A stretch of 64,000 bases of DNA from Candidatus Yanofskybacteria bacterium (GCA_943359335.1 CALRHC010000002.1:1290-65289); one strand, 5' to 3'; numbered from the stretch's first letter, positions 1 to 64,000 are shown. Numbers and translations: made by a program. Notes: generated by a model not told the origin, from the sequence alone.

Positions 1-111
1 CAAAGGCAGGTGAAGTGGCGGAAGTCGCCGAAAGCGACCAAGTTGGCAGATTTAGCCGCCTACAACATTTTTATAAAATATCTTTGGCGGCCGCACATGA
101 CTCAAAATAAA

Positions 112-348
112 ATGGTGTTTGTCTATGTAATAAAAAGCAAAAATAAAAATTTCAGATATGTTGGCATTACCAACAACATAAGCGAAAGACTAGATAGACA
201 TAATACTGGTAGAAATGTATCGACAAAAAACCATAAACCCTTTGTACTGATCCGCTCGGAACAATATAATGACTATAAGAAAGCAAGAATTAGAGAAAAA
301 TTTTTAAAAAGCGGAGTTGGAAGAAATTTTTTAGATAGTTTACAATAA
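112..348 (+). CDS. GIY-YIG nuclease family small protein (frame is open upstream to window edge; conserved domain starts at Met-112)
   Basis: MVFVYVIKS..FRYVGITNNISERLDRHN matches GIY-YIG motif; ORF track 10..348. Confidence 0.6.
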   Translation: MVFVYVIKSKNKNFRYVGITNNISERLDRHNTGRNVSTKNHKPFVLIRSEQYNDYKKARIREKFLKSGVGRNFLDSLQ

Positions 349-356
349 ACAACCAT

Positions 357-440
357 GCCCAGGTGGCGGAATTGGCAGACGCACAGGACTCAAAATCCTG
401 CGATAGCAATATCATGAGGGTTCGACCCCCTCCCTGGGCA
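357..440 (+). tRNA. tRNA-Leu(CAA), type II with long variable arm
   Basis: GCCCAGG acceptor / CCTGGGC, D-arm GCGGAATTGGCAGACGC, anticodon loop CTCAAAA, variable arm CGATAGCAATATCATG, T-arm AGGGTTCGACCCCCT; CCA not encoded. Confidence 0.88.
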
Positions 441-453
441 CAATACTAAAAAT

Positions 454-480
454 ACCCTATCAACCAAGAGGGTGTTTTTT
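454..480. terminator. hairpin ACCCT-N10-AGGGT followed by T-run; bidirectional (after tRNA on +, after 483..878 gene on -)
   Basis: stem-loop plus TGTTTTTT; opposite strand also T-rich. Confidence 0.5.
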
Positions 481-482
481 AT

Positions 483-878
483 TTAATTAAACTTTATAGA
501 AAACCCGTACATTCCCATGGCACATGTGCCGTTTATAACAGTGCCAATTTTTTGTGAAGGCACCTCAATTTCGGTAACACCGGATGGTGCTAAGTTTTTT
601 CGGTAATTTAAACTTGGAATAACTAATGCCGAAGAACAATCGAATGTGCCTTGTGTTTTTATTCTAATAACTGTAAGTATATCCGCTTTTGCCAAAATTT
701 CGCGAGGAGTATAGCCACCCTTGGCTTTAATTTCTATAACTTGTTTTCCATCTATAACTTGCGAAACCGCGACAGGTTCTTTATCTGGCAGACCCGAAGA
801 ATCTCTGTTGTTAGCAAAAAGTATTGCAGAAAAAACAACACCGGCAGAAATTATTATAGAAACAATTGTTAATTTCAT
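483..878 (-). CDS. hypothetical secreted/membrane-anchored protein, last gene of copper operon (possible periplasmic metal-binding protein)
   Basis: N-terminal TM/signal segment; Met/Cys-containing C-terminus; adjacent to HMA/CopA genes. Confidence 0.5.
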   Translation of the reverse strand: MKLTIVSIIISAGVVFSAILFANNRDSSGLPDKEPVAVSQVIDGKQVIEIKAKGGYTPREILAKADILTVIRIKTQGTFDCSSALVIPSLNYRKNLAPSGVTEIEVPSQKIGTVINGTCAMGMYGFSIKFN

Positions 879-881
879 TTT

Positions 882-1898
882 TTAAAAATTAAATACTGGA
901 CGCAATAACCCTGCAGCAACTAAGCTATTAATTAAATTTAAAATTCCAAAAAATATAACAATTAATCCAGCTGCTTTAAAGAAAACACCTGAATTACTCT
1001 TGTTAAAACTAAGAGAACTAAAACTTAAAAGTGAAAGCACGGGCAACGTCCCTAAAACAAAAGAAAACATTGTTAAACCACCCGTCCAAAAACTACCTGT
1101 TGTAAGTGTATATATTTGCATTGATTGTGTAAAACCACAAGGCAAAAAGAAAGTAGCTATACCAATTAAAAATGGCGTTAATGTATGGTTAATATTTTTT
1201 AAGCCGTGTATGCGCTTGCCCAAAAAAGCCGGTAGGGTTGGCTGAATTTTTTTAGCCCAAGGAAAAACATCAAGCAAATTTACACCCAAAACAAGAAGAA
1301 TTATTGCCACCAAAAAACTAAGTATAAAAATACCTGTGCCGCCTAATTGGAAAGAAGCACCAGCGATGCCAATAATTCCACCCAACAAAAAGAAAGAAAT
1401 TAAACGCCCAACGTGAAACAATATCTGAGGTTTAACCTTTTCACCTTCTTTGGCAAAATTTGCCGATATAGAAAGCACTAAACCACCCACTACCGCCATA
1501 CAAGTGGAAACAGAGGCTATAAGACCAATAACAAAAGCTGTGCCAAAACCAACATTAGAACTATTAACTAAATTTACTAACCCAATCTTTTGTAGAAAGA
1601 TAAAAAATAAAATAAAACCCAAAGCTACTGGACCGGCAATTAAAAAATCTCGCCACTTAACAGAGCGTTTTTCTTTTTCTAACAAAATTTCGTAACCGTG
1701 CAGTTTAACAACTTCGGTTAAATCTTTGACAATGTGTTCCGCAGTTTTATCGCCAAAATCTCCCGAAACTTCTACACTCAAATCTTTAAGCGAAGCCTGA
1801 GCAGAGTCCACTTCGGATAATTCTTTAAGCTCGGACTCTATTAAAACAACGCAGGCTTTGCAATGCATTCCTTTTACATGGAATTTATATTTTTTCAT
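882..1898 (-). CDS. heavy-metal-associated (HMA) domain fused to CcdA/DsbD_2-like polytopic membrane protein
   Basis: N-terminal GMHCKAC metal-binding motif; multiple TMs with conserved Cys (STCMAV, LPCGFTQ). Confidence 0.65.
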   Translation of the reverse strand: MKKYKFHVKGMHCKACVVLIESELKELSEVDSAQASLKDLSVEVSGDFGDKTAEHIVKDLTEVVKLHGYEILLEKEKRSVKWRDFLIAGPVALGFILFFIFLQKIGLVNLVNSSNVGFGTAFVIGLIASVSTCMAVVGGLVLSISANFAKEGEKVKPQILFHVGRLISFFLLGGIIGIAGASFQLGGTGIFILSFLVAIILLVLGVNLLDVFPWAKKIQPTLPAFLGKRIHGLKNINHTLTPFLIGIATFFLPCGFTQSMQIYTLTTGSFWTGGLTMFSFVLGTLPVLSLLSFSSLSFNKSNSGVFFKAAGLIVIFFGILNLINSLVAAGLLRPVFNF

Positions 1899-1900
1899 AT

Positions 1901-4198
1901 TTATAATTTTTTTGTTTTAATTCTAAGAGAATTAGTTACAACCGAAACACTGGAAGCCGCCATCGCAAAACCGGCAAAAACTGGGTTTAGCAACCAACCT
2001 AAAAATGGGTAAAAAGCACCGGCCGCTAAAGGTATGCCAACAATATTATAAATAAACGCCCAAAAAAGATTCTGCTTTATTCCACGCATTGTTATTTTAG
2101 AAAGTGTTATAGCTTTAACAAGTTTAGAGATATCTCCGTGCAATAAAGTTATACCAGCCGATTCTATAGCTACATCCGTACCTGTGGCCATAGCAATGCC
2201 AATATCGGCCTGTGCCAAAGCCGGAGCATCATTTACACCATCACCCGCCATAACAACAATCTTTCCTTGTTGTTGAAGTTCTTTAATTTTATTTAACTTA
2301 TCTTCTGGTAAAACTTCGGCTACAACTTCGTCTATACCAACTTCTTTAGCAATATAAGCAGCAGTTTGTTTATCGTCGCCAGTTAACATAACCACTTTTA
2401 GGCCTAAGCCGTGCAAACGTTTAACAGCTTCAGCTGATTCTGGTTTTACTGCATCCGCAATCATAACCACACCCAAAACTTTTTCTTTTTCTGCAACTAT
2501 TATAGGAGTTTTTCCTTCGGCAGTATCTTTTTCTATTAAACTAGAATCAAATTGAATATTTAAATCTTTAATAAGTTTAATGTTACCGGCATAATATTCT
2601 GTATTATTTACAATCCCTTTAACACCCTTGCCTTTTATAGCTTCGAAATTATTTATCTGGGTAAAAGAAATATTTTTATCTTTAGCATAATCAATAACCG
2701 AATGAGCTATAGGATGTTCAGAGTTTTTTTCAAGCGAACCTAAAATAGAAATTAATTCCTCATCTTTTTTTTCTGAAAAGTTTTTAATAGAAACAAGTTC
2801 CGGCCTACCTTTAGTTATGGTTCCAGTTTTATCTACCACAACCACATTAGCCTTATGAAGCTTTTCTAGTGTGGCAGCATCTTTAATTAAAATTCCTTCG
2901 CGAGCACCCTTACCTACTCCAACAATAATCGCGGTTGGCGTGGCTAAACCCAGTGCGCATGGACAAGCAATAACTAAAATTCCAACAAAAGAAACCAAGC
3001 CAAAAGAAAGGGCTTGCGAAAATTCCATATAGCGCGAACCAACCAAAAGCCACAAACCCAAAACCACAAAAGATAGTGCCAAAACTATCGGCACAAAAAC
3101 AGCAGAAATTTTATCGGCCAAAGCCTGTATAGGGGCTTTACTGCCCTGAGCATCTTCCACCATTCTAATTATGTGGGCCAACATAGTTTCGGAACCGACT
3201 TTAGTTGCCTTAAAAGTAAAAGCACCACTCGTATTTATTGTGCCTGCTACAACATTTTCTCCAATATCTTTTTTAACAGGGATAGGTTCGCCTGTAATCA
3301 TAGATTCATCTACATAAGAAGAACCTTCGGTTATTATGCCATCCACTGGAATTTTACCGGCGGGTTTAATTAAAATTAAATCTCCATGAATAACCTCGTC
3401 TACAGGAATTTCTTGTTCGCTACCATTACGAATTACCAAAGCGGTTTTTGCTTGCATGTTAATAAGCTTTTCTATGGCATCGCCTGTTTTTATTTTGGAA
3501 CGTGCTTCTAAATATTTCCCCAAAGTTATAAAAGTGATAACCACTATGGTTACATCAAAATAAACATTTTCAACATTTATAAATTTTTCTAAAACATCTT
3601 TAAAAATTGTAACTGCTAAACTATATGTAAAGGCTACCGATGTGCCAATACCAATAAGTGTATCCATATTAGCTTTGCCGTATTTAAGAAAACGATAAAA
3701 ACCCATTAAATATGGTTGGCCGACGTAAAACAAAACATAAGCCGCCATTAAAGGCATTATATTTTGAAAAACATTTCTTAATACAATTGGCATTTCCGAA
3801 ACAATGTCGAACATAGAAAAAATATCCCAAGCCATAAAAACAACGCTAATTATTGCAAGTGGGATAGCGGTTAATAATTTCTTCTTCATATTGGCTAGCT
3901 CCGCCAACTTTTCTTTTTTACTTTGATTTAAACCTAAATGTTCCGCATGCTCGCTTTCCGACATATTCATCTGTTCTGCTGTTAATTGATTTAACAACAA
4001 AGAATAGCCTAATGGTTCTATTTTTTTGGAAAGATTTTCCAAACTTACTTTAGATTCATCGAAAGAAATTTTGGCAGTTTCTGTTCCATAATTAACCTCG
4101 ACTGATTCCACACCATCGATTTTTTTAAATGTTTTTTCTATAATCGCCGCACAAGAAGCGCAGTGCATACCTTTAATTCTAGAGGTTTTTGTTTGCAT
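1901..4198 (-). CDS. copA: copper-translocating P1B-type ATPase
   Basis: N-terminal HMA GMHCASCA, CPC motif ACPCALG, DKTGT phosphorylation site, GDGVNDAP. Confidence 0.95.
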   Translation of the reverse strand: MQTKTSRIKGMHCASCAAIIEKTFKKIDGVESVEVNYGTETAKISFDESKVSLENLSKKIEPLGYSLLLNQLTAEQMNMSESEHAEHLGLNQSKKEKLAELANMKKKLLTAIPLAIISVVFMAWDIFSMFDIVSEMPIVLRNVFQNIMPLMAAYVLFYVGQPYLMGFYRFLKYGKANMDTLIGIGTSVAFTYSLAVTIFKDVLEKFINVENVYFDVTIVVITFITLGKYLEARSKIKTGDAIEKLINMQAKTALVIRNGSEQEIPVDEVIHGDLILIKPAGKIPVDGIITEGSSYVDESMITGEPIPVKKDIGENVVAGTINTSGAFTFKATKVGSETMLAHIIRMVEDAQGSKAPIQALADKISAVFVPIVLALSFVVLGLWLLVGSRYMEFSQALSFGLVSFVGILVIACPCALGLATPTAIIVGVGKGAREGILIKDAATLEKLHKANVVVVDKTGTITKGRPELVSIKNFSEKKDEELISILGSLEKNSEHPIAHSVIDYAKDKNISFTQINNFEAIKGKGVKGIVNNTEYYAGNIKLIKDLNIQFDSSLIEKDTAEGKTPIIVAEKEKVLGVVMIADAVKPESAEAVKRLHGLGLKVVMLTGDDKQTAAYIAKEVGIDEVVAEVLPEDKLNKIKELQQQGKIVVMAGDGVNDAPALAQADIGIAMATGTDVAIESAGITLLHGDISKLVKAITLSKITMRGIKQNLFWAFIYNIVGIPLAAGAFYPFLGWLLNPVFAGFAMAASSVSVVTNSLRIKTKKL

Positions 4199-4202
4199 TT
4201 TA

Positions 4203-4266
4203 TTTTCTTTTTAGCTTATAAACTTTTAATATTTCTTTTTAGCTTATAAACTTTTAATATTTCTTT
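4203..4266. repeat. 28-bp tandem direct repeat (ttagcttataaacttttaatatttcttt x2 plus partial) spanning csoR stop codon and copA RBS region
   Basis: identical 28-mers starting at 4211 and 4239. Confidence 0.7.
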
Positions 4267-4491
4267 TTTGGCTTTATCATTCTCACCAGAAGAAACCTGT
4301 TTTAAAACACAGCTATCCAAATGATTTTCTAACAAAAGATCCTCGGCATTGGAAAGCCCTTGCTTAACAGCAGAAGTTTGAGTAATTACATCTATACAGT
4401 AAACTCCTTTTTTAACCATTTCTTGTAAGCCCCTAACTTGCCCCTCTATTATTTTTAAGCGATGAATTATTTTATTTTTTGTGGGATTCAT
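4216..4491 (-). CDS. csoR: CsoR/RcnR family metal-sensing transcriptional repressor
   Basis: 91 aa, DUF156-like Cys..His..Cys pattern (CIDV...H...C), upstream of copA. Confidence 0.8.
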   Translation of the reverse strand: MNPTKNKIIHRLKIIEGQVRGLQEMVKKGVYCIDVITQTSAVKQGLSNAEDLLLENHLDSCVLKQVSSGENDKAKKEILKVYKLKRNIKSL

Positions 4492-4506
4492 AATGTTTAT
4501 AAGTAT

Positions 4507-4523
4507 ATACCCCTAGGGGGTAT
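4507..4523. promoter_or_regulatory. candidate CsoR operator: GC-rich imperfect palindrome ATACCCCTAGGGGGTAT 16 nt upstream of csoR start
   Basis: closely resembles known CsoR operators (e.g. B. subtilis copZA TACCCTACGGGGGTAT-type). Confidence 0.6.
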
Positions 4524-4542
4524 TATGCAAGTAATATAAAAC

Positions 4543-4557
4543 CCTCCCGAAGGAGGG
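4543..4557 (-). terminator. intrinsic terminator hairpin CCCTCC-CGAA-GGAGGG after CDP-alcohol phosphatidyltransferase gene
   Basis: stem-loop starts 5 nt after stop; minus-strand T-run TTTTATATT. Confidence 0.6.
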
Positions 4558-4561
4558 TGTT

Positions 4562-5131
4562 TTATTTTTGGGAGGGAAAAAACCTTTCTACATAGCCCCA
4601 CAAACTCAAGAAGGCGCAAACAGCAGAGCCAAACAAGTAAAAAAGGAATATGGAATCAAAGGTGGTTCTACCAATAACAGGCACAAAATAAATATCGGCA
4701 AAAAACAAACCAGCTACAAAAAAATATAACCACATTTTTACTTTACCCCAAAAATGGGCACTTACATCTAGATCTCTGAACGCACCGTAAACCCAAGTGC
4801 TAATCAAAAGAGCCTCGAAAATAAGGATAGCAATAAGAAATGCCACAGACAAAACTGCAACAAGACCAGATACATCTAATAATTTATTTAATTCAAAACC
4901 AAAAAGCGGGCAGACAAAGAGCTTGTCTCTAGCTCTATCTAAAGATTTTCCTAGAGTAGAAACGACCTTAAAAATTCTAGCCGCTTTGCCGTCAATCAAA
5001 TCGGTAAAACCGATAAAAATAATCAGAGATATCATGATTATCCCTGAATAGCCCTTGAACAAAAGCGTAATGAAAAGTATTACGGCAATCACACCCACTC
5101 CTGTTACTGCATTGGCCAAATGTTTCTTCAT
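4562..5131 (-). CDS. CDP-alcohol phosphatidyltransferase family protein (PgsA-like); likely start MKKHLAN rather than track start 5221
   Basis: DLIDGKAAR...GKSLDRARD motif (D-G-x-AR...G...D...D). Confidence 0.8.
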   Translation of the reverse strand: MKKHLANAVTGVGVIAVILFITLLFKGYSGIIMISLIIFIGFTDLIDGKAARIFKVVSTLGKSLDRARDKLFVCPLFGFELNKLLDVSGLVAVLSVAFLIAILIFEALLISTWVYGAFRDLDVSAHFWGKVKMWLYFFVAGLFFADIYFVPVIGRTTFDSIFLFYLFGSAVCAFLSLWGYVERFFPSQK

Positions 5132-5226
5132 TTTTCTCCCCCTTTTATGGTGAGTTAATAGAACCATTTTTAAAAGAACAAAAAGCCAGTGTATAGTATT
5201 ACACTGGCTTTTATTTGGCAACTATA

Positions 5227-5763
5227 TTATTTTTTAAATTTATTTTCGGTAAGTTTAAAAATTATATAACTTACTACAGCGCCTACTACCCAACCCGCAA
5301 TAATATCACTCGGCCAATGAACCCCTGCCGCAACTCTTGCTACACCTATTAGTATAGCTGAAGCAAAAAGAAAAACGCTTAACTTTGGTTGCTTGGCTAA
5401 ATAAAAATAAACAGCCAAGGCCATAAAAAAAGTAGCGTGCCCAGAAGGAAAAGATGCCTCTAACGGATTTTGATTTATAAGTGCGTCGAGCCCACCAAAA
5501 ACAAAGGGACGTTCGCGTGGATACAAATAACGAATTAAAGATGTTACACCAAACCTCGCTACTAAAGCCGAAAAAATTGCTAAACCAGTATGAACCGCTC
5601 TAGTTTTTAAATCGGACTTTCTAAATTTTGGTGTCCACAAATAAAAAAGCAAAACTACAACAACTACAAATTCCCAATATGCCGCAAAGAGAATTATTAG
5701 CGTGTCCGTAAAAACATTCTTAAAAGACAGATTATAAATTGATGCAAAAAAAATATTATCCAT
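5227..5763 (-). CDS. PAP2 family phosphatase (undecaprenyl-diphosphatase/PgpB-like)
   Basis: KxxxxxxRP (YPRERPF), PSGH, SRxxxxxHxxxD (ARVAAGVHWPSD) motifs. Confidence 0.8.
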   Translation of the reverse strand: MDNIFFASIYNLSFKNVFTDTLIILFAAYWEFVVVVVLLFYLWTPKFRKSDLKTRAVHTGLAIFSALVARFGVTSLIRYLYPRERPFVFGGLDALINQNPLEASFPSGHATFFMALAVYFYLAKQPKLSVFLFASAILIGVARVAAGVHWPSDIIAGWVVGAVVSYIIFKLTENKFKK

Positions 5764-6973
5764 TAAAAACAAAATTATTGGCCAAACTTTTAACCTCTTC
5801 TCTTATTTTACCTAAATCTTCCTTATTTTGTAAGGTTTTGTGTATAAGTTCAGCTATTTTTTTCATATCATCTTCTTTCATTCCCCTTGTTGTTACCGAA
5901 GGTGTACCAATTCTTATACCCGAAGGATCCCAAGGTTTGCGAAGATCGTACGGAATCATATTTTTATTAACAATAATTCCAACTTCTTCCAACTTTTTAC
6001 CAGCTTCCGAACCAGTTAATTTTAAAGGAGTAACATCTATTAGCATTAAGTGATTATCCGTTCCACCAGAAACCACAGAAAAACCAAAGTTAGATAATTC
6101 TTTAGATAAAGCTTTGGCATTATTAACTACTTGGTTTGCATATTCTTTAAAACTAGATCGGCTAGCTTCTTCTAAAGAAATTCCGATGGCTGCGATTGTA
6201 TGCAGTTGAGGCCCACCCTGTAATCCGGGGAAAATTGCCTTATCGATATTTTCCGATAATTCTTTTTTAGAAATAATTATTGCGCCCCTCGGCCCACGCA
6301 AAGTTTTATGTGTAGTTGTCGTAACGATATCGGCATAAGGAAATGGAGATAAATGAACACCTCCAGCAACCAAGCCTGCGATATGGGATAAATCTACCAT
6401 TAATTTTGCACCAACCGCATCGGCAATTTCTTTAAATTTTTTAAAGTCTATTATTCTAGGATATGCCGTAGCACCCGCAACTATTAATTTTGGGTTAAAC
6501 TTTTTAGCTTGTTCTAAAATATTTTCGTAATCCAATAAACCATCTTTGCCAACACCGTAGTGTTCAAATTTAAATAATTTTCCAGTAAAACTTACACCGT
6601 GTCCGTGTGTTAAATGGCCACCATGCTCTAGCGACATGGCTAAAACTTTATCGCCTAATTCTAACACCCCCAGATATGCAGCTAAATTAGCAATACTGCC
6701 AGAATAAGCCTGAACGTTCACACCCCATTCGGTATCTGAAATTTCAAAAACCTTATAAACCAAGCTCTTTGTTTCGTCTTCTATTTTATCTACAACTTCG
6801 TTACCAAAATAATAACGTTGATGTGATTTACCTTCAGCGTATTTATTGGTTAAAACCGATCCCAGTGTAGTTAAAACATTTTTTGAAACAAAATTTTCCG
6901 AAGGAATTAAATTTATAGTTTCATTTTGACGATCTTTTTCGAGTTGTAAAAGTTTAATTATGTTTGAATCCAT
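5756..6973 (-). CDS. glyA: serine hydroxymethyltransferase
   Basis: 405 aa, THKTLRGPRG PLP-lysine motif. Confidence 0.95.
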   Translation of the reverse strand: MDSNIIKLLQLEKDRQNETINLIPSENFVSKNVLTTLGSVLTNKYAEGKSHQRYYFGNEVVDKIEDETKSLVYKVFEISDTEWGVNVQAYSGSIANLAAYLGVLELGDKVLAMSLEHGGHLTHGHGVSFTGKLFKFEHYGVGKDGLLDYENILEQAKKFNPKLIVAGATAYPRIIDFKKFKEIADAVGAKLMVDLSHIAGLVAGGVHLSPFPYADIVTTTTHKTLRGPRGAIIISKKELSENIDKAIFPGLQGGPQLHTIAAIGISLEEASRSSFKEYANQVVNNAKALSKELSNFGFSVVSGGTDNHLMLIDVTPLKLTGSEAGKKLEEVGIIVNKNMIPYDLRKPWDPSGIRIGTPSVTTRGMKEDDMKKIAELIHKTLQNKEDLGKIREEVKSLANNFVFNG

Positions 6974-6974
6974 T

Positions 6975-7625
6975 TTATTTAATCTGTATAGTTTTTAGAA
7001 TGTTTAAAAAATTTTCTTTATTAGTTGGATTTATTCTAACAATTCTAGCATTGTCTGTTGTTAGATCAATTATGGTCGATGGATCTGATTCTGGCAAAAC
7101 TCCATTATCTATAAATAGATCAGGTTGAATATCTTCTCTACTAAATCTTTCGATAATTTCTCTAGAATCTAACGAGGAAATTTCACCCGAAATATTAGCC
7201 GAAGTTGCTATAACGGGTCCTTCAAAATCTTTTATTAAACTTTGGCAAAAATAATTATCTGGCATTCTTAGAGCAATTGAATTTCTACCAGCGGTAAGCA
7301 AAAAAGAAATGCTGGGCTTTTTCTTTAATATAAAAGTAAATGGACCCGGCCAAAAACTTTTTAATATTTTTTCTCTAGACTTATCTATAACCGCCATGGC
7401 TTTCGCCATACTTATAGAATTAACTATAACCGGCAGAGGTTTTTTCTCTGGGCGTTTTTTAATAGCGAAAATTTTTCTTATAGCATCGTTATCAAAGACA
7501 TTAGCTCCCATACCATAAAGAGTGTCTGTAGGATAAATTATTACCCGCCCTTTTAACAAAGCTAACGCGGCTTCTTTTGAGGCTAACTCCGGAGAGAAAT
7601 TATTACGAATATCTAGTATCTTCAT
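6975..7625 (-). CDS. tsaC: L-threonylcarbamoyladenylate synthase (YrdC/Sua5 family)
   Basis: YPTDTLYGMGANVFD motif, 216 aa. Confidence 0.85.
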   Translation of the reverse strand: MKILDIRNNFSPELASKEAALALLKGRVIIYPTDTLYGMGANVFDNDAIRKIFAIKKRPEKKPLPVIVNSISMAKAMAVIDKSREKILKSFWPGPFTFILKKKPSISFLLTAGRNSIALRMPDNYFCQSLIKDFEGPVIATSANISGEISSLDSREIIERFSREDIQPDLFIDNGVLPESDPSTIIDLTTDNARIVRINPTNKENFLNILKTIQIK

Positions 7626-7669
7626 TAGTTTTCGCTAATATACCAATTATTAAGAATATAGCCAATAAA

Positions 7670-7769
7670 AATTCGCATTGGTTTGAGCGATTTCAAGGAG
7701 GTTCAATTTAAATATAAAGAGGGAGAATGTAAGTACCCCTCCTTGCAGGAGCGAAAACTGATGCGAATT
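7670..7769. repeat. intergenic repeat family F1 copy 1: conserved approx 65-nt core (GAGCGATTTCAAGGAGG...CCTCCTTGCAGGAGCGAAAA) closed by site-specific stem AATTCGCAT/ATGCGAATT
   Basis: 3 near-identical cores in window (also 11132-11216, 31345-31432); internal CAAGGAGG/CCTCCTTG hairpin; lies immediately 3' of leuS. Confidence 0.65.
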
Positions 7770-7772
7770 AAT

Positions 7773-10097
7773 TTAAACAATAAAATTTATAAACTTATCC
7801 TTAACAAATATAACTTTCTTTACTGGCGAAGTAAGATATTTAGAAATATTTTCGTTATTTTTAGCAGCTTCTTCAACATCTTTTTGCAAAGAGTCCACTG
7901 GCATTTTAATAACCGCGCGCATCTTAGCGTTTACTTGCACCACTATATCTACTTCTTTATCTTTAACCAGTTTAGAATCAAACTTTGGCCAAGGCGTTAT
8001 ATGAATAGATTTTTTATTCTTTAAAATTTCTCTAAATATCTCCTCGCTCATATGAGGCGCAAAAGGAGCCATGAGTTTAGCCAAAACTTCTAGTTCGTTT
8101 TTACCAACAGATTCCATATTAGCTTCAAATTCATTTAACAAAACCATCAAAGCCGAAACCGAAGTGTTATAACTCAAATTTTCTAAATCCTCTGTTACTT
8201 TTTTAATAGTCTTATTTAGAACTATTTGTAACTTAGGATTATCGTTTTGAGATTTGAGATTTAAAGTTTGAGATAAATTCCACACTCTATCTAAAAATCT
8301 GGTTATTCCTTTTATTCCACCGTCTCTAAAATCACCACCTTGATCAAACGGACCCAGAAACATTAAATACATTCTTAAAACATCAGCGCCATAATTTTTA
8401 ATGTATTCGTCGGGGTTAATAACATTACCCTTGGATTTAGACATTTTTGCGCCATCTTTTATCAATAATCCATGGGCACGGAATTTTTTAAATGGCTCGT
8501 CAAAATTGGTTAAACGTAAATCTTTAAATACCATCGCTAAAAATCGAACGTATAAAAGATGCAAAACAGAATGTTCTGCTCCGCCAATATACATATCTAC
8601 CGGAAACCATTTCTTAGTTACAGCTTGATCCCAAGCATATTTTTTATCTTTAACCGAAGCATAGCGCAAGTAATACCAAGCCGAATCTAAAAATGTATCG
8701 GAAACATCGGTTTCTCTTCTAGCTACTCCTTCGCATTTAGGACATTTAACTTTAAAAAACTTTTCGTCGGCCGCTAAAGGTGATTCGCTTGTACCGGTTG
8801 GTCTAAAGTTTTTTATGTAAGGTAACCTAACTGGTAAATCTTTTTCTGGCACCGGCTGCCAACCACATTTCTCACAATGAATCATTGGAATAGGTGCACC
8901 CCAATAACGTTGGCGAGAAACTAACCAATCCCGCAATCTAAATTGTGTTGTTTTTTTGCCCACACTCTTTTTTATCCCCTCCTCAATTGAAACGAGCGGC
9001 GCACCGCTTATCGCTAATTTAAATTTATTAGCGAATTCTAAATCGCGTTCATCGTGCGCTGGCACTCCCATAACTGCGCCTGTGCCATAACCTGCTAAAA
9101 CATAATCCGAAATCCAAACTGGAACCTTTTCGTTATTAGCTGGATTAATTGCAGAAATACCAGAAAAAATTCCGGATTTATCCTTATCTTGATTTTGATC
9201 GCGAGTAACTCTATCGGAAAGAGCTTTAGTAATATATTCTTTTACTTCTTCCGAAACTTGCCAACCAATATCTAACCAAAACTTTGCTTTCTCGGGCGAA
9301 ATTGCAATAAAGGTTACACCGAAAATTGTATCTGGGCGCGTGGTAAAAACTTCTACAAAATGTTTACCATCTTTTTGCCCTGTAACATCTGTTAAACGAA
9401 ATTTAATAGAAGCACCTTCCGATTTACCTATCCAATTTTTTTGAGCAATTTTTACTTTTTCACTCCAATCGATTTTATCTAAACCCTTTAAAAGCTTATC
9501 GGCATATTTAGTTATTCTAAAAAACCACTGCTCTAGTTCTTTTTTAATAACTTTTGTACCACATCTTTCACATTCACCACTTATAACCTGTTCGTCGGCT
9601 AAAACAGTTAAACAAGAAGGACACCAATTAACCGCAGATTTTTTGCGGTAAGCCAAACCTTTTTTATAAAGCTGTATAAAAATCCATTGTGTCCATTTGT
9701 AATATTCTGGGTCGTAAGTTTCTAATTTCTCATTCCAAGCAAAACCATTACCTATCATTTGTAGTTGGCGGTAAAAATTTTTCTCGGAAACTCTAGCTTG
9801 ATCCATTGGATGCTCGCCAATTTTTAAAGCATAGTTTTCGGAATGTATCCCAAAACCATCAAGCCCAATGGGCTCAAAAACATTAAAACCTTGCATTCTC
9901 TTAAAGCGACCATGAATATCACTCCCCACAAAAGCGTACATATTACCCACGTGCAATCCTTCGGCCGAAGGATACGGAAACATCATTAGGTTATAGAACG
10001 GATTTTTGGCATTTTTTAGATCTGGTTCATAAACCTTCTCAGCCAGCCATTTCTTATGCCACTTAGATTCTACTTTTTTATGATTATATTTGGCCAT
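7773..10097 (-). CDS. leuS: leucyl-tRNA synthetase
   Basis: 774 aa, HVGN(HIGH-type) and KMSKS motifs, C-terminal ...KVIFV..INFIV. Confidence 0.95.
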   Translation of the reverse strand: MAKYNHKKVESKWHKKWLAEKVYEPDLKNAKNPFYNLMMFPYPSAEGLHVGNMYAFVGSDIHGRFKRMQGFNVFEPIGLDGFGIHSENYALKIGEHPMDQARVSEKNFYRQLQMIGNGFAWNEKLETYDPEYYKWTQWIFIQLYKKGLAYRKKSAVNWCPSCLTVLADEQVISGECERCGTKVIKKELEQWFFRITKYADKLLKGLDKIDWSEKVKIAQKNWIGKSEGASIKFRLTDVTGQKDGKHFVEVFTTRPDTIFGVTFIAISPEKAKFWLDIGWQVSEEVKEYITKALSDRVTRDQNQDKDKSGIFSGISAINPANNEKVPVWISDYVLAGYGTGAVMGVPAHDERDLEFANKFKLAISGAPLVSIEEGIKKSVGKKTTQFRLRDWLVSRQRYWGAPIPMIHCEKCGWQPVPEKDLPVRLPYIKNFRPTGTSESPLAADEKFFKVKCPKCEGVARRETDVSDTFLDSAWYYLRYASVKDKKYAWDQAVTKKWFPVDMYIGGAEHSVLHLLYVRFLAMVFKDLRLTNFDEPFKKFRAHGLLIKDGAKMSKSKGNVINPDEYIKNYGADVLRMYLMFLGPFDQGGDFRDGGIKGITRFLDRVWNLSQTLNLKSQNDNPKLQIVLNKTIKKVTEDLENLSYNTSVSALMVLLNEFEANMESVGKNELEVLAKLMAPFAPHMSEEIFREILKNKKSIHITPWPKFDSKLVKDKEVDIVVQVNAKMRAVIKMPVDSLQKDVEEAAKNNENISKYLTSPVKKVIFVKDKFINFIV

Positions 10098-10122
10098 TTG
10101 TATCTATCTAAAATAGCGAAAA

Positions 10123-10150
10123 AAGAGGTTTAAAGCAAGAAAAACCCCTT
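10123..10150 (-). terminator. hairpin AAGAGGTTT-N10-AAACCCCTT after tatD
   Basis: minus-strand T-run TTTTTTCGC follows stem. Confidence 0.5.
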
Positions 10151-10166
10151 AATCTTAAGTTAAATT

Positions 10167-10997
10167 TTAGATACCAAAAACCGAACGAGCGTTTTCTATG
10201 GTGTGATGAGAAACTTCTTCGAAATCAATATTTTTTATTTCACCAATTTTTTTAGCCACCTCCGCCACATACACAGGCTCGTTACGCTGACCGCGAAATG
10301 GCGCTGGAGTTACATAAGGAGCATCAGTTTCTAAAAGCAAACGGTTAATAGGAACAGTTTTTATAATTTCGTCGTAATCGCGAGTAAAAGTTACTACACC
10401 ACCAAATGTAAAATAAAAACCCATATCTAAAAGCATGGTCGCTTGTTTCAAGTCACCACTAAAAAAATGTATTATACCCGGAACAGTTTGTAATTTATGC
10501 CGATTATCCCTTAAAACATTTAACAAATCGTCGAAAGCTTTGCGACAGTGAATCATTAAAGGTTTTTTAACCTCATATGCTAATTCTATTTGTTCTATGA
10601 AAACTTTCTCCTGTTTTTTTCTATATTCTGCCGAATGATAATAATCTAAGCCGCACTCACCTATAGCCACAACTTTTGGATTAAGTGCCAATTTTTTATA
10701 TTCTTCGTAATCAAAAACCTCACCCTTACTGGTAAATTCCGTTCCTCCTTCACCAAGCTCAGCTTTGTCATGAAAAGATTTATCGGTATGGACCGGATGT
10801 AAACCAACAGTTGCATAAACACCTTGCGAATACTTTTCGGCAAGTTTAATTGCTTCAAGAGAAGTGTCTTTTTGTGTACCAACATTTACCATCCAGATTC
10901 CAGCATCTAAAGATCTTTTTATAACTTCATCTCTATCGTCTTTATAGGCTACAAATTGAACGTGGGTATGGGCGTCGATTAATTTTGGATTATTCAT
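10167..10997 (-). CDS. tatD: TatD family metal-dependent DNase/hydrolase
   Basis: IDAHTH..., GECGLDY, ETDAPY motifs. Confidence 0.9.
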   Translation of the reverse strand: MNNPKLIDAHTHVQFVAYKDDRDEVIKRSLDAGIWMVNVGTQKDTSLEAIKLAEKYSQGVYATVGLHPVHTDKSFHDKAELGEGGTEFTSKGEVFDYEEYKKLALNPKVVAIGECGLDYYHSAEYRKKQEKVFIEQIELAYEVKKPLMIHCRKAFDDLLNVLRDNRHKLQTVPGIIHFFSGDLKQATMLLDMGFYFTFGGVVTFTRDYDEIIKTVPINRLLLETDAPYVTPAPFRGQRNEPVYVAEVAKKIGEIKNIDFEEVSHHTIENARSVFGI

Positions 10998-11017
10998 TAA
11001 TTTAAACTTATTAAAAC

Positions 11018-11110
11018 ATCTCTCCTAACAGCGATATATGAAGTTTGCCTAAGCAAGGTTCATCGTCAACTGACTTAGGTTTTCTCCATAAATGCTGTTG
11101 GGAGAGATGT
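11018..11110. repeat. repeat family F2 copy: palindromic element (GCGATATATGAAGTTTGCCTAAGCAAGGTTCATCGTC) nested inside outer inverted repeat CATCTCTCCTAACA/TGTTGGGAGAGATG
   Basis: RC is approx 85% identical to the 38-nt perfect palindrome at 20014-20051. Confidence 0.5.
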
Positions 11111-11131
11111 TAGGAAAAAACTTACCCTAAT

Positions 11132-11216
11132 ATCATTTTGAGCGATTTCAAGGAGGTTCGATTTAATATAAAGAGGGAGGATGTAAGTGCTCCTCCTTGC
11201 AGGAGCGAAAAATGAT
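11132..11216. repeat. repeat family F1 copy 2 (core plus site-specific closing stem AATATCATTTT/AAAATGATATT), immediately 3' of metG
   Basis: core approx 95% identical to copy 1 with 1-nt indel (excludes coding). Confidence 0.65.
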
Positions 11217-11228
11217 ATTAAAAAACAA

Positions 11229-12692
11229 TTAACTCAACCTAGGAAACAAATTATCACCCTTCTTAAAATTAATAGATGACTCGGAAAACCAAATTTGTTT
11301 TCTAATCTTTTCGCCTGCTTCTGGTAAAAATGGTTCAACTAAGTTTAGAATAACACCAAGTAAATAACCAGAGTTAGTCATTATTTTTTTAAATTGTTCT
11401 TCGTCTTTAACTTCCCAAGGTTTTTTGTCATTAATATATTTATCGGCAAAAGAAATTAAACCCCAAACATTAATTAAGGCTTCGTGTAGTTTAATTTCGC
11501 TTAAAGAAGATTCGTATTCTTTATAAAAATCATTGCAAACTTTTTTAACCTCGGGTTCTATATCTATAGAAAAATCAAATTTTACTGGGCTAATTTTTTC
11601 GCCTAATGTAACTGTACGGGCTACTAAGTTACCCAAACCATTGGCTAAATCGGCGGAATATCTATCTTCAAACTTTCTCAAACTAAAATCTCCATCATCA
11701 TAAGAAGGGATTTCTCGTAAAAGATAATAACGCAACGCATCCGTTCCATATTTTTTAGCAAGCGACACAGGGTCTACAATATTACCCAAACTTTTAGACA
11801 TCTTTTGTCCTTCAACCGAAATAAAACCATGAACAAAAATAGATTTTGGTAATGGCAAACCAGCCGACAAAAGTATACCCGGCCAAATAGCGGCGTGAAA
11901 ACGTAGAATATCCTTGCCTATCACTTGGAGATCGGCTGGCCAAAGTTTTTTAAATTGTTCAGTTTCATTTCCGTAACCAACAGCTGTAATATAGTTAGCC
12001 AAAGCATCGCACCAAACATACATAACTTGTTGTGCATCATTTGGTACTGGAATACCCCAAGGCAAATCTTTTTTGGGTCTAGAGAAACTAATATCTTCCA
12101 AACCAGATTCTATAAAAGATAAAATTTCATTTTTGCGCGATTCTGGAATTATTCTTAATTCATCATTCCTAATTCTTAATTCTATTTCTTTTTGGTATTT
12201 TGAAAGTTTAAAAAACCAGTTTTCTTGCTCCACTGTTTCTGGTTCTTTTTGGTGATCTAGGCATTTACCATCTATTAAATCTTTTTCTGTTTTAAAAGAT
12301 TCACAACCAACACAATAAAGTCCATTATATTTTTTCTTATAAATATCGCCCGAATCCAAAAGTTTCTGCCACAGCTTTTGAACACCTGGCCAATGATTTT
12401 TTTGATCAGTTGTTCTAATAAAACCATCCCAAGAAAGATTTAAAACATCTTTTAACTGTTTAAAATATTCTGCGTTTTCATTTACAAAATCCTGCACATC
12501 TTTATTCTCTCTTTCGGCTGCACGAAAAATCTTAACACCGTGTTCGTCGGTACCTGTTAAAAAGAAAACATCGTCACCTTTTATTCTGTGATAACGTGCC
12601 AAAACATCCGCTTGAATCTTTTCTAAAGCGTGTCCAATATGTGGTTTACCATTAACATAATCAATGGCTGTTGTAATATAAAACTTGTTCAT
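11229..12692 (-). CDS. metG: methionyl-tRNA synthetase (short form)
   Basis: HIGH (PHIGH) and KMSKS motifs, 487 aa. Confidence 0.95.
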   Translation of the reverse strand: MNKFYITTAIDYVNGKPHIGHALEKIQADVLARYHRIKGDDVFFLTGTDEHGVKIFRAAERENKDVQDFVNENAEYFKQLKDVLNLSWDGFIRTTDQKNHWPGVQKLWQKLLDSGDIYKKKYNGLYCVGCESFKTEKDLIDGKCLDHQKEPETVEQENWFFKLSKYQKEIELRIRNDELRIIPESRKNEILSFIESGLEDISFSRPKKDLPWGIPVPNDAQQVMYVWCDALANYITAVGYGNETEQFKKLWPADLQVIGKDILRFHAAIWPGILLSAGLPLPKSIFVHGFISVEGQKMSKSLGNIVDPVSLAKKYGTDALRYYLLREIPSYDDGDFSLRKFEDRYSADLANGLGNLVARTVTLGEKISPVKFDFSIDIEPEVKKVCNDFYKEYESSLSEIKLHEALINVWGLISFADKYINDKKPWEVKDEEQFKKIMTNSGYLLGVILNLVEPFLPEAGEKIRKQIWFSESSINFKKGDNLFPRLS

Positions 12693-12717
12693 GATTTTAG
12701 AACTTAGGATTTAGAGT

Positions 12718-13767
12718 TTAGGAATTTTGGCTTTCTTCATGATGATGTCCAAAATCTTTTATAATTTCTACTAAAACTACAGCTACCGGCACCGAAAGAA
12801 TTATACCTGGTATACCAAATAACTCACCGCCAATAAGTAAAGCAATTATAACCACTACAGGATTGAGTCCAATAGCGCGGTTCATTATATTAGGCACAAA
12901 AACATGATTTTCTAATTGGTGGACAATAGTGTAAATAAGAATAACCCAAAGAGCAACAATTGGAGATTTCAAAAGACCCAAAATAATAGCTGGTACCGCA
13001 GCAAGCACTGGGCCAAATATTGGAATAATTTCCATCATGCCCGCAATTAAAGCCAAAAGAACACTGTGTTTTATACCAAAAATTAAAAGTCCGATATAAA
13101 TTAAAACGCCTACAATTATACTAAGTATAAGTTGAGCTTGCAGCCAACGGCCAAGTTTATATTGCGCACGCGACCAAAGATTTAAAACGTAGGGCTGTTT
13201 TTCTTTTGTTGTAACTGCTCGTAAAAAAATACTAATACCATGCTCTTGAGCAGCCAAGTAAAAAGAAATTACAATAACAAAAACCGCAGAAATAACTCCA
13301 CCAAAAATTCCTGTTGTTGCTCCAAAAATATTTCCAGAAATATTAGCAAGATCATTACTTACGGCAACAAGGTTATCTTGAATTTTGTTTAACAACTGTT
13401 CGTACTGCGGAGCAGAGTCTCTGATGACTTTAAAAAAACCATCTACTTTATCGAAGTACAAAGGAACAACCAAAGAAAGATTATCTAACTCTTCCGATAA
13501 CGGAGAAATTATAAAATATAATACTGTTCCTAAAAATAAAAACAATAAAAGATAGATAGCAAAAACACCGAGCGTTCTGGGTATACCTTTGCTTTGTAAA
13601 TAATTAGCTAGCGGAGTAATGGCAGCTGCTATTATAATGGAAAACAAAAGTACCGCTACTACATCGCGGATCAAATATATGAGTGCCAAACCCAGCACAA
13701 TAGCAAAAGCACGGAGTAAAGTTTCCGTGTTTATGCTGATGTGTGTATGAGATAACGGAGATTTCAA
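12718..13767 (-). CDS. AI-2E family transporter (UPF0118/PerM-like)
   Basis: 8-TM profile, 349 aa, typical PerM architecture. Confidence 0.75.
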   Translation of the reverse strand: MKSPLSHTHISINTETLLRAFAIVLGLALIYLIRDVVAVLLFSIIIAAAITPLANYLQSKGIPRTLGVFAIYLLLFLFLGTVLYFIISPLSEELDNLSLVVPLYFDKVDGFFKVIRDSAPQYEQLLNKIQDNLVAVSNDLANISGNIFGATTGIFGGVISAVFVIVISFYLAAQEHGISIFLRAVTTKEKQPYVLNLWSRAQYKLGRWLQAQLILSIIVGVLIYIGLLIFGIKHSVLLALIAGMMEIIPIFGPVLAAVPAIILGLLKSPIVALWVILIYTIVHQLENHVFVPNIMNRAIGLNPVVVIIALLIGGELFGIPGIILSVPVAVVLVEIIKDFGHHHEESQNS

Positions 13768-15035
13768 AATTTTAATATCCCTTCAAAGCCTGCCTTGTCC
13801 TTAAGCGGCCCAATTACGGCCAAGTTGAGATTCTTATCTTGGAAGATATCTTCGGCCACATTCTTTATGTCGGCCAAAGTAACTTTATCCATCATACTGA
13901 ACTTTTGTTCAACTGTCAATACATCATTGGTTAATACCTCCTGAAGGCCGAAAAATGAGGCTAAATCATCGGAAGCTTCTAATCCTAGTAGCGTTCCACC
14001 TCTTATAAAATCCTTAGCTTTTTGGAGCTCTTTTTCCTCTACTCCATTGGCTTTTATCTTTTTTAGTTCTGCCATTATGGCTTCCACTGCTTCAGCAACT
14101 CTAGCAGTATCAACACCGGAACTTACTTCAAAGTAACCGTGATCTAGTGAAAGTGTAGAAGACGCACGAATGTAATAGCCTAAACCAAGTTCATCGCGAA
14201 TTCTAATAAACAATCTAGAAGACATGCCTCCACCTAAAATTGTGGCAAGCAATCCCAAAGCCCAGCGCCGTGGGTCGAACATATTATAAGCCCGAGCACC
14301 TAAAATTATATGGCACTGATCGGTTTCTTTATAAAAAACTTTTATCTGTGGCGCACTCTGAGATTCCACGCATGGAAGTGGTTTTGGTACATCGCCTTCT
14401 TTTACAGTACTAAAATATTTGTGTACTTTTTCTTTTGCGTTTTCAGCAGTAATGTTTCCCGCAACTACCACGACTACACCCTTTGAACGATAATGCTTAT
14501 CCATATAATCTATAAAATGTTGTCGGTTTATAGAACGTATAACTTCTTTTCTGCCGGCAATATCCCAACCTGCGGGTTGATCGCCGTATAATAATTCTTC
14601 AAAAAGATCACCAATCTTTCGCATTGGTGTATCTTCATACATATCTATTTCGCCAATAATTACACCGCGTTCTTTTTCTATTTCTTCTTGTGGAATTGTA
14701 GAATTTAAAAATATATCACTTACAACATCAAAAGCTAAATCGGAATGTTTGCTGTCTACCTTAACCCAATAGCCTGTTAATTCTTTATCTGTAAAAGCGT
14801 TATACGCCGCACCCACTGCATCTAGTTCGTGGGCAATATCCGATTTCCCTGGGCGTTTGGTAGTGCCTTTAAAAAACATATGCTCCAAAAAATGCGAAAT
14901 ACCATTTATATCTTTTGTTTCGTAACGCGAACCGGTGCCTGCCAAAACAAGCAAGGTTAAAGTTTGAGTTCCTTGCATAGGAACATAAATTGCGCGTAGT
15001 CCATTTGGCCAAACATCTTTTGTAAAATTATGCAT
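13764..15035 (-). CDS. M16 family zinc peptidase (insulinase-like)
   Basis: HFLEHMFFKGT inverted zinc motif HxxEH. Confidence 0.85.
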   Translation of the reverse strand: MHNFTKDVWPNGLRAIYVPMQGTQTLTLLVLAGTGSRYETKDINGISHFLEHMFFKGTTKRPGKSDIAHELDAVGAAYNAFTDKELTGYWVKVDSKHSDLAFDVVSDIFLNSTIPQEEIEKERGVIIGEIDMYEDTPMRKIGDLFEELLYGDQPAGWDIAGRKEVIRSINRQHFIDYMDKHYRSKGVVVVVAGNITAENAKEKVHKYFSTVKEGDVPKPLPCVESQSAPQIKVFYKETDQCHIILGARAYNMFDPRRWALGLLATILGGGMSSRLFIRIRDELGLGYYIRASSTLSLDHGYFEVSSGVDTARVAEAVEAIMAELKKIKANGVEEKELQKAKDFIRGGTLLGLEASDDLASFFGLQEVLTNDVLTVEQKFSMMDKVTLADIKNVAEDIFQDKNLNLAVIGPLKDKAGFEGILKF

Positions 15036-15145
15036 AATTTGTTTTTAAAATTTAGATTAAAATATGTCTTAAAAACAGAATAACAGTTTTTGTTTTATAT
15101 TAAAACCCTCTAGTATAAAATCATTTTGTTTTTATAAATAAAAAA

Positions 15146-15176
15146 CCCTGCACTTAATATGTGTTAAATTGCAGGG
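15146..15176 (-). terminator. hairpin CCCTGCA-N17-TGCAGGG after 15232..15894 gene
   Basis: minus-strand T-run TTTTTTATTTAT. Confidence 0.6.
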
Positions 15177-15231
15177 CCTTTAAAAAATATAATAACTATC
15201 AAGAAACCATAAAAAGTGTCAACGAAAGGAA

Positions 15232-15894
15232 CTATGAAGTCTTTTTCTGACTCATTAACCATGAATAAACAACTACACAAAACAACATTACACCAAATAT
15301 CCAAAGCAATCCATGTTTTAAAAAGGAATGATCGCTATCCCAAAAAATTATGCAGTACAACCAAACTAACCAGTTAAAACCAGGGATCAATAAAACAACG
15401 GCTGGCTCACTTTTTCTACCAGTTGACCAAGCACTTAAATAAGGAAAAATATATATAACCAAGCCACAAAGAAAAAGAACAAAACTCCCAATTATACCGC
15501 TAGAATCCTCTAGGCTCTGTATTTTCTGTTTTATCCCTCTTTCTGACTTGGTTCTTTCGAATTCCTCTTTTTCTTTAGCCGCTATTTCAGCGCGACGTAT
15601 TGCCTCTTCTTTTTCTCTCTTCTGAACTTGCACCCAGTATTCGTCGTTAACTTCCCCATGACAAAGAGGACACCTTGACGCATTACGCTTAAGAGTTTGA
15701 AACAAGCAATGCGGACAACTATGTTGGCCGGGATTAAACTGTTTATACCGCACATCAGAGAGTACATTAAGAGATTCTTCGTGTTCTCTTTTTTGTTGCC
15801 TAAGAATTTCTTCATGCCTTTCTTCCGCCATACATCGAGGACATTCTGATCCTCTATAATCAATGCCATGCCAACCACAATATAAAGTTGCCAT
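15232..15894 (-). CDS. hypothetical membrane protein with N-terminal double zinc-ribbon
   Basis: CGWHG..CPRC, CPHC..CPLC pairs, charged linker, 3-4 C-terminal TMs. Confidence 0.5.
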   Translation of the reverse strand: MATLYCGWHGIDYRGSECPRCMAEERHEEILRQQKREHEESLNVLSDVRYKQFNPGQHSCPHCLFQTLKRNASRCPLCHGEVNDEYWVQVQKREKEEAIRRAEIAAKEKEEFERTKSERGIKQKIQSLEDSSGIIGSFVLFLCGLVIYIFPYLSAWSTGRKSEPAVVLLIPGFNWLVWLYCIIFWDSDHSFLKHGLLWIFGVMLFCVVVYSWLMSQKKTS

Positions 15895-16023
15895 TTATAA
15901 CCCCCCATAGCTACGTATTGTATAAAGATTGTAAAGAACTTTAGAATATATAATATCAGAAATTATACTGTACGTCAAACATAACCGTAAACCACAACAG
16001 TAAGTAATACTATATAATTACAG

Positions 16024-17328
16024 TTATGATCGAATTTTAGATCTCAAAAAATTATCTAATTCCGAAATTTTTATTCTTTCCTGCGTGGTAGTGTCTCTGT
16101 CCCGGATTGTTACTGTTTCGTCTTCCAAAGTTTGAAAATCTACCGTTATGCAATATGGTGTACCAATTTCATCTTGGCTATAATAACGTTTGCCAACATT
16201 ACCTCTATCATCCCACGCTACCACAAATTCTTTTTTTAAACTGGTATAAACTTTTTTGGCCGCTTCCACAAGTTCTGGTTTATTTTTCATTAAAGGAAAC
16301 ACTGCGGCTTTGTAAGGCGCTATCTTGGGGCTTAATTTTAAAACAGTTCGGCTAGAATCGGTATCATCGTAGGCGCTACATAAAATAGCAAGTAACGATC
16401 TATCTACGCCCCACGTAGGTTCAATAACATGCGGCCAATACTCTTCGCCGCTAGACGTATTATCTCCTTGTTCGCGATATTTTAAATTTTGGCCAGATGC
16501 ATTTTCGTGATTTTTTAAATCAAAATCGGTTCTGTAAGCCAAACCATAAAGTTCCTTTCTACCAAAAGGGAAATCAAATTCAAAATCTATTGTGCGCTTA
16601 GAATAATGCGCCCTGTCTTCGGCAGGAATTTCTATTTCGTGAACATGTTTTAAATCTATACCAACATCTTCCATCCAACCTAGCATTTCTTTTCGCCAAT
16701 GTTCAAAGTTTTCCTGCCAAGTATCTTTTTTAATAAAGTATTCAATTTCCATTTGTTCAAATTCACGTGTTCTAAAAATAAAGTTCCCTGGTGTAATTTC
16801 GTTTCTAAAAGCTTTACCAATTTGAGCAATACCAAATGGAATTGTTTTGCGACTAGTGTCTAAAACATTTTTAAAATCTACAAACATAGCCTGCGCAGTT
16901 TCTGGTCTAAAGTAAACCGTATTTTCGGATCCTTCAGCGGGACCCAAAAAAGTTTTTAACATTAAATTAAACTGCTTAGCTTCGGTAAAAACTTTACCAC
17001 CGCACTGTTCACATGCCCCATTAAGTTGATCTTCTCTAAAACGAGAATGGCACTTAACACATTCAACCAAAGGATCGCTGAAAGTTGCTACGTGGCCACT
17101 AGCCTCCCAAACTTTCGAATTCATTATTAAAGCCGCATCTATGCCAACCACATCATCACGGCCATGCACAAATTTTTTCCACCACAACTGTTTTATATTG
17201 TTTTTTAATTCCACGCCCAAAGGGCCATAATCCCAACTATTGGCGAGGCCACCATAAATTTCGCTACCTGGGTAAACAAACCCTCGGCGTTTACATAAAG
17301 ATACAATTTTATCTATAGAATCTGTCAT
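16024..17328 (-). CDS. glyQS: glycyl-tRNA synthetase, class II dimeric type (start likely MTDSIDK)
   Basis: MTDSIDKIVSLCKRRGFVYPGSEIYGG typical GlyRS N-terminus. Confidence 0.9.
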   Translation of the reverse strand: MTDSIDKIVSLCKRRGFVYPGSEIYGGLANSWDYGPLGVELKNNIKQLWWKKFVHGRDDVVGIDAALIMNSKVWEASGHVATFSDPLVECVKCHSRFREDQLNGACEQCGGKVFTEAKQFNLMLKTFLGPAEGSENTVYFRPETAQAMFVDFKNVLDTSRKTIPFGIAQIGKAFRNEITPGNFIFRTREFEQMEIEYFIKKDTWQENFEHWRKEMLGWMEDVGIDLKHVHEIEIPAEDRAHYSKRTIDFEFDFPFGRKELYGLAYRTDFDLKNHENASGQNLKYREQGDNTSSGEEYWPHVIEPTWGVDRSLLAILCSAYDDTDSSRTVLKLSPKIAPYKAAVFPLMKNKPELVEAAKKVYTSLKKEFVVAWDDRGNVGKRYYSQDEIGTPYCITVDFQTLEDETVTIRDRDTTTQERIKISELDNFLRSKIRS

Positions 17329-17395
17329 TAGAATACTATACCAATTTGATAGCTTGTGAGCAAAAAAAATCACCCAATATTCTTTCGGGTGATTG

Positions 17396-17860
17396 CTACA
17401 CCGCTAACACTTCGGTTATTTGGCTTTCTAAAACTATGTTTATATCCTTAAAAAGAACATAGCCTTTAAACTTTTTACCTTCAAGAAACATGGGAAGCCA
17501 TAATTTATCGGCGGGCCACATAGATTCAAATGGGATTTCATTTACGTTAAACCACTCTGGTTTCATTTCTTCACTTTCAACCATGTCCCCAGTAAAATTT
17601 TTTACATGAAAAATGTGAACCTCGAGAGTTTCTGGATTGCCTTCAAATTCAAAATCCATAATACCAACTTTTTCCAATACACCAACAACAATACCTGATT
17701 CTTCTTGCATCTCTCTTTGGGCCGCTTCTTCGATGGCTTCTCCATCTTTAACTTTTCCACCAAAACCATTCCATCTACCAACACCAAAACCACGTTTCTT
17801 CATACCTAAAAGAATTTGAGAACCTTTATAGGGAATACAAAGTGTATATATTTTCTTCAT
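17396..17860 (-). CDS. NUDIX hydrolase
   Basis: Nudix box GGKVKDGEAIEEAAQREMQEESGI. Confidence 0.85.
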   Translation of the reverse strand: MKKIYTLCIPYKGSQILLGMKKRGFGVGRWNGFGGKVKDGEAIEEAAQREMQEESGIVVGVLEKVGIMDFEFEGNPETLEVHIFHVKNFTGDMVESEEMKPEWFNVNEIPFESMWPADKLWLPMFLEGKKFKGYVLFKDINIVLESQITEVLAV

Positions 17861-17913
17861 AACTCTAAGCTCCTTTTAGATTTTAGAAAGGACTAGATTT
17901 GAATAATATACCT

Positions 17914-19284
17914 CTACTTGATTTCTAAGGTCAAACTTTGACTAGAGAAAATTTTAGAAATAGATAACCCCTCTGGCTTAGTGGTGGATTCTATTGTGGC
18001 TGTTATAGGCAACTTTAACCCACCGGAAGCATTATCTTTTACTTTAATTTTTAAAGTTATTTCTTTTTCTTCTTGCGGTTCTATACCAAACAAATCTGTA
18101 TTATTATTTTGATTTAAAATTATTGTTTTAGAAGCAGAGTCTAAACCAGTACTTGGTTGCGCTGAAGTTAAATCAAAGTTATCACTATCTAATTTAATTT
18201 TTAAAGTTAAGTTCGATAGTGGAATATCTAAATTATTTTGATAAACAATTTTATACGTAATAGTTTCTCCAGCACGTGTCGATGTTACGCCGTCCGGGCT
18301 AGTGTTAATAGATAAAGCTAAAGGCGCCACAATAAGTTTTACTGTTCCACTAGCTTCTTTATATGTTTTCCAACTTGTACCTTCCGAACCTTCCACAAAA
18401 GCCCTAAATACTTTTCCTTCGCCTTCTATACCAGTAACTAACCCCTTAATAACCAATGTTTTTTCTTCTTGAGGTAAAATAGAATCTAACTTCCAGACAT
18501 TATTAAATTCCGAAAGTTTCTCGGAAGTTTCTGTTACCCTAAAACCCGCTGGAGATTCTAAACGCAACCTAATATTATTAAAAGCAACCTCACCTTCGTT
18601 TTTTAATTTAAACCTTACCTCTACATTTTCGCCAGAAATAGTTTCGTTGGACGATTCCACATTTAAACTTATTGGGAATGAAGCAATTTTGGTAGCCGCA
18701 GTAGCAACGGATTGAAAAACTATTGTACCGGCCGAAGGCTTAAAGTTAAAAATTGCTTGAGCCTTTCTTTCAAAGTTATCGCCACCGTAAACAACTGCCT
18801 TAAATTCCCTTTCGTATAAACCACTTGGGTTAAGCACTGGAATATTAATCGTTTGTTTTAAAACACTTTGTTTAAACTGATCAGCTTCGGAAGTAGAAAT
18901 TACTGGTTGGGAAAAATCTGGAAACTGAAAGGTTAAAACACCATCCTTAAGTTCTGTTTCATTTTTATTAACCAGTCTTAATTTCCAAGTAACAGTTTCA
19001 CCCGCATCTACCTCGCTTGGAGCACTTAACTTAATTTCTACACGGTCTTTTCTAAAAGCGTAAAAACCCCGAAAGAAAACGTAAACTGCTACAGTTACTG
19101 CCAGCAAAAAGAAAATACCGGCACCAAAAAATATTTTTTTCCAGATAGCTGGCGAAGGCGCTACATCTTCTGTTAATGGCGGCGGGGCAACAACTTCTTC
19201 TTTTACAGCTTCAACTTCGACCGGAGGTAAAACTGGTTTTTGTTCGGTATAAAGCTTTTTTTGTAGTTCTTCTAAATTATCCAT
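17914..19284 (-). CDS. hypothetical membrane-anchored extracellular beta-rich protein
   Basis: Pro-rich N-terminus, single TM, repeated beta-strand domains. Confidence 0.5.
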   Translation of the reverse strand: MDNLEELQKKLYTEQKPVLPPVEVEAVKEEVVAPPPLTEDVAPSPAIWKKIFFGAGIFFLLAVTVAVYVFFRGFYAFRKDRVEIKLSAPSEVDAGETVTWKLRLVNKNETELKDGVLTFQFPDFSQPVISTSEADQFKQSVLKQTINIPVLNPSGLYEREFKAVVYGGDNFERKAQAIFNFKPSAGTIVFQSVATAATKIASFPISLNVESSNETISGENVEVRFKLKNEGEVAFNNIRLRLESPAGFRVTETSEKLSEFNNVWKLDSILPQEEKTLVIKGLVTGIEGEGKVFRAFVEGSEGTSWKTYKEASGTVKLIVAPLALSINTSPDGVTSTRAGETITYKIVYQNNLDIPLSNLTLKIKLDSDNFDLTSAQPSTGLDSASKTIILNQNNNTDLFGIEPQEEKEITLKIKVKDNASGGLKLPITATIESTTKPEGLSISKIFSSQSLTLEIK

Positions 19285-19377
19285 GGAGTATTCGCTAACA
19301 TACTAATTGATACTAATATTGCTAATAAAATTCATTCGCTATATTGGCACTAATTAGCCATATTCACGATAACTTAA

Positions 19378-19929
19378 TTATATCAGCTTGTCTAAATTAA
19401 CCCCAAAATTATTTAAAAACATATCTTTTATCCTTGTTCTAAGTATAGCGGAATCTGCTAGTTTAAAATCTGGTGCTCTAGGGTTTAAACCGTTGGAATC
19501 TAAGATATGGTAACACCACAAATAAGCCGACTCTTTTAAACCTTCTCGGGTGGCATATTTATTATTTAAAATAGAAAAAAAATCTGCAGTTTGTTGCCAA
19601 ATTTTTTCTTCACCCATGCCTGGTTCAAAAATCCTAAATATAATTTGTGTGGCAAAATGTGCCAACTTTAAACGATATAAATCACTTTTTAAAACCAAAT
19701 GAGAATCTTTAATTTTAAAATCTGTAATTATTGGTATATGTTTTGACGGCACAAAAAAAACTTCGGTATGATTAAACATATCTAAACCATGCCGAAGTTT
19801 GCCACTATGTTTGCGTACACTTTTTGCCTGCAATTCCATTAAGCCAAATTCTTTGGTATAAAGCGTAAAAACAGCGTCCGCTTCGCGACGTGGCGAATTT
19901 TTTAAAATAATACCTTCTATAGATTTCAT
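19378..19929 (-). CDS. recO: DNA repair protein RecO (short)
   Basis: N-terminal OB-fold pattern GIILK..GE.D.....T...G......AK..RK. Confidence 0.7.
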   Translation of the reverse strand: MKSIEGIILKNSPRREADAVFTLYTKEFGLMELQAKSVRKHSGKLRHGLDMFNHTEVFFVPSKHIPIITDFKIKDSHLVLKSDLYRLKLAHFATQIIFRIFEPGMGEEKIWQQTADFFSILNNKYATREGLKESAYLWCYHILDSNGLNPRAPDFKLADSAILRTRIKDMFLNNFGVNLDKLI

Positions 19930-20013
19930 AAACGCTAAAAGTATAACAAATTAGCGCGTAAGACACAGCATCATTCCGAGTAGCATTATGGAGAAGACTA
20001 TCTAAAATCAATT

Positions 20014-20051
20014 GACGATAAACCTTGCTTAAGCAAGGTTTATATATCGTC
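20014..20051. promoter_or_regulatory. 38-nt near-perfect palindrome GACGATAAACCTTGC-TTAA-GCAAGGTTTATATATCGTC in divergent recO/glycosyltransferase promoter region (repeat family F2)
   Basis: perfect dyad; second diverged copy at 11031-11067. Confidence 0.5.
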
Positions 20052-20104
20052 TACGAGGAATAACGTTGTCTATAAAAACATATTTTGCGCTACACTATAT
20101 AAAA

Positions 20105-21700
20105 ATGAGCAGAAACAAAAAAATTCTAATAGCAATTATGGCCCTAGCTGGCATTTTGCGCTTGTGGGGTTTAGGCTCGACCGAACTCGTTTTTGACGAA
20201 TCTTTTTATTCTTTTCGTTCTATTGGCTGGCTAGATTACCTAGAAAGCTCCTACCAAACCACACCTGTGCAGTGGTTAAATGGTGTAAATATGCCATGGT
20301 GGCTTAATCTTTCTTTTCACGACCACCCACCCTTATTCTTTCTGGTTCAAAAAATATTCTTTAATTTATTTGGCGATTCACTTTTTGTTTCACGCTTGCC
20401 TTCGGCAATTTTTGGAATTTTATTTGTTTATTTAATTTACTTAACTAGCAAAAAACTTTTTAAAAAAGAAGAGGTTGGTTTAGTTTCGGCCTTTATTGTG
20501 GCTATTAGTTTTGCCCATGTTTCGCTTTCGCGTATGGCCATGATGGAATCGGTTTTGTTCTTTTTTATACTGCTTAATATTTATTATTTTCTACAACTAC
20601 TCGAAAATAAAAAATACTGGTGGCGTTTCGGCTTAACATTTGGCCTCGCCATGTTAACCAAATACATTGCCGTATTTTTAATACCAACCTATCTTGTATA
20701 CCTTTTAATTTTTAGACGCGACTTATTTAAAAATTCTAAGCTTTATTTAGCTTTAATTTTAGCCGTAATAATTTTCTCGCCAGTTATTGTTTATAATATT
20801 TATTCTTACAAAAGCTTTGGCCATTTCGATTTACAGCTAGCTTACGTATTGAAACAAAACACGCCTTGGCCAACCGAAGCTTTTGGCGGCAAAACCCAAG
20901 ATCCTTTCTCTAAAATCGGCGAGAACTTGCCAGTGGTTTTTTCTGTGCCGTTTTTAGCGACAGCTTTGATTGGAATAATTTTATCGTCGATTAAATTTAG
21001 AAAAGAACTTGCCTTAATATTAATTTATTTTATTTTTATAATCTTACTTCTAGTGCAAACAGGTTCGGCTATTAGATTTATTTCTTTACTTGTAATTCCT
21101 GCTACTTTTTTTATAACAGCACTTATTTTATTTTTATGGCAAAAACCTTACAAATTTTTAAGCGTTGGGATTATTTTATTATCGATACTAGTTGGCGAAT
21201 TATATAACTATGCTTTTTTGCGCCCAGATTATGGCGTAGTAAAATTAGATAAATATTTTGATTCTGTGTTCGAAAATAATCGACCAGAAATTTTACCTAC
21301 GCACCCCAACCCATATTTAAATACTGTTATTAAAAAATATGCAGAAAAATACCCTGCCACACTTGCACCAACCGGCATAATTTACGACGACAATATTGCT
21401 TTGCAATCATCCTTATGGCTTTTTGCTCGCCGCCAGTACTACCACGGCGCCCCTGTTATGACAGCAAGTAACTTTGAAAATATTATACAGAAAAACGGCG
21501 TCTCGGCTTTTAAAGATTTTACACTCTACTTTATTAAGGCCGAGGAAGCGGCACCCTTAAAGCCAACTGCTCCAACCGAATATGCTAAAAATGTAGAATT
21601 ACTTTTACAAAAAAATAACCAAAAACCGGTAATTGTAATTACCGGTTTTGGAGCAAACAATATTCCTGCTTTTAAAGTCTATAAATTTTCTCTTAAGTAG
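20105..21700 (+). CDS. GT39/GT83-like (ArnT/PMT family) membrane glycosyltransferase
   Basis: N-terminal polytopic region with DE..Y..RS motif typical of ArnT/PMT; ATG at 20105 preferred over TTG 20066. Confidence 0.75.
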   Translation: MSRNKKILIAIMALAGILRLWGLGSTELVFDESFYSFRSIGWLDYLESSYQTTPVQWLNGVNMPWWLNLSFHDHPPLFFLVQKIFFNLFGDSLFVSRLPSAIFGILFVYLIYLTSKKLFKKEEVGLVSAFIVAISFAHVSLSRMAMMESVLFFFILLNIYYFLQLLENKKYWWRFGLTFGLAMLTKYIAVFLIPTYLVYLLIFRRDLFKNSKLYLALILAVIIFSPVIVYNIYSYKSFGHFDLQLAYVLKQNTPWPTEAFGGKTQDPFSKIGENLPVVFSVPFLATALIGIILSSIKFRKELALILIYFIFIILLLVQTGSAIRFISLLVIPATFFITALILFLWQKPYKFLSVGIILLSILVGELYNYAFLRPDYGVVKLDKYFDSVFENNRPEILPTHPNPYLNTVIKKYAEKYPATLAPTGIIYDDNIALQSSLWLFARRQYYHGAPVMTASNFENIIQKNGVSAFKDFTLYFIKAEEAAPLKPTAPTEYAKNVELLLQKNNQKPVIVITGFGANNIPAFKVYKFSLK

Positions 21701-21701
21701 A

Positions 21702-22073
21702 CTATTCTTTTTCTAAATCCAAACACACAGAATTTATACAATAACGCTTACCGCCTTTCTCGGCTGGGCCATCGTCGAACACATGGCCCAAATGTGCACC
21801 ACATTTTTTACAAACAACTTCGGTACGAGCCATACCCAAACTATTATCTTCTTTTAATTCTACGTTTTCTAAATTGGCAGGTTGGGTAAAACTTGGCCAA
21901 CCAGTACCGGAATCAAATTTAGTATCCGAAGAAAAAAGTTCTGTACCACAAACCGCGCACTTATACATTCCCTTTTCTTTTGTATCTACGTATTTACCAC
22001 TAAAAGGCACCTCGGTGCCTTTTTCGCGAGCTACATGATAAAGCTCTGGATCTAATTCTTTATCGTCTTTCAT
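21702..22073 (-). CDS. msrB: peptide-methionine (R)-S-oxide reductase
   Basis: GWPSF, two CxxC pairs, RYCINS. Confidence 0.95.
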
Positions 22074-22076
22074 ATT

Positions 22077-22601
22077 TTATTTCTTTAATAGTTCGTAAAA
22101 CTTCTCCTTCAACTTTTCTAACTTGGGGCTAATTATTAACTGACAATATGGTTTATCTTTATTTCTAGCATAAAAATCTTTGTGATAACTTTCAGCTTCG
22201 TAAAATTTTTCTAGCGATTTAACTTGTGTAACAACTTTCTCGCCCGATTGATTCAACTCTGTAATAAATTCTTTGACCTCTTTTTCTTGCTCGAGCGAAG
22301 TATACAAAATTATAGAACGATACTGCGTACCCACATCATTACCTTGGCGGTTTAGCGTTGTCGGATCGTGTGTAGCAAAAAACACCGTAAGTAAATCTTT
22401 AAAAGAAGTTTCGGCCGAATCAAACTCTATTTTAATAACTTCGGCGTGGCCAGTATTACCACTACTAACTTCCTCATATGTAGGGTTTTCTTTTGCTCCA
22501 CCCGCATAACCCGAAGTTACGCTTTTAACCCCTTTTAATTGTTTGAATACGGCTTCGGTACACCAAAAACAACCGCCACCAAATACTATAGTTTGAATCA
22601 T
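22077..22601 (-). CDS. msrA: peptide-methionine (S)-S-oxide reductase
   Basis: GGGCFWC active site. Confidence 0.95.
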   Translation of the reverse strand: MIQTIVFGGGCFWCTEAVFKQLKGVKSVTSGYAGGAKENPTYEEVSSGNTGHAEVIKIEFDSAETSFKDLLTVFFATHDPTTLNRQGNDVGTQYRSIILYTSLEQEKEVKEFITELNQSGEKVVTQVKSLEKFYEAESYHKDFYARNKDKPYCQLIISPKLEKLKEKFYELLKK

Positions 22602-22611
22602 AAAAAATTAA

Positions 22612-22884
22612 CTAATCTCGGCCGTGTCCTCTGTTCCAAACAAAAGCGAAAACAAAGCCAACTACATAACCCATCAAAGCTGTAAACACTATAAGTTTAA
22701 CAGCTCGTGTGGCTATAAACGGAGAAACAACAAAAGGATTATTTAAAAAATGAATTCTGTAAATCATATCAAGCATTTTTTGCCCCAAACCCATAAAAAC
22801 CATAAGCGACCACATTGCATGCATCAAACCCACAAATAAACTTACAGTTAGAGCTGTTCTATTTTTATTTAATTTAACTGCCAT
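22612..22884 (-). CDS. small hypothetical membrane protein
   Basis: 90 aa, 3 TM. Confidence 0.4.
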   Translation of the reverse strand: MAVKLNKNRTALTVSLFVGLMHAMWSLMVFMGLGQKMLDMIYRIHFLNNPFVVSPFIATRAVKLIVFTALMGYVVGFVFAFVWNRGHGRD

Positions 22885-23015
22885 ATTTTTCTATGAATGA
22901 AATGAATAGTTAAAAATATGTGTCCGCCGTAGCTTTGCTTGATTCTTTATCAGTACCTGATAAATACGGGCGAAGGCGGGCCATACTCCTAAATATCTAT
23001 TTATTTAACGACCTT

Positions 23016-23270
23016 TTATTTTTTACTTCCCAATAACTTAGATAAAACAAAAGTGAAAAGTCCAATCATAACTGTCATAATGCCAGCATAAACAAATTTA
23101 GCTTGTACGGTATCTTTAGTTAAAGGAAAAGCATATTCAATAGAAGTCTTAACTGCATCGTTCCAAGCTAGACCCGCCACCAAACCCAATGCTGTTACAA
23201 TATAACCCAAAGTTTTTTCTCTAAGTTCTTGCCTAATCTCCGATTGAGTTTTTTTGATCCGATCCATCAT
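23016..23270 (-). CDS. small hypothetical membrane protein
   Basis: 84 aa, 2 TM. Confidence 0.4.
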   Translation of the reverse strand: MMDRIKKTQSEIRQELREKTLGYIVTALGLVAGLAWNDAVKTSIEYAFPLTKDTVQAKFVYAGIMTVMIGLFTFVLSKLLGSKK

Positions 23271-23289
23271 AAATTTATTTTACCATAAT

Positions 23290-23823
23290 TTAAGTTGCCA
23301 TTCCTTTTTTTAGACTTTTTCTTATAGCCAAATAATTAGGAACTGTTTTAGCTACCAAATTCCAAAAATTACGCGAGTGGTTAAATTCGCCCAAGTGGCA
23401 AAGTTCGTGAACAATAATATAATCTGCTTGTTCTGGCGATAACAAAGCAATTTTGTAATTAAAATTTAAGTTCCCCTTTTTAGAACAACTGCCCCAACGA
23501 GTTTTTTGGTTTCTTATATTTATTTTATTAAATTTAAAACCATAAAATTGGTTAAAATAACTAACTCGGTTTTGAGCCAGCGCCAAAGCTTCGGCTTTAT
23601 ATTTTTTAAAATCTTTTCTGCCTAGTAAAATTCTTGGAGTAAAAGGCTTAAAGCCTTCCAGCTTTTTTAAAATCCATTCTGTATTTTTAGTAACAAATTG
23701 GTTTATAAAATTCTGGCTCGCCGAATGCGGCGCGGTTAACACCACCGCGCCATCGCAATAAATAGCGAGCCGTAATCTTCTAGATTTTTTACTTAATTTT
23801 AGAGTGTATTTAATATCGCTCAT
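23290..23823 (-). CDS. YgjP-like (DUF45/M48-type) zinc metallopeptidase
   Basis: RWGSCS...ADYIIVHELCHLGEFNHSRNFW HExxH motif. Confidence 0.8.
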   Translation of the reverse strand: MSDIKYTLKLSKKSRRLRLAIYCDGAVVLTAPHSASQNFINQFVTKNTEWILKKLEGFKPFTPRILLGRKDFKKYKAEALALAQNRVSYFNQFYGFKFNKINIRNQKTRWGSCSKKGNLNFNYKIALLSPEQADYIIVHELCHLGEFNHSRNFWNLVAKTVPNYLAIRKSLKKGMAT

Positions 23824-23862
23824 TTAATCTTGATCTAATTTTACTTTCAAAACATTAAAAAA

Positions 23863-23884
23863 CCCAGCAGTACCACCTGCTGGG
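23863..23884 (-). terminator. hairpin CCCAGCAG-TACCAC-CTGCTGGG after 23895..24380 gene
   Basis: minus-strand T-run TTTTTTAATG. Confidence 0.6.
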
Positions 23885-23894
23885 TTAAATCTAC

Positions 23895-24380
23895 CTATGG
23901 AAGAACTTCTCTTTTGCTGAACAAAAGAGGGATTTCACATACAAGAAACACTATAGTAAAAATCATTAGATCGTTTATATCTCCACCATAATTTGATGCT
24001 TTACCCTTTGCGTTTGCCATATCACCCAAAGAAAGCTGAAACATCTCCACCATGATAGCGGCAACCCAAGAAAGAAAAATGGACTTAAGTAATATTTTTC
24101 TTAATGGGTTCTTGATAAAAAACGGTCCATCAAACATGGTTGCTATACCAAAAGCAAAGCCCGGAACAAAGAATACATCAGCCATGTACCAACGAATATA
24201 CCATGGACCGATAATCCAAGAGGAAAGGGCTTTTCCTACTGCCCAAAACAACAAGCAGTTCGCGCACATCCATGCCGTGTAGCTAGTTCTTTTAAACGCA
24301 ATAATCTGAAGAGGAAACAAGCCTATTGAGACTACAGTAAAGATAACCCTACCAACCATTAAAGGTGTGTAAAATTCCAT
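23895..24380 (-). CDS. hypothetical 4-TM membrane protein
   Basis: 161 aa, hydrophobic. Confidence 0.5.
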   Translation of the reverse strand: MEFYTPLMVGRVIFTVVSIGLFPLQIIAFKRTSYTAWMCANCLLFWAVGKALSSWIIGPWYIRWYMADVFFVPGFAFGIATMFDGPFFIKNPLRKILLKSIFLSWVAAIMVEMFQLSLGDMANAKGKASNYGGDINDLMIFTIVFLVCEIPLLFSKREVLP

Positions 24381-24464
24381 ACTAACCCTCCTTTGTTTTT
24401 ACTCATTTTATTTTAGAGAACTTGTAAAGATACTAAAACAAAGTATAAATAAAGTCAAGTTAAA

Positions 24465-24728
24465 TCAACCAATCCTTACGGGTTGAATTTGACCTTGGTT
24501 TAATTTTACTGCGGGTGCGCCGTGAATTAATTGTATGGTGCCTATCCTCTCGCCACACTTAGAACACAAAACACTTGCTCCAGTGGGCAAGTGTTTTGGC
24601 AAAGAAATATAGTCTTCTAAAATTCTGCCAAGAAAACATTTAATCAATCGGCCAGTGCCGGCTTTTTGATATTTAAAAATATCCTTTCCGCACTTACACT
24701 CCACAACAACAGTCGAAAGACGAGACAT
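24465..24728 (-). CDS. hypothetical zinc-ribbon protein
   Basis: CKC...C and CSKCGE pairs. Confidence 0.4.
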   Translation of the reverse strand: MSRLSTVVVECKCGKDIFKYQKAGTGRLIKCFLGRILEDYISLPKHLPTGASVLCSKCGERIGTIQLIHGAPAVKLNQGQIQPVRIG

Positions 24729-24730
24729 TT

Positions 24731-24931
24731 TTATTTTCTGCGTTTTTTAAAATCATGCGTATATATAAAAACAATCAATACGAACAATAAAACAATGACG
24801 CCGATCAGACCTCTTAATAAATCTTTTCCATATATAAACGCAACAGTGGCAAAACTCAATCCGATTATCGAAACGGTCATTCTAACTCTTTGCGCATATT
24901 CACTAAGCTTCGAAAAAAAATCAGTGATCAT
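24731..24931 (-). CDS. small hypothetical membrane protein
   Basis: 66 aa, 2 TM. Confidence 0.35.
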   Translation of the reverse strand: MITDFFSKLSEYAQRVRMTVSIIGLSFATVAFIYGKDLLRGLIGVIVLLFVLIVFIYTHDFKKRRK

Positions 24932-24939
24932 TTACATTT

Positions 24940-27900
24940 TTAAACCCTTTTGATTCCTACTCCAATCTCAAAACCTTCGTAATTCCAAACTTTGTGAACC
25001 AAGAAACTTTCGGTTTCGGTTATGCCAAAGTGAATTTGGGTAGAACGAGTTTCTTGTTTAATTACATCCTCCCAACGGGCTAATAATTCTTTAAAACCAG
25101 TGTTTTGGTTTAGTTCGTAATACAAAATTATTTTATCTTCGGGTGTTAACTTCGCTTCTTTTCTCATTTCGTTAATATTCCTAATCATCTCGCGCACCAT
25201 ACCTTCTTCTTTAAGTTCCGCCGTAAGCACAGTATCCAAACTAACACTATTTTTTTCTATTTTTCTATCGCTTAAAACTTTTTTAACATTAAGTTCTTCG
25301 GCCACAATGTATAAAACATCACCAATTAAATTGTAATCGGCTGGCGAAACATACAACGCATTAAGTGGCTGGCGTACGCGCAAACCTGCTTGAGCGCGTT
25401 CAGCAAGGCCCAATGCCACAATTTCGCGAGCTCTTTCCATAGCTTTCATAACATCGGAAGCTTTAACTGCTTTTGTATTTGGCCAAGGCTCTAAGTGAAC
25501 AGATTCTCTGTATCCAGCAACTTGAGTTAGATCTTTTAAGCTTTGGTGTAACCATTCCGATATAAACGGTGCGAATGGCGCCATTATAATTGCGGTGCGT
25601 TTTAAAACTTCGGTTAAAGTATTTTGAGCCGATAATTTTTCGGCATCTATATTTTGTTTTTGAAATTTGCGGCGGCTACGGCGAATATACCAATTAGAAA
25701 GTTCGTCTATAAATTCTTCTATGGCACGCGAAGCGGAAGTTATATCGTACGAATCTAAAAATTTATTTACATCAAATTCCAATTTTTCTAAACGCATTAA
25801 AACCCATTTATCTAGAATATCTGTTTTAGCCGCCAAAGATTTTGGAGGCACAACAAAATATGTTTCTAAAAACAAAAACGAATTAATTAGAGTATCGGCA
25901 AACCTGCGCTTTTTACTTTCTATATCGCGCATACTAAAAAGTTTATTATCGCCCGGCGCGTTTACAGTGTAAAAGTACCAACGCATCATGTCGAAACCAA
26001 CTTTCTCGCCTACCATCCATGGGTCTACAATATTCCCCTTCGATTTAGACATCTTTTCGCCTTTTTCATCTAATACATGGTTTAAACTAATTACATTTTT
26101 GTATGGCGCGCCTTCGCCCAAGGCTGTGCTAACCGCCATTAAGGTGTAGAACCAACCACGGGTTTGGTCGATAGCTTCGCAAATGTAATCTGCTGGAAAT
26201 TTGTCCTTACCCAAGTTTTGAGATTTAAGTTTTGAGATTTGAGATCCATGTTGGGCCCACGGCATCGCGCCCGAATCAAACCAAACATCGGCTAAGTCTT
26301 TTATACGTTCCATCTTTGAGGAACACATAGAACACTTGAGGAACACATTGTCTGCGTACGGGCGATGCAGGTTTAAATTCCCTTCTTCGTCGCGTGGCCA
26401 GTTATTTGTTTCTACAAAAGCAAATTCGGCAGGATCCAATGCTAACTTAGTGTTCTTAATTACGTTTCTATATAAAAGCGCTTCGTCTTCACCATAAATT
26501 CCGTTAGATAACAAAAGCAAAAATAGGGGATCCATATGGCTTACCACTGCAATTTTTTTACCCGCATGTTTTTTGGAAACTTCCACCATAAATTCACGAA
26601 CTCTTTTAGATACATCTAGCCACGATTCGCCTTCTGGTGGGCGGCGCATAAACCTTTCTTTATAGGAATTAAAATAGTTTTTATATTCAATCGCCGGCCC
26701 GCCGTTAAATTCGCCAGTATTAAGTTCGCGTAAACGTTCGTCGAAAATAACTTCTTTTATTTTTAATTCGTCGGCTAAAATTTGCGCAGTTTCGCGAGTG
26801 CGTAATAAATCGGAAGCATAAATTGCTACCACCTTTTCTTTATCTAATTGTTTTTTAATTTTCTTAGCGGATTCTTCTGCCTGCTTCCTACCTTTTTCGG
26901 TTAAAGGGTTTAAAAACTTTTCTGGGTAACAACTACACAAATTTTTTACATTAGATTCTGCCTCGCCGTGACGCATTAAAACCAAAGTAGCTGGGGTATC
27001 TGGGCGGTGTTGGTTAAGTTCTTCTAAAGAACCGATTACGGTTTTGTGTTCGCATTTGGTGCATTCCCAAATTGGCAGTGGCGTACCCCAATACCTTTCA
27101 CGGCTTATGGCCCAGTCCTTAACTTCGCGTAACCATTCGCCAAACCTACCTTCTTTAATGTGTTCGGGTACCCAATTAACTTTTTCGTTATTTTTAATTA
27201 AATCGCCACGTAACGCCGACATTTTTATAAACCAACTTTCTTGTGCGTAATATAGTAACGGCGATTTACAACGCCAACAGAATGGATATTCGTGTTTGTA
27301 GCTAGCTTCGCTAAATAACAAATTTTTTGTTTTTAAATAAAACAAAATTGTTTTTTCGGTTATAGGGTCTTTTTTGTTTTCGCTAACAATAGCAAGACCG
27401 CCTACCACTGGAACAGATTTTATAAAAACTCCTTCGCGATTAACCGTGTGGAATTTTGGCAAATTTAATTTGGTACCAAGTTCAAAATCGTCGGCGCCAT
27501 ACATTACTGCGGTATGCACAATCCCCGTGCCGTCTTCTGTGGTTACAAAATCGGCTTCGTAAACTTTGTAAGAATTTTCACTTTCTAATTCTTTAACTGC
27601 AAATAAAGCCTCGTAAGAAAGTTTGGTAAGATCACCCGCTTTTAATTCTTTATTTATTTTATATTCGTGTCCTGCTAAAACTTTCTCGGCCAAGTCTTTG
27701 GCTAAAATATATTTCTCACCGTTAACTTCGGCCTCTACATAAACAACTTTTGGCCCTACTGCCAAAGCAACATTACCTGGTAAAGTCCATGGCGTGGTAG
27801 TCCACGCTAATAAGTATGTATTTTCTAGTTCTTTAACTTTAAATTTTATAGTTACCGATCTATCTGTAACTGTTTCGTAACCTTGCGCCACTTCGTGGCT

Positions 27901-28455
27901 AGAAATCGGCGTACCGCAACGCACACAAAACGGAACGATTTTATAATCTTTAACTAAAAGTTTTTTATCGTAAATTCTTTTTAAAATATTCCAAACATTT
28001 TCTATGTATTGAGGTTCGTAGGTTATGTATGGATTTTTTAAGTCTAACCAGTAACCCATGCGGCGTGTCATTTTTTCCCATTCGTCTTTATATTGCCAAA
28101 CAGATTCTTGGCAATCTTTGTTGAATTTAGCAATGCCGTATTTTTCTACATCGCGTTTGTTTTTTAACCCAAGTTTTTTCTCTACTTCTATTTCTACCGG
28201 TAAACCATGAGTATCCCAACCTGCGCGACGTTGAACAAACCGTCCTTTCATGGTTTGAAAACGGCAAATAATATCTTTAAACGAACGCGCCACGATATGA
28301 TGAATACCTGGCTTGCCGTTAGCCGTAGGCGGGCCTTCGTAAAATACAAAAGGCTTACCATCTTTAGTGGCTTCTAATGTTTTTTCAAAAATCTGGTTAT
28401 CGTGCCAATGTTTTAAAACTTTTTCTTCTTCTTGAGGTAGATTTACTTGTCTCAT
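24940..28455 (-). CDS. ileS: isoleucyl-tRNA synthetase (type 2) carrying an inserted histidine phosphatase (PGAM-like) domain (approx residues 488-690)
   Basis: PPTANGKPGIHH, WTTTPWTLP editing motif, KMSKS; insert has LMRHGEAESN, DLLRTRETA, AVVSHMD. Confidence 0.93.
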   Translation of the reverse strand: MRQVNLPQEEEKVLKHWHDNQIFEKTLEATKDGKPFVFYEGPPTANGKPGIHHIVARSFKDIICRFQTMKGRFVQRRAGWDTHGLPVEIEVEKKLGLKNKRDVEKYGIAKFNKDCQESVWQYKDEWEKMTRRMGYWLDLKNPYITYEPQYIENVWNILKRIYDKKLLVKDYKIVPFCVRCGTPISSHEVAQGYETVTDRSVTIKFKVKELENTYLLAWTTTPWTLPGNVALAVGPKVVYVEAEVNGEKYILAKDLAEKVLAGHEYKINKELKAGDLTKLSYEALFAVKELESENSYKVYEADFVTTEDGTGIVHTAVMYGADDFELGTKLNLPKFHTVNREGVFIKSVPVVGGLAIVSENKKDPITEKTILFYLKTKNLLFSEASYKHEYPFCWRCKSPLLYYAQESWFIKMSALRGDLIKNNEKVNWVPEHIKEGRFGEWLREVKDWAISRERYWGTPLPIWECTKCEHKTVIGSLEELNQHRPDTPATLVLMRHGEAESNVKNLCSCYPEKFLNPLTEKGRKQAEESAKKIKKQLDKEKVVAIYASDLLRTRETAQILADELKIKEVIFDERLRELNTGEFNGGPAIEYKNYFNSYKERFMRRPPEGESWLDVSKRVREFMVEVSKKHAGKKIAVVSHMDPLFLLLLSNGIYGEDEALLYRNVIKNTKLALDPAEFAFVETNNWPRDEEGNLNLHRPYADNVFLKCSMCSSKMERIKDLADVWFDSGAMPWAQHGSQISKLKSQNLGKDKFPADYICEAIDQTRGWFYTLMAVSTALGEGAPYKNVISLNHVLDEKGEKMSKSKGNIVDPWMVGEKVGFDMMRWYFYTVNAPGDNKLFSMRDIESKKRRFADTLINSFLFLETYFVVPPKSLAAKTDILDKWVLMRLEKLEFDVNKFLDSYDITSASRAIEEFIDELSNWYIRRSRRKFQKQNIDAEKLSAQNTLTEVLKRTAIIMAPFAPFISEWLHQSLKDLTQVAGYRESVHLEPWPNTKAVKASDVMKAMERAREIVALGLAERAQAGLRVRQPLNALYVSPADYNLIGDVLYIVAEELNVKKVLSDRKIEKNSVSLDTVLTAELKEEGMVREMIRNINEMRKEAKLTPEDKIILYYELNQNTGFKELLARWEDVIKQETRSTQIHFGITETESFLVHKVWNYEGFEIGVGIKRV

Positions 28456-28500
28456 GATGTTCTAAAATTAGCGTAAATTTTAATTATAGTAAAGAAAAAA

Positions 28501-28517
28501 CCCAGCTTAGCGCTGGG
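28501..28517. terminator. hairpin CCCAGC-TTAGC-GCTGGG with T-runs on both strands (terminates 28542..29015 gene)
   Basis: flanked by AAAGAAAAAA and CTTTGTTTG. Confidence 0.6.
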
Positions 28518-28541
28518 CTTTGTTTGTACAAAATTAACCTG

Positions 28542-29015
28542 TTATTCGAAGACGAGGAAACCCTTGAGTTTCTCGATGGTACTCTTGCTCTCAAGAACTT
28601 CTCCCCCAATCTCCAAAGAAAACGTTACGGGCTCATTGGGGAATGTCCCGCCAAATACTGCAGTAGGACTTTCGAAGAAGATCTTCAGCTTTTTTGTGAT
28701 CTTGGTTACAAGGTGCTGCAAGCTTACATCTACAGCTTCCCAGATACCACAACCAACCACAGCAAGAGCTGAAAAATCAGGGCCTCCGCTGGGAATATCC
28801 CTTAAAGGGAAGGTTACCAAGAAATCAACTTCGCATTCTCTGAGGTTTCCACTTTTCGTTTCTCTATGCAACAAAATACCTAACACTAAATAGTTATTTT
28901 TGACATTCCACTTAACCTGAACAAGAACTTCTGTACCTTTCGGCAAAGTAATATGCTTGTAACACTTTACTTTGTTTCTGGGCAAGTCCAAGTATTCATG
29001 ACTTTTTATAAGCAT
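28542..29015 (-). CDS. hypothetical protein in GC-rich island
   Basis: AAGGAG SD 9 nt upstream of ATG; composition distinct from flanks; overlapping + ORFs are probably GC artefacts. Confidence 0.5.
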   Translation of the reverse strand: MLIKSHEYLDLPRNKVKCYKHITLPKGTEVLVQVKWNVKNNYLVLGILLHRETKSGNLRECEVDFLVTFPLRDIPSGGPDFSALAVVGCGIWEAVDVSLQHLVTKITKKLKIFFESPTAVFGGTFPNEPVTFSLEIGGEVLESKSTIEKLKGFLVFE

Positions 29016-29120
29016 GACCGAATCTCCTTCTCTATGAGTTTAAAATGAACAATCTACGTATTAATTATTATATAATACTACAATAACTCTTGTCAATAAT
29101 AGATATTTGTATTAAACTTA

Positions 29121-29567
29121 TTGTTAATGGAAGCAAAAACAAACAAAAAAGCATTTTTTAATTATGAAATCCTCGAGACATTCGAGGCGGGTTTGGTTTT
29201 GCTTGGCGGTGAAGTTAAGTCTATAAGGAATAGCCACTATAGTTTACAGGGCGCATACATAGTTGTAGAAGATGAAGAAGCTTGGTTAGTGAAAGCTATG
29301 ATCGCCCCCTACCAACCTAAAAACATGCAAAAGGGTTATGACCCCGAACGCAGGCGAAAACTTTTACTTAATAAAAAAGAACTTCAATATTTACAAGGAA
29401 AAACCAAAGAAAAAGGATTGACTATTGTGCCATTAAAAGTCTATAATAAGCACGGTCAAATCAAACTAGAAATTGGTTTAGCTAAAGGTAAAAGCAAGGG
29501 CGATAAACGAGAAGTTTTAAAAAAACGCATCGCCGAAAGAGATATCGCCAGAGAACTAAAGTATTAG
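29121..29567 (+). CDS. smpB: SsrA-binding protein
   Basis: 148 aa SmpB fold, TTG start. Confidence 0.9.
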   Translation: MLMEAKTNKKAFFNYEILETFEAGLVLLGGEVKSIRNSHYSLQGAYIVVEDEEAWLVKAMIAPYQPKNMQKGYDPERRRKLLLNKKELQYLQGKTKEKGLTIVPLKVYNKHGQIKLEIGLAKGKSKGDKREVLKKRIAERDIARELKY

Positions 29568-29605
29568 ATCTTTAATATTTTTATAGTTTAGAATTTTACT
29601 TTTAA

Positions 29606-29964
29606 GGGGATGACTTGAATCGTCAAGGAACGTATCGATAAGAATTCGAAGCTGAGGTATACCACAAACTCATAAAACTGGTTACAAATAGTAAGTGCAA
29701 ACTTATTTAACGCTAAACCAGCGTTTGCCGTAGCTTAAAATCTATCGGCCATCGCCCTGTTTTTGCCCAAGAAGACAGTGTGCGGTGTTAACCTTTTGGG
29801 CTGCTGTCTAATGAAGGCGAACTTTAGACTTAAGACAATCGCCGAAAGTTTAACTTTTTTCACCATTCTTTAAGGGTTAAACTTAAACCAAGAATGGTTA
29901 GGCTTCGTAGCAGTTCAATCGAGAAATTTTTTGCACGCGGGTTCAATTCCCGCCATCTCCACCA
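29606..29964 (+). ncRNA. ssrA: tmRNA (transfer-messenger RNA)
   Basis: 5' GGGGATG pairs with CATCTCC-A-CCA 3'; T-arm GGTTCAATTCC; tag ORF GCA AAC TTA TTT AAC GCT AAA CCA GCG TTT GCC GTA GCT TAA (ANLFNAKPAFAVA) at 29697-29738. Confidence 0.9.
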
Positions 29965-29999
29965 CTTCGCTCCTCAAATAAAATAGATAAAACAAAAGT

Positions 30000-30491
30000 T
30001 TGAAAATAAATAACCAAATACGTTCCGAAAAATTAGTAGTTATAGATGAAACCGGCAAAAGCTTGGGTGTTTTAAGCTTGCAAGAAGCCTTAAAAATAGC
30101 CAAAGAAAAAGGTATGGATTTGGCGGAGGTTAACCCTACCGCTACCCCACCAGTTGCCAAAATCATAGATTATGGTAAATTTGAGTACCGCCAAAGGAAA
30201 GCAGAACAGAAGATGAAAGCTGCAAACAAACGGCAGGAGCTTAAAACGGTACGTATAGGGCTTAAAACATCTGTTCACGATACCGAGGTAAAAGCCGGTT
30301 TGGCCGATAAATTCTTAAAAAAGGGCGACCAAGTTAAGTTAGAAATATTCTTAAAAGGCAGAGAAAAGGCCTTTAGAGATCTCGCCAGAACAAAATTAGT
30401 AGCCTTCGAAAAAATGGTTACCGAACAGCATAAAACAGATGGCACGCCAGCAAGCTCACCTTCTGGATGGTCTATAACAATACATAAATAA
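30000..30491 (+). CDS. infC: translation initiation factor IF-3 (non-ATG start)
   Basis: IRSEKLVVIDETGKSLGVLS..., 163 aa. Confidence 0.9.
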   Translation: MKINNQIRSEKLVVIDETGKSLGVLSLQEALKIAKEKGMDLAEVNPTATPPVAKIIDYGKFEYRQRKAEQKMKAANKRQELKTVRIGLKTSVHDTEVKAGLADKFLKKGDQVKLEIFLKGREKAFRDLARTKLVAFEKMVTEQHKTDGTPASSPSGWSITIHK

Positions 30492-30492
30492 T

Positions 30493-30696
30493 ATGGGTGC
30501 AAAAACAAACAAATCGATGGCAAAAAGATTCCGTAGAACTAAAAACGGAAAGCTTATGCATAGAACTCCAAACCAAAATCATTTTAGAGCTAAGAAATCT
30601 AGCAATAGAAAAAGGAGTATAAGCAAAGGTTCAGCAATGGCAAAACCAGAAGTTAAAAACATTATGGAAAAAATGCCTTTTGCAAGATTAAGTTAA
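30493..30696 (+). CDS. rpmI: 50S ribosomal protein L35
   Basis: 67 aa basic protein, infC-rpmI-rplT order. Confidence 0.9.
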   Translation: MGAKTNKSMAKRFRRTKNGKLMHRTPNQNHFRAKKSSNRKRSISKGSAMAKPEVKNIMEKMPFARLS

Positions 30697-30702
30697 AAAA
30701 AT

Positions 30703-31047
30703 ATGGCACGTGTAAAAAGAGGAACAATTGCGTCTAAACGCAGAAAGAATTTATTAAAATATACCAAAGGCTTTAAGTGGTCTCGTAATACACATTACCG
30801 AGCTGCTAAAGAAGCTTTGTTGCACGCTTGGTCTAAAGCCTATCATGATCGCAAAAAGAAAAAAGGTGACTTTAGAACTTTATGGCAAGTTAAAGTTGGC
30901 GCTGCCGCTAAACAAAATGGTATTTCTTACAGCCGTTTTATAAACGCTTTAAAGAAAGCCAATGTTGAGCTAGATAGAAAAATATTAGCCGACCTCGCCG
31001 AAAACAATCCAGAAGTATTTGCTAAGATTGTAGAAAAAGTTAAATAA
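30703..31047 (+). CDS. rplT: 50S ribosomal protein L20
   Basis: MARVKRGTIASKRRK... Confidence 0.95.
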   Translation: MARVKRGTIASKRRKNLLKYTKGFKWSRNTHYRAAKEALLHAWSKAYHDRKKKKGDFRTLWQVKVGAAAKQNGISYSRFINALKKANVELDRKILADLAENNPEVFAKIVEKVK

Positions 31048-31327
31048 AGCTTTTAGGAATAACTTTTAAACCATCCATCAAAACTCCTTCTCTCTGAAGG
31101 AGTTTTGCTTTTATAGCAATACCTCCACGGTTATAGCCGCCTAAATTGCCGTCTGATCTGACTACACGATGGCATGGAATTTTAGGATCAAAGTTTTTAG
31201 ATAACACCATAGCCACTCCTCTCGCTGCTTTGGGCGAGCCAATAGCTATAGCAACTTTTTTATATGTTGCTACTTTTCCTTTTGGAATTTTTTTAGTAAA
31301 TTCGTAAACTTTTTCTCTAAATATCAT
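31040..31327 (-). CDS. ogt: methylated-DNA-protein-cysteine methyltransferase DNA-binding/active-site domain protein
   Basis: PCHRVV active-site motif, 95 aa. Confidence 0.85.
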   Translation of the reverse strand: MIFREKVYEFTKKIPKGKVATYKKVAIAIGSPKAARGVAMVLSKNFDPKIPCHRVVRSDGNLGGYNRGGIAIKAKLLQREGVLMDGLKVIPKSFI

Positions 31328-31344
31328 TTCTTATTTTACCCTTG

Positions 31345-31432
31345 TTTGCTGCTGAACGATTTCAAGGAGGTTCGTTTTATTTATAAAGAGGGAGGATGTA
31401 AGTGCCCCTCCTTGCAGGAGTGAAGTAGCAAA
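31345..31432. repeat. repeat family F1 copy 3 (core plus site-specific closing stem TTTGCT.../...AGCAAA), between polX stop and ogt start
   Basis: core approx 90% identical to copies 1 and 2. Confidence 0.65.
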
Positions 31433-31445
31433 CAAAAAACATTAA

Positions 31446-33176
31446 CTATTTATTTTTTAAAAAACCTAACATTTTTTCTACCGACCAAGCGTTTATAATA
31501 TCCGCCTTAGTCGCCCATGCTCTGCGTGCCTGCGCAATACCAAGTTCTAAATATTTAAAGTGGTCGGTATGATGTGCATCAGAATCTATAGATAATTTTA
31601 CTCCTGCCTCTAGAGCCATTCTTACATGTTCATCTTTTAAATCTAACCTATCGGCAAAAGCATCTATTTCTAAAACTGTGCCAGTTCTTTTGGCGGCTTT
31701 TATAATTTCTTCAATATCTATTTCGTAAGCTGGTCGTTTATTAATAATCCTGCCAGTGGGGTGAAAAAGAATATCTACATTAGGGTTTTCCATCGCCTTA
31801 ATTATTCTTTTTGTTTGTTCGGCTTTAGTTAAATTAAATAAAGAATGCACCGCCACACCCACTACATCCAATTTAGCTAAAGTTTTATCGTCTATATCTA
31901 ACGAACCATCTTTTAAAATATTTACTTCTGCACCCTTTAAAACACGAAACTTGTAACCTGAAGCTTGAAACTTTTTATTTATTTTTTCTATCTCCGCCAT
32001 CTGCTTTTCTAGTTTCTTTTCATCCGATCCACCCGTCATCGCCAAAGATTTTGTATGGTCGGTAATTAAAATATATTCCAAACCCATTTTCATAGCAGCT
32101 TCAGCCATTTCTTCTATAGAGTTTTCGCCATCTGTCCAAGTTGTTTGAATCTGTAAATCGCCTTTTAAATCAGCGTAATTAATTAGCTTAGGAAGTTTAT
32201 TTTTACCAGCGGCCTCAACCTCCCTGTTTAAGTTCCTAAGTTCGGGTTCAATGTATTCTAAACCTAATTTGTTATATATTTCTTCTTCTGTTTTTCCTGC
32301 TATTAATTTCTCACCCTTATACAAGCCGTATTCGTTTAACTTATAGCCTTTTTCTATCGCGATTTTTCTTAATTCTACGTTGTGGTTTTTATCTCCCGTA
32401 AAATATTGCGCCGCCGCACCAAAACTTTCCGGTGCCACCACACGTAAATCTATTTCCAAACCATTATTTAGTTTAATAACACTTTTAGTTTCACCTTTAG
32501 CTACTACCCTTCCAACTTCGGGCATTTTTATAAACATATCCATAACTTCTCTGGGGTTTTTAGAAGTTATTAAAATATCTACATCGCCTATAGTTTCTTG
32601 CATTCGACGCGTCGAACCACATAATAAAACTTTATCGGCATATTTGCTTTTTTCTAAACGAGAAACAATTTCTCTAATTTCGGGTAAAACAAAACCCAAA
32701 ACATAGCGCCCACTATGTTTTTTAACAAACTCTAAACCTTTTAAAATTTTCTCTTCCGATTTTTCACCAAAACCTTCTAAATTTTTAATTAAACCCGCCT
32801 TAGCCGCCTTTTCTAACTGAGCTAAATTTTTAATGCCTAATTTTTTATATAGTTTATAAACACCTTTAGGGCCAACTCCTTCCACACTGGTTAAACCCTC
32901 TACATCTACCGGAATTTTTTTCTTTAAAGCTAAGTGCTCTTTAATTTTTTTTGTTTTAATATATTCTTCTATCATTTCCGACATGCTTTTACCCACACCC
33001 TGAATTTCTTCTAGAGCTTTGGTACCACCTCTTTTGTATATGTCTTTTAAATCTTCGCCTAAGTTTTCTATATTTACCGCCGCGCGTTCAAAAGCCTGTG
33101 GTTTAAAAGCCACCTCTTGCATAGCAAACAATATGGAAATTTCCTTGAATATTTTGGTTATCTCTTGGTTTATCAT
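31446..33176 (-). CDS. polX: DNA polymerase X family with C-terminal PHP domain
   Basis: HhH motifs, GSTRRMQETIGDVDIL Pol-beta NT motif, PHP histidines. Confidence 0.9.
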   Translation of the reverse strand: MINQEITKIFKEISILFAMQEVAFKPQAFERAAVNIENLGEDLKDIYKRGGTKALEEIQGVGKSMSEMIEEYIKTKKIKEHLALKKKIPVDVEGLTSVEGVGPKGVYKLYKKLGIKNLAQLEKAAKAGLIKNLEGFGEKSEEKILKGLEFVKKHSGRYVLGFVLPEIREIVSRLEKSKYADKVLLCGSTRRMQETIGDVDILITSKNPREVMDMFIKMPEVGRVVAKGETKSVIKLNNGLEIDLRVVAPESFGAAAQYFTGDKNHNVELRKIAIEKGYKLNEYGLYKGEKLIAGKTEEEIYNKLGLEYIEPELRNLNREVEAAGKNKLPKLINYADLKGDLQIQTTWTDGENSIEEMAEAAMKMGLEYILITDHTKSLAMTGGSDEKKLEKQMAEIEKINKKFQASGYKFRVLKGAEVNILKDGSLDIDDKTLAKLDVVGVAVHSLFNLTKAEQTKRIIKAMENPNVDILFHPTGRIINKRPAYEIDIEEIIKAAKRTGTVLEIDAFADRLDLKDEHVRMALEAGVKLSIDSDAHHTDHFKYLELGIAQARRAWATKADIINAWSVEKMLGFLKNK

Positions 33177-33214
33177 TGTTTATATACTAGCAACTTTCAG
33201 TGCAAATAAAAAAG

Positions 33215-33235
33215 CCCGACGGATTTTACGTCGGG
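33215..33235 (-). terminator. hairpin CCCGACG-GATTTTA-CGTCGGG after small-protein operon
   Basis: T-runs both sides (AAATAAAAAAG / TTTTTT). Confidence 0.6.
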
Positions 33236-33244
33236 ACCAGTTTT

Positions 33245-33439
33245 TTAGGAAGCATGGTTTGCCACACTACACGGAAAAGGCGGGATCAAGAAAAAAGATA
33301 ATACAAAACATATTTTCCAGCCAACTGCCGCCAACATAATACATGTACATCCAGCAACAAACATAGATGGATATAACCAAATTCTGTTCTTCCGCAATAA
33401 TGTTTTCCCCTTATCCTTGATCTTTAAAAGGTCTTTCAT
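33245..33439 (-). CDS. small Cys-containing membrane protein P1 (64 aa; start MKDLLKIKD)
   Basis: GGAGGT SD 7 nt upstream; ATGA overlap with upstream ORF; terminator downstream. Confidence 0.5.
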   Translation of the reverse strand: MKDLLKIKDKGKTLLRKNRIWLYPSMFVAGCTCIMLAAVGWKICFVLSFFLIPPFPCSVANHAS

Positions 33440-33615
33440 GTAAAACCTCCGTTTTTTATGAGAGGACGAATCCAACTTAGAGCATACCTATCCACCAACC
33501 CGCAACCAATACAAATACACAAAAGAGTAAAAAGAAAGACTAAACTCAGACCCAAACAAAGGACCAGGGCAAGCGACACAAGTACCACAACCCCGATACT
33601 TTTTATAAATCCCAT
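33436..33615 (-). CDS. small hydrophobic Cys-rich peptide P2 (59 aa MGFIKSIGVVVLVSL...), not in ORF track
   Basis: ATG 3 nt after P3 stop; stop TGA overlaps ATG of P1 (ACATGA). Confidence 0.4.
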   Translation of the reverse strand: MGFIKSIGVVVLVSLALVLCLGLSLVFLFTLLCICIGCGLVDRYALSWIRPLIKNGGFT

Positions 33616-33618
33616 ATC

Positions 33619-33834
33619 TTACCCTTTCTCCTTTTTTTGTTTTCTAATCGCATTAACAATTCTGACTATTTTTTCTTTACCCTGCCAAAAACTTCCGGAC
33701 GGAGAAATAAGTCTTGGCGCCTCGCATTCAGAAGAAACTTCCCGTTGAACAAACCTATCGTAATTCAATACTTCCGGCACCCAACCATCTCTGGTTACTA
33801 ACTTCCAAGTACCAGGAAATTTTAACTTGTGCAT
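33619..33834 (-). CDS. small hydrophilic protein P3 (71 aa)
   Basis: GGGAG SD; 13-nt overlap with P4. Confidence 0.45.
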   Translation of the reverse strand: MHKLKFPGTWKLVTRDGWVPEVLNYDRFVQREVSSECEAPRLISPSGSFWQGKEKIVRIVNAIRKQKKEKG

Positions 33835-34013
33835 TTAGGCCTACTCCCTATTAAAATATAATTTCTTTTTTGGGCATACTCCTCCCACAAAAGAAGGTTA
33901 TGAAAATAATCCAAGACTTCAGGATCCAATTCTATTTTAGAGCCAAGAACTTCCTTTGAGTCTCCTGCTGTAGGAATATCTTTAGACTTATCCTTTTCTG
34001 AACACATAAACAC
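33822..34013 (-). CDS. small acidic protein P4 (63 aa)
   Basis: AAGGAGGG SD 7 nt upstream of ATG. Confidence 0.5.
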   Translation of the reverse strand: MFMCSEKDKSKDIPTAGDSKEVLGSKIELDPEVLDYFHNLLLWEEYAQKRNYILIGSRPKCTS

Positions 34014-34077
34014 CCTCCTTTTTTAAAGAACGTTTAAATAGTCTTATCAAGAAACTACCAAATATATAAAAGTAAGT

Positions 34078-34716
34078 CTACTGTACTATCTTTCTGTGAC
34101 GTTCGGGTATGGTTCTATCTTGGTATCGTTTTTTAGGATCAAGATGGCTAAGTAAACCCAGTAATAAAAATGCCGACAAAAGAGATATTGCGCTTGCCGA
34201 AAGAAACAGTGTAACAAAACCATATTTATCGGCAACGTAACCACCAACCGCCGTTGCTACAGAAGCGGCGAGGCCGACCGAAAAAACACTATCCAAACTC
34301 CATTCAAAACTTATTCTCCATTTATCTACGTGGCGTGTAAAAATGGAATACCAAGCTGGTACCGCCCACGCCATTATAAAACCATAAAAACCCTGCACAA
34401 TGTATAAATGTACTGGCTTTGTAACAAAAATATAAGCAATAGGAATAAGTGAGCTTAAAAAATAACCCAAAAATAGTGCCCAAAAATCATCGCGTTCGCC
34501 GTCGGTTTTATCTAAAAAGCGTGCAATTGGCAATTGAAAAATAGATTTAACTATCCAGTAAATTGAGGCGGCAAAACCAGCAACTTTAGCTGAACCACCT
34601 TGTATTTGATTTGTTAAAAAAATTGCAAACACCGGACCAAAAGAAGCAAAAGCAGAATTATAAAAAAAATCTGCTGCAACAATAACTTTTATAATACGAT
34701 TTACACCTGTAAACAT
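34078..34716 (-). CDS. 6-TM MFS-half-like membrane protein
   Basis: GGYVADKYG MFS loop motif, 212 aa. Confidence 0.55.
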   Translation of the reverse strand: MFTGVNRIIKVIVAADFFYNSAFASFGPVFAIFLTNQIQGGSAKVAGFAASIYWIVKSIFQLPIARFLDKTDGERDDFWALFLGYFLSSLIPIAYIFVTKPVHLYIVQGFYGFIMAWAVPAWYSIFTRHVDKWRISFEWSLDSVFSVGLAASVATAVGGYVADKYGFVTLFLSASAISLLSAFLLLGLLSHLDPKKRYQDRTIPERHRKIVQ

Positions 34717-34763
34717 GCCAATTTTATTTATGAACGAAGTGAGTAATTATAAATATTGAGCAC
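34717..34763 (-). promoter_or_regulatory. conserved 47-nt 5' leader/promoter motif (family F3 copy A) immediately upstream of start codon; contains TATAAT
   Basis: approx 87% identical to 52916-52962 upstream of MazG-like gene. Confidence 0.5.
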
Positions 34764-34852
34764 CCCAACGTAAGGTCGGGGTAAGATTTGATATATAAGA
34801 AATAATCACTTCATTTTAGTTCTTATACTATGTCCTTACAGTATAACAAAAA

Positions 34853-34873
34853 ATCCCGCTTAATAGTCGGGAT
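34853..34873 (-). terminator. hairpin ATCCCG-N9-CGGGAT after S8 peptidase gene
   Basis: minus-strand T-run TTTTTTGTT. Confidence 0.6.
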
Positions 34874-34901
34874 AAGTTATGCGTCTAATTTATTTAATTT
34901 A

Positions 34902-36209
34902 TTAAGGCAATAACGAAGACGTAGAAACTTCTACTTTGGCTTTCGGTAATACTATAATTCCAAATCCTGTAGCATTGTCATCGCCTACTAAACCAACATC
35001 CTGGCTTAATTTTTCTAAATTAACCAATGTGCTTGTAGCCGAACCATTCCAGGTTTTAGCAGCAACACCAGAAACAAAAGCTGCAGACATAGAAGTTCCG
35101 GAAAGGAACCTATAACCACCATCAGCCCAAGTTGATTCTACGTTTACACCTGGAGCAATAAAAATAATTTCTCTTTCTTCTTTAATAAAGTCGCCATCAT
35201 TTACCCCTCTACTAGACCACGTAGCTACGGTTTTATCTTCGGCTAGTGCTCCCACAGAAACAGTATTTTTATATGCAGATGGCCAATCTATAGAAGCCTT
35301 ATCCGGGCCATCATTGCCAGCGCCAGTAATAATTAAAACATTTTTAGCAAAAGCAGAATCAATCGAATTTTTTAAAATAGAAGCTTCGTTATTTCCTCCT
35401 AAACCAATAAAGGCTATATCGGCTTTGCCTGCACCAGCGGCATAATCTAAAGCAGTGGCCACATCGTCAGCCCAACATGTTCCATCATTCCTACAAACTT
35501 TGTAAACCAATAAGTTAGCTTCACTGGCCACACCCCAAATACCCTTCGCATCAAAACCTCCGTTACCTGAAATTATTCCGGCAACATGAGTGCCGTGACC
35601 ATTTTTATCTTCACAAGTAGAGCGGGCTATAGGACCACGTGTAAAATCTTTACAGTCTTTTATATTATCTACTAAATCTGAATGAGCAGCATTAACACCA
35701 GTGTCTAAAACAGCCACGTTAACATTCTTACCTCCAGATGTAGAGATTATAGAATCATCGCCATATACAGAAACAACCCCCCAAGAAATTGGGTTTGCAG
35801 GTAAAATATTTCTATCTTTTATCTTTTGAGTATCTTTTTGCAAAGAAGCAACTGTTTCAGAAACAACTCCAACAACATTAGCCGAAACAGTTTCAACAAC
35901 ACCTACTCCATTAATCTTATACAAAGGCACAGGAGAAACATTAACTTTAAATATTTTCTCTAGTGTCCAAACCTCACCAGTAGTTAAATCGGCGGTAAAG
36001 CCATAATCAAATTCATGCTGAACACCAAATAGAGACTTTATAAAGTAACTTTTGGTTGAAATTAAATATCGGCCACTCTCTAAATTAGCATTTTTAGAAG
36101 CAGCCAAGACCATATTCGAGGAAACCAGAAAAACAGCTAGAAAAGCTGTTAAAACAAGAAAAAACCTAAGTTGTGGTTTTTTATACATTAAAAGCAGATT
36201 GTTCGTCAA
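34902..36209 (-). CDS. secreted subtilisin-like serine peptidase (S8 family)
   Basis: signal peptide; VLDTGV (Asp), HGTHVAGII (His), GTSMSAAFVSG (Ser). Confidence 0.9.
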   Translation of the reverse strand: MTNNLLLMYKKPQLRFFLVLTAFLAVFLVSSNMVLAASKNANLESGRYLISTKSYFIKSLFGVQHEFDYGFTADLTTGEVWTLEKIFKVNVSPVPLYKINGVGVVETVSANVVGVVSETVASLQKDTQKIKDRNILPANPISWGVVSVYGDDSIISTSGGKNVNVAVLDTGVNAAHSDLVDNIKDCKDFTRGPIARSTCEDKNGHGTHVAGIISGNGGFDAKGIWGVASEANLLVYKVCRNDGTCWADDVATALDYAAGAGKADIAFIGLGGNNEASILKNSIDSAFAKNVLIITGAGNDGPDKASIDWPSAYKNTVSVGALAEDKTVATWSSRGVNDGDFIKEEREIIFIAPGVNVESTWADGGYRFLSGTSMSAAFVSGVAAKTWNGSATSTLVNLEKLSQDVGLVGDDNATGFGIIVLPKAKVEVSTSSLLP

Positions 36210-36320
36210 TTATACGCTTTTTGGGTTCGTAAAGTCAAGCTTGAAACCAACCCCAGAAATAGGCTTAAAAGGGGGTATATTTTGATACAAAAACACTATT
36301 TTTCCACAGACCTTTTTAAA

Positions 36321-36878
36321 TTAGCTTTCGCACTTCTTAAGGGCTCTTGGTATCTTCTTAAAAGCTACCTTTAACGCCTCCATATTCCTAGTCGATCTTA
36401 AGGCTGCCGCAGGGTGAAAAACAGGAACAATGAACCTATTACCAAACTTAGAAGTCTTGCCTTGGTCTCGACTAATTTTAGCTGTGGGTAAAAAATAATT
36501 CATAGAAAACCTACCCAATGTAACTATAAGTACGGGGTTAATTATTTCTATTTGTTTAGCTAAATATGGTCGGTACGAATCTATTTCATTAGGCAATGGA
36601 TCGCGGTTTTCTGGTGGGCGCCTTTTAACAATATTTGTTATATAAACATCTTCCCTCTTCCAGCCAATACCGTTTATTAAATTATTTAAAAGTTCACCCG
36701 ATCTACCTACAAAAGGTCGCTTGAGTTCGTCTTCTTTAGCGCCCGGCGCTTCACCAATAAACATGACTTTGCAATTTATATCACCTTCACCAAAAACCAA
36801 GTTTGATTTACGCAAAGGTAAGGCTTTGTTATTTTCTAGTTCTTTTTTAAGCTCTTCTAATTTGGCCAGTTTCGACAT
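36321..36878 (-). CDS. uracil-DNA glycosylase family 4
   Basis: GEAPGAKEDELKRPFVGRSG motif; start MSKLAKLE. Confidence 0.85.
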   Translation of the reverse strand: MSKLAKLEELKKELENNKALPLRKSNLVFGEGDINCKVMFIGEAPGAKEDELKRPFVGRSGELLNNLINGIGWKREDVYITNIVKRRPPENRDPLPNEIDSYRPYLAKQIEIINPVLIVTLGRFSMNYFLPTAKISRDQGKTSKFGNRFIVPVFHPAAALRSTRNMEALKVAFKKIPRALKKCES

Positions 36879-36879
36879 C

Positions 36880-38025
36880 TTAAATAGTATAAATAACTTC
36901 GTATACAATTCCCAGTAAAAACATTATCGCCAAAAGAAAAACTAAGCCTGTTTTTAAAGATAAAGAATATTCTGGAATTTGCGTGCCTTTTTTTCTGGCC
37001 TTTAGCCAAAGAAAAATAATAAGTAACGCCTCTAACCCACCCATAACACCGCCTGCCAAAGAGATCAGCTTAATAAAATCGGAAAAACCAGAGAAAAATA
37101 AATACATAGGAACACCCACCGTTAAAACAAAGCTCACTAAAACAGAAAGTTTAAAATCTAATTGAAATGAATTTTTTAAATTTAAACCTATAATAAAAAA
37201 AGAAGTTATTACGGCCAGAAAACCAACAACGGCTCCGTATTTTATAAAACCACTACCCAAAAAATCACTCAATCCAGCTATTGCCTCTCTTGAGGTAGAA
37301 ACACCACTAATACTCACAACGGCCAAAGTAAAAACAATATAAACAAAAACTGGAATAATTGTTCCCAAAATTATGGCTTTGTAATAATTTTTTGTACTTG
37401 TTTTAAAAAAAGAACGTATTTCTGGTATGGCCGACCCACCGGCTAAAGCAAAAAGGATTATGCCGTATGGAAAAAAGATTGAATCCACCGAAGAAAATTT
37501 AATTAAATTATCTGTATCGGCTAAATCAAAAGCATAAAAAACAAAGCTAAAAATTAATAACACTATGGCTGCCACCATAAAAAAATCGACCCAGCCGGCT
37601 AATTTTATACCTTTAAAAACAACTGAAAAACCAATAATAGCTAAAATAATAGAACCCACTTGCGAAGAAAAATTTAAAAAACCAGAAAAAATAATTCTTA
37701 AAAATTCACCGCCAACAACAAGGTAAACCAAAAGAGCTAAGTATAAATTTACAAAGAAAATAAAACTGCCAATTATTTTACCCCATGATCCAAAATAAAC
37801 TTCGGCATAGCCCGCCAATCTGTGCTTAGTAGAAGTTCTAAGCACAATTTCCCCATACATTAAATGGAGTAATGTTACTAAAATACCTAAAACAACCAAA
37901 TAAAAAATAACTGGAATAATTCCAGAAATTGCAGCGGCGTAAGGCAAACTAAACATTCCCACTCCTATTATTGTCCCAACAAGAGTAGAAACAGCTAGGG
38001 TAAAATTACTTAAACTTTTTAGCAC
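36880..38025 (-). CDS. amino acid permease, HAAAP/aromatic amino acid transporter-like
   Basis: 11 TM, N-terminal LVGTIIGVGMFSLPYAAAISG. Confidence 0.6.
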   Translation of the reverse strand: MLKSLSNFTLAVSTLVGTIIGVGMFSLPYAAAISGIIPVIFYLVVLGILVTLLHLMYGEIVLRTSTKHRLAGYAEVYFGSWGKIIGSFIFFVNLYLALLVYLVVGGEFLRIIFSGFLNFSSQVGSIILAIIGFSVVFKGIKLAGWVDFFMVAAIVLLIFSFVFYAFDLADTDNLIKFSSVDSIFFPYGIILFALAGGSAIPEIRSFFKTSTKNYYKAIILGTIIPVFVYIVFTLAVVSISGVSTSREAIAGLSDFLGSGFIKYGAVVGFLAVITSFFIIGLNLKNSFQLDFKLSVLVSFVLTVGVPMYLFFSGFSDFIKLISLAGGVMGGLEALLIIFLWLKARKKGTQIPEYSLSLKTGLVFLLAIMFLLGIVYEVIYTI

Positions 38026-38031
38026 AGTATT

Positions 38032-38241
38032 TTATATAACGCTTACTGGCAAATATTTAGTAGACAACCAAAAAGCCAACGCACCCCAAACAACAGCTAT
38101 TGGTAAAATAATACGTCCGTACTTCTTTAAACCCGGTTCGGTTAAATACATTGCACCCAAAATTAAACCCGAAAAAATTGGGTTAAGAATTGCAATAATC
38201 AAACCAGTATAAAACCATTTTTTTGAAAATATTTGTTCCAT
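38032..38241 (-). CDS. small 2-TM membrane protein
   Basis: 69 aa. Confidence 0.35.
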   Translation of the reverse strand: MEQIFSKKWFYTGLIIAILNPIFSGLILGAMYLTEPGLKKYGRIILPIAVVWGALAFWLSTKYLPVSVI

Positions 38242-38268
38242 ATATTTAATTTACATAATTTAGAGTTT

Positions 38269-39627
38269 TTATAATTCAACTATTTGATCTGCCTGCGGGA
38301 CCACCGCTTCTATACCTAGATCATTTTTAATTTTACCTGCTAGTGTCGTCGCTGGCCCTACTTCGCCTTGAACCACAAAAACTTTTTTAGCACCTTTAAT
38401 TTGCCCTACCCATTTTAAAAGGCCGGTTTGATCGGCGTGAGCCGAATAACCACCAATAGCTTTAACCTCGGCTCGAACCGGAACAACCTCGCCAAACATT
38501 TTTATTTCTTGCGCACCATCCAAAAGCCTGCGTCCTAATGTACCCGCAGTTTGGTAACCGATCATTAAAAGAATAGATTTTGGATCAGATAAATAACGGC
38601 GCTCATGATGAAGTATTCGCCCGCCTTCCGACATGCCCGAACCCGCAATTATAATTTTAGGCGGCAGAACTTCGTTTATGGCCTTAGAAGATTCGGTGGT
38701 TAAAGAAAATTGTAAGCCTGGAAAATTAAAAAGATCATCTCCAGATTTTATTAAAAAATTTGCATCCTTATTAAAGTAATCCAAATATTTTTGATAAACT
38801 GCTGTGGCTTTTATAGCAAGCGGGCTATCTAGAAAAACCGGAATTCTTTTTAACCTACCAGATTCCACAAGATTATTTAGTTCGAAAAGTAATTCTTGAG
38901 TTCTTTCTAAAGCAAAAGCTGGAATCATTAGAGTTCCACCATTTTTAACAACAGATTCAATGACTAGTTTTAATTTTTCTTTTCTTTGTGAACGATCTTC
39001 GTGAATTCTATCGCCATAAGCCGACTCCACTAAAACATAATCGGCTTCTGTTATAACTTCTGTATTTTTTAAAAGCGGTGTTGGGGAATTTCCTAAATCG
39101 CCCGAGAAAACAATTTTAATTTTTTTATCGCCCTCCGAAAGATAAAATTCTATAATGGATGAACCTAAAATATGCCCGGCGTCTCTAAAAAAAACCCTAA
39201 CATTGTTATTTATCTTAACTTCCTCTCCATATGGTTTGCCGTGCGTTAGCTTCCAGGACTCAATTAAATCATTTTCGTTAAATAAAGGCTCTAAACCAGT
39301 TTCTTCGGCTTCTCTTTCTAGTAAATGTAAAGAATCATCTAAATTAACACGAGCTAAATCCAACGTTGCGTGCGTAGCAAAAATTTTTCCCCTAAAACCC
39401 TCTTTATAAAGTTTAGGAACACGTCCCACATGATCCAAATGTGCGTGCGTTATAAAAACAACATCTATGGTTGAAGGATCATAGGCAAATTTTTCGTAGT
39501 TTTCTTTTTCGGCCATCCGCCCACCCTGTTGCAAACCACAATCAATTAAAATTCTGGTACCATCACATTCTAATAAGTAATTTGCACCAGTAACTACGCC
39601 TGCGCCACCGTAAAAATATAATTTCAT
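38269..39627 (-). CDS. MBL-fold beta-CASP family ribonuclease (RNase J/CPSF-like)
   Basis: HAHLDH motif, beta-CASP motifs incl. GYSAHAD. Confidence 0.85.
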   Translation of the reverse strand: MKLYFYGGAGVVTGANYLLECDGTRILIDCGLQQGGRMAEKENYEKFAYDPSTIDVVFITHAHLDHVGRVPKLYKEGFRGKIFATHATLDLARVNLDDSLHLLEREAEETGLEPLFNENDLIESWKLTHGKPYGEEVKINNNVRVFFRDAGHILGSSIIEFYLSEGDKKIKIVFSGDLGNSPTPLLKNTEVITEADYVLVESAYGDRIHEDRSQRKEKLKLVIESVVKNGGTLMIPAFALERTQELLFELNNLVESGRLKRIPVFLDSPLAIKATAVYQKYLDYFNKDANFLIKSGDDLFNFPGLQFSLTTESSKAINEVLPPKIIIAGSGMSEGGRILHHERRYLSDPKSILLMIGYQTAGTLGRRLLDGAQEIKMFGEVVPVRAEVKAIGGYSAHADQTGLLKWVGQIKGAKKVFVVQGEVGPATTLAGKIKNDLGIEAVVPQADQIVEL

Positions 39628-39628
39628 T

Positions 39629-40249
39629 TTAAATATTATTTAGAGTCTGCCATTTTTTACGAACAATTATAGGCCATTCGCCTTTTTTAGCCTTCCACCA
39701 TTTTAGCCAATTTATTGTTGATTCGTCTGATGGATAACCAGAACCAAAATCTCCGTATGTCTTTTTTAAAATTTTAACATGTTTTTCACGTTCCGACTTA
39801 GCTAAAATAGATGCCGCAGCTACTGCAACGTTATGACTATCCATTTTATTAGCGCCTATAATTTTGTGATCTTTGTTTAAACAAAACGAGCCAATAGAAG
39901 CACAATATTTTTTAATACCACCCCCAGAAACTGGTGCGTCCAAATATGTTCGGTGAGGTAAAAAATGATTAATTAAATTAGCTGAATGTTTAATTTCTAA
40001 ATTGTTTATAGAATATTTATCTATATCGGTTGGGCTAATTTTTATAACTTTATAACCATGCGCTATTTTTTTAATTTCCCCAACAATACTTTCGCGTTTT
40101 TTAGCTACAAGCAGTTTTGAATCTGTAACTCCAAGATCGTTAAGCTTATCTATTAAATAGTCTTCTTCGGAAATTAAAAACCCACCCAAAAATAAAGGGC
40201 CGATTACACAACCTCTACCAGCTTCGTCTATACCCAATATTTTATCCAT
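39629..40249 (-). CDS. rnhB: ribonuclease HII
   Basis: LGIDEAGRGCVIGPL; TATAAT 6 nt upstream of ATG (leaderless-like). Confidence 0.9.
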   Translation of the reverse strand: MDKILGIDEAGRGCVIGPLFLGGFLISEEDYLIDKLNDLGVTDSKLLVAKKRESIVGEIKKIAHGYKVIKISPTDIDKYSINNLEIKHSANLINHFLPHRTYLDAPVSGGGIKKYCASIGSFCLNKDHKIIGANKMDSHNVAVAAASILAKSEREKHVKILKKTYGDFGSGYPSDESTINWLKWWKAKKGEWPIIVRKKWQTLNNI

Positions 40250-40280
40250 TGAGTAATTATAGCTTAAACAACAACAGCTA

Positions 40281-40350
40281 AGCCTCGCTAGTGAATTTCC
40301 GACTTATCTTTTTGATGCTAAAAGCATCTTTCGGAAATTCTACTACGGGG
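40281..40350. repeat. repeat family F4 copy 1: approx 70-nt imperfect long hairpin (GAATTTCCGA...GATGCT-AAA-AGCATC...TCGGAAATTC) upstream of rnhB promoter
   Basis: RC aligns approx 85% with 50447-50518; compensatory change in inner stem. Confidence 0.6.
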
Positions 40351-40359
40351 AATAAAAAA

Positions 40360-40377
40360 CCCTCCGCTTTGGGAGGG
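40360..40377 (-). terminator. hairpin CCCTCC-GCTTT-GGGAGGG after 40390..40656 gene
   Basis: minus-strand T-run TTTTTTATT. Confidence 0.6.
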
Positions 40378-40389
40378 CTAAGAAGAAAA

Positions 40390-40656
40390 TTATTTTTTTA
40401 ATATCAATATTCCAAAAATAGAGACAAGAAAAGGTATTACTGCCATACATATAAGAACATTTCTTTTTAATATCTTGTCTCGGTATAAATTAAATATGTA
40501 ACCTTTGCCAGTATTGAGATCGACGAATCCTCCATATTCTTTTTGTATTCTTTCTTCTAGACTAAGAATACTAAACTGAAAAAAAAGGAATATTAACGAA
40601 TTAGTCGCAGACATAAGAAAACATGAAAGCGACAATGTTTCTATGTAGTAGTTCAT
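40390..40656 (-). CDS. small hypothetical membrane protein
   Basis: 88 aa, 2-3 TM. Confidence 0.4.
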   Translation of the reverse strand: MNYYIETLSLSCFLMSATNSLIFLFFQFSILSLEERIQKEYGGFVDLNTGKGYIFNLYRDKILKRNVLICMAVIPFLVSIFGILILKK

Positions 40657-40737
40657 TTATAACCTCCTTTAAAGAACTTTTTTGCATGTTAGCAACACAC
40701 ACTAAATAAATCAAAGAATCTGGGGAAAATAAAAAGG

Positions 40738-40757
40738 CCGGAGTGTTTCCACTCCGG
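40738..40757 (-). terminator. hairpin CCGGAGTG-TTTC-CACTCCGG at 3' end of GC-rich island
   Basis: minus-strand T-run TTTTTATTTTCCCC. Confidence 0.6.
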
Positions 40758-40781
40758 ACCAAGGTACTGCAGATAGCTGTT

Positions 40782-40985
40782 TCACCGAGCTCTGGGGGAG
40801 AGCATTAAGGACTCTCCCTGAACTAGGGCGAAGGGACTATCGTCCCTTACTTCGGTTGTTCCGAGAATCACCATTGCGGCCTGGATGTCCAACTCGCGAA
40901 AGAAACCAGGTTGGGTCAGATCCACTACTTCCTTTTCCATACAACGACTCCCCGCGTGTATGAGAAAATTAGGAATCCATTCCAT
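40782..40985 (-). CDS. 67-aa ORF in GC-rich, hairpin-dense segment; alternatively a structured ncRNA bounded by two terminators
   Basis: no SD; starts right after a terminator; multiple GC stems (GGGAGAG/CTCTCCC, GGGAC/GTCCC). Confidence 0.3.
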   Translation of the reverse strand: MEWIPNFLIHAGSRCMEKEVVDLTQPGFFRELDIQAAMVILGTTEVRDDSPFALVQGESLMLSPRAR

Positions 40986-40993
40986 AAAATTTA

Positions 40994-41012
40994 TAAGAGC
41001 GTCATGCTCTTA
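40994..41012 (-). terminator. hairpin TAAGAGC-GTCAT-GCTCTTA after 41023..41346 gene
   Basis: minus-strand TAAATTTTATGG tail. Confidence 0.5.
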
Positions 41013-41022
41013 TGATTTTAAT

Positions 41023-41346
41023 CTAGAACAGCTGGTAGTATCCTACTACGAATACCACCACCAACGAGACGATGGACCCGATCCCGATTCCCCTAAAGAT
41101 GGGACCAGGTTTTTCTGGGTACTCGGCACTTCCGCCGTCGTATCCCATAAAAAGGCCCATCTTTGTGAACAGCGGAGACAGATACGGCCGCCCCGACTCT
41201 TCTCGCACATAAAACGCGATAACCAGGATAGAAACCAGCATTATCGTGCCGCCAACTAGAAGCGGCGTAATTAGGGGTATTATGGAACCAGCAGCCGCAG
41301 CTGTTAGCAGTACAATCCAGAACTTCGAGCTTTTTAATGTATCCAT
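41023..41346 (-). CDS. hypothetical membrane protein (GC-rich island)
   Basis: 107 aa, 2 TM at both ends. Confidence 0.5.
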   Translation of the reverse strand: MDTLKSSKFWIVLLTAAAAGSIIPLITPLLVGGTIMLVSILVIAFYVREESGRPYLSPLFTKMGLFMGYDGGSAEYPEKPGPIFRGIGIGSIVSLVVVFVVGYYQLF

Positions 41347-41380
41347 TTTCTCCCTCCCTAAGAGGTTAAGTTGAGATTAG

Positions 41381-41632
41381 TTATCTACCGGTTTCGTAAA
41401 ATGAAACCATCCTCTGAACCGGGTCTATGTGACTCCTATCATCTATCTCTTGCACGATAGACTCCGCAAACTCCTTGGCTTCCTCAAGAGAAATGCCTAT
41501 GTATTCGGCTTCCTTTTCAATCTTACGCTTGAAGCCAGATGCAAGTCGGATTCCCTTTCGGCGTAATTGCTGTTTCAGAAACAAAAATGCGATCTGACCC
41601 TTGCGAACATCGTCCACAATGAACCTCCTCAT
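41381..41632 (-). CDS. hypothetical 83-aa protein (GC-rich island)
   Basis: downstream of consensus promoter. Confidence 0.5.
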   Translation of the reverse strand: MRRFIVDDVRKGQIAFLFLKQQLRRKGIRLASGFKRKIEKEAEYIGISLEEAKEFAESIVQEIDDRSHIDPVQRMVSFYETGR

Positions 41633-41665
41633 AAGTTAAAGATCAAGCATTAACTGTATGCCTTA

Positions 41666-41693
41666 ATTATACACTATTTACAGTTCTTGTCAA
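41666..41693 (-). promoter_or_regulatory. consensus sigma70-like promoter TTGACA-16nt-TATAAT driving 41632 gene
   Basis: exact hexamers on minus strand. Confidence 0.55.
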
Positions 41694-41715
41694 GAGACAA
41701 CCTAGCCAACCAAAA

Positions 41716-41735
41716 AACAGCCTTTTCAGGCTGTT
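41716..41735. terminator. bidirectional hairpin AACAGCC-TTTTCA-GGCTGTT
   Basis: A-run left, T-run right. Confidence 0.6.
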
Positions 41736-41738
41736 TTT

Positions 41739-42089
41739 CTATATTCTTTGACTATTTATAAGTCCCAAAAGCATTTTTGAAACCTCTGTATAATCTTTAT
41801 AAAAACTACTAAAAACTTCCTCATTTATATGACCATCGTCTTTTATTAGTTCAAGAAGTGATACGCATTCATAAACAGAACCACGAGCTATGGTATAAAA
41901 ATTTCTTTTATCTGCTTTAGAAAATTTACCACTACCTTCGGCAATATTTATTACCGAGCTAATTGAAGCCCTTCTTAATTGATCTCTAATATAAGAATCA
42001 ATCAACTTGTTGTTTCTCAATAAGTTAAGGATATTCTTATTCAATAATTTTGACTTGGAGTAAACGGAAAGTTTTTCAAAATCAAACAT
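41739..42089 (-). CDS. four-helix-bundle protein (23S rRNA intervening-sequence protein / Avd-like family)
   Basis: MFDFEKL...QLRRASISSVINIAEGSGKFSKADKRNFYTIARGSVYE matches TIGR02436-type pattern. Confidence 0.8.
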   Translation of the reverse strand: MFDFEKLSVYSKSKLLNKNILNLLRNNKLIDSYIRDQLRRASISSVINIAEGSGKFSKADKRNFYTIARGSVYECVSLLELIKDDGHINEEVFSSFYKDYTEVSKMLLGLINSQRI

Positions 42090-42218
42090 AACAAGAAGTA
42101 ATTAGTGTGAGTATTTAGTATTTAGGTAAATTTTTTCTATTTTTTATTATCTTTTATTGTCCTAATTACTAATTACAAATTACTAACTACTTTAAATTTT
42201 TGAACGAAGCGAAAAAAT

Positions 42219-42713
42219 TTATGTATGCCTATCCGCAACCACAAAAGCCCCGAAAGACATTGGCTTTGTTTTTACTTCGTAGCCATTTCCCCTAACCATA
42301 CCTACTACCTCTTTTATCATTTCGCGTGTAGCACCATTTTCGCCTACATCTACATGGATTTCGAAATTAAAATTATCTAACAAATTTTCTTTCTTTAAAG
42401 ATTCAAAAAGTTCTTTGTAAACAACTTCGGCCACACTTAAAGATTTTAAAGTTTCGGTATAAATTCTTTCTCGTAATGTTTTAAAATTTTTATGTTCTTG
42501 CCGAGCCCAAAAATACCGGCCACCTGCACCCACGCGACGAACAACAATAGCCGTCACAAAATCTGTGCGGTCTATATAAACTTGAGAATCTGTACCCACT
42601 ATAACTTGGTATTTATGCTTAGCGCTTTCGTGCAAATAATCGTAAACATCGCGAATAACATCGGCAACCGGCATAACACCCTTAGATGGGCTATTAAATT
42701 TGCTGTCTATCAT
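42219..42713 (-). CDS. DUF458/YkuK-like protein (predicted RNase H-like fold)
   Basis: 164 aa, VIVGTDSQ...FVTAIVV pattern. Confidence 0.5.
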   Translation of the reverse strand: MIDSKFNSPSKGVMPVADVIRDVYDYLHESAKHKYQVIVGTDSQVYIDRTDFVTAIVVRRVGAGGRYFWARQEHKNFKTLRERIYTETLKSLSVAEVVYKELFESLKKENLLDNFNFEIHVDVGENGATREMIKEVVGMVRGNGYEVKTKPMSFGAFVVADRHT

Positions 42714-42740
42714 ATTTAGGAATATAGCAAAACAAACTAA

Positions 42741-43547
42741 CTAAAACAAACTTGGGATTTTATGTTCTTCATCTATAACTCTAGCATCTAAAATTCTATG
42801 AACCTTAAAATATCTTTTGTCTTTGCGAGTGTGGCAATAAGCTTCTACAGTATCTTTGTTTATAGAATAAATTTCTATGTTTCTTTTCTTGCGAGCTTCT
42901 TCGCCATCTTCCGATTTCATAGAAACATAATCTATTTCTACTAATTTTTTATTCTTATATGCATCGGCCAAAATTGCCTGTATATCTTTTTTTTCTTTAT
43001 CGTTAAACCAACTAGCAACCACTGTTTGCAAACCGCTTACGCGCGATTCAAACAAAACCGAACCATGATTTAAACCATATTCGTAAACTTCTTTGGTTAA
43101 CTTAACATCTTGCAAACAATATTTTTTAATCTGGTCGATCTTGCCTTCCTTATACCATTGCAAAGCTTCTAAGCCATGCCCAGATTTTTGCTCGCCTAGT
43201 GTTGCACTGGCCAAAGCACCAAGCCCTGGCCGGTAACCTAAAACCGCTTCTAACTTCTCCATTAAATCTAGTGTAGGCGCTTCGGCTATAGTAAAGTTTT
43301 TAAAATAAGGTTGTATAACTTGATTATCGAAATGCTTGGTATTAAAACCAATTATCAAACTGGCATCCGCCATTACTTTTTCTAGTTCGGGTAAATCTTT
43401 TTCTTCGTAGGCTTTATAGGTGTTGTCGGCATAAGTGTATACACCAACAACAGAAATACCCAACATATGAACATTTCTAAAACCACCGACTTCGGCGAGT
43501 TCCTTTTGAGTTTCTACATCAAAAACAAGTCTTTTATCTTGTTGCAT
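42741..43547 (-). CDS. DEDD-type 3'-5' exonuclease (DnaQ-like) fused to C-terminal WYL-like domain
   Basis: FDVETQ, GFNTKHFD, YCLQDV exo motifs; C-terminal KRYFKVHRILDARVID. Confidence 0.6.
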   Translation of the reverse strand: MQQDKRLVFDVETQKELAEVGGFRNVHMLGISVVGVYTYADNTYKAYEEKDLPELEKVMADASLIIGFNTKHFDNQVIQPYFKNFTIAEAPTLDLMEKLEAVLGYRPGLGALASATLGEQKSGHGLEALQWYKEGKIDQIKKYCLQDVKLTKEVYEYGLNHGSVLFESRVSGLQTVVASWFNDKEKKDIQAILADAYKNKKLVEIDYVSMKSEDGEEARKKRNIEIYSINKDTVEAYCHTRKDKRYFKVHRILDARVIDEEHKIPSLF

Positions 43548-43572
43548 TAGACGATATTACCATAAAATCAAA

Positions 43573-43590
43573 CCCCGCCAAAAGACGGGG
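43573..43590 (-). terminator. hairpin CCCCG-CCAAAAGA-CGGGG after 43618..44163 gene
   Basis: minus-strand TTTGATTTTATGG. Confidence 0.55.
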
Positions 43591-43617
43591 TTTGTAATTA
43601 CGTAATTACTTAGTTGC

Positions 43618-44163
43618 CTAATTACTTCTAATTTTCTTATATCCCAACCAAATAAGAATTGCGAGCGCAACACCCAAAACAATAAAACGTAAGTAATCGT
43701 TCATATCGGACCAATAACGAATAGTGCCAACAATAAGCGACAGAAGTCCTCCACCCAAAAAGCCATTGGCTACTGGCGCAGCGCTGATAACTAAAAAACC
43801 AAGGCCAAGCGAAATAAGGCCTAAAATAACAAGGGCTATAAATACATTGCGGTTATAAACATCGCGTGCGGATTCATAACTTTCGCGGCACTTAGCCGTA
43901 GAATCGCACCAACTCGTCTCGCCTGTTTGAGGTTGAGGCTTCATGGGTACTATCTGCCCATCGTAATTAACTTGATTACTTTCGTACCACTTTCCACCCA
44001 CCGCTTCGCACGAAGCTTTTTCGGTATAAACTTTTTGAGTTAACTCGACCGAACAAAAGTTTTCAAACTTAGGTTCCGGATAAAAAGTAAAAACCCCGTA
44101 ATTAAAAAACAAATTGAGCACTATTACTATGGCCAAAGCCAAAATTATTTCTTTTATTTTCAT
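43618..44163 (-). CDS. hypothetical membrane protein with Cys-rich extracytoplasmic segment
   Basis: 181 aa. Confidence 0.5.
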   Translation of the reverse strand: MKIKEIILALAIVIVLNLFFNYGVFTFYPEPKFENFCSVELTQKVYTEKASCEAVGGKWYESNQVNYDGQIVPMKPQPQTGETSWCDSTAKCRESYESARDVYNRNVFIALVILGLISLGLGFLVISAAPVANGFLGGGLLSLIVGTIRYWSDMNDYLRFIVLGVALAILIWLGYKKIRSN

Positions 44164-44165
44164 AT

Positions 44166-44753
44166 TTATTTAAACAACCTAAAAGAGTTATAAATTTTAT
44201 TTAAAATATCATTATCATCTTCACTATAGAAAATAAGGATTTTACCATCGCCGAGCCAAACATACATTTCATAAACATTACCTATCATTCCTTCGAAATT
44301 TCTGCGATGCAAAATAACCATGGCCTCGCCTAGTTTTTTTACCACAAAGGTGGAATAAAATTTTTCACCAATTACATTGTTTCCACCAAGATTAAAATAT
44401 AAACTCCTTAAGTTATTTTCATATTCGGCTAAGGATTTAAATTTAACATCTTGATAATATGCCTTGATTCCAGAAGCTTCATAATATCCATCCTTTTTAA
44501 AAAAACCAACAATCGCCACACCATCAGGATTTTCTTCTGCGCTATAATATTCCGGATATTTTATCTCAAACCCATACTTTTCATTTCTATAAGTTTTCCA
44601 ATTCGCGGTTTCGTCTGCGACTTTTTGATTTGCATTTGAATTTTCCGCTGGAGCATAAGCTGGTTTTTTAGAGAGATAAAAATACCCGCCACCGAGTAGT
44701 AAAATTCCTAGTGCGATGATAACAACATCTTTTATAAATCCTTTTTGGTTCAT
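44166..44753 (-). CDS. secreted/anchored protein, paralog A (shares N-terminal approx 70 aa with 45310..45819)
   Basis: MNQKGFIKDVVIIALGILLLGGGYFY... approx 80% nt identity over first 200 nt with paralog B. Confidence 0.55.
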   Translation of the reverse strand: MNQKGFIKDVVIIALGILLLGGGYFYLSKKPAYAPAENSNANQKVADETANWKTYRNEKYGFEIKYPEYYSAEENPDGVAIVGFFKKDGYYEASGIKAYYQDVKFKSLAEYENNLRSLYFNLGGNNVIGEKFYSTFVVKKLGEAMVILHRRNFEGMIGNVYEMYVWLGDGKILIFYSEDDNDILNKIYNSFRLFK

Positions 44754-44754
44754 G

Positions 44755-44976
44755 TTATTTTAATAACTTCTCAAATTCAGACGGGGATAATTCGGCGTCT
44801 CGTAAAATTTTTCTTAACAGACCATGACCAATAATTTTATGATCTGGTATGGTTACTGATTTTCTACCTGGGCAAAACAATCGCATATGACTACCGCGCT
44901 GACGAACTTGCCTGTAACCAATTCTGCTAAGAGTTTTTGTTAATTCCTTACCTGAAAATAAAGGCAGGCGAGTCAT
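44755..44976 (-). CDS. hicA: HicA family toxin (mRNA interferase)
   Basis: YcfA/HicA signature ...RQRGSHMRL...VTIPDHK. Confidence 0.8.
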   Translation of the reverse strand: MTRLPLFSGKELTKTLSRIGYRQVRQRGSHMRLFCPGRKSVTIPDHKIIGHGLLRKILRDAELSPSEFEKLLK

Positions 44977-44981
44977 ATATA

Positions 44982-45233
44982 CTAGAAAGACATTGTATAT
45001 AAACTTAATTCTTTAGAACGATAGGCTTTAAGCAAATCTTTATTTCCTTTGTCTTCTATAATTAGCTCAATAACTTCGCGTATGTTTTTTAAAGCCTCGT
45101 TTTTTGTTTTACCTTGACTGTAACATCCTTCAAAAACAGGACATTCCACCACATAAAAACCGTCCTCGTCTTTTTCTACAAGCAAGGGCAGTTTAGAGCC
45201 TAATCGTTTGGTTTTAGTACTAACCTTTGACAT
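44982..45233 (-). CDS. hicB: HicB-like antitoxin (UPF0150)
   Basis: DGFYVVECPVFEGCYSQGKTKNEALKNIREVIELII. Confidence 0.75.
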   Translation of the reverse strand: MSKVSTKTKRLGSKLPLLVEKDEDGFYVVECPVFEGCYSQGKTKNEALKNIREVIELIIEDKGNKDLLKAYRSKELSLYTMSF

Positions 45234-45309
45234 ATTGATTTTACCTTAGCTTATTTTGAGACCTTTGCCAATTATTCTTTAATCACCGCTAAAGCCAAAA
45301 TTATTTATT

Positions 45310-45819
45310 TTATTTTGTGAATTTGAAGGTTGATAAAACCTTGTTACAAAAATCCAAAATATCTAATCCACCATAATCTACACAATTGGCATAAACTTTC
45401 CGATTATCTTTATAAAAATAAATTGGATTCTCGCCGTCTATATTATTATTTTTAGTAAATAAAACAGTTTTCACTGATACGATTTGATATCTACTATCCG
45501 CCACATTACTTATCGTTAATCTTGCTGGCTCGTAACCTCCCGCCAATAAATCATAACTCACATCTACCTGAAAATCGGCGGCATTTTGAAAAAAAGACTG
45601 ATCAATAACGTCTGAACTTTTTGGGTATCTGAATTCAATTTCATATTTTTCATTTCTATAAGTCTTCCAATCTTTAGTTTCATCGGCAATTTGATTTTGA
45701 TTCGTATTTTCCGCTGGAGCATAGGCTGGGTTTTTGGAAAAATAAAAATACCCACCGCCTAGCAGTAGAATCGCTAGTACAATAATGACAATGTCTTTAA
45801 TAAAACCTTTTTGGTTCAT
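45310..45819 (-). CDS. secreted/anchored protein, paralog B
   Basis: MNQKGFIKDIVIIVLAILLLGGGYFY... Confidence 0.55.
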   Translation of the reverse strand: MNQKGFIKDIVIIVLAILLLGGGYFYFSKNPAYAPAENTNQNQIADETKDWKTYRNEKYEIEFRYPKSSDVIDQSFFQNAADFQVDVSYDLLAGGYEPARLTISNVADSRYQIVSVKTVLFTKNNNIDGENPIYFYKDNRKVYANCVDYGGLDILDFCNKVLSTFKFTK

Positions 45820-45831
45820 AGTTTAAATGTA

Positions 45832-47160
45832 TCACTTTTTACTTAACTTCTCTATCTCCTCTAAAACAATAGCTTTTTCATCCCAATCCATGGAACCAAA
45901 CTTGGTCATCATGGTTTTTTCGGCGCCTTTGCCCGTTATTAAAACCACATCACCGTGCCTGGCGGATTCTAACGCTTCGCGTATAGCCAAACGCCTGTCC
46001 ATAATTTTTCTGTATTTTTTATGCTTAATGCCTTTAGCCACCTCGTTAACAATTTTTTCTGGGTCTTCGGTATAAGGGTCTTCGTCGGTCAAAAATATTT
46101 CGTCGCAATAATTTTCGGAAATTGTACCCATTTCTTTTCTCTTCCATTTATCGCGCCCTCCACCAGCTGCCCCCAAGACACCAATTAATTTATGGCTATT
46201 TTTTGTCCAGAACGATTTTGCCACACGATAAACCGCTTCTAGAGCATCTGGTGTATGTGCGTAATCTATAACCACCAAAAATGGTTTTTCCTGTAAAATT
46301 TCTAACCTACCTGGTGCACCCTTAAAACTTTCTATGGCTTTCTTAATATGTTTATGTGGGATTTCGTAAGCACGAGCCACCGCCACAGCCGCCAAAGTGT
46401 TATATAAATTAAAATCCCCTAACAATGGGCTTTGGTATTTTTCTTCTTCTAAAACAAACTCTACGCCATTTGCCGAAAACTTTATATTTTCTGGAATAAA
46501 ATTATTTTTAACACCTGCGCGAATATTTTCTTTTAATAAACCATAGCCTATTTTTTCGTCTGCGTTAAAGTTGGCGTAATAGTAAGCCGAGGGGTCATCT
46601 AGATTTATTACACTTATCTTTTTATTCTTTTTAGGCACAAAAAATTTATCTACGGTTTTTTTCTTTAAGGAGTCAAAAAGTATACCTTTAGCTTTTTTAT
46701 ATTTTTCGAACGAGCCATGGCTTTCTATGTGTTCCGGCCGAACATTGGTTAAAACTGCGGTATCAAAATTTATAAAAGCAGCACGATTTTGCTTTAAGCC
46801 TTCCGAAGTAACTTCTACAATTGCATACTGGCAACCAGCATTGGCAGCTTTACGCAAAAAATCTTGCAAGGCAAAACGCCCCGGCATAGTCATTTTAAGT
46901 TTGTTGTCTTCGTATTTATCTTTAATACGAAAGCGTATTGTAGAGGTAGAAGCTATATTTAAACCAAAATCTGTAAAAATTTCGTGAAGTAGTTGAACAA
47001 CTGTAGATTTTCCATTTGTACCCGTTACACCTATTACAATAAGTTCACGCGAAGGAAACTTGTTTTTAATGGCCCCAATAAAAGAAGCAAGCCAATGAAA
47101 ATATTCGTAAAAACTTTTTGGTAAAACTTTTCTTACTATTTTTTTAATTTCTGAAATCAT
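45832..47160 (-). CDS. Mur ligase family protein (MurE-like, short)
   Basis: GVTGTNGKST P-loop, DYAHTPDALEAV motif. Confidence 0.8.
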   Translation of the reverse strand: MISEIKKIVRKVLPKSFYEYFHWLASFIGAIKNKFPSRELIVIGVTGTNGKSTVVQLLHEIFTDFGLNIASTSTIRFRIKDKYEDNKLKMTMPGRFALQDFLRKAANAGCQYAIVEVTSEGLKQNRAAFINFDTAVLTNVRPEHIESHGSFEKYKKAKGILFDSLKKKTVDKFFVPKKNKKISVINLDDPSAYYYANFNADEKIGYGLLKENIRAGVKNNFIPENIKFSANGVEFVLEEEKYQSPLLGDFNLYNTLAAVAVARAYEIPHKHIKKAIESFKGAPGRLEILQEKPFLVVIDYAHTPDALEAVYRVAKSFWTKNSHKLIGVLGAAGGGRDKWKRKEMGTISENYCDEIFLTDEDPYTEDPEKIVNEVAKGIKHKKYRKIMDRRLAIREALESARHGDVVLITGKGAEKTMMTKFGSMDWDEKAIVLEEIEKLSKK

Positions 47161-47741
47161 TTAGATAATAATTTTAAAGCTTCTTCTATTCTACGCTCAA
47201 CACCTTTGGTTTCTGCTGGTATTTTTTTAAGAACATCGCGCGCCTGATAACTTGTATAGCCCAAGCTTTGTAAAGCTTCTAGAATATCGGAATCTTCGGA
47301 AATAGTTTGAGAAGCCATACTTGTAGCCAATGATGCTAAGGTTAACGCTTTCGATTTTAAATCTATTATTATTTTCTGCGCTGTTTTTGCGCCAATACCC
47401 GAAACTCTTTTTAAAACCCCTTCCTCGCCTTTTGTTATAGCGGCAATAATCATTTCGAACGGAACTTCGTCTACCATAGCCATAGCACTACGTGGCCCAA
47501 CACCAGAAACTGTTATTAACATTTCAAAAATATCTAGTTCTTCTGTATTTAAAAAACCGTATAATTCTTGCGTGTCTTCACGCTGATATGGATGCGTAAA
47601 AACCTTTACAAGTTCGCCATTTTCTTGTATTTTTCCAAGTGCACTGTTAGTCATAAAAATGCGGTAACCCAAAGACCCGCATTTAAGTATGCACCTGCGA
47701 TCATATTTTTTTATTAATTCACCTTCTAGGTAGCCGATCAT
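47157..47741 (-). CDS. ruvA: Holliday junction DNA helicase RuvA
   Basis: LITVSGVGPRSAMAM HhH; start MIGYLEGELI. Confidence 0.85.
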   Translation of the reverse strand: MIGYLEGELIKKYDRRCILKCGSLGYRIFMTNSALGKIQENGELVKVFTHPYQREDTQELYGFLNTEELDIFEMLITVSGVGPRSAMAMVDEVPFEMIIAAITKGEEGVLKRVSGIGAKTAQKIIIDLKSKALTLASLATSMASQTISEDSDILEALQSLGYTSYQARDVLKKIPAETKGVERRIEEALKLLSK

Positions 47742-47764
47742 GATAAAAATATCATAACCCGAAT

Positions 47765-49705
47765 ATGTCACGATTCAAACTCGTATCAAAATTTAAACCA
47801 ACAGGAGATCAGCCAGAAGCAATCAAAAAATTGACCGAGGGAGTTTTAGCTGGCGCAAAAGCTCAAACTTTACTGGGTGTAACTGGTTCTGGTAAAACAT
47901 TCACAATAGCTAATGTTATAGAAAACGTTCAAAAGCCAACCTTAGTAGTTTCTCACAATAAAACTCTGGCTTGGCAATTATACCAAGAGTTTAAAGATTT
48001 CTTTCCCGAAAACGAAGTTCATTATTTTGTTTCTTACTACGACTACTACCAACCCGAAGCCTATATGCCCCAAACCGATACCTATATAGAAAAAGACGCA
48101 AAGATAAACCAAGAAATAGACAAACTTCGCCATGCCGCCACCCAAGCCGTACTTTCAAACCCCGACACCATAATAGTGGCTTCAGTTTCTTGTATATACA
48201 ATATTGGCGATCCTAACGAATACCAAAATGCGGCTATGTTTTTAAAAACCGGTATTAATATTTCTAGAAAAGATTTTTTAAAAAGATTAGTGCTGATGCA
48301 GTTTTCTCGTAACAATATTGCACCGCTCCCTGGAACATTTAGAACTAAAGGCGAAACTATAGAAGTTAACCTACCAACCGGCGAAGAAATTATACGTGTA
48401 AATTTTTTTGGTAGTGAAATAGAAAAAATATGGAGCTCGAAGCAAGGAATTTTAAACGAATATACTCTATTCCCTGCCAAACACTTTATTACTTCGGAGC
48501 GGAAGCTAAAAATTGCGCTTGCCAACATTCAAACAGAACTAGATGAATGTTTAAAAGAATTAAGAAAAGAAAATAAAGTTTTAGAAGCCGCCCGCTTAGA
48601 ACAGCGCACTCATTACGATATGGAAATGTTAGCTGAAGCCGGTTATTGCTCGGGTATAGAAAACTATTCTCGCCATTTAGCTTTTAAAAAACCTGGGGAA
48701 TCGCCTTATACACTTTTAGATTTTTTTCCTAAAGATTCCTTGCTTATAGTAGACGAATCTCATATGACTATCCCCCAAATACGGGGAATGTACAACGGCG
48801 ACCGAGCCAGAAAAACCACTTTGGTTGAACATGGCTTTAGAATGCCTTCGGCTTTAGATAATCGCCCTATGATGTTTAAAGAATGGGAGGATAAAAATAA
48901 ACAAACAATTTTCTCTTCGGCTACACCCAACGATTATGAATTAGAAAAATCACACAACCCTTCGGCAGGCTCAGGGCAAGCTAAGCAAAATTTGTATTTA
49001 GCCGAACAATTAATAAGACCAACTCATATTTTAGATCCTATAGTTGAAGTACGGCCAACCGAAGGTCAAATTGATAACGCCCTAAAAGAAATAAAAGACC
49101 GAGCTAAGCTTGGTGAGAGGGTTTTAATTACCGTGGTTACGAAACGTTTAGCCGAAGACCTAGCCGAACATTTAGCTAAAGCTGGTATTAAAGCGGCTTA
49201 TTTACATTCGGAAATTAAAACCATGAACCGCCCCGAAATTTTAAACGATCTGCGAAGCGGAAAAATAGATGCGCTGGTGGGTGTAAATTTACTTCGTGAG
49301 GGTTTAGATTTACCCGAAGTTTCTTTAATTTTAATTTTTGACGCCGATAAAGAAGGTTTTTTAAGAAATGAAACTACTATGGTACAAACCATCGGCCGCG
49401 CCGCGCGCCACATAGACGGCAAAGTTATTATGTATGCCGATAAAATAACAGGCTCTATGAAATCGGCAATTAGAGAAACTGAACGCCGCCGCACTGCTCA
49501 AGAAAAATATAATAAAGAAAACGGCTTTGAACCTGTAGCTATTAAAAAAGATATTAAACTTACACCAGTTATACCCGAACCAGAAAGGATCTGGTTGGAA
49601 TCTAAAACCAAAAAAGAACTGGAGCGCGAACTTAAAGCCGCCATTGCGGAATGGGATTTTGAAAAATCTATTTTAATTAGAGATTATTTAAAAACATTAG
49701 AATAA
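47765..49705 (+). CDS. uvrB: excinuclease ABC subunit B
   Basis: 646 aa, GVTGSGKT, helicase motifs, beta-hairpin region. Confidence 0.95.
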   Translation: MSRFKLVSKFKPTGDQPEAIKKLTEGVLAGAKAQTLLGVTGSGKTFTIANVIENVQKPTLVVSHNKTLAWQLYQEFKDFFPENEVHYFVSYYDYYQPEAYMPQTDTYIEKDAKINQEIDKLRHAATQAVLSNPDTIIVASVSCIYNIGDPNEYQNAAMFLKTGINISRKDFLKRLVLMQFSRNNIAPLPGTFRTKGETIEVNLPTGEEIIRVNFFGSEIEKIWSSKQGILNEYTLFPAKHFITSERKLKIALANIQTELDECLKELRKENKVLEAARLEQRTHYDMEMLAEAGYCSGIENYSRHLAFKKPGESPYTLLDFFPKDSLLIVDESHMTIPQIRGMYNGDRARKTTLVEHGFRMPSALDNRPMMFKEWEDKNKQTIFSSATPNDYELEKSHNPSAGSGQAKQNLYLAEQLIRPTHILDPIVEVRPTEGQIDNALKEIKDRAKLGERVLITVVTKRLAEDLAEHLAKAGIKAAYLHSEIKTMNRPEILNDLRSGKIDALVGVNLLREGLDLPEVSLILIFDADKEGFLRNETTMVQTIGRAARHIDGKVIMYADKITGSMKSAIRETERRRTAQEKYNKENGFEPVAIKKDIKLTPVIPEPERIWLESKTKKELERELKAAIAEWDFEKSILIRDYLKTLE

Positions 49706-49717
49706 CATCCTTACATT

Positions 49718-49737
49718 CCTGCCTGCCGGCAGGCAGG
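49718..49737. terminator. perfect 20-nt GC palindrome CCTGCCTGCCGGCAGGCAGG (inside CTTACA...TGTAAG) 13 nt after uvrB stop
   Basis: no T-run; possible terminator or protein site. Confidence 0.4.
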
Positions 49738-49809
49738 CTCAAGTTTGTAAGTATGATATAAATGTTATGTAATAAAATAAGCAGGCCGTTTTGACCTGCT
49801 TCGCAGAAG

Positions 49810-50199
49810 CTACACCATACCAAGTTCACTTTTTAATTTATCGAGTTCCTCCATAGAACTTATAGGAAATTGTCTTTCGCCTACTGATACTACTATAGGC
49901 ATTTTCTGCACAGAAACAGAGTTGTTTATAACTCTCACAAAAGCCGGATCACTTACAGCGCCTCTCAGTATATCTCGAATATCAGCATCAAGTTTTTGAC
50001 ATGCAAATTCATAAGCCATTCGTCTAAACCTTAAGGCAAGTAATGACCATAAAAAGGTCATGGTGAGCCAAATAGCACCTGTAATAATAAAGGCAATATC
50101 TGTATCTAAGTAAAAAAGAATGAATGTGTTAGCTATGCCAACAACCAAAGTAAAAACCCACAATATTCCAAACCACTTATCCAACCCCTTGATATTCAT
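49810..50199 (-). CDS. hypothetical membrane protein
   Basis: AAGGAGGG SD; 2 N-terminal TMs. Confidence 0.5.
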   Translation of the reverse strand: MNIKGLDKWFGILWVFTLVVGIANTFILFYLDTDIAFIITGAIWLTMTFLWSLLALRFRRMAYEFACQKLDADIRDILRGAVSDPAFVRVINNSVSVQKMPIVVSVGERQFPISSMEELDKLKSELGMV

Positions 50200-50227
50200 A
50201 GAAAACCCTCCTTTTTATTTAAAGAAC

Positions 50228-50365
50228 TCACCAAAACCAGTCTATTATGTATCCGGCACAAGCCATCGGCAAAAGAAGAATGATTGCCTCTAATACGAAT
50301 AGCACTGCAAAGTTAGGTTCATATTCCATTCTCGCTACACTTAATAACTCCGACCTCTTTGCCAT
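50228..50365 (-). CDS. small 45-aa membrane peptide (MAKRSELLSVARMEYEPNFAVLFVLEAIILLLPMACAGYIIDWFW), not in ORF track
   Basis: AAGGAG SD 6 nt upstream; immediately precedes 49810..50199. Confidence 0.4.
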   Translation of the reverse strand: MAKRSELLSVARMEYEPNFAVLFVLEAIILLLPMACAGYIIDWFW

Positions 50366-50446
50366 ACTTTGCTCCTTTGTTTAAATTAACTTGCCTAAAA
50401 TCAATGATTCTGATATTATCAAACCTACTTATTAAACGCAATTATG

Positions 50447-50518
50447 CCCCGTAGTAGAATCTCCGAAAGATGCCTTTGGCATCAATTGGATACAGATCGG
50501 AAATTCACTAGCAGGGCT
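50447..50518. repeat. repeat family F4 copy 2, immediately upstream of TATAAT of rpsT
   Basis: GATGCC-TTT-GGCATC inner stem (compensatory vs copy 1 GATGCT/AGCATC). Confidence 0.6.
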
Positions 50519-50557
50519 ATAATTTTGTAGCTAAACGCTACGCTTATAGACAAAATT

Positions 50558-50821
50558 ATGCCTATCAAAAAATCGGCCAAAAAGGCCTTAAGACAAACAG
50601 AAAAAAGAACCAAAGTTAATAAAGACAGAAAGTCTAATATTAAAGATTTGGAAAAGAAGCTGGTTAAGGAAATTTCGGCTAAAAACAAAAAAGAGGCTGC
50701 TCAAGCTTTGAGTAATTTTTCACAAGCTTTAGATAAAGCTGTAAAAAATCACGTACTTCTTAAGAACACAGCTTCCCGCCAAAAATCACGCTTTCAAAAA
50801 GCTATAAACAAAATCAGTTAA
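50558..50821 (+). CDS. rpsT: 30S ribosomal protein S20
   Basis: MPIKKSAKKALRQTEKRTKVN. Confidence 0.9.
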   Translation: MPIKKSAKKALRQTEKRTKVNKDRKSNIKDLEKKLVKEISAKNKKEAAQALSNFSQALDKAVKNHVLLKNTASRQKSRFQKAINKIS

Positions 50822-51736
50822 CGCTTCTCTGCCATCTTTGCCGCCAGTTTTTATAGCTAAATCAACATCTACCAAACTTTGGTAGATGTTTTTTAATTCT
50901 ACTTGAGAAAAGTTTTTTAAAGCACTTAAAGTTTTTTGTGCCACCCAAGGGTTTAGTTTAAATTTTTGAACAGCTTCGGCTTGTGTAATTTTGACATCGG
51001 CTAGTTTTAACATATTTCTAAACTGCCAAACTAAAGCTCCTAAAACCAAAACAGGGTCTTCGTTTTTTTGCCACAACTCTTCCAACCCTTCTAAAGCTAA
51101 GCTAACTTTTTTCTGAACCAAAGCGTCAGTAACTTTAAAACTACTCGCCACCACATTAAATACAACTAAATTCTCTATATCTTTTTTTGTTATAGTACTA
51201 TTGCTATGAGCCGATAGTTTAGCTACTTCGTTCCAAACTCTATTAGCATCACAGCCCACACCATCTATCAAAAACGCTAAATCTGTACGAGAAATTTTAA
51301 TATTTTCTTCTTCGGTCTTTTTTAAACACCAATCTATTAATTTGGGTTTATCTAAATTTTTAAATTCTTTAACTTCGCCTAATGTTTTTAAAAACTCAAC
51401 TCTTTTTTTAATACCTTCTTTTAAATCGCCTAAAATATCGTATAGAACTAAAATGACGTCGTCGGATTCTTTTAAAAATTTGTTTTTATTTATAATATCT
51501 TCAACTTCTTTATACTTAGGCTCTACAGTAGATAAAACTCCTCTTAAAAAAACTAACTTCTTTTCGCTAAACATAGACTGGCTTTCCAAAGAAGATTTTA
51601 ATTCGTCGCAGTTTTCTTCTAAATCGAACTTAAACAAATTTAAACCACTCTTAAACTTAGCCCTATAAGATTCGCTAATCTTGGCCAATTTTTCTTGTAT
51701 TAAAAAAGAATTTTCTCCGTAATATGTATAGATCAT
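50786..51736 (-). CDS. holA: DNA polymerase III delta subunit
   Basis: MIYTYYGENSFLIQEKL N-terminus typical of HolA. Confidence 0.78.
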   Translation of the reverse strand: MIYTYYGENSFLIQEKLAKISESYRAKFKSGLNLFKFDLEENCDELKSSLESQSMFSEKKLVFLRGVLSTVEPKYKEVEDIINKNKFLKESDDVILVLYDILGDLKEGIKKRVEFLKTLGEVKEFKNLDKPKLIDWCLKKTEEENIKISRTDLAFLIDGVGCDANRVWNEVAKLSAHSNSTITKKDIENLVVFNVVASSFKVTDALVQKKVSLALEGLEELWQKNEDPVLVLGALVWQFRNMLKLADVKITQAEAVQKFKLNPWVAQKTLSALKNFSQVELKNIYQSLVDVDLAIKTGGKDGREALTDFVYSFLKA

Positions 51737-52584
51737 TTATATAATCTTTGGCATTTTGGGCAAAAATGCGCCGTACGCGAGCCCACTGTTACTGTTTTGA
51801 TTCTGCTGCCGCAGGCTCGCCCGCCGCTTTGGAGGGCACATTTTTCGCCTTTACGGGCATAAACTAAACGCTGATTAAAATAATCCCCCTTCTTACCAGA
51901 TGTGTCCCGATAGTCTTGGCGGGTTGTACCACGCAATTTAATTGATCGCTCTAAAACAGAAATTAATTTTATAAATAATATTTTTAAGTTACCTTGTGGT
52001 ATTTTTTCAACCAAACTTAGTGGATGAATTTTGGCCATATACAAAGCTTCGTCGGAATATATATTACCCACACCGGCCAAAAATTCTTGGTTTAATAAAA
52101 CTGTTTTAACTTTTCCTTTACGCTTGGAAATTAGTTGTAAAAAATCTCTGGTAGTAATTTCTAAAGGATCGGGGCCAAGTTTTTTAATTTCTGGCCGAGC
52201 TAAAACCTTGTCTTTTTCGCCAAAAATAATCCGGCCGAATTTTCTAACATCGGAAAAATAAAGCTTTGAATGCTTTTTGCCTTTTTTAATATTAAAAATT
52301 AAATGAACAAAGCTTTTTCTTTCTGGTTCGTTAAACAAAAAATGCCCAGTCATTTTTAAATGAACCGCCAACATATACCCACTCGAAAGATGAAAAAGAA
52401 TATTCTTACCCCTGCGTTCTATTTTATTTATTTTTTTATTCTTTACGAGGCGTTGAACACTAGAAAGTCCACCGCTTAAAGAAAAATATTTAGGCCAATC
52501 ACTCCAAATACTAACAAAAACATAACCTGAAAGTCTTTTTTTAAGGTCTTGAGTTATAGTTTCAACTTCTGGTAATTCTGGCAT
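51733..52584 (-). CDS. mutM: formamidopyrimidine-DNA glycosylase
   Basis: MPELPEVE N-terminus, C-terminal CxxC-x-CxxC zinc finger. Confidence 0.9.
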   Translation of the reverse strand: MPELPEVETITQDLKKRLSGYVFVSIWSDWPKYFSLSGGLSSVQRLVKNKKINKIERRGKNILFHLSSGYMLAVHLKMTGHFLFNEPERKSFVHLIFNIKKGKKHSKLYFSDVRKFGRIIFGEKDKVLARPEIKKLGPDPLEITTRDFLQLISKRKGKVKTVLLNQEFLAGVGNIYSDEALYMAKIHPLSLVEKIPQGNLKILFIKLISVLERSIKLRGTTRQDYRDTSGKKGDYFNQRLVYARKGEKCALQSGGRACGSRIKTVTVGSRTAHFCPKCQRLYK

Positions 52585-52585
52585 G

Positions 52586-52915
52586 TTATCTATTGTCTCC
52601 GCTACCGTGAATTTTATCTTTTTTAAACCTAGACGATAATTTTTCTATGTTTGCTTTTGCAATATCTTCTAGAGAAAATTTTAGCTCACCTGCCATTTGC
52701 GATATGTACCACAAAACATCGCCTAGTTCTTTTTTTATATCCTCCCTCTTTTCTTTGGTAATAATACCTTTATCATCTCTTAAAATTTTCTTTACCTTGT
52801 TAGCAACTTCTCCGGCTTCACCCACCAAACCCAGCGTTGGGTAAATAATATTTTTTCCAATATTAGGATAAGCTGCAGTTTTCTTAGCTTTATTTTGATA
52901 TTCTTTAAAATCCAT
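52586..52915 (-). CDS. MazG-like nucleotide pyrophosphohydrolase (ATG at 52915; track uses upstream TTG 52945)
   Basis: GEAGEVANKVKK...LGDVLWYISQMA MazG EExxE/D motifs. Confidence 0.75.
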   Translation of the reverse strand: MDFKEYQNKAKKTAAYPNIGKNIIYPTLGLVGEAGEVANKVKKILRDDKGIITKEKREDIKKELGDVLWYISQMAGELKFSLEDIAKANIEKLSSRFKKDKIHGSGDNR

Positions 52916-52962
52916 GCCAATTTTATTTGCGAACAAAGTGAGCAATTATTAAAATTGAGCAC
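52916..52962 (-). promoter_or_regulatory. conserved 47-nt 5' leader/promoter motif (family F3 copy B)
   Basis: approx 87% identical to 34717-34763. Confidence 0.5.
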
Positions 52963-52987
52963 TCTGAGTGTAATCGAAGAGTAACGA

Positions 52988-53551
52988 CTACCCATTCTTA
53001 CTCTTTCTTTTTACTATGTAAATAGACGTAACTAAAAGTATTGCCGAAAAATTTAAAATCATAAACCAAGGCGTACTCCAAGGAATACCATCAAATTTCC
53101 AATTGGCTAATGGCCAAAGTATTGGTGTTGGATAAAATTTATAAGAATGAGTTGGTAAATCTATTAATATGTGAAGTAACCAACCCAGCATCTCCCATCT
53201 TATTTTTTTAGTTAAGAAATAAACTAAACCAAAAATAAAAGTAAAAACTACCGCGCTGTGGCTAATGTTATAAAGTGAGTGAGTTAATCTAAATATAAAA
53301 AGTGTATCGCGATTTACAGGTTCAAGCTCGAAGGGATGTGGGATAGTAAATATATTTTGATCTCCCATGCCCAATAAAAAAACTAATGCCGCTGAAATAA
53401 AAATAGGAGCAAAAGCAAAAATATCGGGTAAGATTCCCCATGTTGCTGCCCAAACAGTATTTATTCCCTTTTTATCTTTAAAATATTTAAGTTTAGAACT
53501 AGCAGTTTTAGCAGCTACAGCTGTCCAAAAAGCATGAGAAAATATATCCAT
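52988..53551 (-). CDS. membrane-bound metal-dependent hydrolase (YdjM/DUF457-like)
   Basis: MDIFSHAFW..., HILIDLPTHS His motifs, 4-5 TM. Confidence 0.5.
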   Translation of the reverse strand: MDIFSHAFWTAVAAKTASSKLKYFKDKKGINTVWAATWGILPDIFAFAPIFISAALVFLLGMGDQNIFTIPHPFELEPVNRDTLFIFRLTHSLYNISHSAVVFTFIFGLVYFLTKKIRWEMLGWLLHILIDLPTHSYKFYPTPILWPLANWKFDGIPWSTPWFMILNFSAILLVTSIYIVKRKSKNG

Positions 53552-53560
53552 TTTTTAATT

Positions 53561-55762
53561 TTATTTTAGATCACCCCAATTTTTACCAACCTCTACTTCA
53601 GCTACTATTGGCACACCGATATCGGCAACGTTTTCCATAATATTTTTTACAATCTTTGAATATTTTTCTGCAACTTCTTCCTTAACTTCAAAAACCAATT
53701 CATCGTGAACTTGTAAAATCATTTTTATATCTTTTTTGGAACCTAATTCTTTTTCTATTTCTACCATCGCTGCTTTAACAATATCTCCTGTAGCCGTTCC
53801 TTGTATGGGCATATTTACAGCTTCTCTTTCGGCTGCCGCTCGCATCATTGGGTTAGGTGAATTTAAATCTACAAAACGTTTTCTACCCCATAAAGTTTCA
53901 ACATAACCCTGCGAACGAGCCTTGTTTTTTATATCGCGAATAAATTTAGCCAAACCCGAAAAACCAGCTTCGTAACCACGAATAAATTCTTGGGCCTCAC
54001 TTAATGTTACACCGGCTGATTGACTAAAAGCTCTTGGGCCCATGCCATAAAGCACGCCGAAGTTTAATGTTTTAGCTTCACGGCGCATGTCTTTTGTAAC
54101 TTTATCTAGCGGAACATTAAAAACTTCAGCTGCGGTTCTAGTATGAATATCTTCGCCTTTTTTAAAAGTGTCTATCATTTTTTCGTCGCCCGACATCGCC
54201 GCCGCTACACGAAGCTCTATTTGAGAATAGTCTGCCGCCAAAATCAGCCAACCATCTGGAGCAGTAAATGCTCGCCTAATTTCTAAACCATATTCACCTT
54301 TGGTTGGAATATTTTGTAAGTTTGGATTTTCCGAAGATAATCTACCTGTAACTGCGCCCAACTGTTTAAATGTTGTATGCAATCTACCGTCTGTACCAAC
54401 TAATCTTGGTAAGGCATCAACATATGTAGATTTTAATTTTGAAAGTTCGCGCCAACGCAAAATCAAAGGGAAAATTGGATGAGAATCTTTTAATTTATCT
54501 AGCTGATCAAATGCAGTAGAATATGCCCCGCTCTTTTTTGTTTTTTTAATTTTAGCTCCACCTAAATTTAGCTTTTCAAAAAGTATTCGGCCAAGTTCTT
54601 GAGTGGAATTTATATTAAATTCTTCTCCGGCAAATTCTATTATTTTATTTTTAATTTCAGCTAGTTCTTTTTCGAACTTTTCGCTTAAATTTTTTAACAG
54701 CTTAACGTCTAATAAAATACCTGTTTTTTCCATCTTTCTTAACACCGGCCGTACATCTTTTTCTAGTTTGTATATTTTTTCCGAAAAAATTCCTTTTTTA
54801 TAATATTCGTCTAGTTCGTCACCAATTAATTGAGCCTGCTCTGGAATTGATTCCTGTTCAGCCTCTATGCCCTTAAGATCATTAAGACGATTAATCAAAC
54901 TTTTAAAACCAAATCTAAAAAAAAGTTTTTTAATTTCTTCGTTTTCTACCAAATTAAAAGCGGTTTTTATAAAATCTAAATCAACCGGAACATCTCTTTT
55001 TATGGTTGCCAATCTTTTACTTAAAAATGCATCATCTTTGTTTACCGAAAGTTTTTCGAATAACTTAACACTTTTAACTTTAATCTTTTCTAAATTTTTA
55101 TATATATTTTCTAAACTGCCATATTCATTTAATAAATTAATAGCTGTTTTTTCGCCAATACCAAGCACGCCCGGGATATTGTCGGAAGCATCGCCTTTTA
55201 AGCCTTTAAGATCTGTTATTTGGCTTGGCCCCAAACCTTCGTATCTTTCACGAACAAGGACTTCGTTATATATAACGGTATCGTTTACGCCTTTTTTAAG
55301 CGTATAAACCAAAATATTTTCGTCGTCTATTAATTGTAAACAATCTAAATCACCCGTAACTATTATTTTTGTAAGTTCTTTTTTATTTTTTAATTTTTCT
55401 ACAACCGTGCCGATAATATCGTCAGCCTCAAAACTTTGAAGTTGTAAGACCGGAATTTTAAAAGCTTCTACAAGTTCCTTAACCAAAGAAAATTGATTAA
55501 TTAACGCATCATCTGTTGCAGGCCTATGGGCCTTATATTCTTTGTATTCTTTTTCCCGAAAAGTTGGGCCGGCCATATCAAACGCCGCCACAATATATTG
55601 TGGTTTTAATTCTTTAATAACGCGCATCAACACGCTGGCGAAACCATAAACAGCCTGCACTTGCCTACCATCTGGCGCAGTTAAAATTGGCAAAGCGTGA
55701 TAAGCGCGGTGGATTAAAGCATGACTGTCGATAATTACTAATTTTTCTTTTTCGTTTTTCAT
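53561..55762 (-). CDS. polA: DNA polymerase I (5'-3' exonuclease plus polymerase; short)
   Basis: 733 aa, 5' nuclease N-terminus, polymerase motifs A/B/C incl. QVHDELVFEV. Confidence 0.9.
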   Translation of the reverse strand: MKNEKEKLVIIDSHALIHRAYHALPILTAPDGRQVQAVYGFASVLMRVIKELKPQYIVAAFDMAGPTFREKEYKEYKAHRPATDDALINQFSLVKELVEAFKIPVLQLQSFEADDIIGTVVEKLKNKKELTKIIVTGDLDCLQLIDDENILVYTLKKGVNDTVIYNEVLVRERYEGLGPSQITDLKGLKGDASDNIPGVLGIGEKTAINLLNEYGSLENIYKNLEKIKVKSVKLFEKLSVNKDDAFLSKRLATIKRDVPVDLDFIKTAFNLVENEEIKKLFFRFGFKSLINRLNDLKGIEAEQESIPEQAQLIGDELDEYYKKGIFSEKIYKLEKDVRPVLRKMEKTGILLDVKLLKNLSEKFEKELAEIKNKIIEFAGEEFNINSTQELGRILFEKLNLGGAKIKKTKKSGAYSTAFDQLDKLKDSHPIFPLILRWRELSKLKSTYVDALPRLVGTDGRLHTTFKQLGAVTGRLSSENPNLQNIPTKGEYGLEIRRAFTAPDGWLILAADYSQIELRVAAAMSGDEKMIDTFKKGEDIHTRTAAEVFNVPLDKVTKDMRREAKTLNFGVLYGMGPRAFSQSAGVTLSEAQEFIRGYEAGFSGLAKFIRDIKNKARSQGYVETLWGRKRFVDLNSPNPMMRAAAEREAVNMPIQGTATGDIVKAAMVEIEKELGSKKDIKMILQVHDELVFEVKEEVAEKYSKIVKNIMENVADIGVPIVAEVEVGKNWGDLK

Positions 55763-56193
55763 TTAATAACAACTTTTCTTTCTTTTTCATTTAGAACACT
55801 AAAGTAAATTCTAACAGTATTTTTGGGTAAAAGCTTTTCTATTTTTTCTGGCCACTCTATTACCAAAATATTTTCTTTATCTTTTAATAAATCTTTTAAA
55901 CCTAAACTTGTTAAATCTTTTGCCGAATTTAAACGATAAGTATCTATATGAGTTAAAAATTTAAAACTACCAACTGGTTTTGATAAAGAAAAAGTTTTCA
56001 TAATAACAAAAGTTGGGCTTAGTATTTTTTCTTTTACACCCAAAGCCTTAGCCAAAAATTGGGTAAACGTAGTTTTACCCGAACCTAAGTTTCCGTACAA
56101 CGCCAAAACAGAACCGCTGTTTTTTGCTAAATCTTTGGTTATTTTTTTAGCCAGTTTTTCGGTGTCTTTTAAACTCTTTAATACAATCTCCAT
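55759..56193 (-). CDS. tsaE: tRNA threonylcarbamoyladenosine biosynthesis ATPase TsaE
   Basis: GNLGSGKTTF Walker A, 144 aa. Confidence 0.85.
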   Translation of the reverse strand: MEIVLKSLKDTEKLAKKITKDLAKNSGSVLALYGNLGSGKTTFTQFLAKALGVKEKILSPTFVIMKTFSLSKPVGSFKFLTHIDTYRLNSAKDLTSLGLKDLLKDKENILVIEWPEKIEKLLPKNTVRIYFSVLNEKERKVVIK

Positions 56194-56229
56194 CAGCCCA
56201 ATGTTAGCAAACGCGCGAGTATAAAAAAA

Positions 56230-56251
56230 GGAGCGTTCGTTTGAACACTCC
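56230..56251 (-). terminator. hairpin GGAGCGTTCG-TT-TGAACACTCC after lipoprotein gene
   Basis: minus-strand T-run TTTTTTTAT. Confidence 0.55.
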
Positions 56252-56260
56252 TTTAAAAGG

Positions 56261-56896
56261 TTATGGGTTTCTGACTTTGTGAATTCCGCGCTGAAGTAAC
56301 ATGTTCACATCAATCGTCATGTTCAGTGTATTCGAACCACGATATTCCCGCGGATTTCTGTCGGGTAGGTAAACCACGTCGTTTACCACTTCTCTGACGT
56401 GTTCACCAGCATTTGTACCCAAGTACGGGATATAGGTATAAACGTCACTGGCGGGCTCTGTAGCCACCCTGCCAGTACATATCTGCGGAGGGCCAACCAT
56501 ACAATCAGTCATATCTTTAGATATCACCAAAAGAGTGTACTCCTGCCCCGGATAAAACCCACCCATTAGCTTGGTTATGTATTGGGGATAAGGATCCCTA
56601 GGGCTGTCGGCCGGCCCCAAACCGAAAGATCCGATTGGAACCACACAGAGAGCCGGATAACCCTTATCATCGTACACAATAAGATCGTCTCTATAGTAGT
56701 GCCCGTTAAAAACCAAGACATCCCGCCATACAGACGACCTATTAACAAATAGCAGATTACCCTGACGCAAGCGCTCTCTACCAAGATCCTTTACTGGCAT
56801 CACCTGCGGGTTTTGAACCACGGGCAGTTGATATGTATGGATCGCACAGCTATTTAGCACGATTATTGCTAAAAAAACTAGACTTTTAAGGAACAT
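56261..56896 (-). CDS. hypothetical lipoprotein in GC-rich single-gene island
   Basis: signal peptide plus lipobox LNSC; composition unlike flanks. Confidence 0.6.
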   Translation of the reverse strand: MFLKSLVFLAIIVLNSCAIHTYQLPVVQNPQVMPVKDLGRERLRQGNLLFVNRSSVWRDVLVFNGHYYRDDLIVYDDKGYPALCVVPIGSFGLGPADSPRDPYPQYITKLMGGFYPGQEYTLLVISKDMTDCMVGPPQICTGRVATEPASDVYTYIPYLGTNAGEHVREVVNDVVYLPDRNPREYRGSNTLNMTIDVNMLLQRGIHKVRNP

Positions 56897-57025
56897 AACG
56901 CACCTCCATCGTATATGTTTTAGCGTTTTTTAACTTTTTATATACTACATAAAAGTAATATCTTTGTCAAATAGATAGTTTACTTGATAAAATGTTTGTA
57001 TATGCCCAGTAACACTACTTCAAAC

Positions 57026-57286
57026 ATGTTCTTCTACACGTATGTGTTGCTGAGTTTAAAAGACGGTAGGTTCTATATGGGTTATACTAATGATTTAAAG
57101 CGTAGAGTAGAAGAACATAATTCTGGCAAAAGTTTTGCTACCGAACCCAGAAGACCATTTAAACTGGTTTACTACGAAGCATGTCTGAACAAGAATGATG
57201 CCGAGAACAGAGAAGATTATTTAAAAAGTACTATTGGTCGAAGATTTTTATCAAAAAGATTAAGAAACTTTAAAAGGGAAATATAA
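57026..57286 (+). CDS. GIY-YIG nuclease family small protein
   Basis: MFFYTYVLLSLKDGRFYMGYTNDLKRRVEEHN. Confidence 0.65.
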   Translation: MFFYTYVLLSLKDGRFYMGYTNDLKRRVEEHNSGKSFATEPRRPFKLVYYEACLNKNDAENREDYLKSTIGRRFLSKRLRNFKREI

Positions 57287-57319
57287 AACTTTTGCCTTTT
57301 GAAGTAGAGTTAACTGGGT

Positions 57320-58966
57320 ATGGATGAACTAACTCAACAACGCGATGATAAATTAACCGATATTCATCGTGGGCAAGAAGAATCTGCTTGCGAATTAAAA
57401 GCCCAAAAACTTGGTTTAAATTATATCAACCTCGCGCATGTTCCAGTTGAACGCGATAGTTTACACTTTATTCCCAAAGAAGAGGCCGAGAGAATAAGGG
57501 CTATCGTTATTCTTAAAAAAGGCCAAACTCTTAAACTGGGTGCAGTTGAACCAGCAAACGAAGAAACTAAACAGGTTGCAGAAAGATTAAAATCTCAAGG
57601 TTTTAATATAGAAATTTTTATGATTTCTATATCATCTTTCAAAAAAGCCTTAGATGAATTTAAGTTTCTACCCTCACAAATTAAAGGTGCCTCTACTTCT
57701 GGCGAAATATCTTTAGAAAAAATAGAAATATTAAAAAAAGAATTAGCAACCTTTGCCAATCTTAAAACTAAATTATCGCAAGTGAACCAAACCGATACTA
57801 GCGCTCTTTTAGAAATATTTTTAAGCGCAGCTTTAACGCTAGAAGTTTCCGATATTCATGTGGAGCCTCAAGAAAATCAAACACAGATACGTTTTAGGTT
57901 AGATGGTGTTTTACAAGATGCCGGAACAGTTATAAAGACTGTTTACGAATCGGTTCTTTCCAGAATCAAATTGCTTTCCGGTTTAAGGTTAAATGTTAAA
58001 GATGTTCCGCAAGATGGTCGTTTTACCATTAAAGAAGATGGTGCGGAAGTTGAAGTTAGGGTTTCTATACTCCCTGGTGCTTATGGCGAATATATAGTTT
58101 TAAGAATTTTAAACCCTAACGCAATTAAATTAAATATTAAAGATTTAGGTTTTAGAGATTATCTTTGGCAAAAATTAGAACCAGAAATTAAAAAACCTAG
58201 TGGCATAATTTTAGTAACAGGCCCAACAGGATCTGGTAAAACAACAACACTTTACGCTTTTTTAAAACACTTAAACCAACCAGGAATTAAAATTATTACA
58301 TTAGAAGATCCTATTGAATACCATCTGCAAGGTATAGATCAATCACAAGTTGAACCAGAAAAAGGCTACACTTTTGCCCAAGGACTGCGCTCTATTTTGC
58401 GCCAAGACCCAAATATTATATTGGTTGGAGAAATTCGCGACGAAGAAACTGCCGATGTTGCGCTTCACGCCGCCTTAACCGGACATTTAGTTTTTTCTAC
58501 ACTTCATACCAACGATGCCATTGGTGCCATCCCCCGCTTTCTAGATTTAAATGCTAAGTCTCAAATTTTAGCTTCTGCATTAAATGCAGCTATCGGGCAA
58601 AGATTGGTTAGAAAATTATGTTCTAGCTGCAAAGCTCCAGCCGATGGAGATGACGTAGAAAAAATTAAAAAGAATTTATCGGATATTCCTGAAAACATAA
58701 TTCCTAAAGAAATCACTGTTTACAAAAAAGTTGGTTGTGAAAAATGTGGCGGCACAGGGTACAAGGGTAGAATCGGTATTTACGAAGTAGTTTTTGTTAG
58801 CGACTCTTTAGAAAAATTAATAGCAACAAACCCTTCCCATCAAGATATTTTAACGGAAGCCAAAAAAAATGGTTTTATAACAATGTTCCAAGATGGTTTA
58901 CTTAGAGTACTCGAAGGAGAAACAACACTAGAAGAAATATCTAGAGTTACGTCTTCTAATGTATAA
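57320..58966 (+). CDS. pilB: type II/IV secretion system ATPase (PilB/GspE family)
   Basis: GSPII_E N-domain, Walker A GPTGSGKTTT, tetracysteine CxxC...CxxC. Confidence 0.9.
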   Translation: MDELTQQRDDKLTDIHRGQEESACELKAQKLGLNYINLAHVPVERDSLHFIPKEEAERIRAIVILKKGQTLKLGAVEPANEETKQVAERLKSQGFNIEIFMISISSFKKALDEFKFLPSQIKGASTSGEISLEKIEILKKELATFANLKTKLSQVNQTDTSALLEIFLSAALTLEVSDIHVEPQENQTQIRFRLDGVLQDAGTVIKTVYESVLSRIKLLSGLRLNVKDVPQDGRFTIKEDGAEVEVRVSILPGAYGEYIVLRILNPNAIKLNIKDLGFRDYLWQKLEPEIKKPSGIILVTGPTGSGKTTTLYAFLKHLNQPGIKIITLEDPIEYHLQGIDQSQVEPEKGYTFAQGLRSILRQDPNIILVGEIRDEETADVALHAALTGHLVFSTLHTNDAIGAIPRFLDLNAKSQILASALNAAIGQRLVRKLCSSCKAPADGDDVEKIKKNLSDIPENIIPKEITVYKKVGCEKCGGTGYKGRIGIYEVVFVSDSLEKLIATNPSHQDILTEAKKNGFITMFQDGLLRVLEGETTLEEISRVTSSNV

Positions 58967-58972
58967 AAATAT

Positions 58973-59002
58973 CCCCCGACGTAAAGTCGAGGGACATTTT
59001 TT
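58973..59002 (+). terminator. intrinsic terminator CCCCCGAC-GTAAA-GTCGAGGG plus TTTTTT after pilB
   Basis: GC stem plus T-run. Confidence 0.6.
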
Positions 59003-59019
59003 GTGTTTCTGTTAAAAAA

Positions 59020-59183
59020 GTCTGCAGGCAAACCCCTTGGGCGTAAACGCCTTCGGGGTAACCCCCGAATCTTGGGAAACACAGGGAGAGAATCTCGCTG
59101 AGGATAGGCTCAGCCTCCTGATACAAGACCAGAAAACCAATCCGTCCTAAACTAAGCCAAGTTCCCTTTGCCTACAGGCTTTT
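59020..59183 (+). ncRNA. candidate structured RNA (class unknown): ends pair (TCTGCAGGCAAA/TTTGCCTACAGG), internal GC hairpins, 3' T-run
   Basis: GC-rich relative to flanks; hairpins CCCCTTGGGCG-TAAA-CGCCTTCGGGG, GAGA-GAA-TCTC, GCTGAG-GATAGG-CTCAGC. Confidence 0.4.
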
Positions 59184-59323
59184 AAAACGAAACAACAATA
59201 CTCTTATTTTAATTCTTAAAATGCATTATGTCAAGCCTATGTGGAAAACGTGTGGAAACAGCCTAAAGCAGGCATTTTTACCACTGTTTAAGGCCTTTTG
59301 CCTGTGTTAATCTTATAGTTAAT

Positions 59324-60331
59324 ATGCTAACAACTCCCAAAAACCAGCCAGAGGATAATAGTCTAGACCAAACTCTTCGCCCATCTACTCTTTCCGAATA
59401 TGTTGGGCAAGAGCAAATAAAAGAAAACCTTGGTATTTTCTTAACTGCTGCTAAAAAAAGAGGTGAGGTTTTAGAGCATATTTTGCTTTACGGCCCCGCA
59501 GGACTAGGAAAAACCACATTAGCTTATATAATTGCTGGGGAATTAAGTAAAAATATTAAAATGACTTCGGGACCAGCACTCGAAAAGTCTGGCGATTTAG
59601 GCGCTATTTTAACCAACCTTAAAGAAGGCGACGTTTTGTTTATAGACGAAATCCACAGGTTAAACAAAGTTGTGGAAGAAATGCTTTACCCCGCTATGGA
59701 AGATTTTGTTTTCGATATTATTATTGGCAAAGGTCCATCGGCAAAAACAATACAATTAAAACTTCCTCACTTTACTATGATTGGCGCTACCACAAGCATT
59801 GGGAATCTAACATCTGCTTTTAGAAGCAGATTTGGTGCCACTTATAAGCTAGAATTTTATGAAAATTCGGATATAGAAAAAATATTAAAACGTTCGTCTA
59901 GAATATTAAATGTTAAATCTGACGCCGAAGGAATTAATTTAATAGCTTCGCGTAGTCGCCAGACCCCACGCGTAGCAAACAGATTATTAAAAAGAGTGCG
60001 AGATTATGTAGAGGTAAAAGCCGATGGTGTTATTAAGAAAGACATTGCGGAGAAAGCATTGGCAATGTTAGCAGTAGATGAACTAGGTTTAGAAAACGCC
60101 GATAGAAAAATTTTAGAAACTATAATAAAAAAGTTTAACGGTGGACCAGTTGGTATTCAGGCGCTCGCTGCTTCCGCAGGCGAAGAGGAAAATACTATTT
60201 TGGAAGTTTACGAACCTTATTTGTTACAGCTTGGTTTTATAAACCGCACTCCACGTGGACGCGAAGCTACATTATCGGCTTATAATCATTTAAAAATAAA
60301 AGCACCTCCGCAAACTAAAAATCTTATATAA
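59324..60331 (+). CDS. ruvB: Holliday junction DNA helicase RuvB
   Basis: [11 protein letters not shown] Walker A, 335 aa. Confidence 0.95.
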
Positions 60332-60336
60332 AAAAA

Positions 60337-60359
60337 CCCGCCACGTTGGACGTGGCGGG
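60337..60359. terminator. GC hairpin CCCGCCACG-TTGGA-CGTGGCGGG between convergent ruvB and adhesin gene
   Basis: T-run on minus strand side (AAAAAAA on +). Confidence 0.6.
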
Positions 60360-60366
60360 GGTAGAG

Positions 60367-62997
60367 TTAAGGAACTGTTTCGCCGAAATGATCAGCGAAA
60401 ATGAAAAAGTCATTGTTGTTGATAAAGTTGTCTCCGTCGAGGTCAAACCTCGCCAACTCCTGCGGAGTATGTTCAACCTTGTCGGTCTGCTCCACAAACA
60501 GAAAGAAGTCTGCGAAATCGATCCTCTTGTCGCCGGTGAAATCCGGCGACGGCGGCAACCTAACGATTTGGATATATTCCTCTTTGGTTTTCGGCGAAAC
60601 TTTCTCACCGTTAACCAAAGTTACCACCAAACTCGGGGAATACTTCCCCCGAGTCCGGTATACATGGGTCGGATTATTCACAATACTCGAATCTCCATCA
60701 CCAAAATACATGACGTGAGAAGAGTATCGCAACCCCTCCAACTTGTAAGTGAACTGAACTTCCAAACTATCAACTCCCTGCCGAGCATTGACAGAGAAAT
60801 CGACAACGGAAGCTGGTCCCCATGGAGGATCAGTTGCTGTTGAAGACAACTTCACCCTGATCGGACTCCCCAGACCAACGAAGTACAGATAGACGTACGT
60901 CTGCTTGTCTCCGATGGTTCTTGTAGGAGTGAACTCGACCCAAATATCCTTGGTTGAGTTCGGTGAAATGGTGAAGTTGGGTTCCGTAAGAACACGGAAA
61001 TCCAACGAATCCAATCCGCCCACCCTATATCGAAAAACCTCGGTTCCAACATCTCCAGTATTGGAAATACTGAACTTGGCAGTGCTACTACCCTTGCCAA
61101 GCTCAACAGGAGGAAGACCAACAATTTCCTGCGAAGCTACGATATTGGCATCGCGTGTAGCGATCCAAATTGTATCCGACATTGGTTGATGATCTGCACC
61201 TCCTGGTCCTTCAAATTCCGCCTCTACCACATACGCGCCAACTTCAGTGAACACATATGTGAGAGTGTCTCTGTAACCAGATTGTCTGAAACTCTTGAAC
61301 TCTCTTGAGTTCGTGAGACTAGAAAGACGGGTTATCTGCCAATCCGAAAGAGTGACAGATCCTCCAAGATTCTCGTTCCTGAAAAAGATTGAGTATGGAG
61401 GAGAACCTGCGAGAGAGGACGGAATAATGTTAATAGTCGGCCTCGCTTGCGGAGGAGGGTCTTTCCCTACTCCACTTAAAAACACAGAACTGCTTCCACC
61501 TTGACCGTTATGATTAATGTTCAGGGTGGCCGTACGAGAACCTACAACCTGCGGCGAGAAAATCACCGACGCGTTGTAGGTTTCTCCTGGAGCGATAGTG
61601 ATGGCAGACGGACCACTTAATGTAAAAGCGGTACTGCTCCCACCGATGTACATACTAGTGATAAATAAATTACTACCACCAGTATTTTGAAGCGGGATAG
61701 TAAAACTAGAACCACTGCTTCGCACGATAGTGCTATCGGCCGAGTAGTTAGTACTCGAAACCGTAAGCACGGGCACGGGAGTAGTTGTTCCAGTTCCAGT
61801 TCCAGTAAACACAGCAGACGCCGTACTACCAGAACCGTAACTTGCAACCAGCGTTGCGGATTTACTTCCCGCAGACGCCGGTGTAAAGCTGACAGTTACC
61901 AACAGACTATCGTTCGCTGGAACTGAAGCGCTCACAGGACTTACCCCGAACTCGCTATTTGTGGTAGCAAGCCCAATCGCAATCACACCAGAAGTAGGAT
62001 TGCGTAGGTAAACCGTTCTGCTGGCACTCCCACCGGTATTGGTAGAACCAATATCGACAGAAGTTACTGAGAAAGCTACAGGACCAGTGACCACAGAGCC
62101 ACCACTCGAACTTCCTCCTCCACCAGTTGCAACGCCATTTCCAGTCATCGCAATCACCGCAGGACTATTAACCCCATTGTGATTCATCGTGATATTTCCA
62201 GAAGCACTTCCGGCCGACGTCGGCGTAAAGCCAACAGTGACCGTAGTGCTATCACCCACATTCACGTTTACGCTCGGAGGAATCGCCGGTGAAACAGTGA
62301 ACAGTGGATTACTGGAAACAACACCGCTGATCGACATTACTGCCGTACCAGTATTCTTGATCTTGAGAGTGAGCTGGGAGGTTAATCCCGTGTTCACATC
62401 TCCAAAACCAAGACTATTTGGTACTGGAGTGGCTTGAGCTAGTGGAGTTGTATAACCCGAAAGGGCCATAGCAAATCCAATACCAGCAGAAGGACTGACC
62501 CATCCTCCATTTCTGAAGAAGGACATCCCTCCGTGTTCAACACCACCAAAGCTCGTAGTTCCAGCGCCACGCCGAACCTTGTAATAGTTGGCGTTGCTAC
62601 CGGAACCAGAACGAGTCAGTACGATAGATATATTCGGTGAAGTAGTAATCGCGGGAGACGAAAGCGTATAGGTTCTCTCTGAAAAAGAATTATCCAGAGA
62701 CGCCCCAGATGCTGAAGCGCTCGAAAGAAGAACGCCTCCTTGTCTTACCTCGATCACCACATTGTCGTTAGGGCTTCCGCCTTTAGACAATGCCGTAGTG
62801 ACACTGGTAATTACGTATCCCGGAGGAACGGTCACGTTTTCCATAACCTGTTCGTCGGTTCCTACTTCGCCACCGAACCCAGAACTGCAGCACATGTCCG
62901 TATTTACACCACCCAACACAACCACCGTTTGAGCCGACGAAATCGTCGCCCAAACCAACATCAAAATGGCCAAAATACGGCCGATTGCATTGTTCAT
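60367..62997 (-). CDS. large secreted protein with tandem Ig-like (ASH/choice-of-anchor-D-like) repeats, PKD-like domain and C-terminal dockerin-like Ca-binding module; GC-rich island
   Basis: signal peptide; repeats ...FTPTSAGSASGNITMNHNG / FTPASAGSKSATL / FSPQVVGSRTATLNINHNG; C-terminal DFTGDKRIDFADFF...DLDGDNFINNNDFFIF; GAGGAGG SD. Confidence 0.8.
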   Translation of the reverse strand: MNNAIGRILAILMLVWATISSAQTVVVLGGVNTDMCCSSGFGGEVGTDEQVMENVTVPPGYVITSVTTALSKGGSPNDNVVIEVRQGGVLLSSASASGASLDNSFSERTYTLSSPAITTSPNISIVLTRSGSGSNANYYKVRRGAGTTSFGGVEHGGMSFFRNGGWVSPSAGIGFAMALSGYTTPLAQATPVPNSLGFGDVNTGLTSQLTLKIKNTGTAVMSISGVVSSNPLFTVSPAIPPSVNVNVGDSTTVTVGFTPTSAGSASGNITMNHNGVNSPAVIAMTGNGVATGGGGSSSGGSVVTGPVAFSVTSVDIGSTNTGGSASRTVYLRNPTSGVIAIGLATTNSEFGVSPVSASVPANDSLLVTVSFTPASAGSKSATLVASYGSGSTASAVFTGTGTGTTTPVPVLTVSSTNYSADSTIVRSSGSSFTIPLQNTGGSNLFITSMYIGGSSTAFTLSGPSAITIAPGETYNASVIFSPQVVGSRTATLNINHNGQGGSSSVFLSGVGKDPPPQARPTINIIPSSLAGSPPYSIFFRNENLGGSVTLSDWQITRLSSLTNSREFKSFRQSGYRDTLTYVFTEVGAYVVEAEFEGPGGADHQPMSDTIWIATRDANIVASQEIVGLPPVELGKGSSTAKFSISNTGDVGTEVFRYRVGGLDSLDFRVLTEPNFTISPNSTKDIWVEFTPTRTIGDKQTYVYLYFVGLGSPIRVKLSSTATDPPWGPASVVDFSVNARQGVDSLEVQFTYKLEGLRYSSHVMYFGDGDSSIVNNPTHVYRTRGKYSPSLVVTLVNGEKVSPKTKEEYIQIVRLPPSPDFTGDKRIDFADFFLFVEQTDKVEHTPQELARFDLDGDNFINNNDFFIFADHFGETVP

Positions 62998-63145
62998 AAC
63001 TACCTCCTCTTATCCACATGGGATAGGTATAGGGGTTGGTTAATAAAATTAATGACACCTTTTGACTTTTTTGTAAAGGTACTATTAAACAAACTATACC
63101 ACTCTGAAAGTTGTTTGTAAAGGGCTGAGCAATTACCAAAAAAGT

Positions 63146-64000
63146 TTACGGTTGAGGGATGTTTTGTGTCTGCAGAGGTGCTGTTTCTGTACTAATTACA
63201 GGTATTGGTCCAAACCAACTTCTTATTGCAGTCTCCCAATTATTAAACATTGGATCCGCAGACGGATTAGAAGGATTTGAGCCAGTAGGGTCATCTTTTT
63301 TTATATAATATAAAACAGAATGTATTTCTCCGTTTATTAAATATTGTCCATTTAAAATCGGCTTAGAAACTTCTGGAAAATGTGGTGGCGTAAAACTTTC
63401 TGGGGCTAAATTTAATTTATCGAAAGCGCGCGCCATAAAGTCGTGCCAAATTGGAGCAGCAACATAAGACCCTGGTTCTTGTTTAATGGGCGTATTGTCA
63501 TTATTACCAACCCAAACACCGGCAACTAAAGAAGGTGTATAACCCATTGTCCAACCATCTCTAAATTCATTTGTGGTACCGGTTTTTGCAGCAATAGGTC
63601 TATCTGTAAAAAATAACGGACTACGCGCGCCAAAAGTTGGAGTTCGTGCAGCATTATCGGAAAGAATATTTGTTACCATTCTAGAAACCTCTGTATCTAA
63701 AACCTGAACTGGTTCGTCTTTATATTCTTCTAAAACATTTCCCCTATTATCTTCTATACGCAAAATAGATGAAACTGGATGTTTAACACCTTCCGTAGCA
63801 AAGGCCCCATAAGCCGAGGCCATTTCTAAAAGCTTAACTTCACCTCCCCCTAAAACCAAAGATAAACCAAATCTAGATCTATCTTTTAATGTAGTAATTC
63901 CCATATCTTCAGCTGTGTTTATAGAATCATCTACTCCAGCTAAATAAAGAAGTTGAACCGCGGGAATGTTTAAAGAGTTAGCCAGAGCCTGCCTCACTGT
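63146..64000 (-). CDS. penicillin-binding protein, class A transpeptidase C-terminal region (partial; N-terminus beyond window)
   Basis: KTGT motif (AAKTGTTNEF), 283 aa in-frame to window edge. Confidence 0.85.
   Translation of the reverse strand, partial: TVRQALANSLNIPAVQLLYLAGVDDSINTAEDMGITTLKDRSRFGLSLVLGGGEVKLLEMASAYGAFATEGVKHPVSSILRIEDNRGNVLEEYKDEPVQVLDTEVSRMVTNILSDNAARTPTFGARSPLFFTDRPIAAKTGTTNEFRDGWTMGYTPSLVAGVWVGNNDNTPIKQEPGSYVAAPIWHDFMARAFDKLNLAPESFTPPHFPEVSKPILNGQYLINGEIHSVLYYIKKDDPTGSNPSNPSADPMFNNWETAIRSWFGPIPVISTETAPLQTQNIPQP

Follow-up and report, generated by a model that had tools for sequence, protein, structure and literature searches.

Described relatives of the protein

Depending on the lineage, choice-of-anchor D repeats occur together with one or another C-terminal anchoring signal. 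The 876-aa protein described here is encoded in a 64-kb stretch of DNA from Candidatus Yanofskybacteria, which as a whole is called the window in the following. It resembles choice-of-anchor D proteins (NF012200; PF15780, PF22544) in four repeats that score far above the cutoffs of these models, and an ortholog with 57% identity carries the NCBI name 'choice-of-anchor D domain-containing protein'. Both ends set it apart from these proteins, as its C-terminal element is a dockerin-like module and no sorting signal, and its N-terminal jelly-roll is without a Pfam model.

The C-terminal module is similar to the Cel48 dockerin of Bacteroides (Pseudobacteroides) cellulosolvens (PDB 2Y3N, chain B). 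Both contain two 12-residue EF-hand-type loops with D/N at positions 1, 3, 5, 9 and 12 and a helix after each loop. In contrast to cellulosomal dockerins, the helices are unusually aromatic here (DFFLF, DFFIF), loop 1 has a Thr at position 3, and the neighbourhood of the module lacks a cohesin, a scaffoldin, an enzyme module and a further dockerin.

Dockerin modules have also been described from other small bacteria. SEML1_0315 of Southlakia epibionticum (Saccharibacteria) is an envelope protein that is essential and contains a dockerin domain; adhesion to or degradation of host-cell glycans was proposed for it (Wang et al. 2023, PMC10633639). By its description it is comparable to the present protein in being an envelope-associated, dockerin-containing protein of Patescibacteria, however from another class of this group. 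Attachment to the surface of host or prey was suggested for the dockerin-type giant proteins of Omnitrophota (bioRxiv 10.1101/2023.11.21.568195). In these ultra-small, possibly host-attached bacteria, too, dockerin/EF-hand modules occur together with CBM35-like beta-sandwiches, but the proteins are larger than 30,000 aa, membrane-anchored and equipped with many dockerin repeats, whereas the protein of this study is 876 aa long and carries one such module only, at its end.

For the N-terminal domain, both the best fold match and the PDB profile match come from the baseplate of Staphylococcus phage 812 (PDB 9EUF/9EUI). The tripod proteins of that baseplate contain CBM16/CBM61-like domains, which are proposed to bind cell-wall glycans (PMC13433997). 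The similarity is low (14% identity, TM 0.51) and concerns residues 794-941 of the matched baseplate chain.

Gene structure and export

The gene and the signals around it are located as follows.

60367..62997, minus strand: ORF of 876 aa
63093..63121, minus strand: promoter-like site TTTACA-17-TATAGT with upstream TG, ~96 nt before the ATG; consensus match only
63003..63009, minus strand: Shine-Dalgarno sequence GAGGAGG, 5-nt spacer to the ATG at 62997; read directly from the sequence
62932..62997, minus strand: Sec-type signal peptide, residues 1-22, predicted cleavage between SSA and QT; by inspection
60337..60359, minus strand: intrinsic terminator hairpin with a 10-bp stem (8 G-C pairs) and TTTTTTT, between the gene and the convergent ruvB

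The Shine-Dalgarno sequence and the signal peptide had both been named in the preliminary description and are present, the latter as judged by inspection. The terminator hairpin lies at 60359..60337, and 60337 is also the start coordinate of that description. For the promoter-like site it is the position alone that argues, as a scan of the region returned one site where shuffled sequences gave an expectation of 3.5. From these signals, with the Shine-Dalgarno site and the terminator both strong, the gene reads as monocistronic. Rfam models at gathering thresholds recognize only a tRNA and a tmRNA in the window, and the only tandem repeat of the gene is a trivial one of 6 bp x 3.3. The DNA of the gene is the same in three independently assembled contigs, and an identical 876-aa protein is recorded in the MAG GCA_943356865.1.

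The signal peptide has the tripartite n-h-c layout MNNAIGR / ILAILMLVWATI / SSA, followed by QT, with small residues at -3 and -1. It is kept in all orthologs and is the sole hydrophobic stretch of the protein. Neither an LPXTG motif nor a C-terminal TM helix was found in the 876 residues, so that the protein, by its sequence, lacks a membrane or sortase anchor. It is predicted to be exported via Sec and to be located at the cell surface. After removal of the predicted signal peptide the mature protein would comprise ~854 aa with 88.7 kDa and a pI of 5.1. S, G, T, V and A together account for 52% of the residues and Cys occurs only twice.

Domain architecture

The signal peptide is followed by a CBM-like beta-jelly-roll, a first Ig repeat, a Gly/Ser linker, Ig repeats 2 and 3, a degenerate PKD segment, Ig repeat 4, a PKD domain and the dockerin-like module.

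62428..62931, minus strand: N-terminal beta-jelly-roll, residues 23-190 (168 aa), CBM-like; predicted distal ligand-binding tip
62128..62427, minus strand: Ig repeat 1 (ASH / choice-of-anchor D), residues 191-290, the best-conserved repeat; orthologs 60-71% identical
62086..62127, minus strand: Gly/Ser-rich linker, residues 291-304
61792..62085, minus strand: Ig repeat 2 (ASH-type), residues 305-402
61453..61791, minus strand: Ig repeat 3 (ASH-type), residues 403-515
61138..61452, minus strand: degenerate PKD-like segment, residues 516-620, by ortholog alignment
60832..61137, minus strand: Ig repeat 4 (divergent ASH/HYDIN-type), residues 621-722
60562..60831, minus strand: PKD domain, residues 723-812
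60370..60561, minus strand: dockerin-like module, residues 813-876; two EF-hand-type loops (D819-D830, D852-D863) with a DFFxF helix after each

At least three Ig-like repeats of the ASH/choice-of-anchor D type had been noted before. The type is borne out by the profile scores, and the count is four. The repeats share the pattern F(T/S)P..(A/V)G(S/D) at a mutual identity of 28-41%. NCBIfam choice_anch_D (NF012200) reaches 112.3 bits over four stretches (cutoff 45), Pfam ASH (PF15780) 88.1 bits (cutoff 27) and the HYDIN_VesB Ig model (PF22544) 94.6 bits (cutoff 25.5), the two Pfam models with E-values of 1e-25 to 1e-27. Repeat 4 is matched by the HYDIN chain 9ijj_4G over residues 624-739 and by Ig5 of TMEM131L over residues 646-692.

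The PKD-like segment also proved correct: of the PKD models PF18911 and PF00801, PKD_4 recognizes residues 760-801, although marginally with 27.3 bits versus a cutoff of 27, and ColH PKD chains match the domain at E 0.008. Residues 516-620 are without a Pfam match in the protein itself, but the aligned segment of the orthologs P0005 and P0006 is identified as PKD_4/PKD at E 5e-8. This degenerate segment and the N-terminal domain (residues 23-190) had been overlooked previously.

The N-terminal domain has no match to any Pfam or CBM family. Among 1.84e9 representative proteins 55 relatives were found at E<=0.001, in which the domain is often tandemly repeated; among the 120 matches listed of 131 homologs it was seen only in the six clade orthologs. 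Its AF2 model has a pLDDT of 94.3. The phage 812 baseplate chain is the best Foldseek match (E 2.8e-5) and is followed by CBM6/35/36 and lectins at E ~1e-3 (CBM36/6/35 E 1.6e-3 to 8e-3, TM 0.33-0.51), while PDB 9euf_0 is the only significant sequence-profile match of the domain family in the PDB (E 3.5e-4). The modelled domain may be called CBM-like for its resemblance to the beta-jelly-rolls of CBM6/35/36, at TM-scores which are low overall (0.35-0.54). It is likely the distal ligand-binding tip.

The dockerin-like module and its possible partner

Loop 1 of the module reads D819-F-T-G-D-K-R-I-D-F-A-D830 and is followed by FFLF; loop 2 reads D852-L-D-G-D-N-F-I-N-N-N-D863 and is followed by FFIF. 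By inspection, this is the duplicated ~22-residue segment of dockerins, consisting of a 12-residue Ca2+-binding loop and a helix, and eleven dockerin residues are invariant across six orthologs. The tail itself stays below the cutoff of Pfam Dockerin_1 (PF00404, 22.9 bits), with 15.6 bits when the full protein is scored and 21.8 bits in isolation, while all seven homologous tails match that model (best E 1.7e-7). A search with the 71-aa tail alone, which was word-indexed, returned only one short protein, and this protein was included as the seventh sequence of the tail profile. The profile aligns end to end with the whole 58-residue module of 2Y3N chain B at E 1.3e-10, the loop starts being 33 residues apart; calmodulin-type EF-hands reach only ~2e-5 and match partially. 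Two orthologs left out of the profile still match it at E 6.5e-23. The earlier assignment of the C-terminal EF-hand pair as dockerin-like is therefore upheld by the family profile, with the protein's own copy below the Pfam cutoff.

The cohesin-bearing partner that had been deduced from the dockerin stays hypothetical; many non-cellulosomal dockerins are without a known cohesin. In the 64-kb window no cohesin (PF00963) above threshold is contained in the precomputed Pfam calls, which cover most window genes, and six-frame translation of the window and of all fetched loci yields no other dockerin-bearing ORF. Two proteins were looked at as possible carriers of a cohesin. The DUF11 membrane protein (17914..19284) was set aside; it gives the only cohesin signal of the window, a sub-threshold Pfam match of 15.3 bits (cutoff 24.1), and has no sequence relative in the PDB. 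The other one is a lipoprotein:

56261..56896: lipoprotein of 211 aa, four genes from the dockerin-tailed gene

It has no Pfam match and gives a poor AF2 model (pLDDT 56.9), with which Foldseek finds only weak FN3-like matches (E > 0.01) and no cohesin.

Genomic position and divergence

The gene order PBP1A > gene > ruvB < pilB-like is the same in the genome of the window and in eight of eight relatives, hence in nine lineages, and the positional orthology holds down to 71-79% identity of the flanks. In the clade it belongs to the core genes and has a single copy. As described before, a PilB-like ATPase (57320..58966) is encoded close by; it ends 1.4 kb away from the gene, and ruvB separates the two. 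Their adjacency is that of housekeeping genes of the opposite strand whose synteny is conserved, and no operon. The borders of the gene are PBP1A and ruvB, and no integrase, IS element, other mobility gene or tRNA is found there. A donor outside the clade is not identifiable among the matches listed, and the outside-clade proteins among them match generic Ig repeats only (~33% identity, ~35% coverage).

While the flanking housekeeping genes are 71-97% identical between the lineages, the gene shares only 32-57% identity with its orthologs. By sequence comparison the genes next to it change far more slowly, and their phylogeny disagrees with that of the gene. According to the flanks, the window and the lineage L010 are sisters (93-94%). 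The L010 allele nevertheless has its closest counterpart in the distant L009 (54%) and shares only 32.5% identity with the allele of the window. The middle region falls into three types (P0001, P0002 and P0003; P0005 and P0006; P0004) with 24-34% identity between types. The discordance is based on six full-length alleles; a metagenome scan contributed one extra partial allele only. The conflict between gene tree and flank tree suggests allele replacement within the clade, and alleles thus appear to have been exchanged among its members.

The most variable part of the protein is the stalk and not the putative binding tip. Evasion of phages or of immunity, or a relaxed constraint, would account for this variability no less well than a tuning of host specificity. 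No reverse transcriptase family of a diversity-generating retroelement (DGR) is among the gene calls of the window and no template repeat exists, as the gene is not repeated elsewhere in it. A DGR or phase variation was rejected for these two reasons and because the DNA is identical in three assemblies.

Base composition and codon usage

With a GC content of 0.486 the gene clearly departs from the 44 other ORFs (mean 0.36, z = 4.4), and the composition is not uniform on calculation, in agreement with the preliminary description. The difference is found at the second (GC2 z = 4.7) and third codon positions (GC3 0.45 versus 0.28, z = 3.1) but not in GC1. From its amino acid composition and the codon preferences of the genome a GC content of 0.428 is expected, which lies between the genome coding mean (0.36) and the observed value (0.486). 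Roughly half of the excess can accordingly be put down to amino acid composition, which is rich in G/S/T/P/V and poor in K/E/I, and about half to synonymous codon choice. The synonymous shift persists after amino acid correction, and codon choice is broadly atypical; examples are ATC for Ile (0.46 versus 0.07) and AAG for Lys (0.68 versus 0.20).

The GC excess of the gene was seen in all six relatives measured, including genomes of 45-49% GC, and the synonymous codon shift persists across the AT-rich clade members. In four AT-rich genomes the GC3 of the gene is 0.45-0.48, in comparison to 0.20-0.36 for their own flanks and 0.42-0.61 for the flanks of GC-rich relatives. L009, with 48% GC, has GC3 values of 0.64 for the gene, 0.74 for the lipoprotein and ~0.54 for the flanks. 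High expression is not supported as a cause of the codon bias, since the genes for L20, S20, L35 and IF3, the few reference genes in the window, have ordinary GC3 values of 0.28-0.36; the shift also favours G-ending Lys/Glu/Gln codons.

Interpretation of the locus

We consider the protein, with a probability of about 60%, to be a resident, clade-specific and Sec-exported surface protein of groundwater Patescibacteria (Parcubacteria/Minisyncoccia-type), which serves as a non-covalently anchored adhesin or as a surface-layer component. To see in it a surface protein or adhesin of a small-genome organism, as had been proposed, is a reasonable reading. The dockerin-like module would fold around two Ca2+ ions, dock to a partner and hold the protein non-covalently on the cell surface, and would in this way be the 'anchor' of this choice-of-anchor D protein. 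The Ig/PKD array would form a stalk of roughly 25-30 nm, at the distal end of which the N-terminal jelly-roll may bind a ligand, most plausibly a glycan on the surface of a host or another cell. The rapid mosaic divergence would reflect diversifying pressure on an exposed protein, with alleles possibly swapped by homologous recombination through the conserved ends, from signal peptide to Ig1 on one side and the dockerin on the other.

Originally the gene had been regarded as a recent acquisition from a higher-GC donor or host and as foreign to the genome. Its GC content and GC3, its broadly atypical codons and the lack of this bias in the ribosomal and translation genes of the window speak in favour of such an import, but it is largely refuted because of the synteny across nine lineages, with flanks as distant as 71-79% identity. 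Half of the GC excess, which recurs in every relative measured, goes back to amino acid composition, the borders contain no integrase, IS element or tRNA, and the outside-clade matches listed are restricted to generic Ig repeats, which together make the import highly improbable. The comparisons rather point to a long-resident and fast-diverging gene of the lineage, and of the horizontal origin a weaker form is retained, namely the exchange of alleles within the clade. In a more specific version, the locus is ancestral and its alleles were repeatedly replaced by homologous recombination from clade members of 45-50% GC, which would account for the GC3 excess as well as for the discordant tree. 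The clade does include members of 45-52% GC, the gene tree conflicts with that of the flanks, and the GC3 of the gene in AT-rich genomes lies between that of its own flanks and that of the flanks of GC-rich relatives. The neighbouring 211-aa lipoprotein is GC-rich too and mildly discordant (L010-L001 89%, window-L010 78%). However, no pair of alleles is closer than 64% identity, so that no recent transfer was caught, and in L009 the gene and the lipoprotein still exceed the GC3 of their flanks. Therefore an intrinsic force, selection or GC-biased gene conversion, is also needed, and we treat this version as a tentative one that is possible, with the odds against it.

A major S-layer-like protein, which is abundant and assembles itself into a Ca2+-dependent array, would use the dockerin-like module for attachment to lattice or envelope and would be no host adhesin. 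Cassette-like allele replacement with fast divergence is known from the slpA cassette of Clostridioides difficile, and the single-copy core gene described here diverges in a similar manner. The amino acid composition (the high share of S, G, T, V and A, few Cys, low pI) is typical of surface-array proteins, and a strong Shine-Dalgarno site and a terminator on a monocistronic gene would suit such a product. Nevertheless neither SLH nor any other S-layer family is among the Pfam matches, the codon bias is not common to ribosomal genes and high expression is therefore not demonstrated, and a tip domain on a stalk looks more adhesin-like; we hold this alternative to be rather unlikely. That the protein is part of a cellulosome-like multi-enzyme complex is scarcely credible: the best match of the tail is indeed a cellulosomal Cel48 dockerin and the N-terminal domain has a CBM-like fold, but the protein contains no catalytic module, neither the window nor any fetched locus encodes another dockerin-bearing ORF, and no cohesin or scaffoldin was found in the window. 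A further proposal is speculative and in our opinion quite improbable. According to it, the locus encodes the 'head', variable and exchangeable, of a surface-display system specific to Patescibacteria. The tail of this head would be held by a non-canonical partner and its alleles swapped as a whole between related episymbiont species by recombination through the conserved ends, and the GC3 excess would be a trace left by GC-biased gene conversion at a hot spot of recombination next to oriC. The partner of the tail could then be the co-conserved and equally GC-rich 211-aa lipoprotein or the TM-anchored DUF11 protein.

How ultra-small, host-dependent Patescibacteria recognize other cells and hold on to them has been described for little more than a few cultivated Saccharibacteria. 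Read as a resident surface protein, the product of this locus is a concrete candidate for this function in the much less studied groundwater Parcubacteria/Minisyncoccia, with a putative CBM-like tip and a dockerin-like anchor, both of which can be tested. The locus also illustrates that recent horizontal transfer is not proven by a GC anomaly alone, even a large one, when the gene encodes a secreted protein rich in G/S/T. The gene is positionally fixed and single-copy, yet fast-diverging, and the replacement of its alleles could mark an interaction with hosts or phages. If it should indeed be the head of a display system, the swapping of alleles would set or shift the host range or serve to evade phages or host defences.

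Gene, export signals and genomic position

The gene for the 876-aa surface protein (the target) has the following features.

60367..62997 (-), target ORF, 876 aa, the one long ORF in the region
63003-63009 (-), Shine-Dalgarno GAGGAGG, 5 nt 5' of the ATG
63121..63093 (-), promoter-like TTTACA-17-TATAGT, a consensus match only
60359..60337 (-), terminator, 10-bp stem with 8 G-C pairs and a T7 run, 8 bases past the stop codon

The Shine-Dalgarno sequence and a signal peptide had been named in the preliminary description, and both were found. The N-terminus (MNNAIGR-ILAILMLVWATI-SSA|QT) is a typical Sec signal, as judged by inspection and by its conservation in all orthologs, and it is the sole hydrophobic segment of the protein. 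The mature protein has about 88.7 kDa, a pI of 5.1 and two Cys, and it contains neither an LPXTG motif nor a C-terminal TM helix. Promoter-like sites are fewer in the scanned region than in shuffles. The terminator faces the convergent ruvB gene.

The exact protein also occurs in the MAG GCA_943356865.1. Relatives carry the labels Patescibacteria, Parcubacteria or Minisyncoccia; most are from groundwater, with the Hainich wells among the sources. Of about 185,000 species representatives only 6 show the combination of the N-terminal domain (N-domain) with the first Ig repeat (Ig1). The target occupies the same slot in the window's genome and in all eight relatives examined, the gene order being TyrRS-type aaRS (reverse), PBP1A, target, ruvB (reverse), pilB-like T2SSE ATPase (reverse), 211-aa lipoprotein, tsaE and polA, with dnaA and dnaN 6-8 kb upstream. 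The locus L006 (1..9000) reaches past the right end of the window and places dnaA-dnaN and the rnpA-yidC cluster about 6.5 kb from the target, which is therefore near the likely replication origin; proximity to dnaA-dnaN was seen in 4 of 4 lineages whose contigs reach that far upstream.

Small GIY-YIG genes are located at 56984..57286 (+) and at the left end of the window, where one overlaps the ORF 10..348 and its gene call is truncated by the end of the locus L012. In the relative's locus L010 the copy next to the pilB-like gene is placed between ruvB and pilB, and in L001, L003 and L009 it was not called; this variable presence and placement suggests a mobile homing-endonuclease-like element. 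Elsewhere in the window, at 44166..45819 (-), a HicA/HicB toxin-antitoxin pair lies between two paralogous small membrane proteins of 195 and 169 aa, whose N-termini are nearly identical and whose PsbP_2-like matches reach about 27 bits. A compact copper-handling cluster (483..4491, -) comprises a Trns_repr_metal metal-sensing repressor, an HMA P-type ATPase, an HMA-DsbD_2 protein and a cupredoxin.

Ig and PKD domains

The NCBIfam model choice_anch_D matches the target in four stretches (112 bits, cutoff 45), and the Pfam families ASH, HYDIN_VesB Ig and Cep192_D4 do so with E values of 1e-25 to 1e-27. Alignment of the four repeat segments (residues 191-290, 305-402, 403-515 and 621-722), which share 28-41% pairwise identity, recovered the motif F(T/S)P..(A/V)G(S/D) that had been noticed earlier. 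The PKD-like segment of the preliminary description corresponds to a PKD_4 match at threshold (residues 760-801, 27.3 bits, cutoff 27). Residues 516-620 have by themselves no Pfam match; the segment of two orthologs with which they align is clearly a PKD (E 5e-8), and they are therefore called a degenerate PKD.

The N-terminal domain

The N-domain (residues 23-190, window 62428..62931) was overlooked in the preliminary description. It has no Pfam match. Among 1.84 billion representative proteins 55 relatives could be identified at E<=0.001; tandem repetition of the domain is frequent in them, and some show weak sub-threshold DUF4082 matches. The AF2 model is a confident beta-sandwich (pLDDT 94.3). 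Its nearest fold according to Foldseek is a chain of the phage 812 baseplate (E 2.8e-5), followed by a PBCV-1 capsid protein and then by many CBM36/6/35 modules and lectins (E about 1e-3, TM 0.33-0.54). The same phage 812 baseplate protein is the only significant PDB sequence-profile match (E 3.5e-4). The tripod proteins of that baseplate carry CBM-like domains which are proposed to bind cell-wall glycans (PMC13433997); the chain region matched by the N-domain may belong to these or to another baseplate protein. Within the family the window's N-domain is an outlier, with 35-37% identity to the five other orthologs, which share 56-76% mutually. This implies lineage-specific divergence or a replacement of the putative tip domain in the window's genome.

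The dockerin-like tail and the search for a partner

The dockerin-like module claimed for the C-terminus (residues 813-876) was recovered at the family level: a profile built from seven homologous tails fits the solved Cel48 dockerin 2Y3N_B over the whole module (E 1.3e-10), whereas calmodulin-type EF-hands match it only partially (about 2e-5). Dockerin_1 is matched by 7 of 7 homologous tails (best E 1.7e-7), while the window's copy in isolation stays below the cutoff (21.8 bits, cutoff 22.9). Two further orthologs outside the profile build match the tail profile at E 6.5e-23. D, N or T occupies positions 1, 3, 5, 9 and 12 of the two EF-hand-type loops (D819..D830 and D852..D863), each loop is followed by an aromatic helix, and eleven tail residues are invariant across six orthologs. 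A sortase signal, a lipobox and a TM anchor are all absent from the protein, which leaves the conserved, putatively Ca2+-binding dockerin-like tail as the obvious anchoring candidate.

A cohesin-bearing partner had been expected from the tail. The precomputed Pfam calls, which cover most of the window, contain no cohesin, and the sole trace in the window is a sub-threshold match (15.3 bits, cutoff 24.1) in the first of these two proteins.

17914..19284 (-), DUF11 protein, 456 aa, N-terminal tail and one TM helix (about residues 49-71)
56261..56896 (-), predicted lipoprotein, 211 aa, invariant lipobox Cys17

The repeats of the DUF11 protein are of the DUF11/NPCBM_assoc/DUF7507 beta-sandwich kind, and the protein has no PDB sequence relative. 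The 211-aa lipoprotein gave no cohesin-like fold match, with an unreliable AF2 model (pLDDT 56.9). No other dockerin-like ORF is present in the window or in the relatives' loci compared, which argues against a cellulosome-like system.

Base composition

The GC-richness of the target, noticed earlier, was confirmed by calculation.

Base composition of the target and of the 44 other ORFs
GC: target 0.486, other ORFs mean 0.36, z 4.4
GC2: target 0.517, other ORFs mean 0.344, z 4.7
GC3: target 0.451, other ORFs mean 0.28, z 3.1
GC1: target no different from the other ORFs

From the target's amino acids and the genome's codon preferences a GC of 0.428 is expected, and about half of the excess is therefore due to amino-acid composition; G, S, T and V make up 45% of the residues, with few K, E and I. 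The remaining half is a broad synonymous shift (target versus genome: Ile ATC 0.46 vs 0.07, Phe TTC 0.55 vs 0.12, Lys AAG 0.68 vs 0.20), which is absent from the window's L20, S20 and IF3 genes (GC3 0.28-0.36). The excess is found again in the other three AT-rich genomes, with a target GC3 of 0.46-0.48 against 0.23-0.36 for the flanks, and so does the 48% GC genome of L009 (0.64 against about 0.54). The target of L011 has a GC2 excess and no GC3 excess.

The only other window ORF of at least 150 aa with a GC above 0.40 encodes 157 aa (28542..29015, -; GC3 0.446, no Pfam match) and lies just upstream of an smpB-like ORF and the tmRNA (29606..29964, +). A GC-rich patch at 40885..41632 (about 0.45-0.48) holds only short, doubtful ORFs and adjoins a 23S_rRNA_IVP-family gene (41739..42089). 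Rfam gave no match in it at gathering thresholds; an unrecognised RNA or a mobile-element remnant is possible.

Divergence and history of the locus

Compared with its relatives the window shows 71-97% identity in the flanking proteins and only 32-57% in the target. Conserved across the orthologs are the signal peptide and Ig1 (60-71%), and the tail is moderately so (40-53%). Three types can be told apart in the Ig2-Ig4 region, only 24-34% identical to one another, and domain content varies, with extra modules in the ortholog P0004. The flanks make L010 the sister of the window (93-94%), but the target alleles of the two are only 32.5% identical; the L010 allele is closest to that of the distant L009 (54%), and that of the window clusters with L001 and L003 (56%).

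No DGR-type repeat, RT or significant tandem repeat was found for the target in the window, and the same DNA was obtained for it in three assemblies from different runs; the divergence is therefore one between lineages and not programmed within a population. Horizontal acquisition was proposed in the preliminary description; a recent import of a foreign gene is not supported, since the gene sits in the same slot in nine lineages, the compositional excess recurs in every relative measured, the borders are without mobility signatures and no donor is identifiable. The allele groupings rather suggest that alleles at a resident locus were replaced by recombination within the clade. If GC-richer clade members were the donors, this would account in part for the GC3 excess of the AT-rich genomes. 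As the excess is also seen in L009, an intrinsic force is probably at work too, be it selection or GC-biased gene conversion.

The 211-aa lipoprotein, which is co-conserved with the target four genes apart, has no Pfam family, and homologs of it were found only in close relatives. Its GC3 is 0.48 versus 0.28, with the same excess in 5 of 5 genomes measured. It evolves faster than the flanks, with an identity of about 78-80% to the closer relatives and of 50% to L009, and its tree is mildly discordant.

Possible function

The architecture matches that of a surface fibril, in which a putative ligand-binding tip forms the distal end, the Ig and PKD domains form the stalk and the dockerin-like tail, as the proximal anchor, would hold the protein on the cell by protein-protein docking. 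An S-layer-like role in place of an adhesin is a serious alternative. Precedents are an essential envelope protein with a dockerin domain in a cultivated Saccharibacterium, which has been proposed to target host glycans (PMC10633639), and dockerin-type giant proteins of Omnitrophota, suggested to mediate attachment (bioRxiv 10.1101/2023.11.21.568195). Episymbiosis in Saccharibacteria is described as driven by type IV pili (PMC12206443). The pilB-like ATPase gene, brought into the adhesin proposal because of its vicinity, does end 1.4 kb from the target, but on the opposite strand, past ruvB and inside a housekeeping block, and no link to the target protein was seen in this analysis.

The earlier observation of an Ig/PKD/dockerin protein is thus confirmed and extended, while its interpretation is partly supported. 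The target belongs to a known kind of modular surface protein, the choice-of-anchor-D proteins that end in a dockerin-type module; it carries a CBM-like N-domain, for which no Pfam model exists, and its evolutionary pattern is of note.
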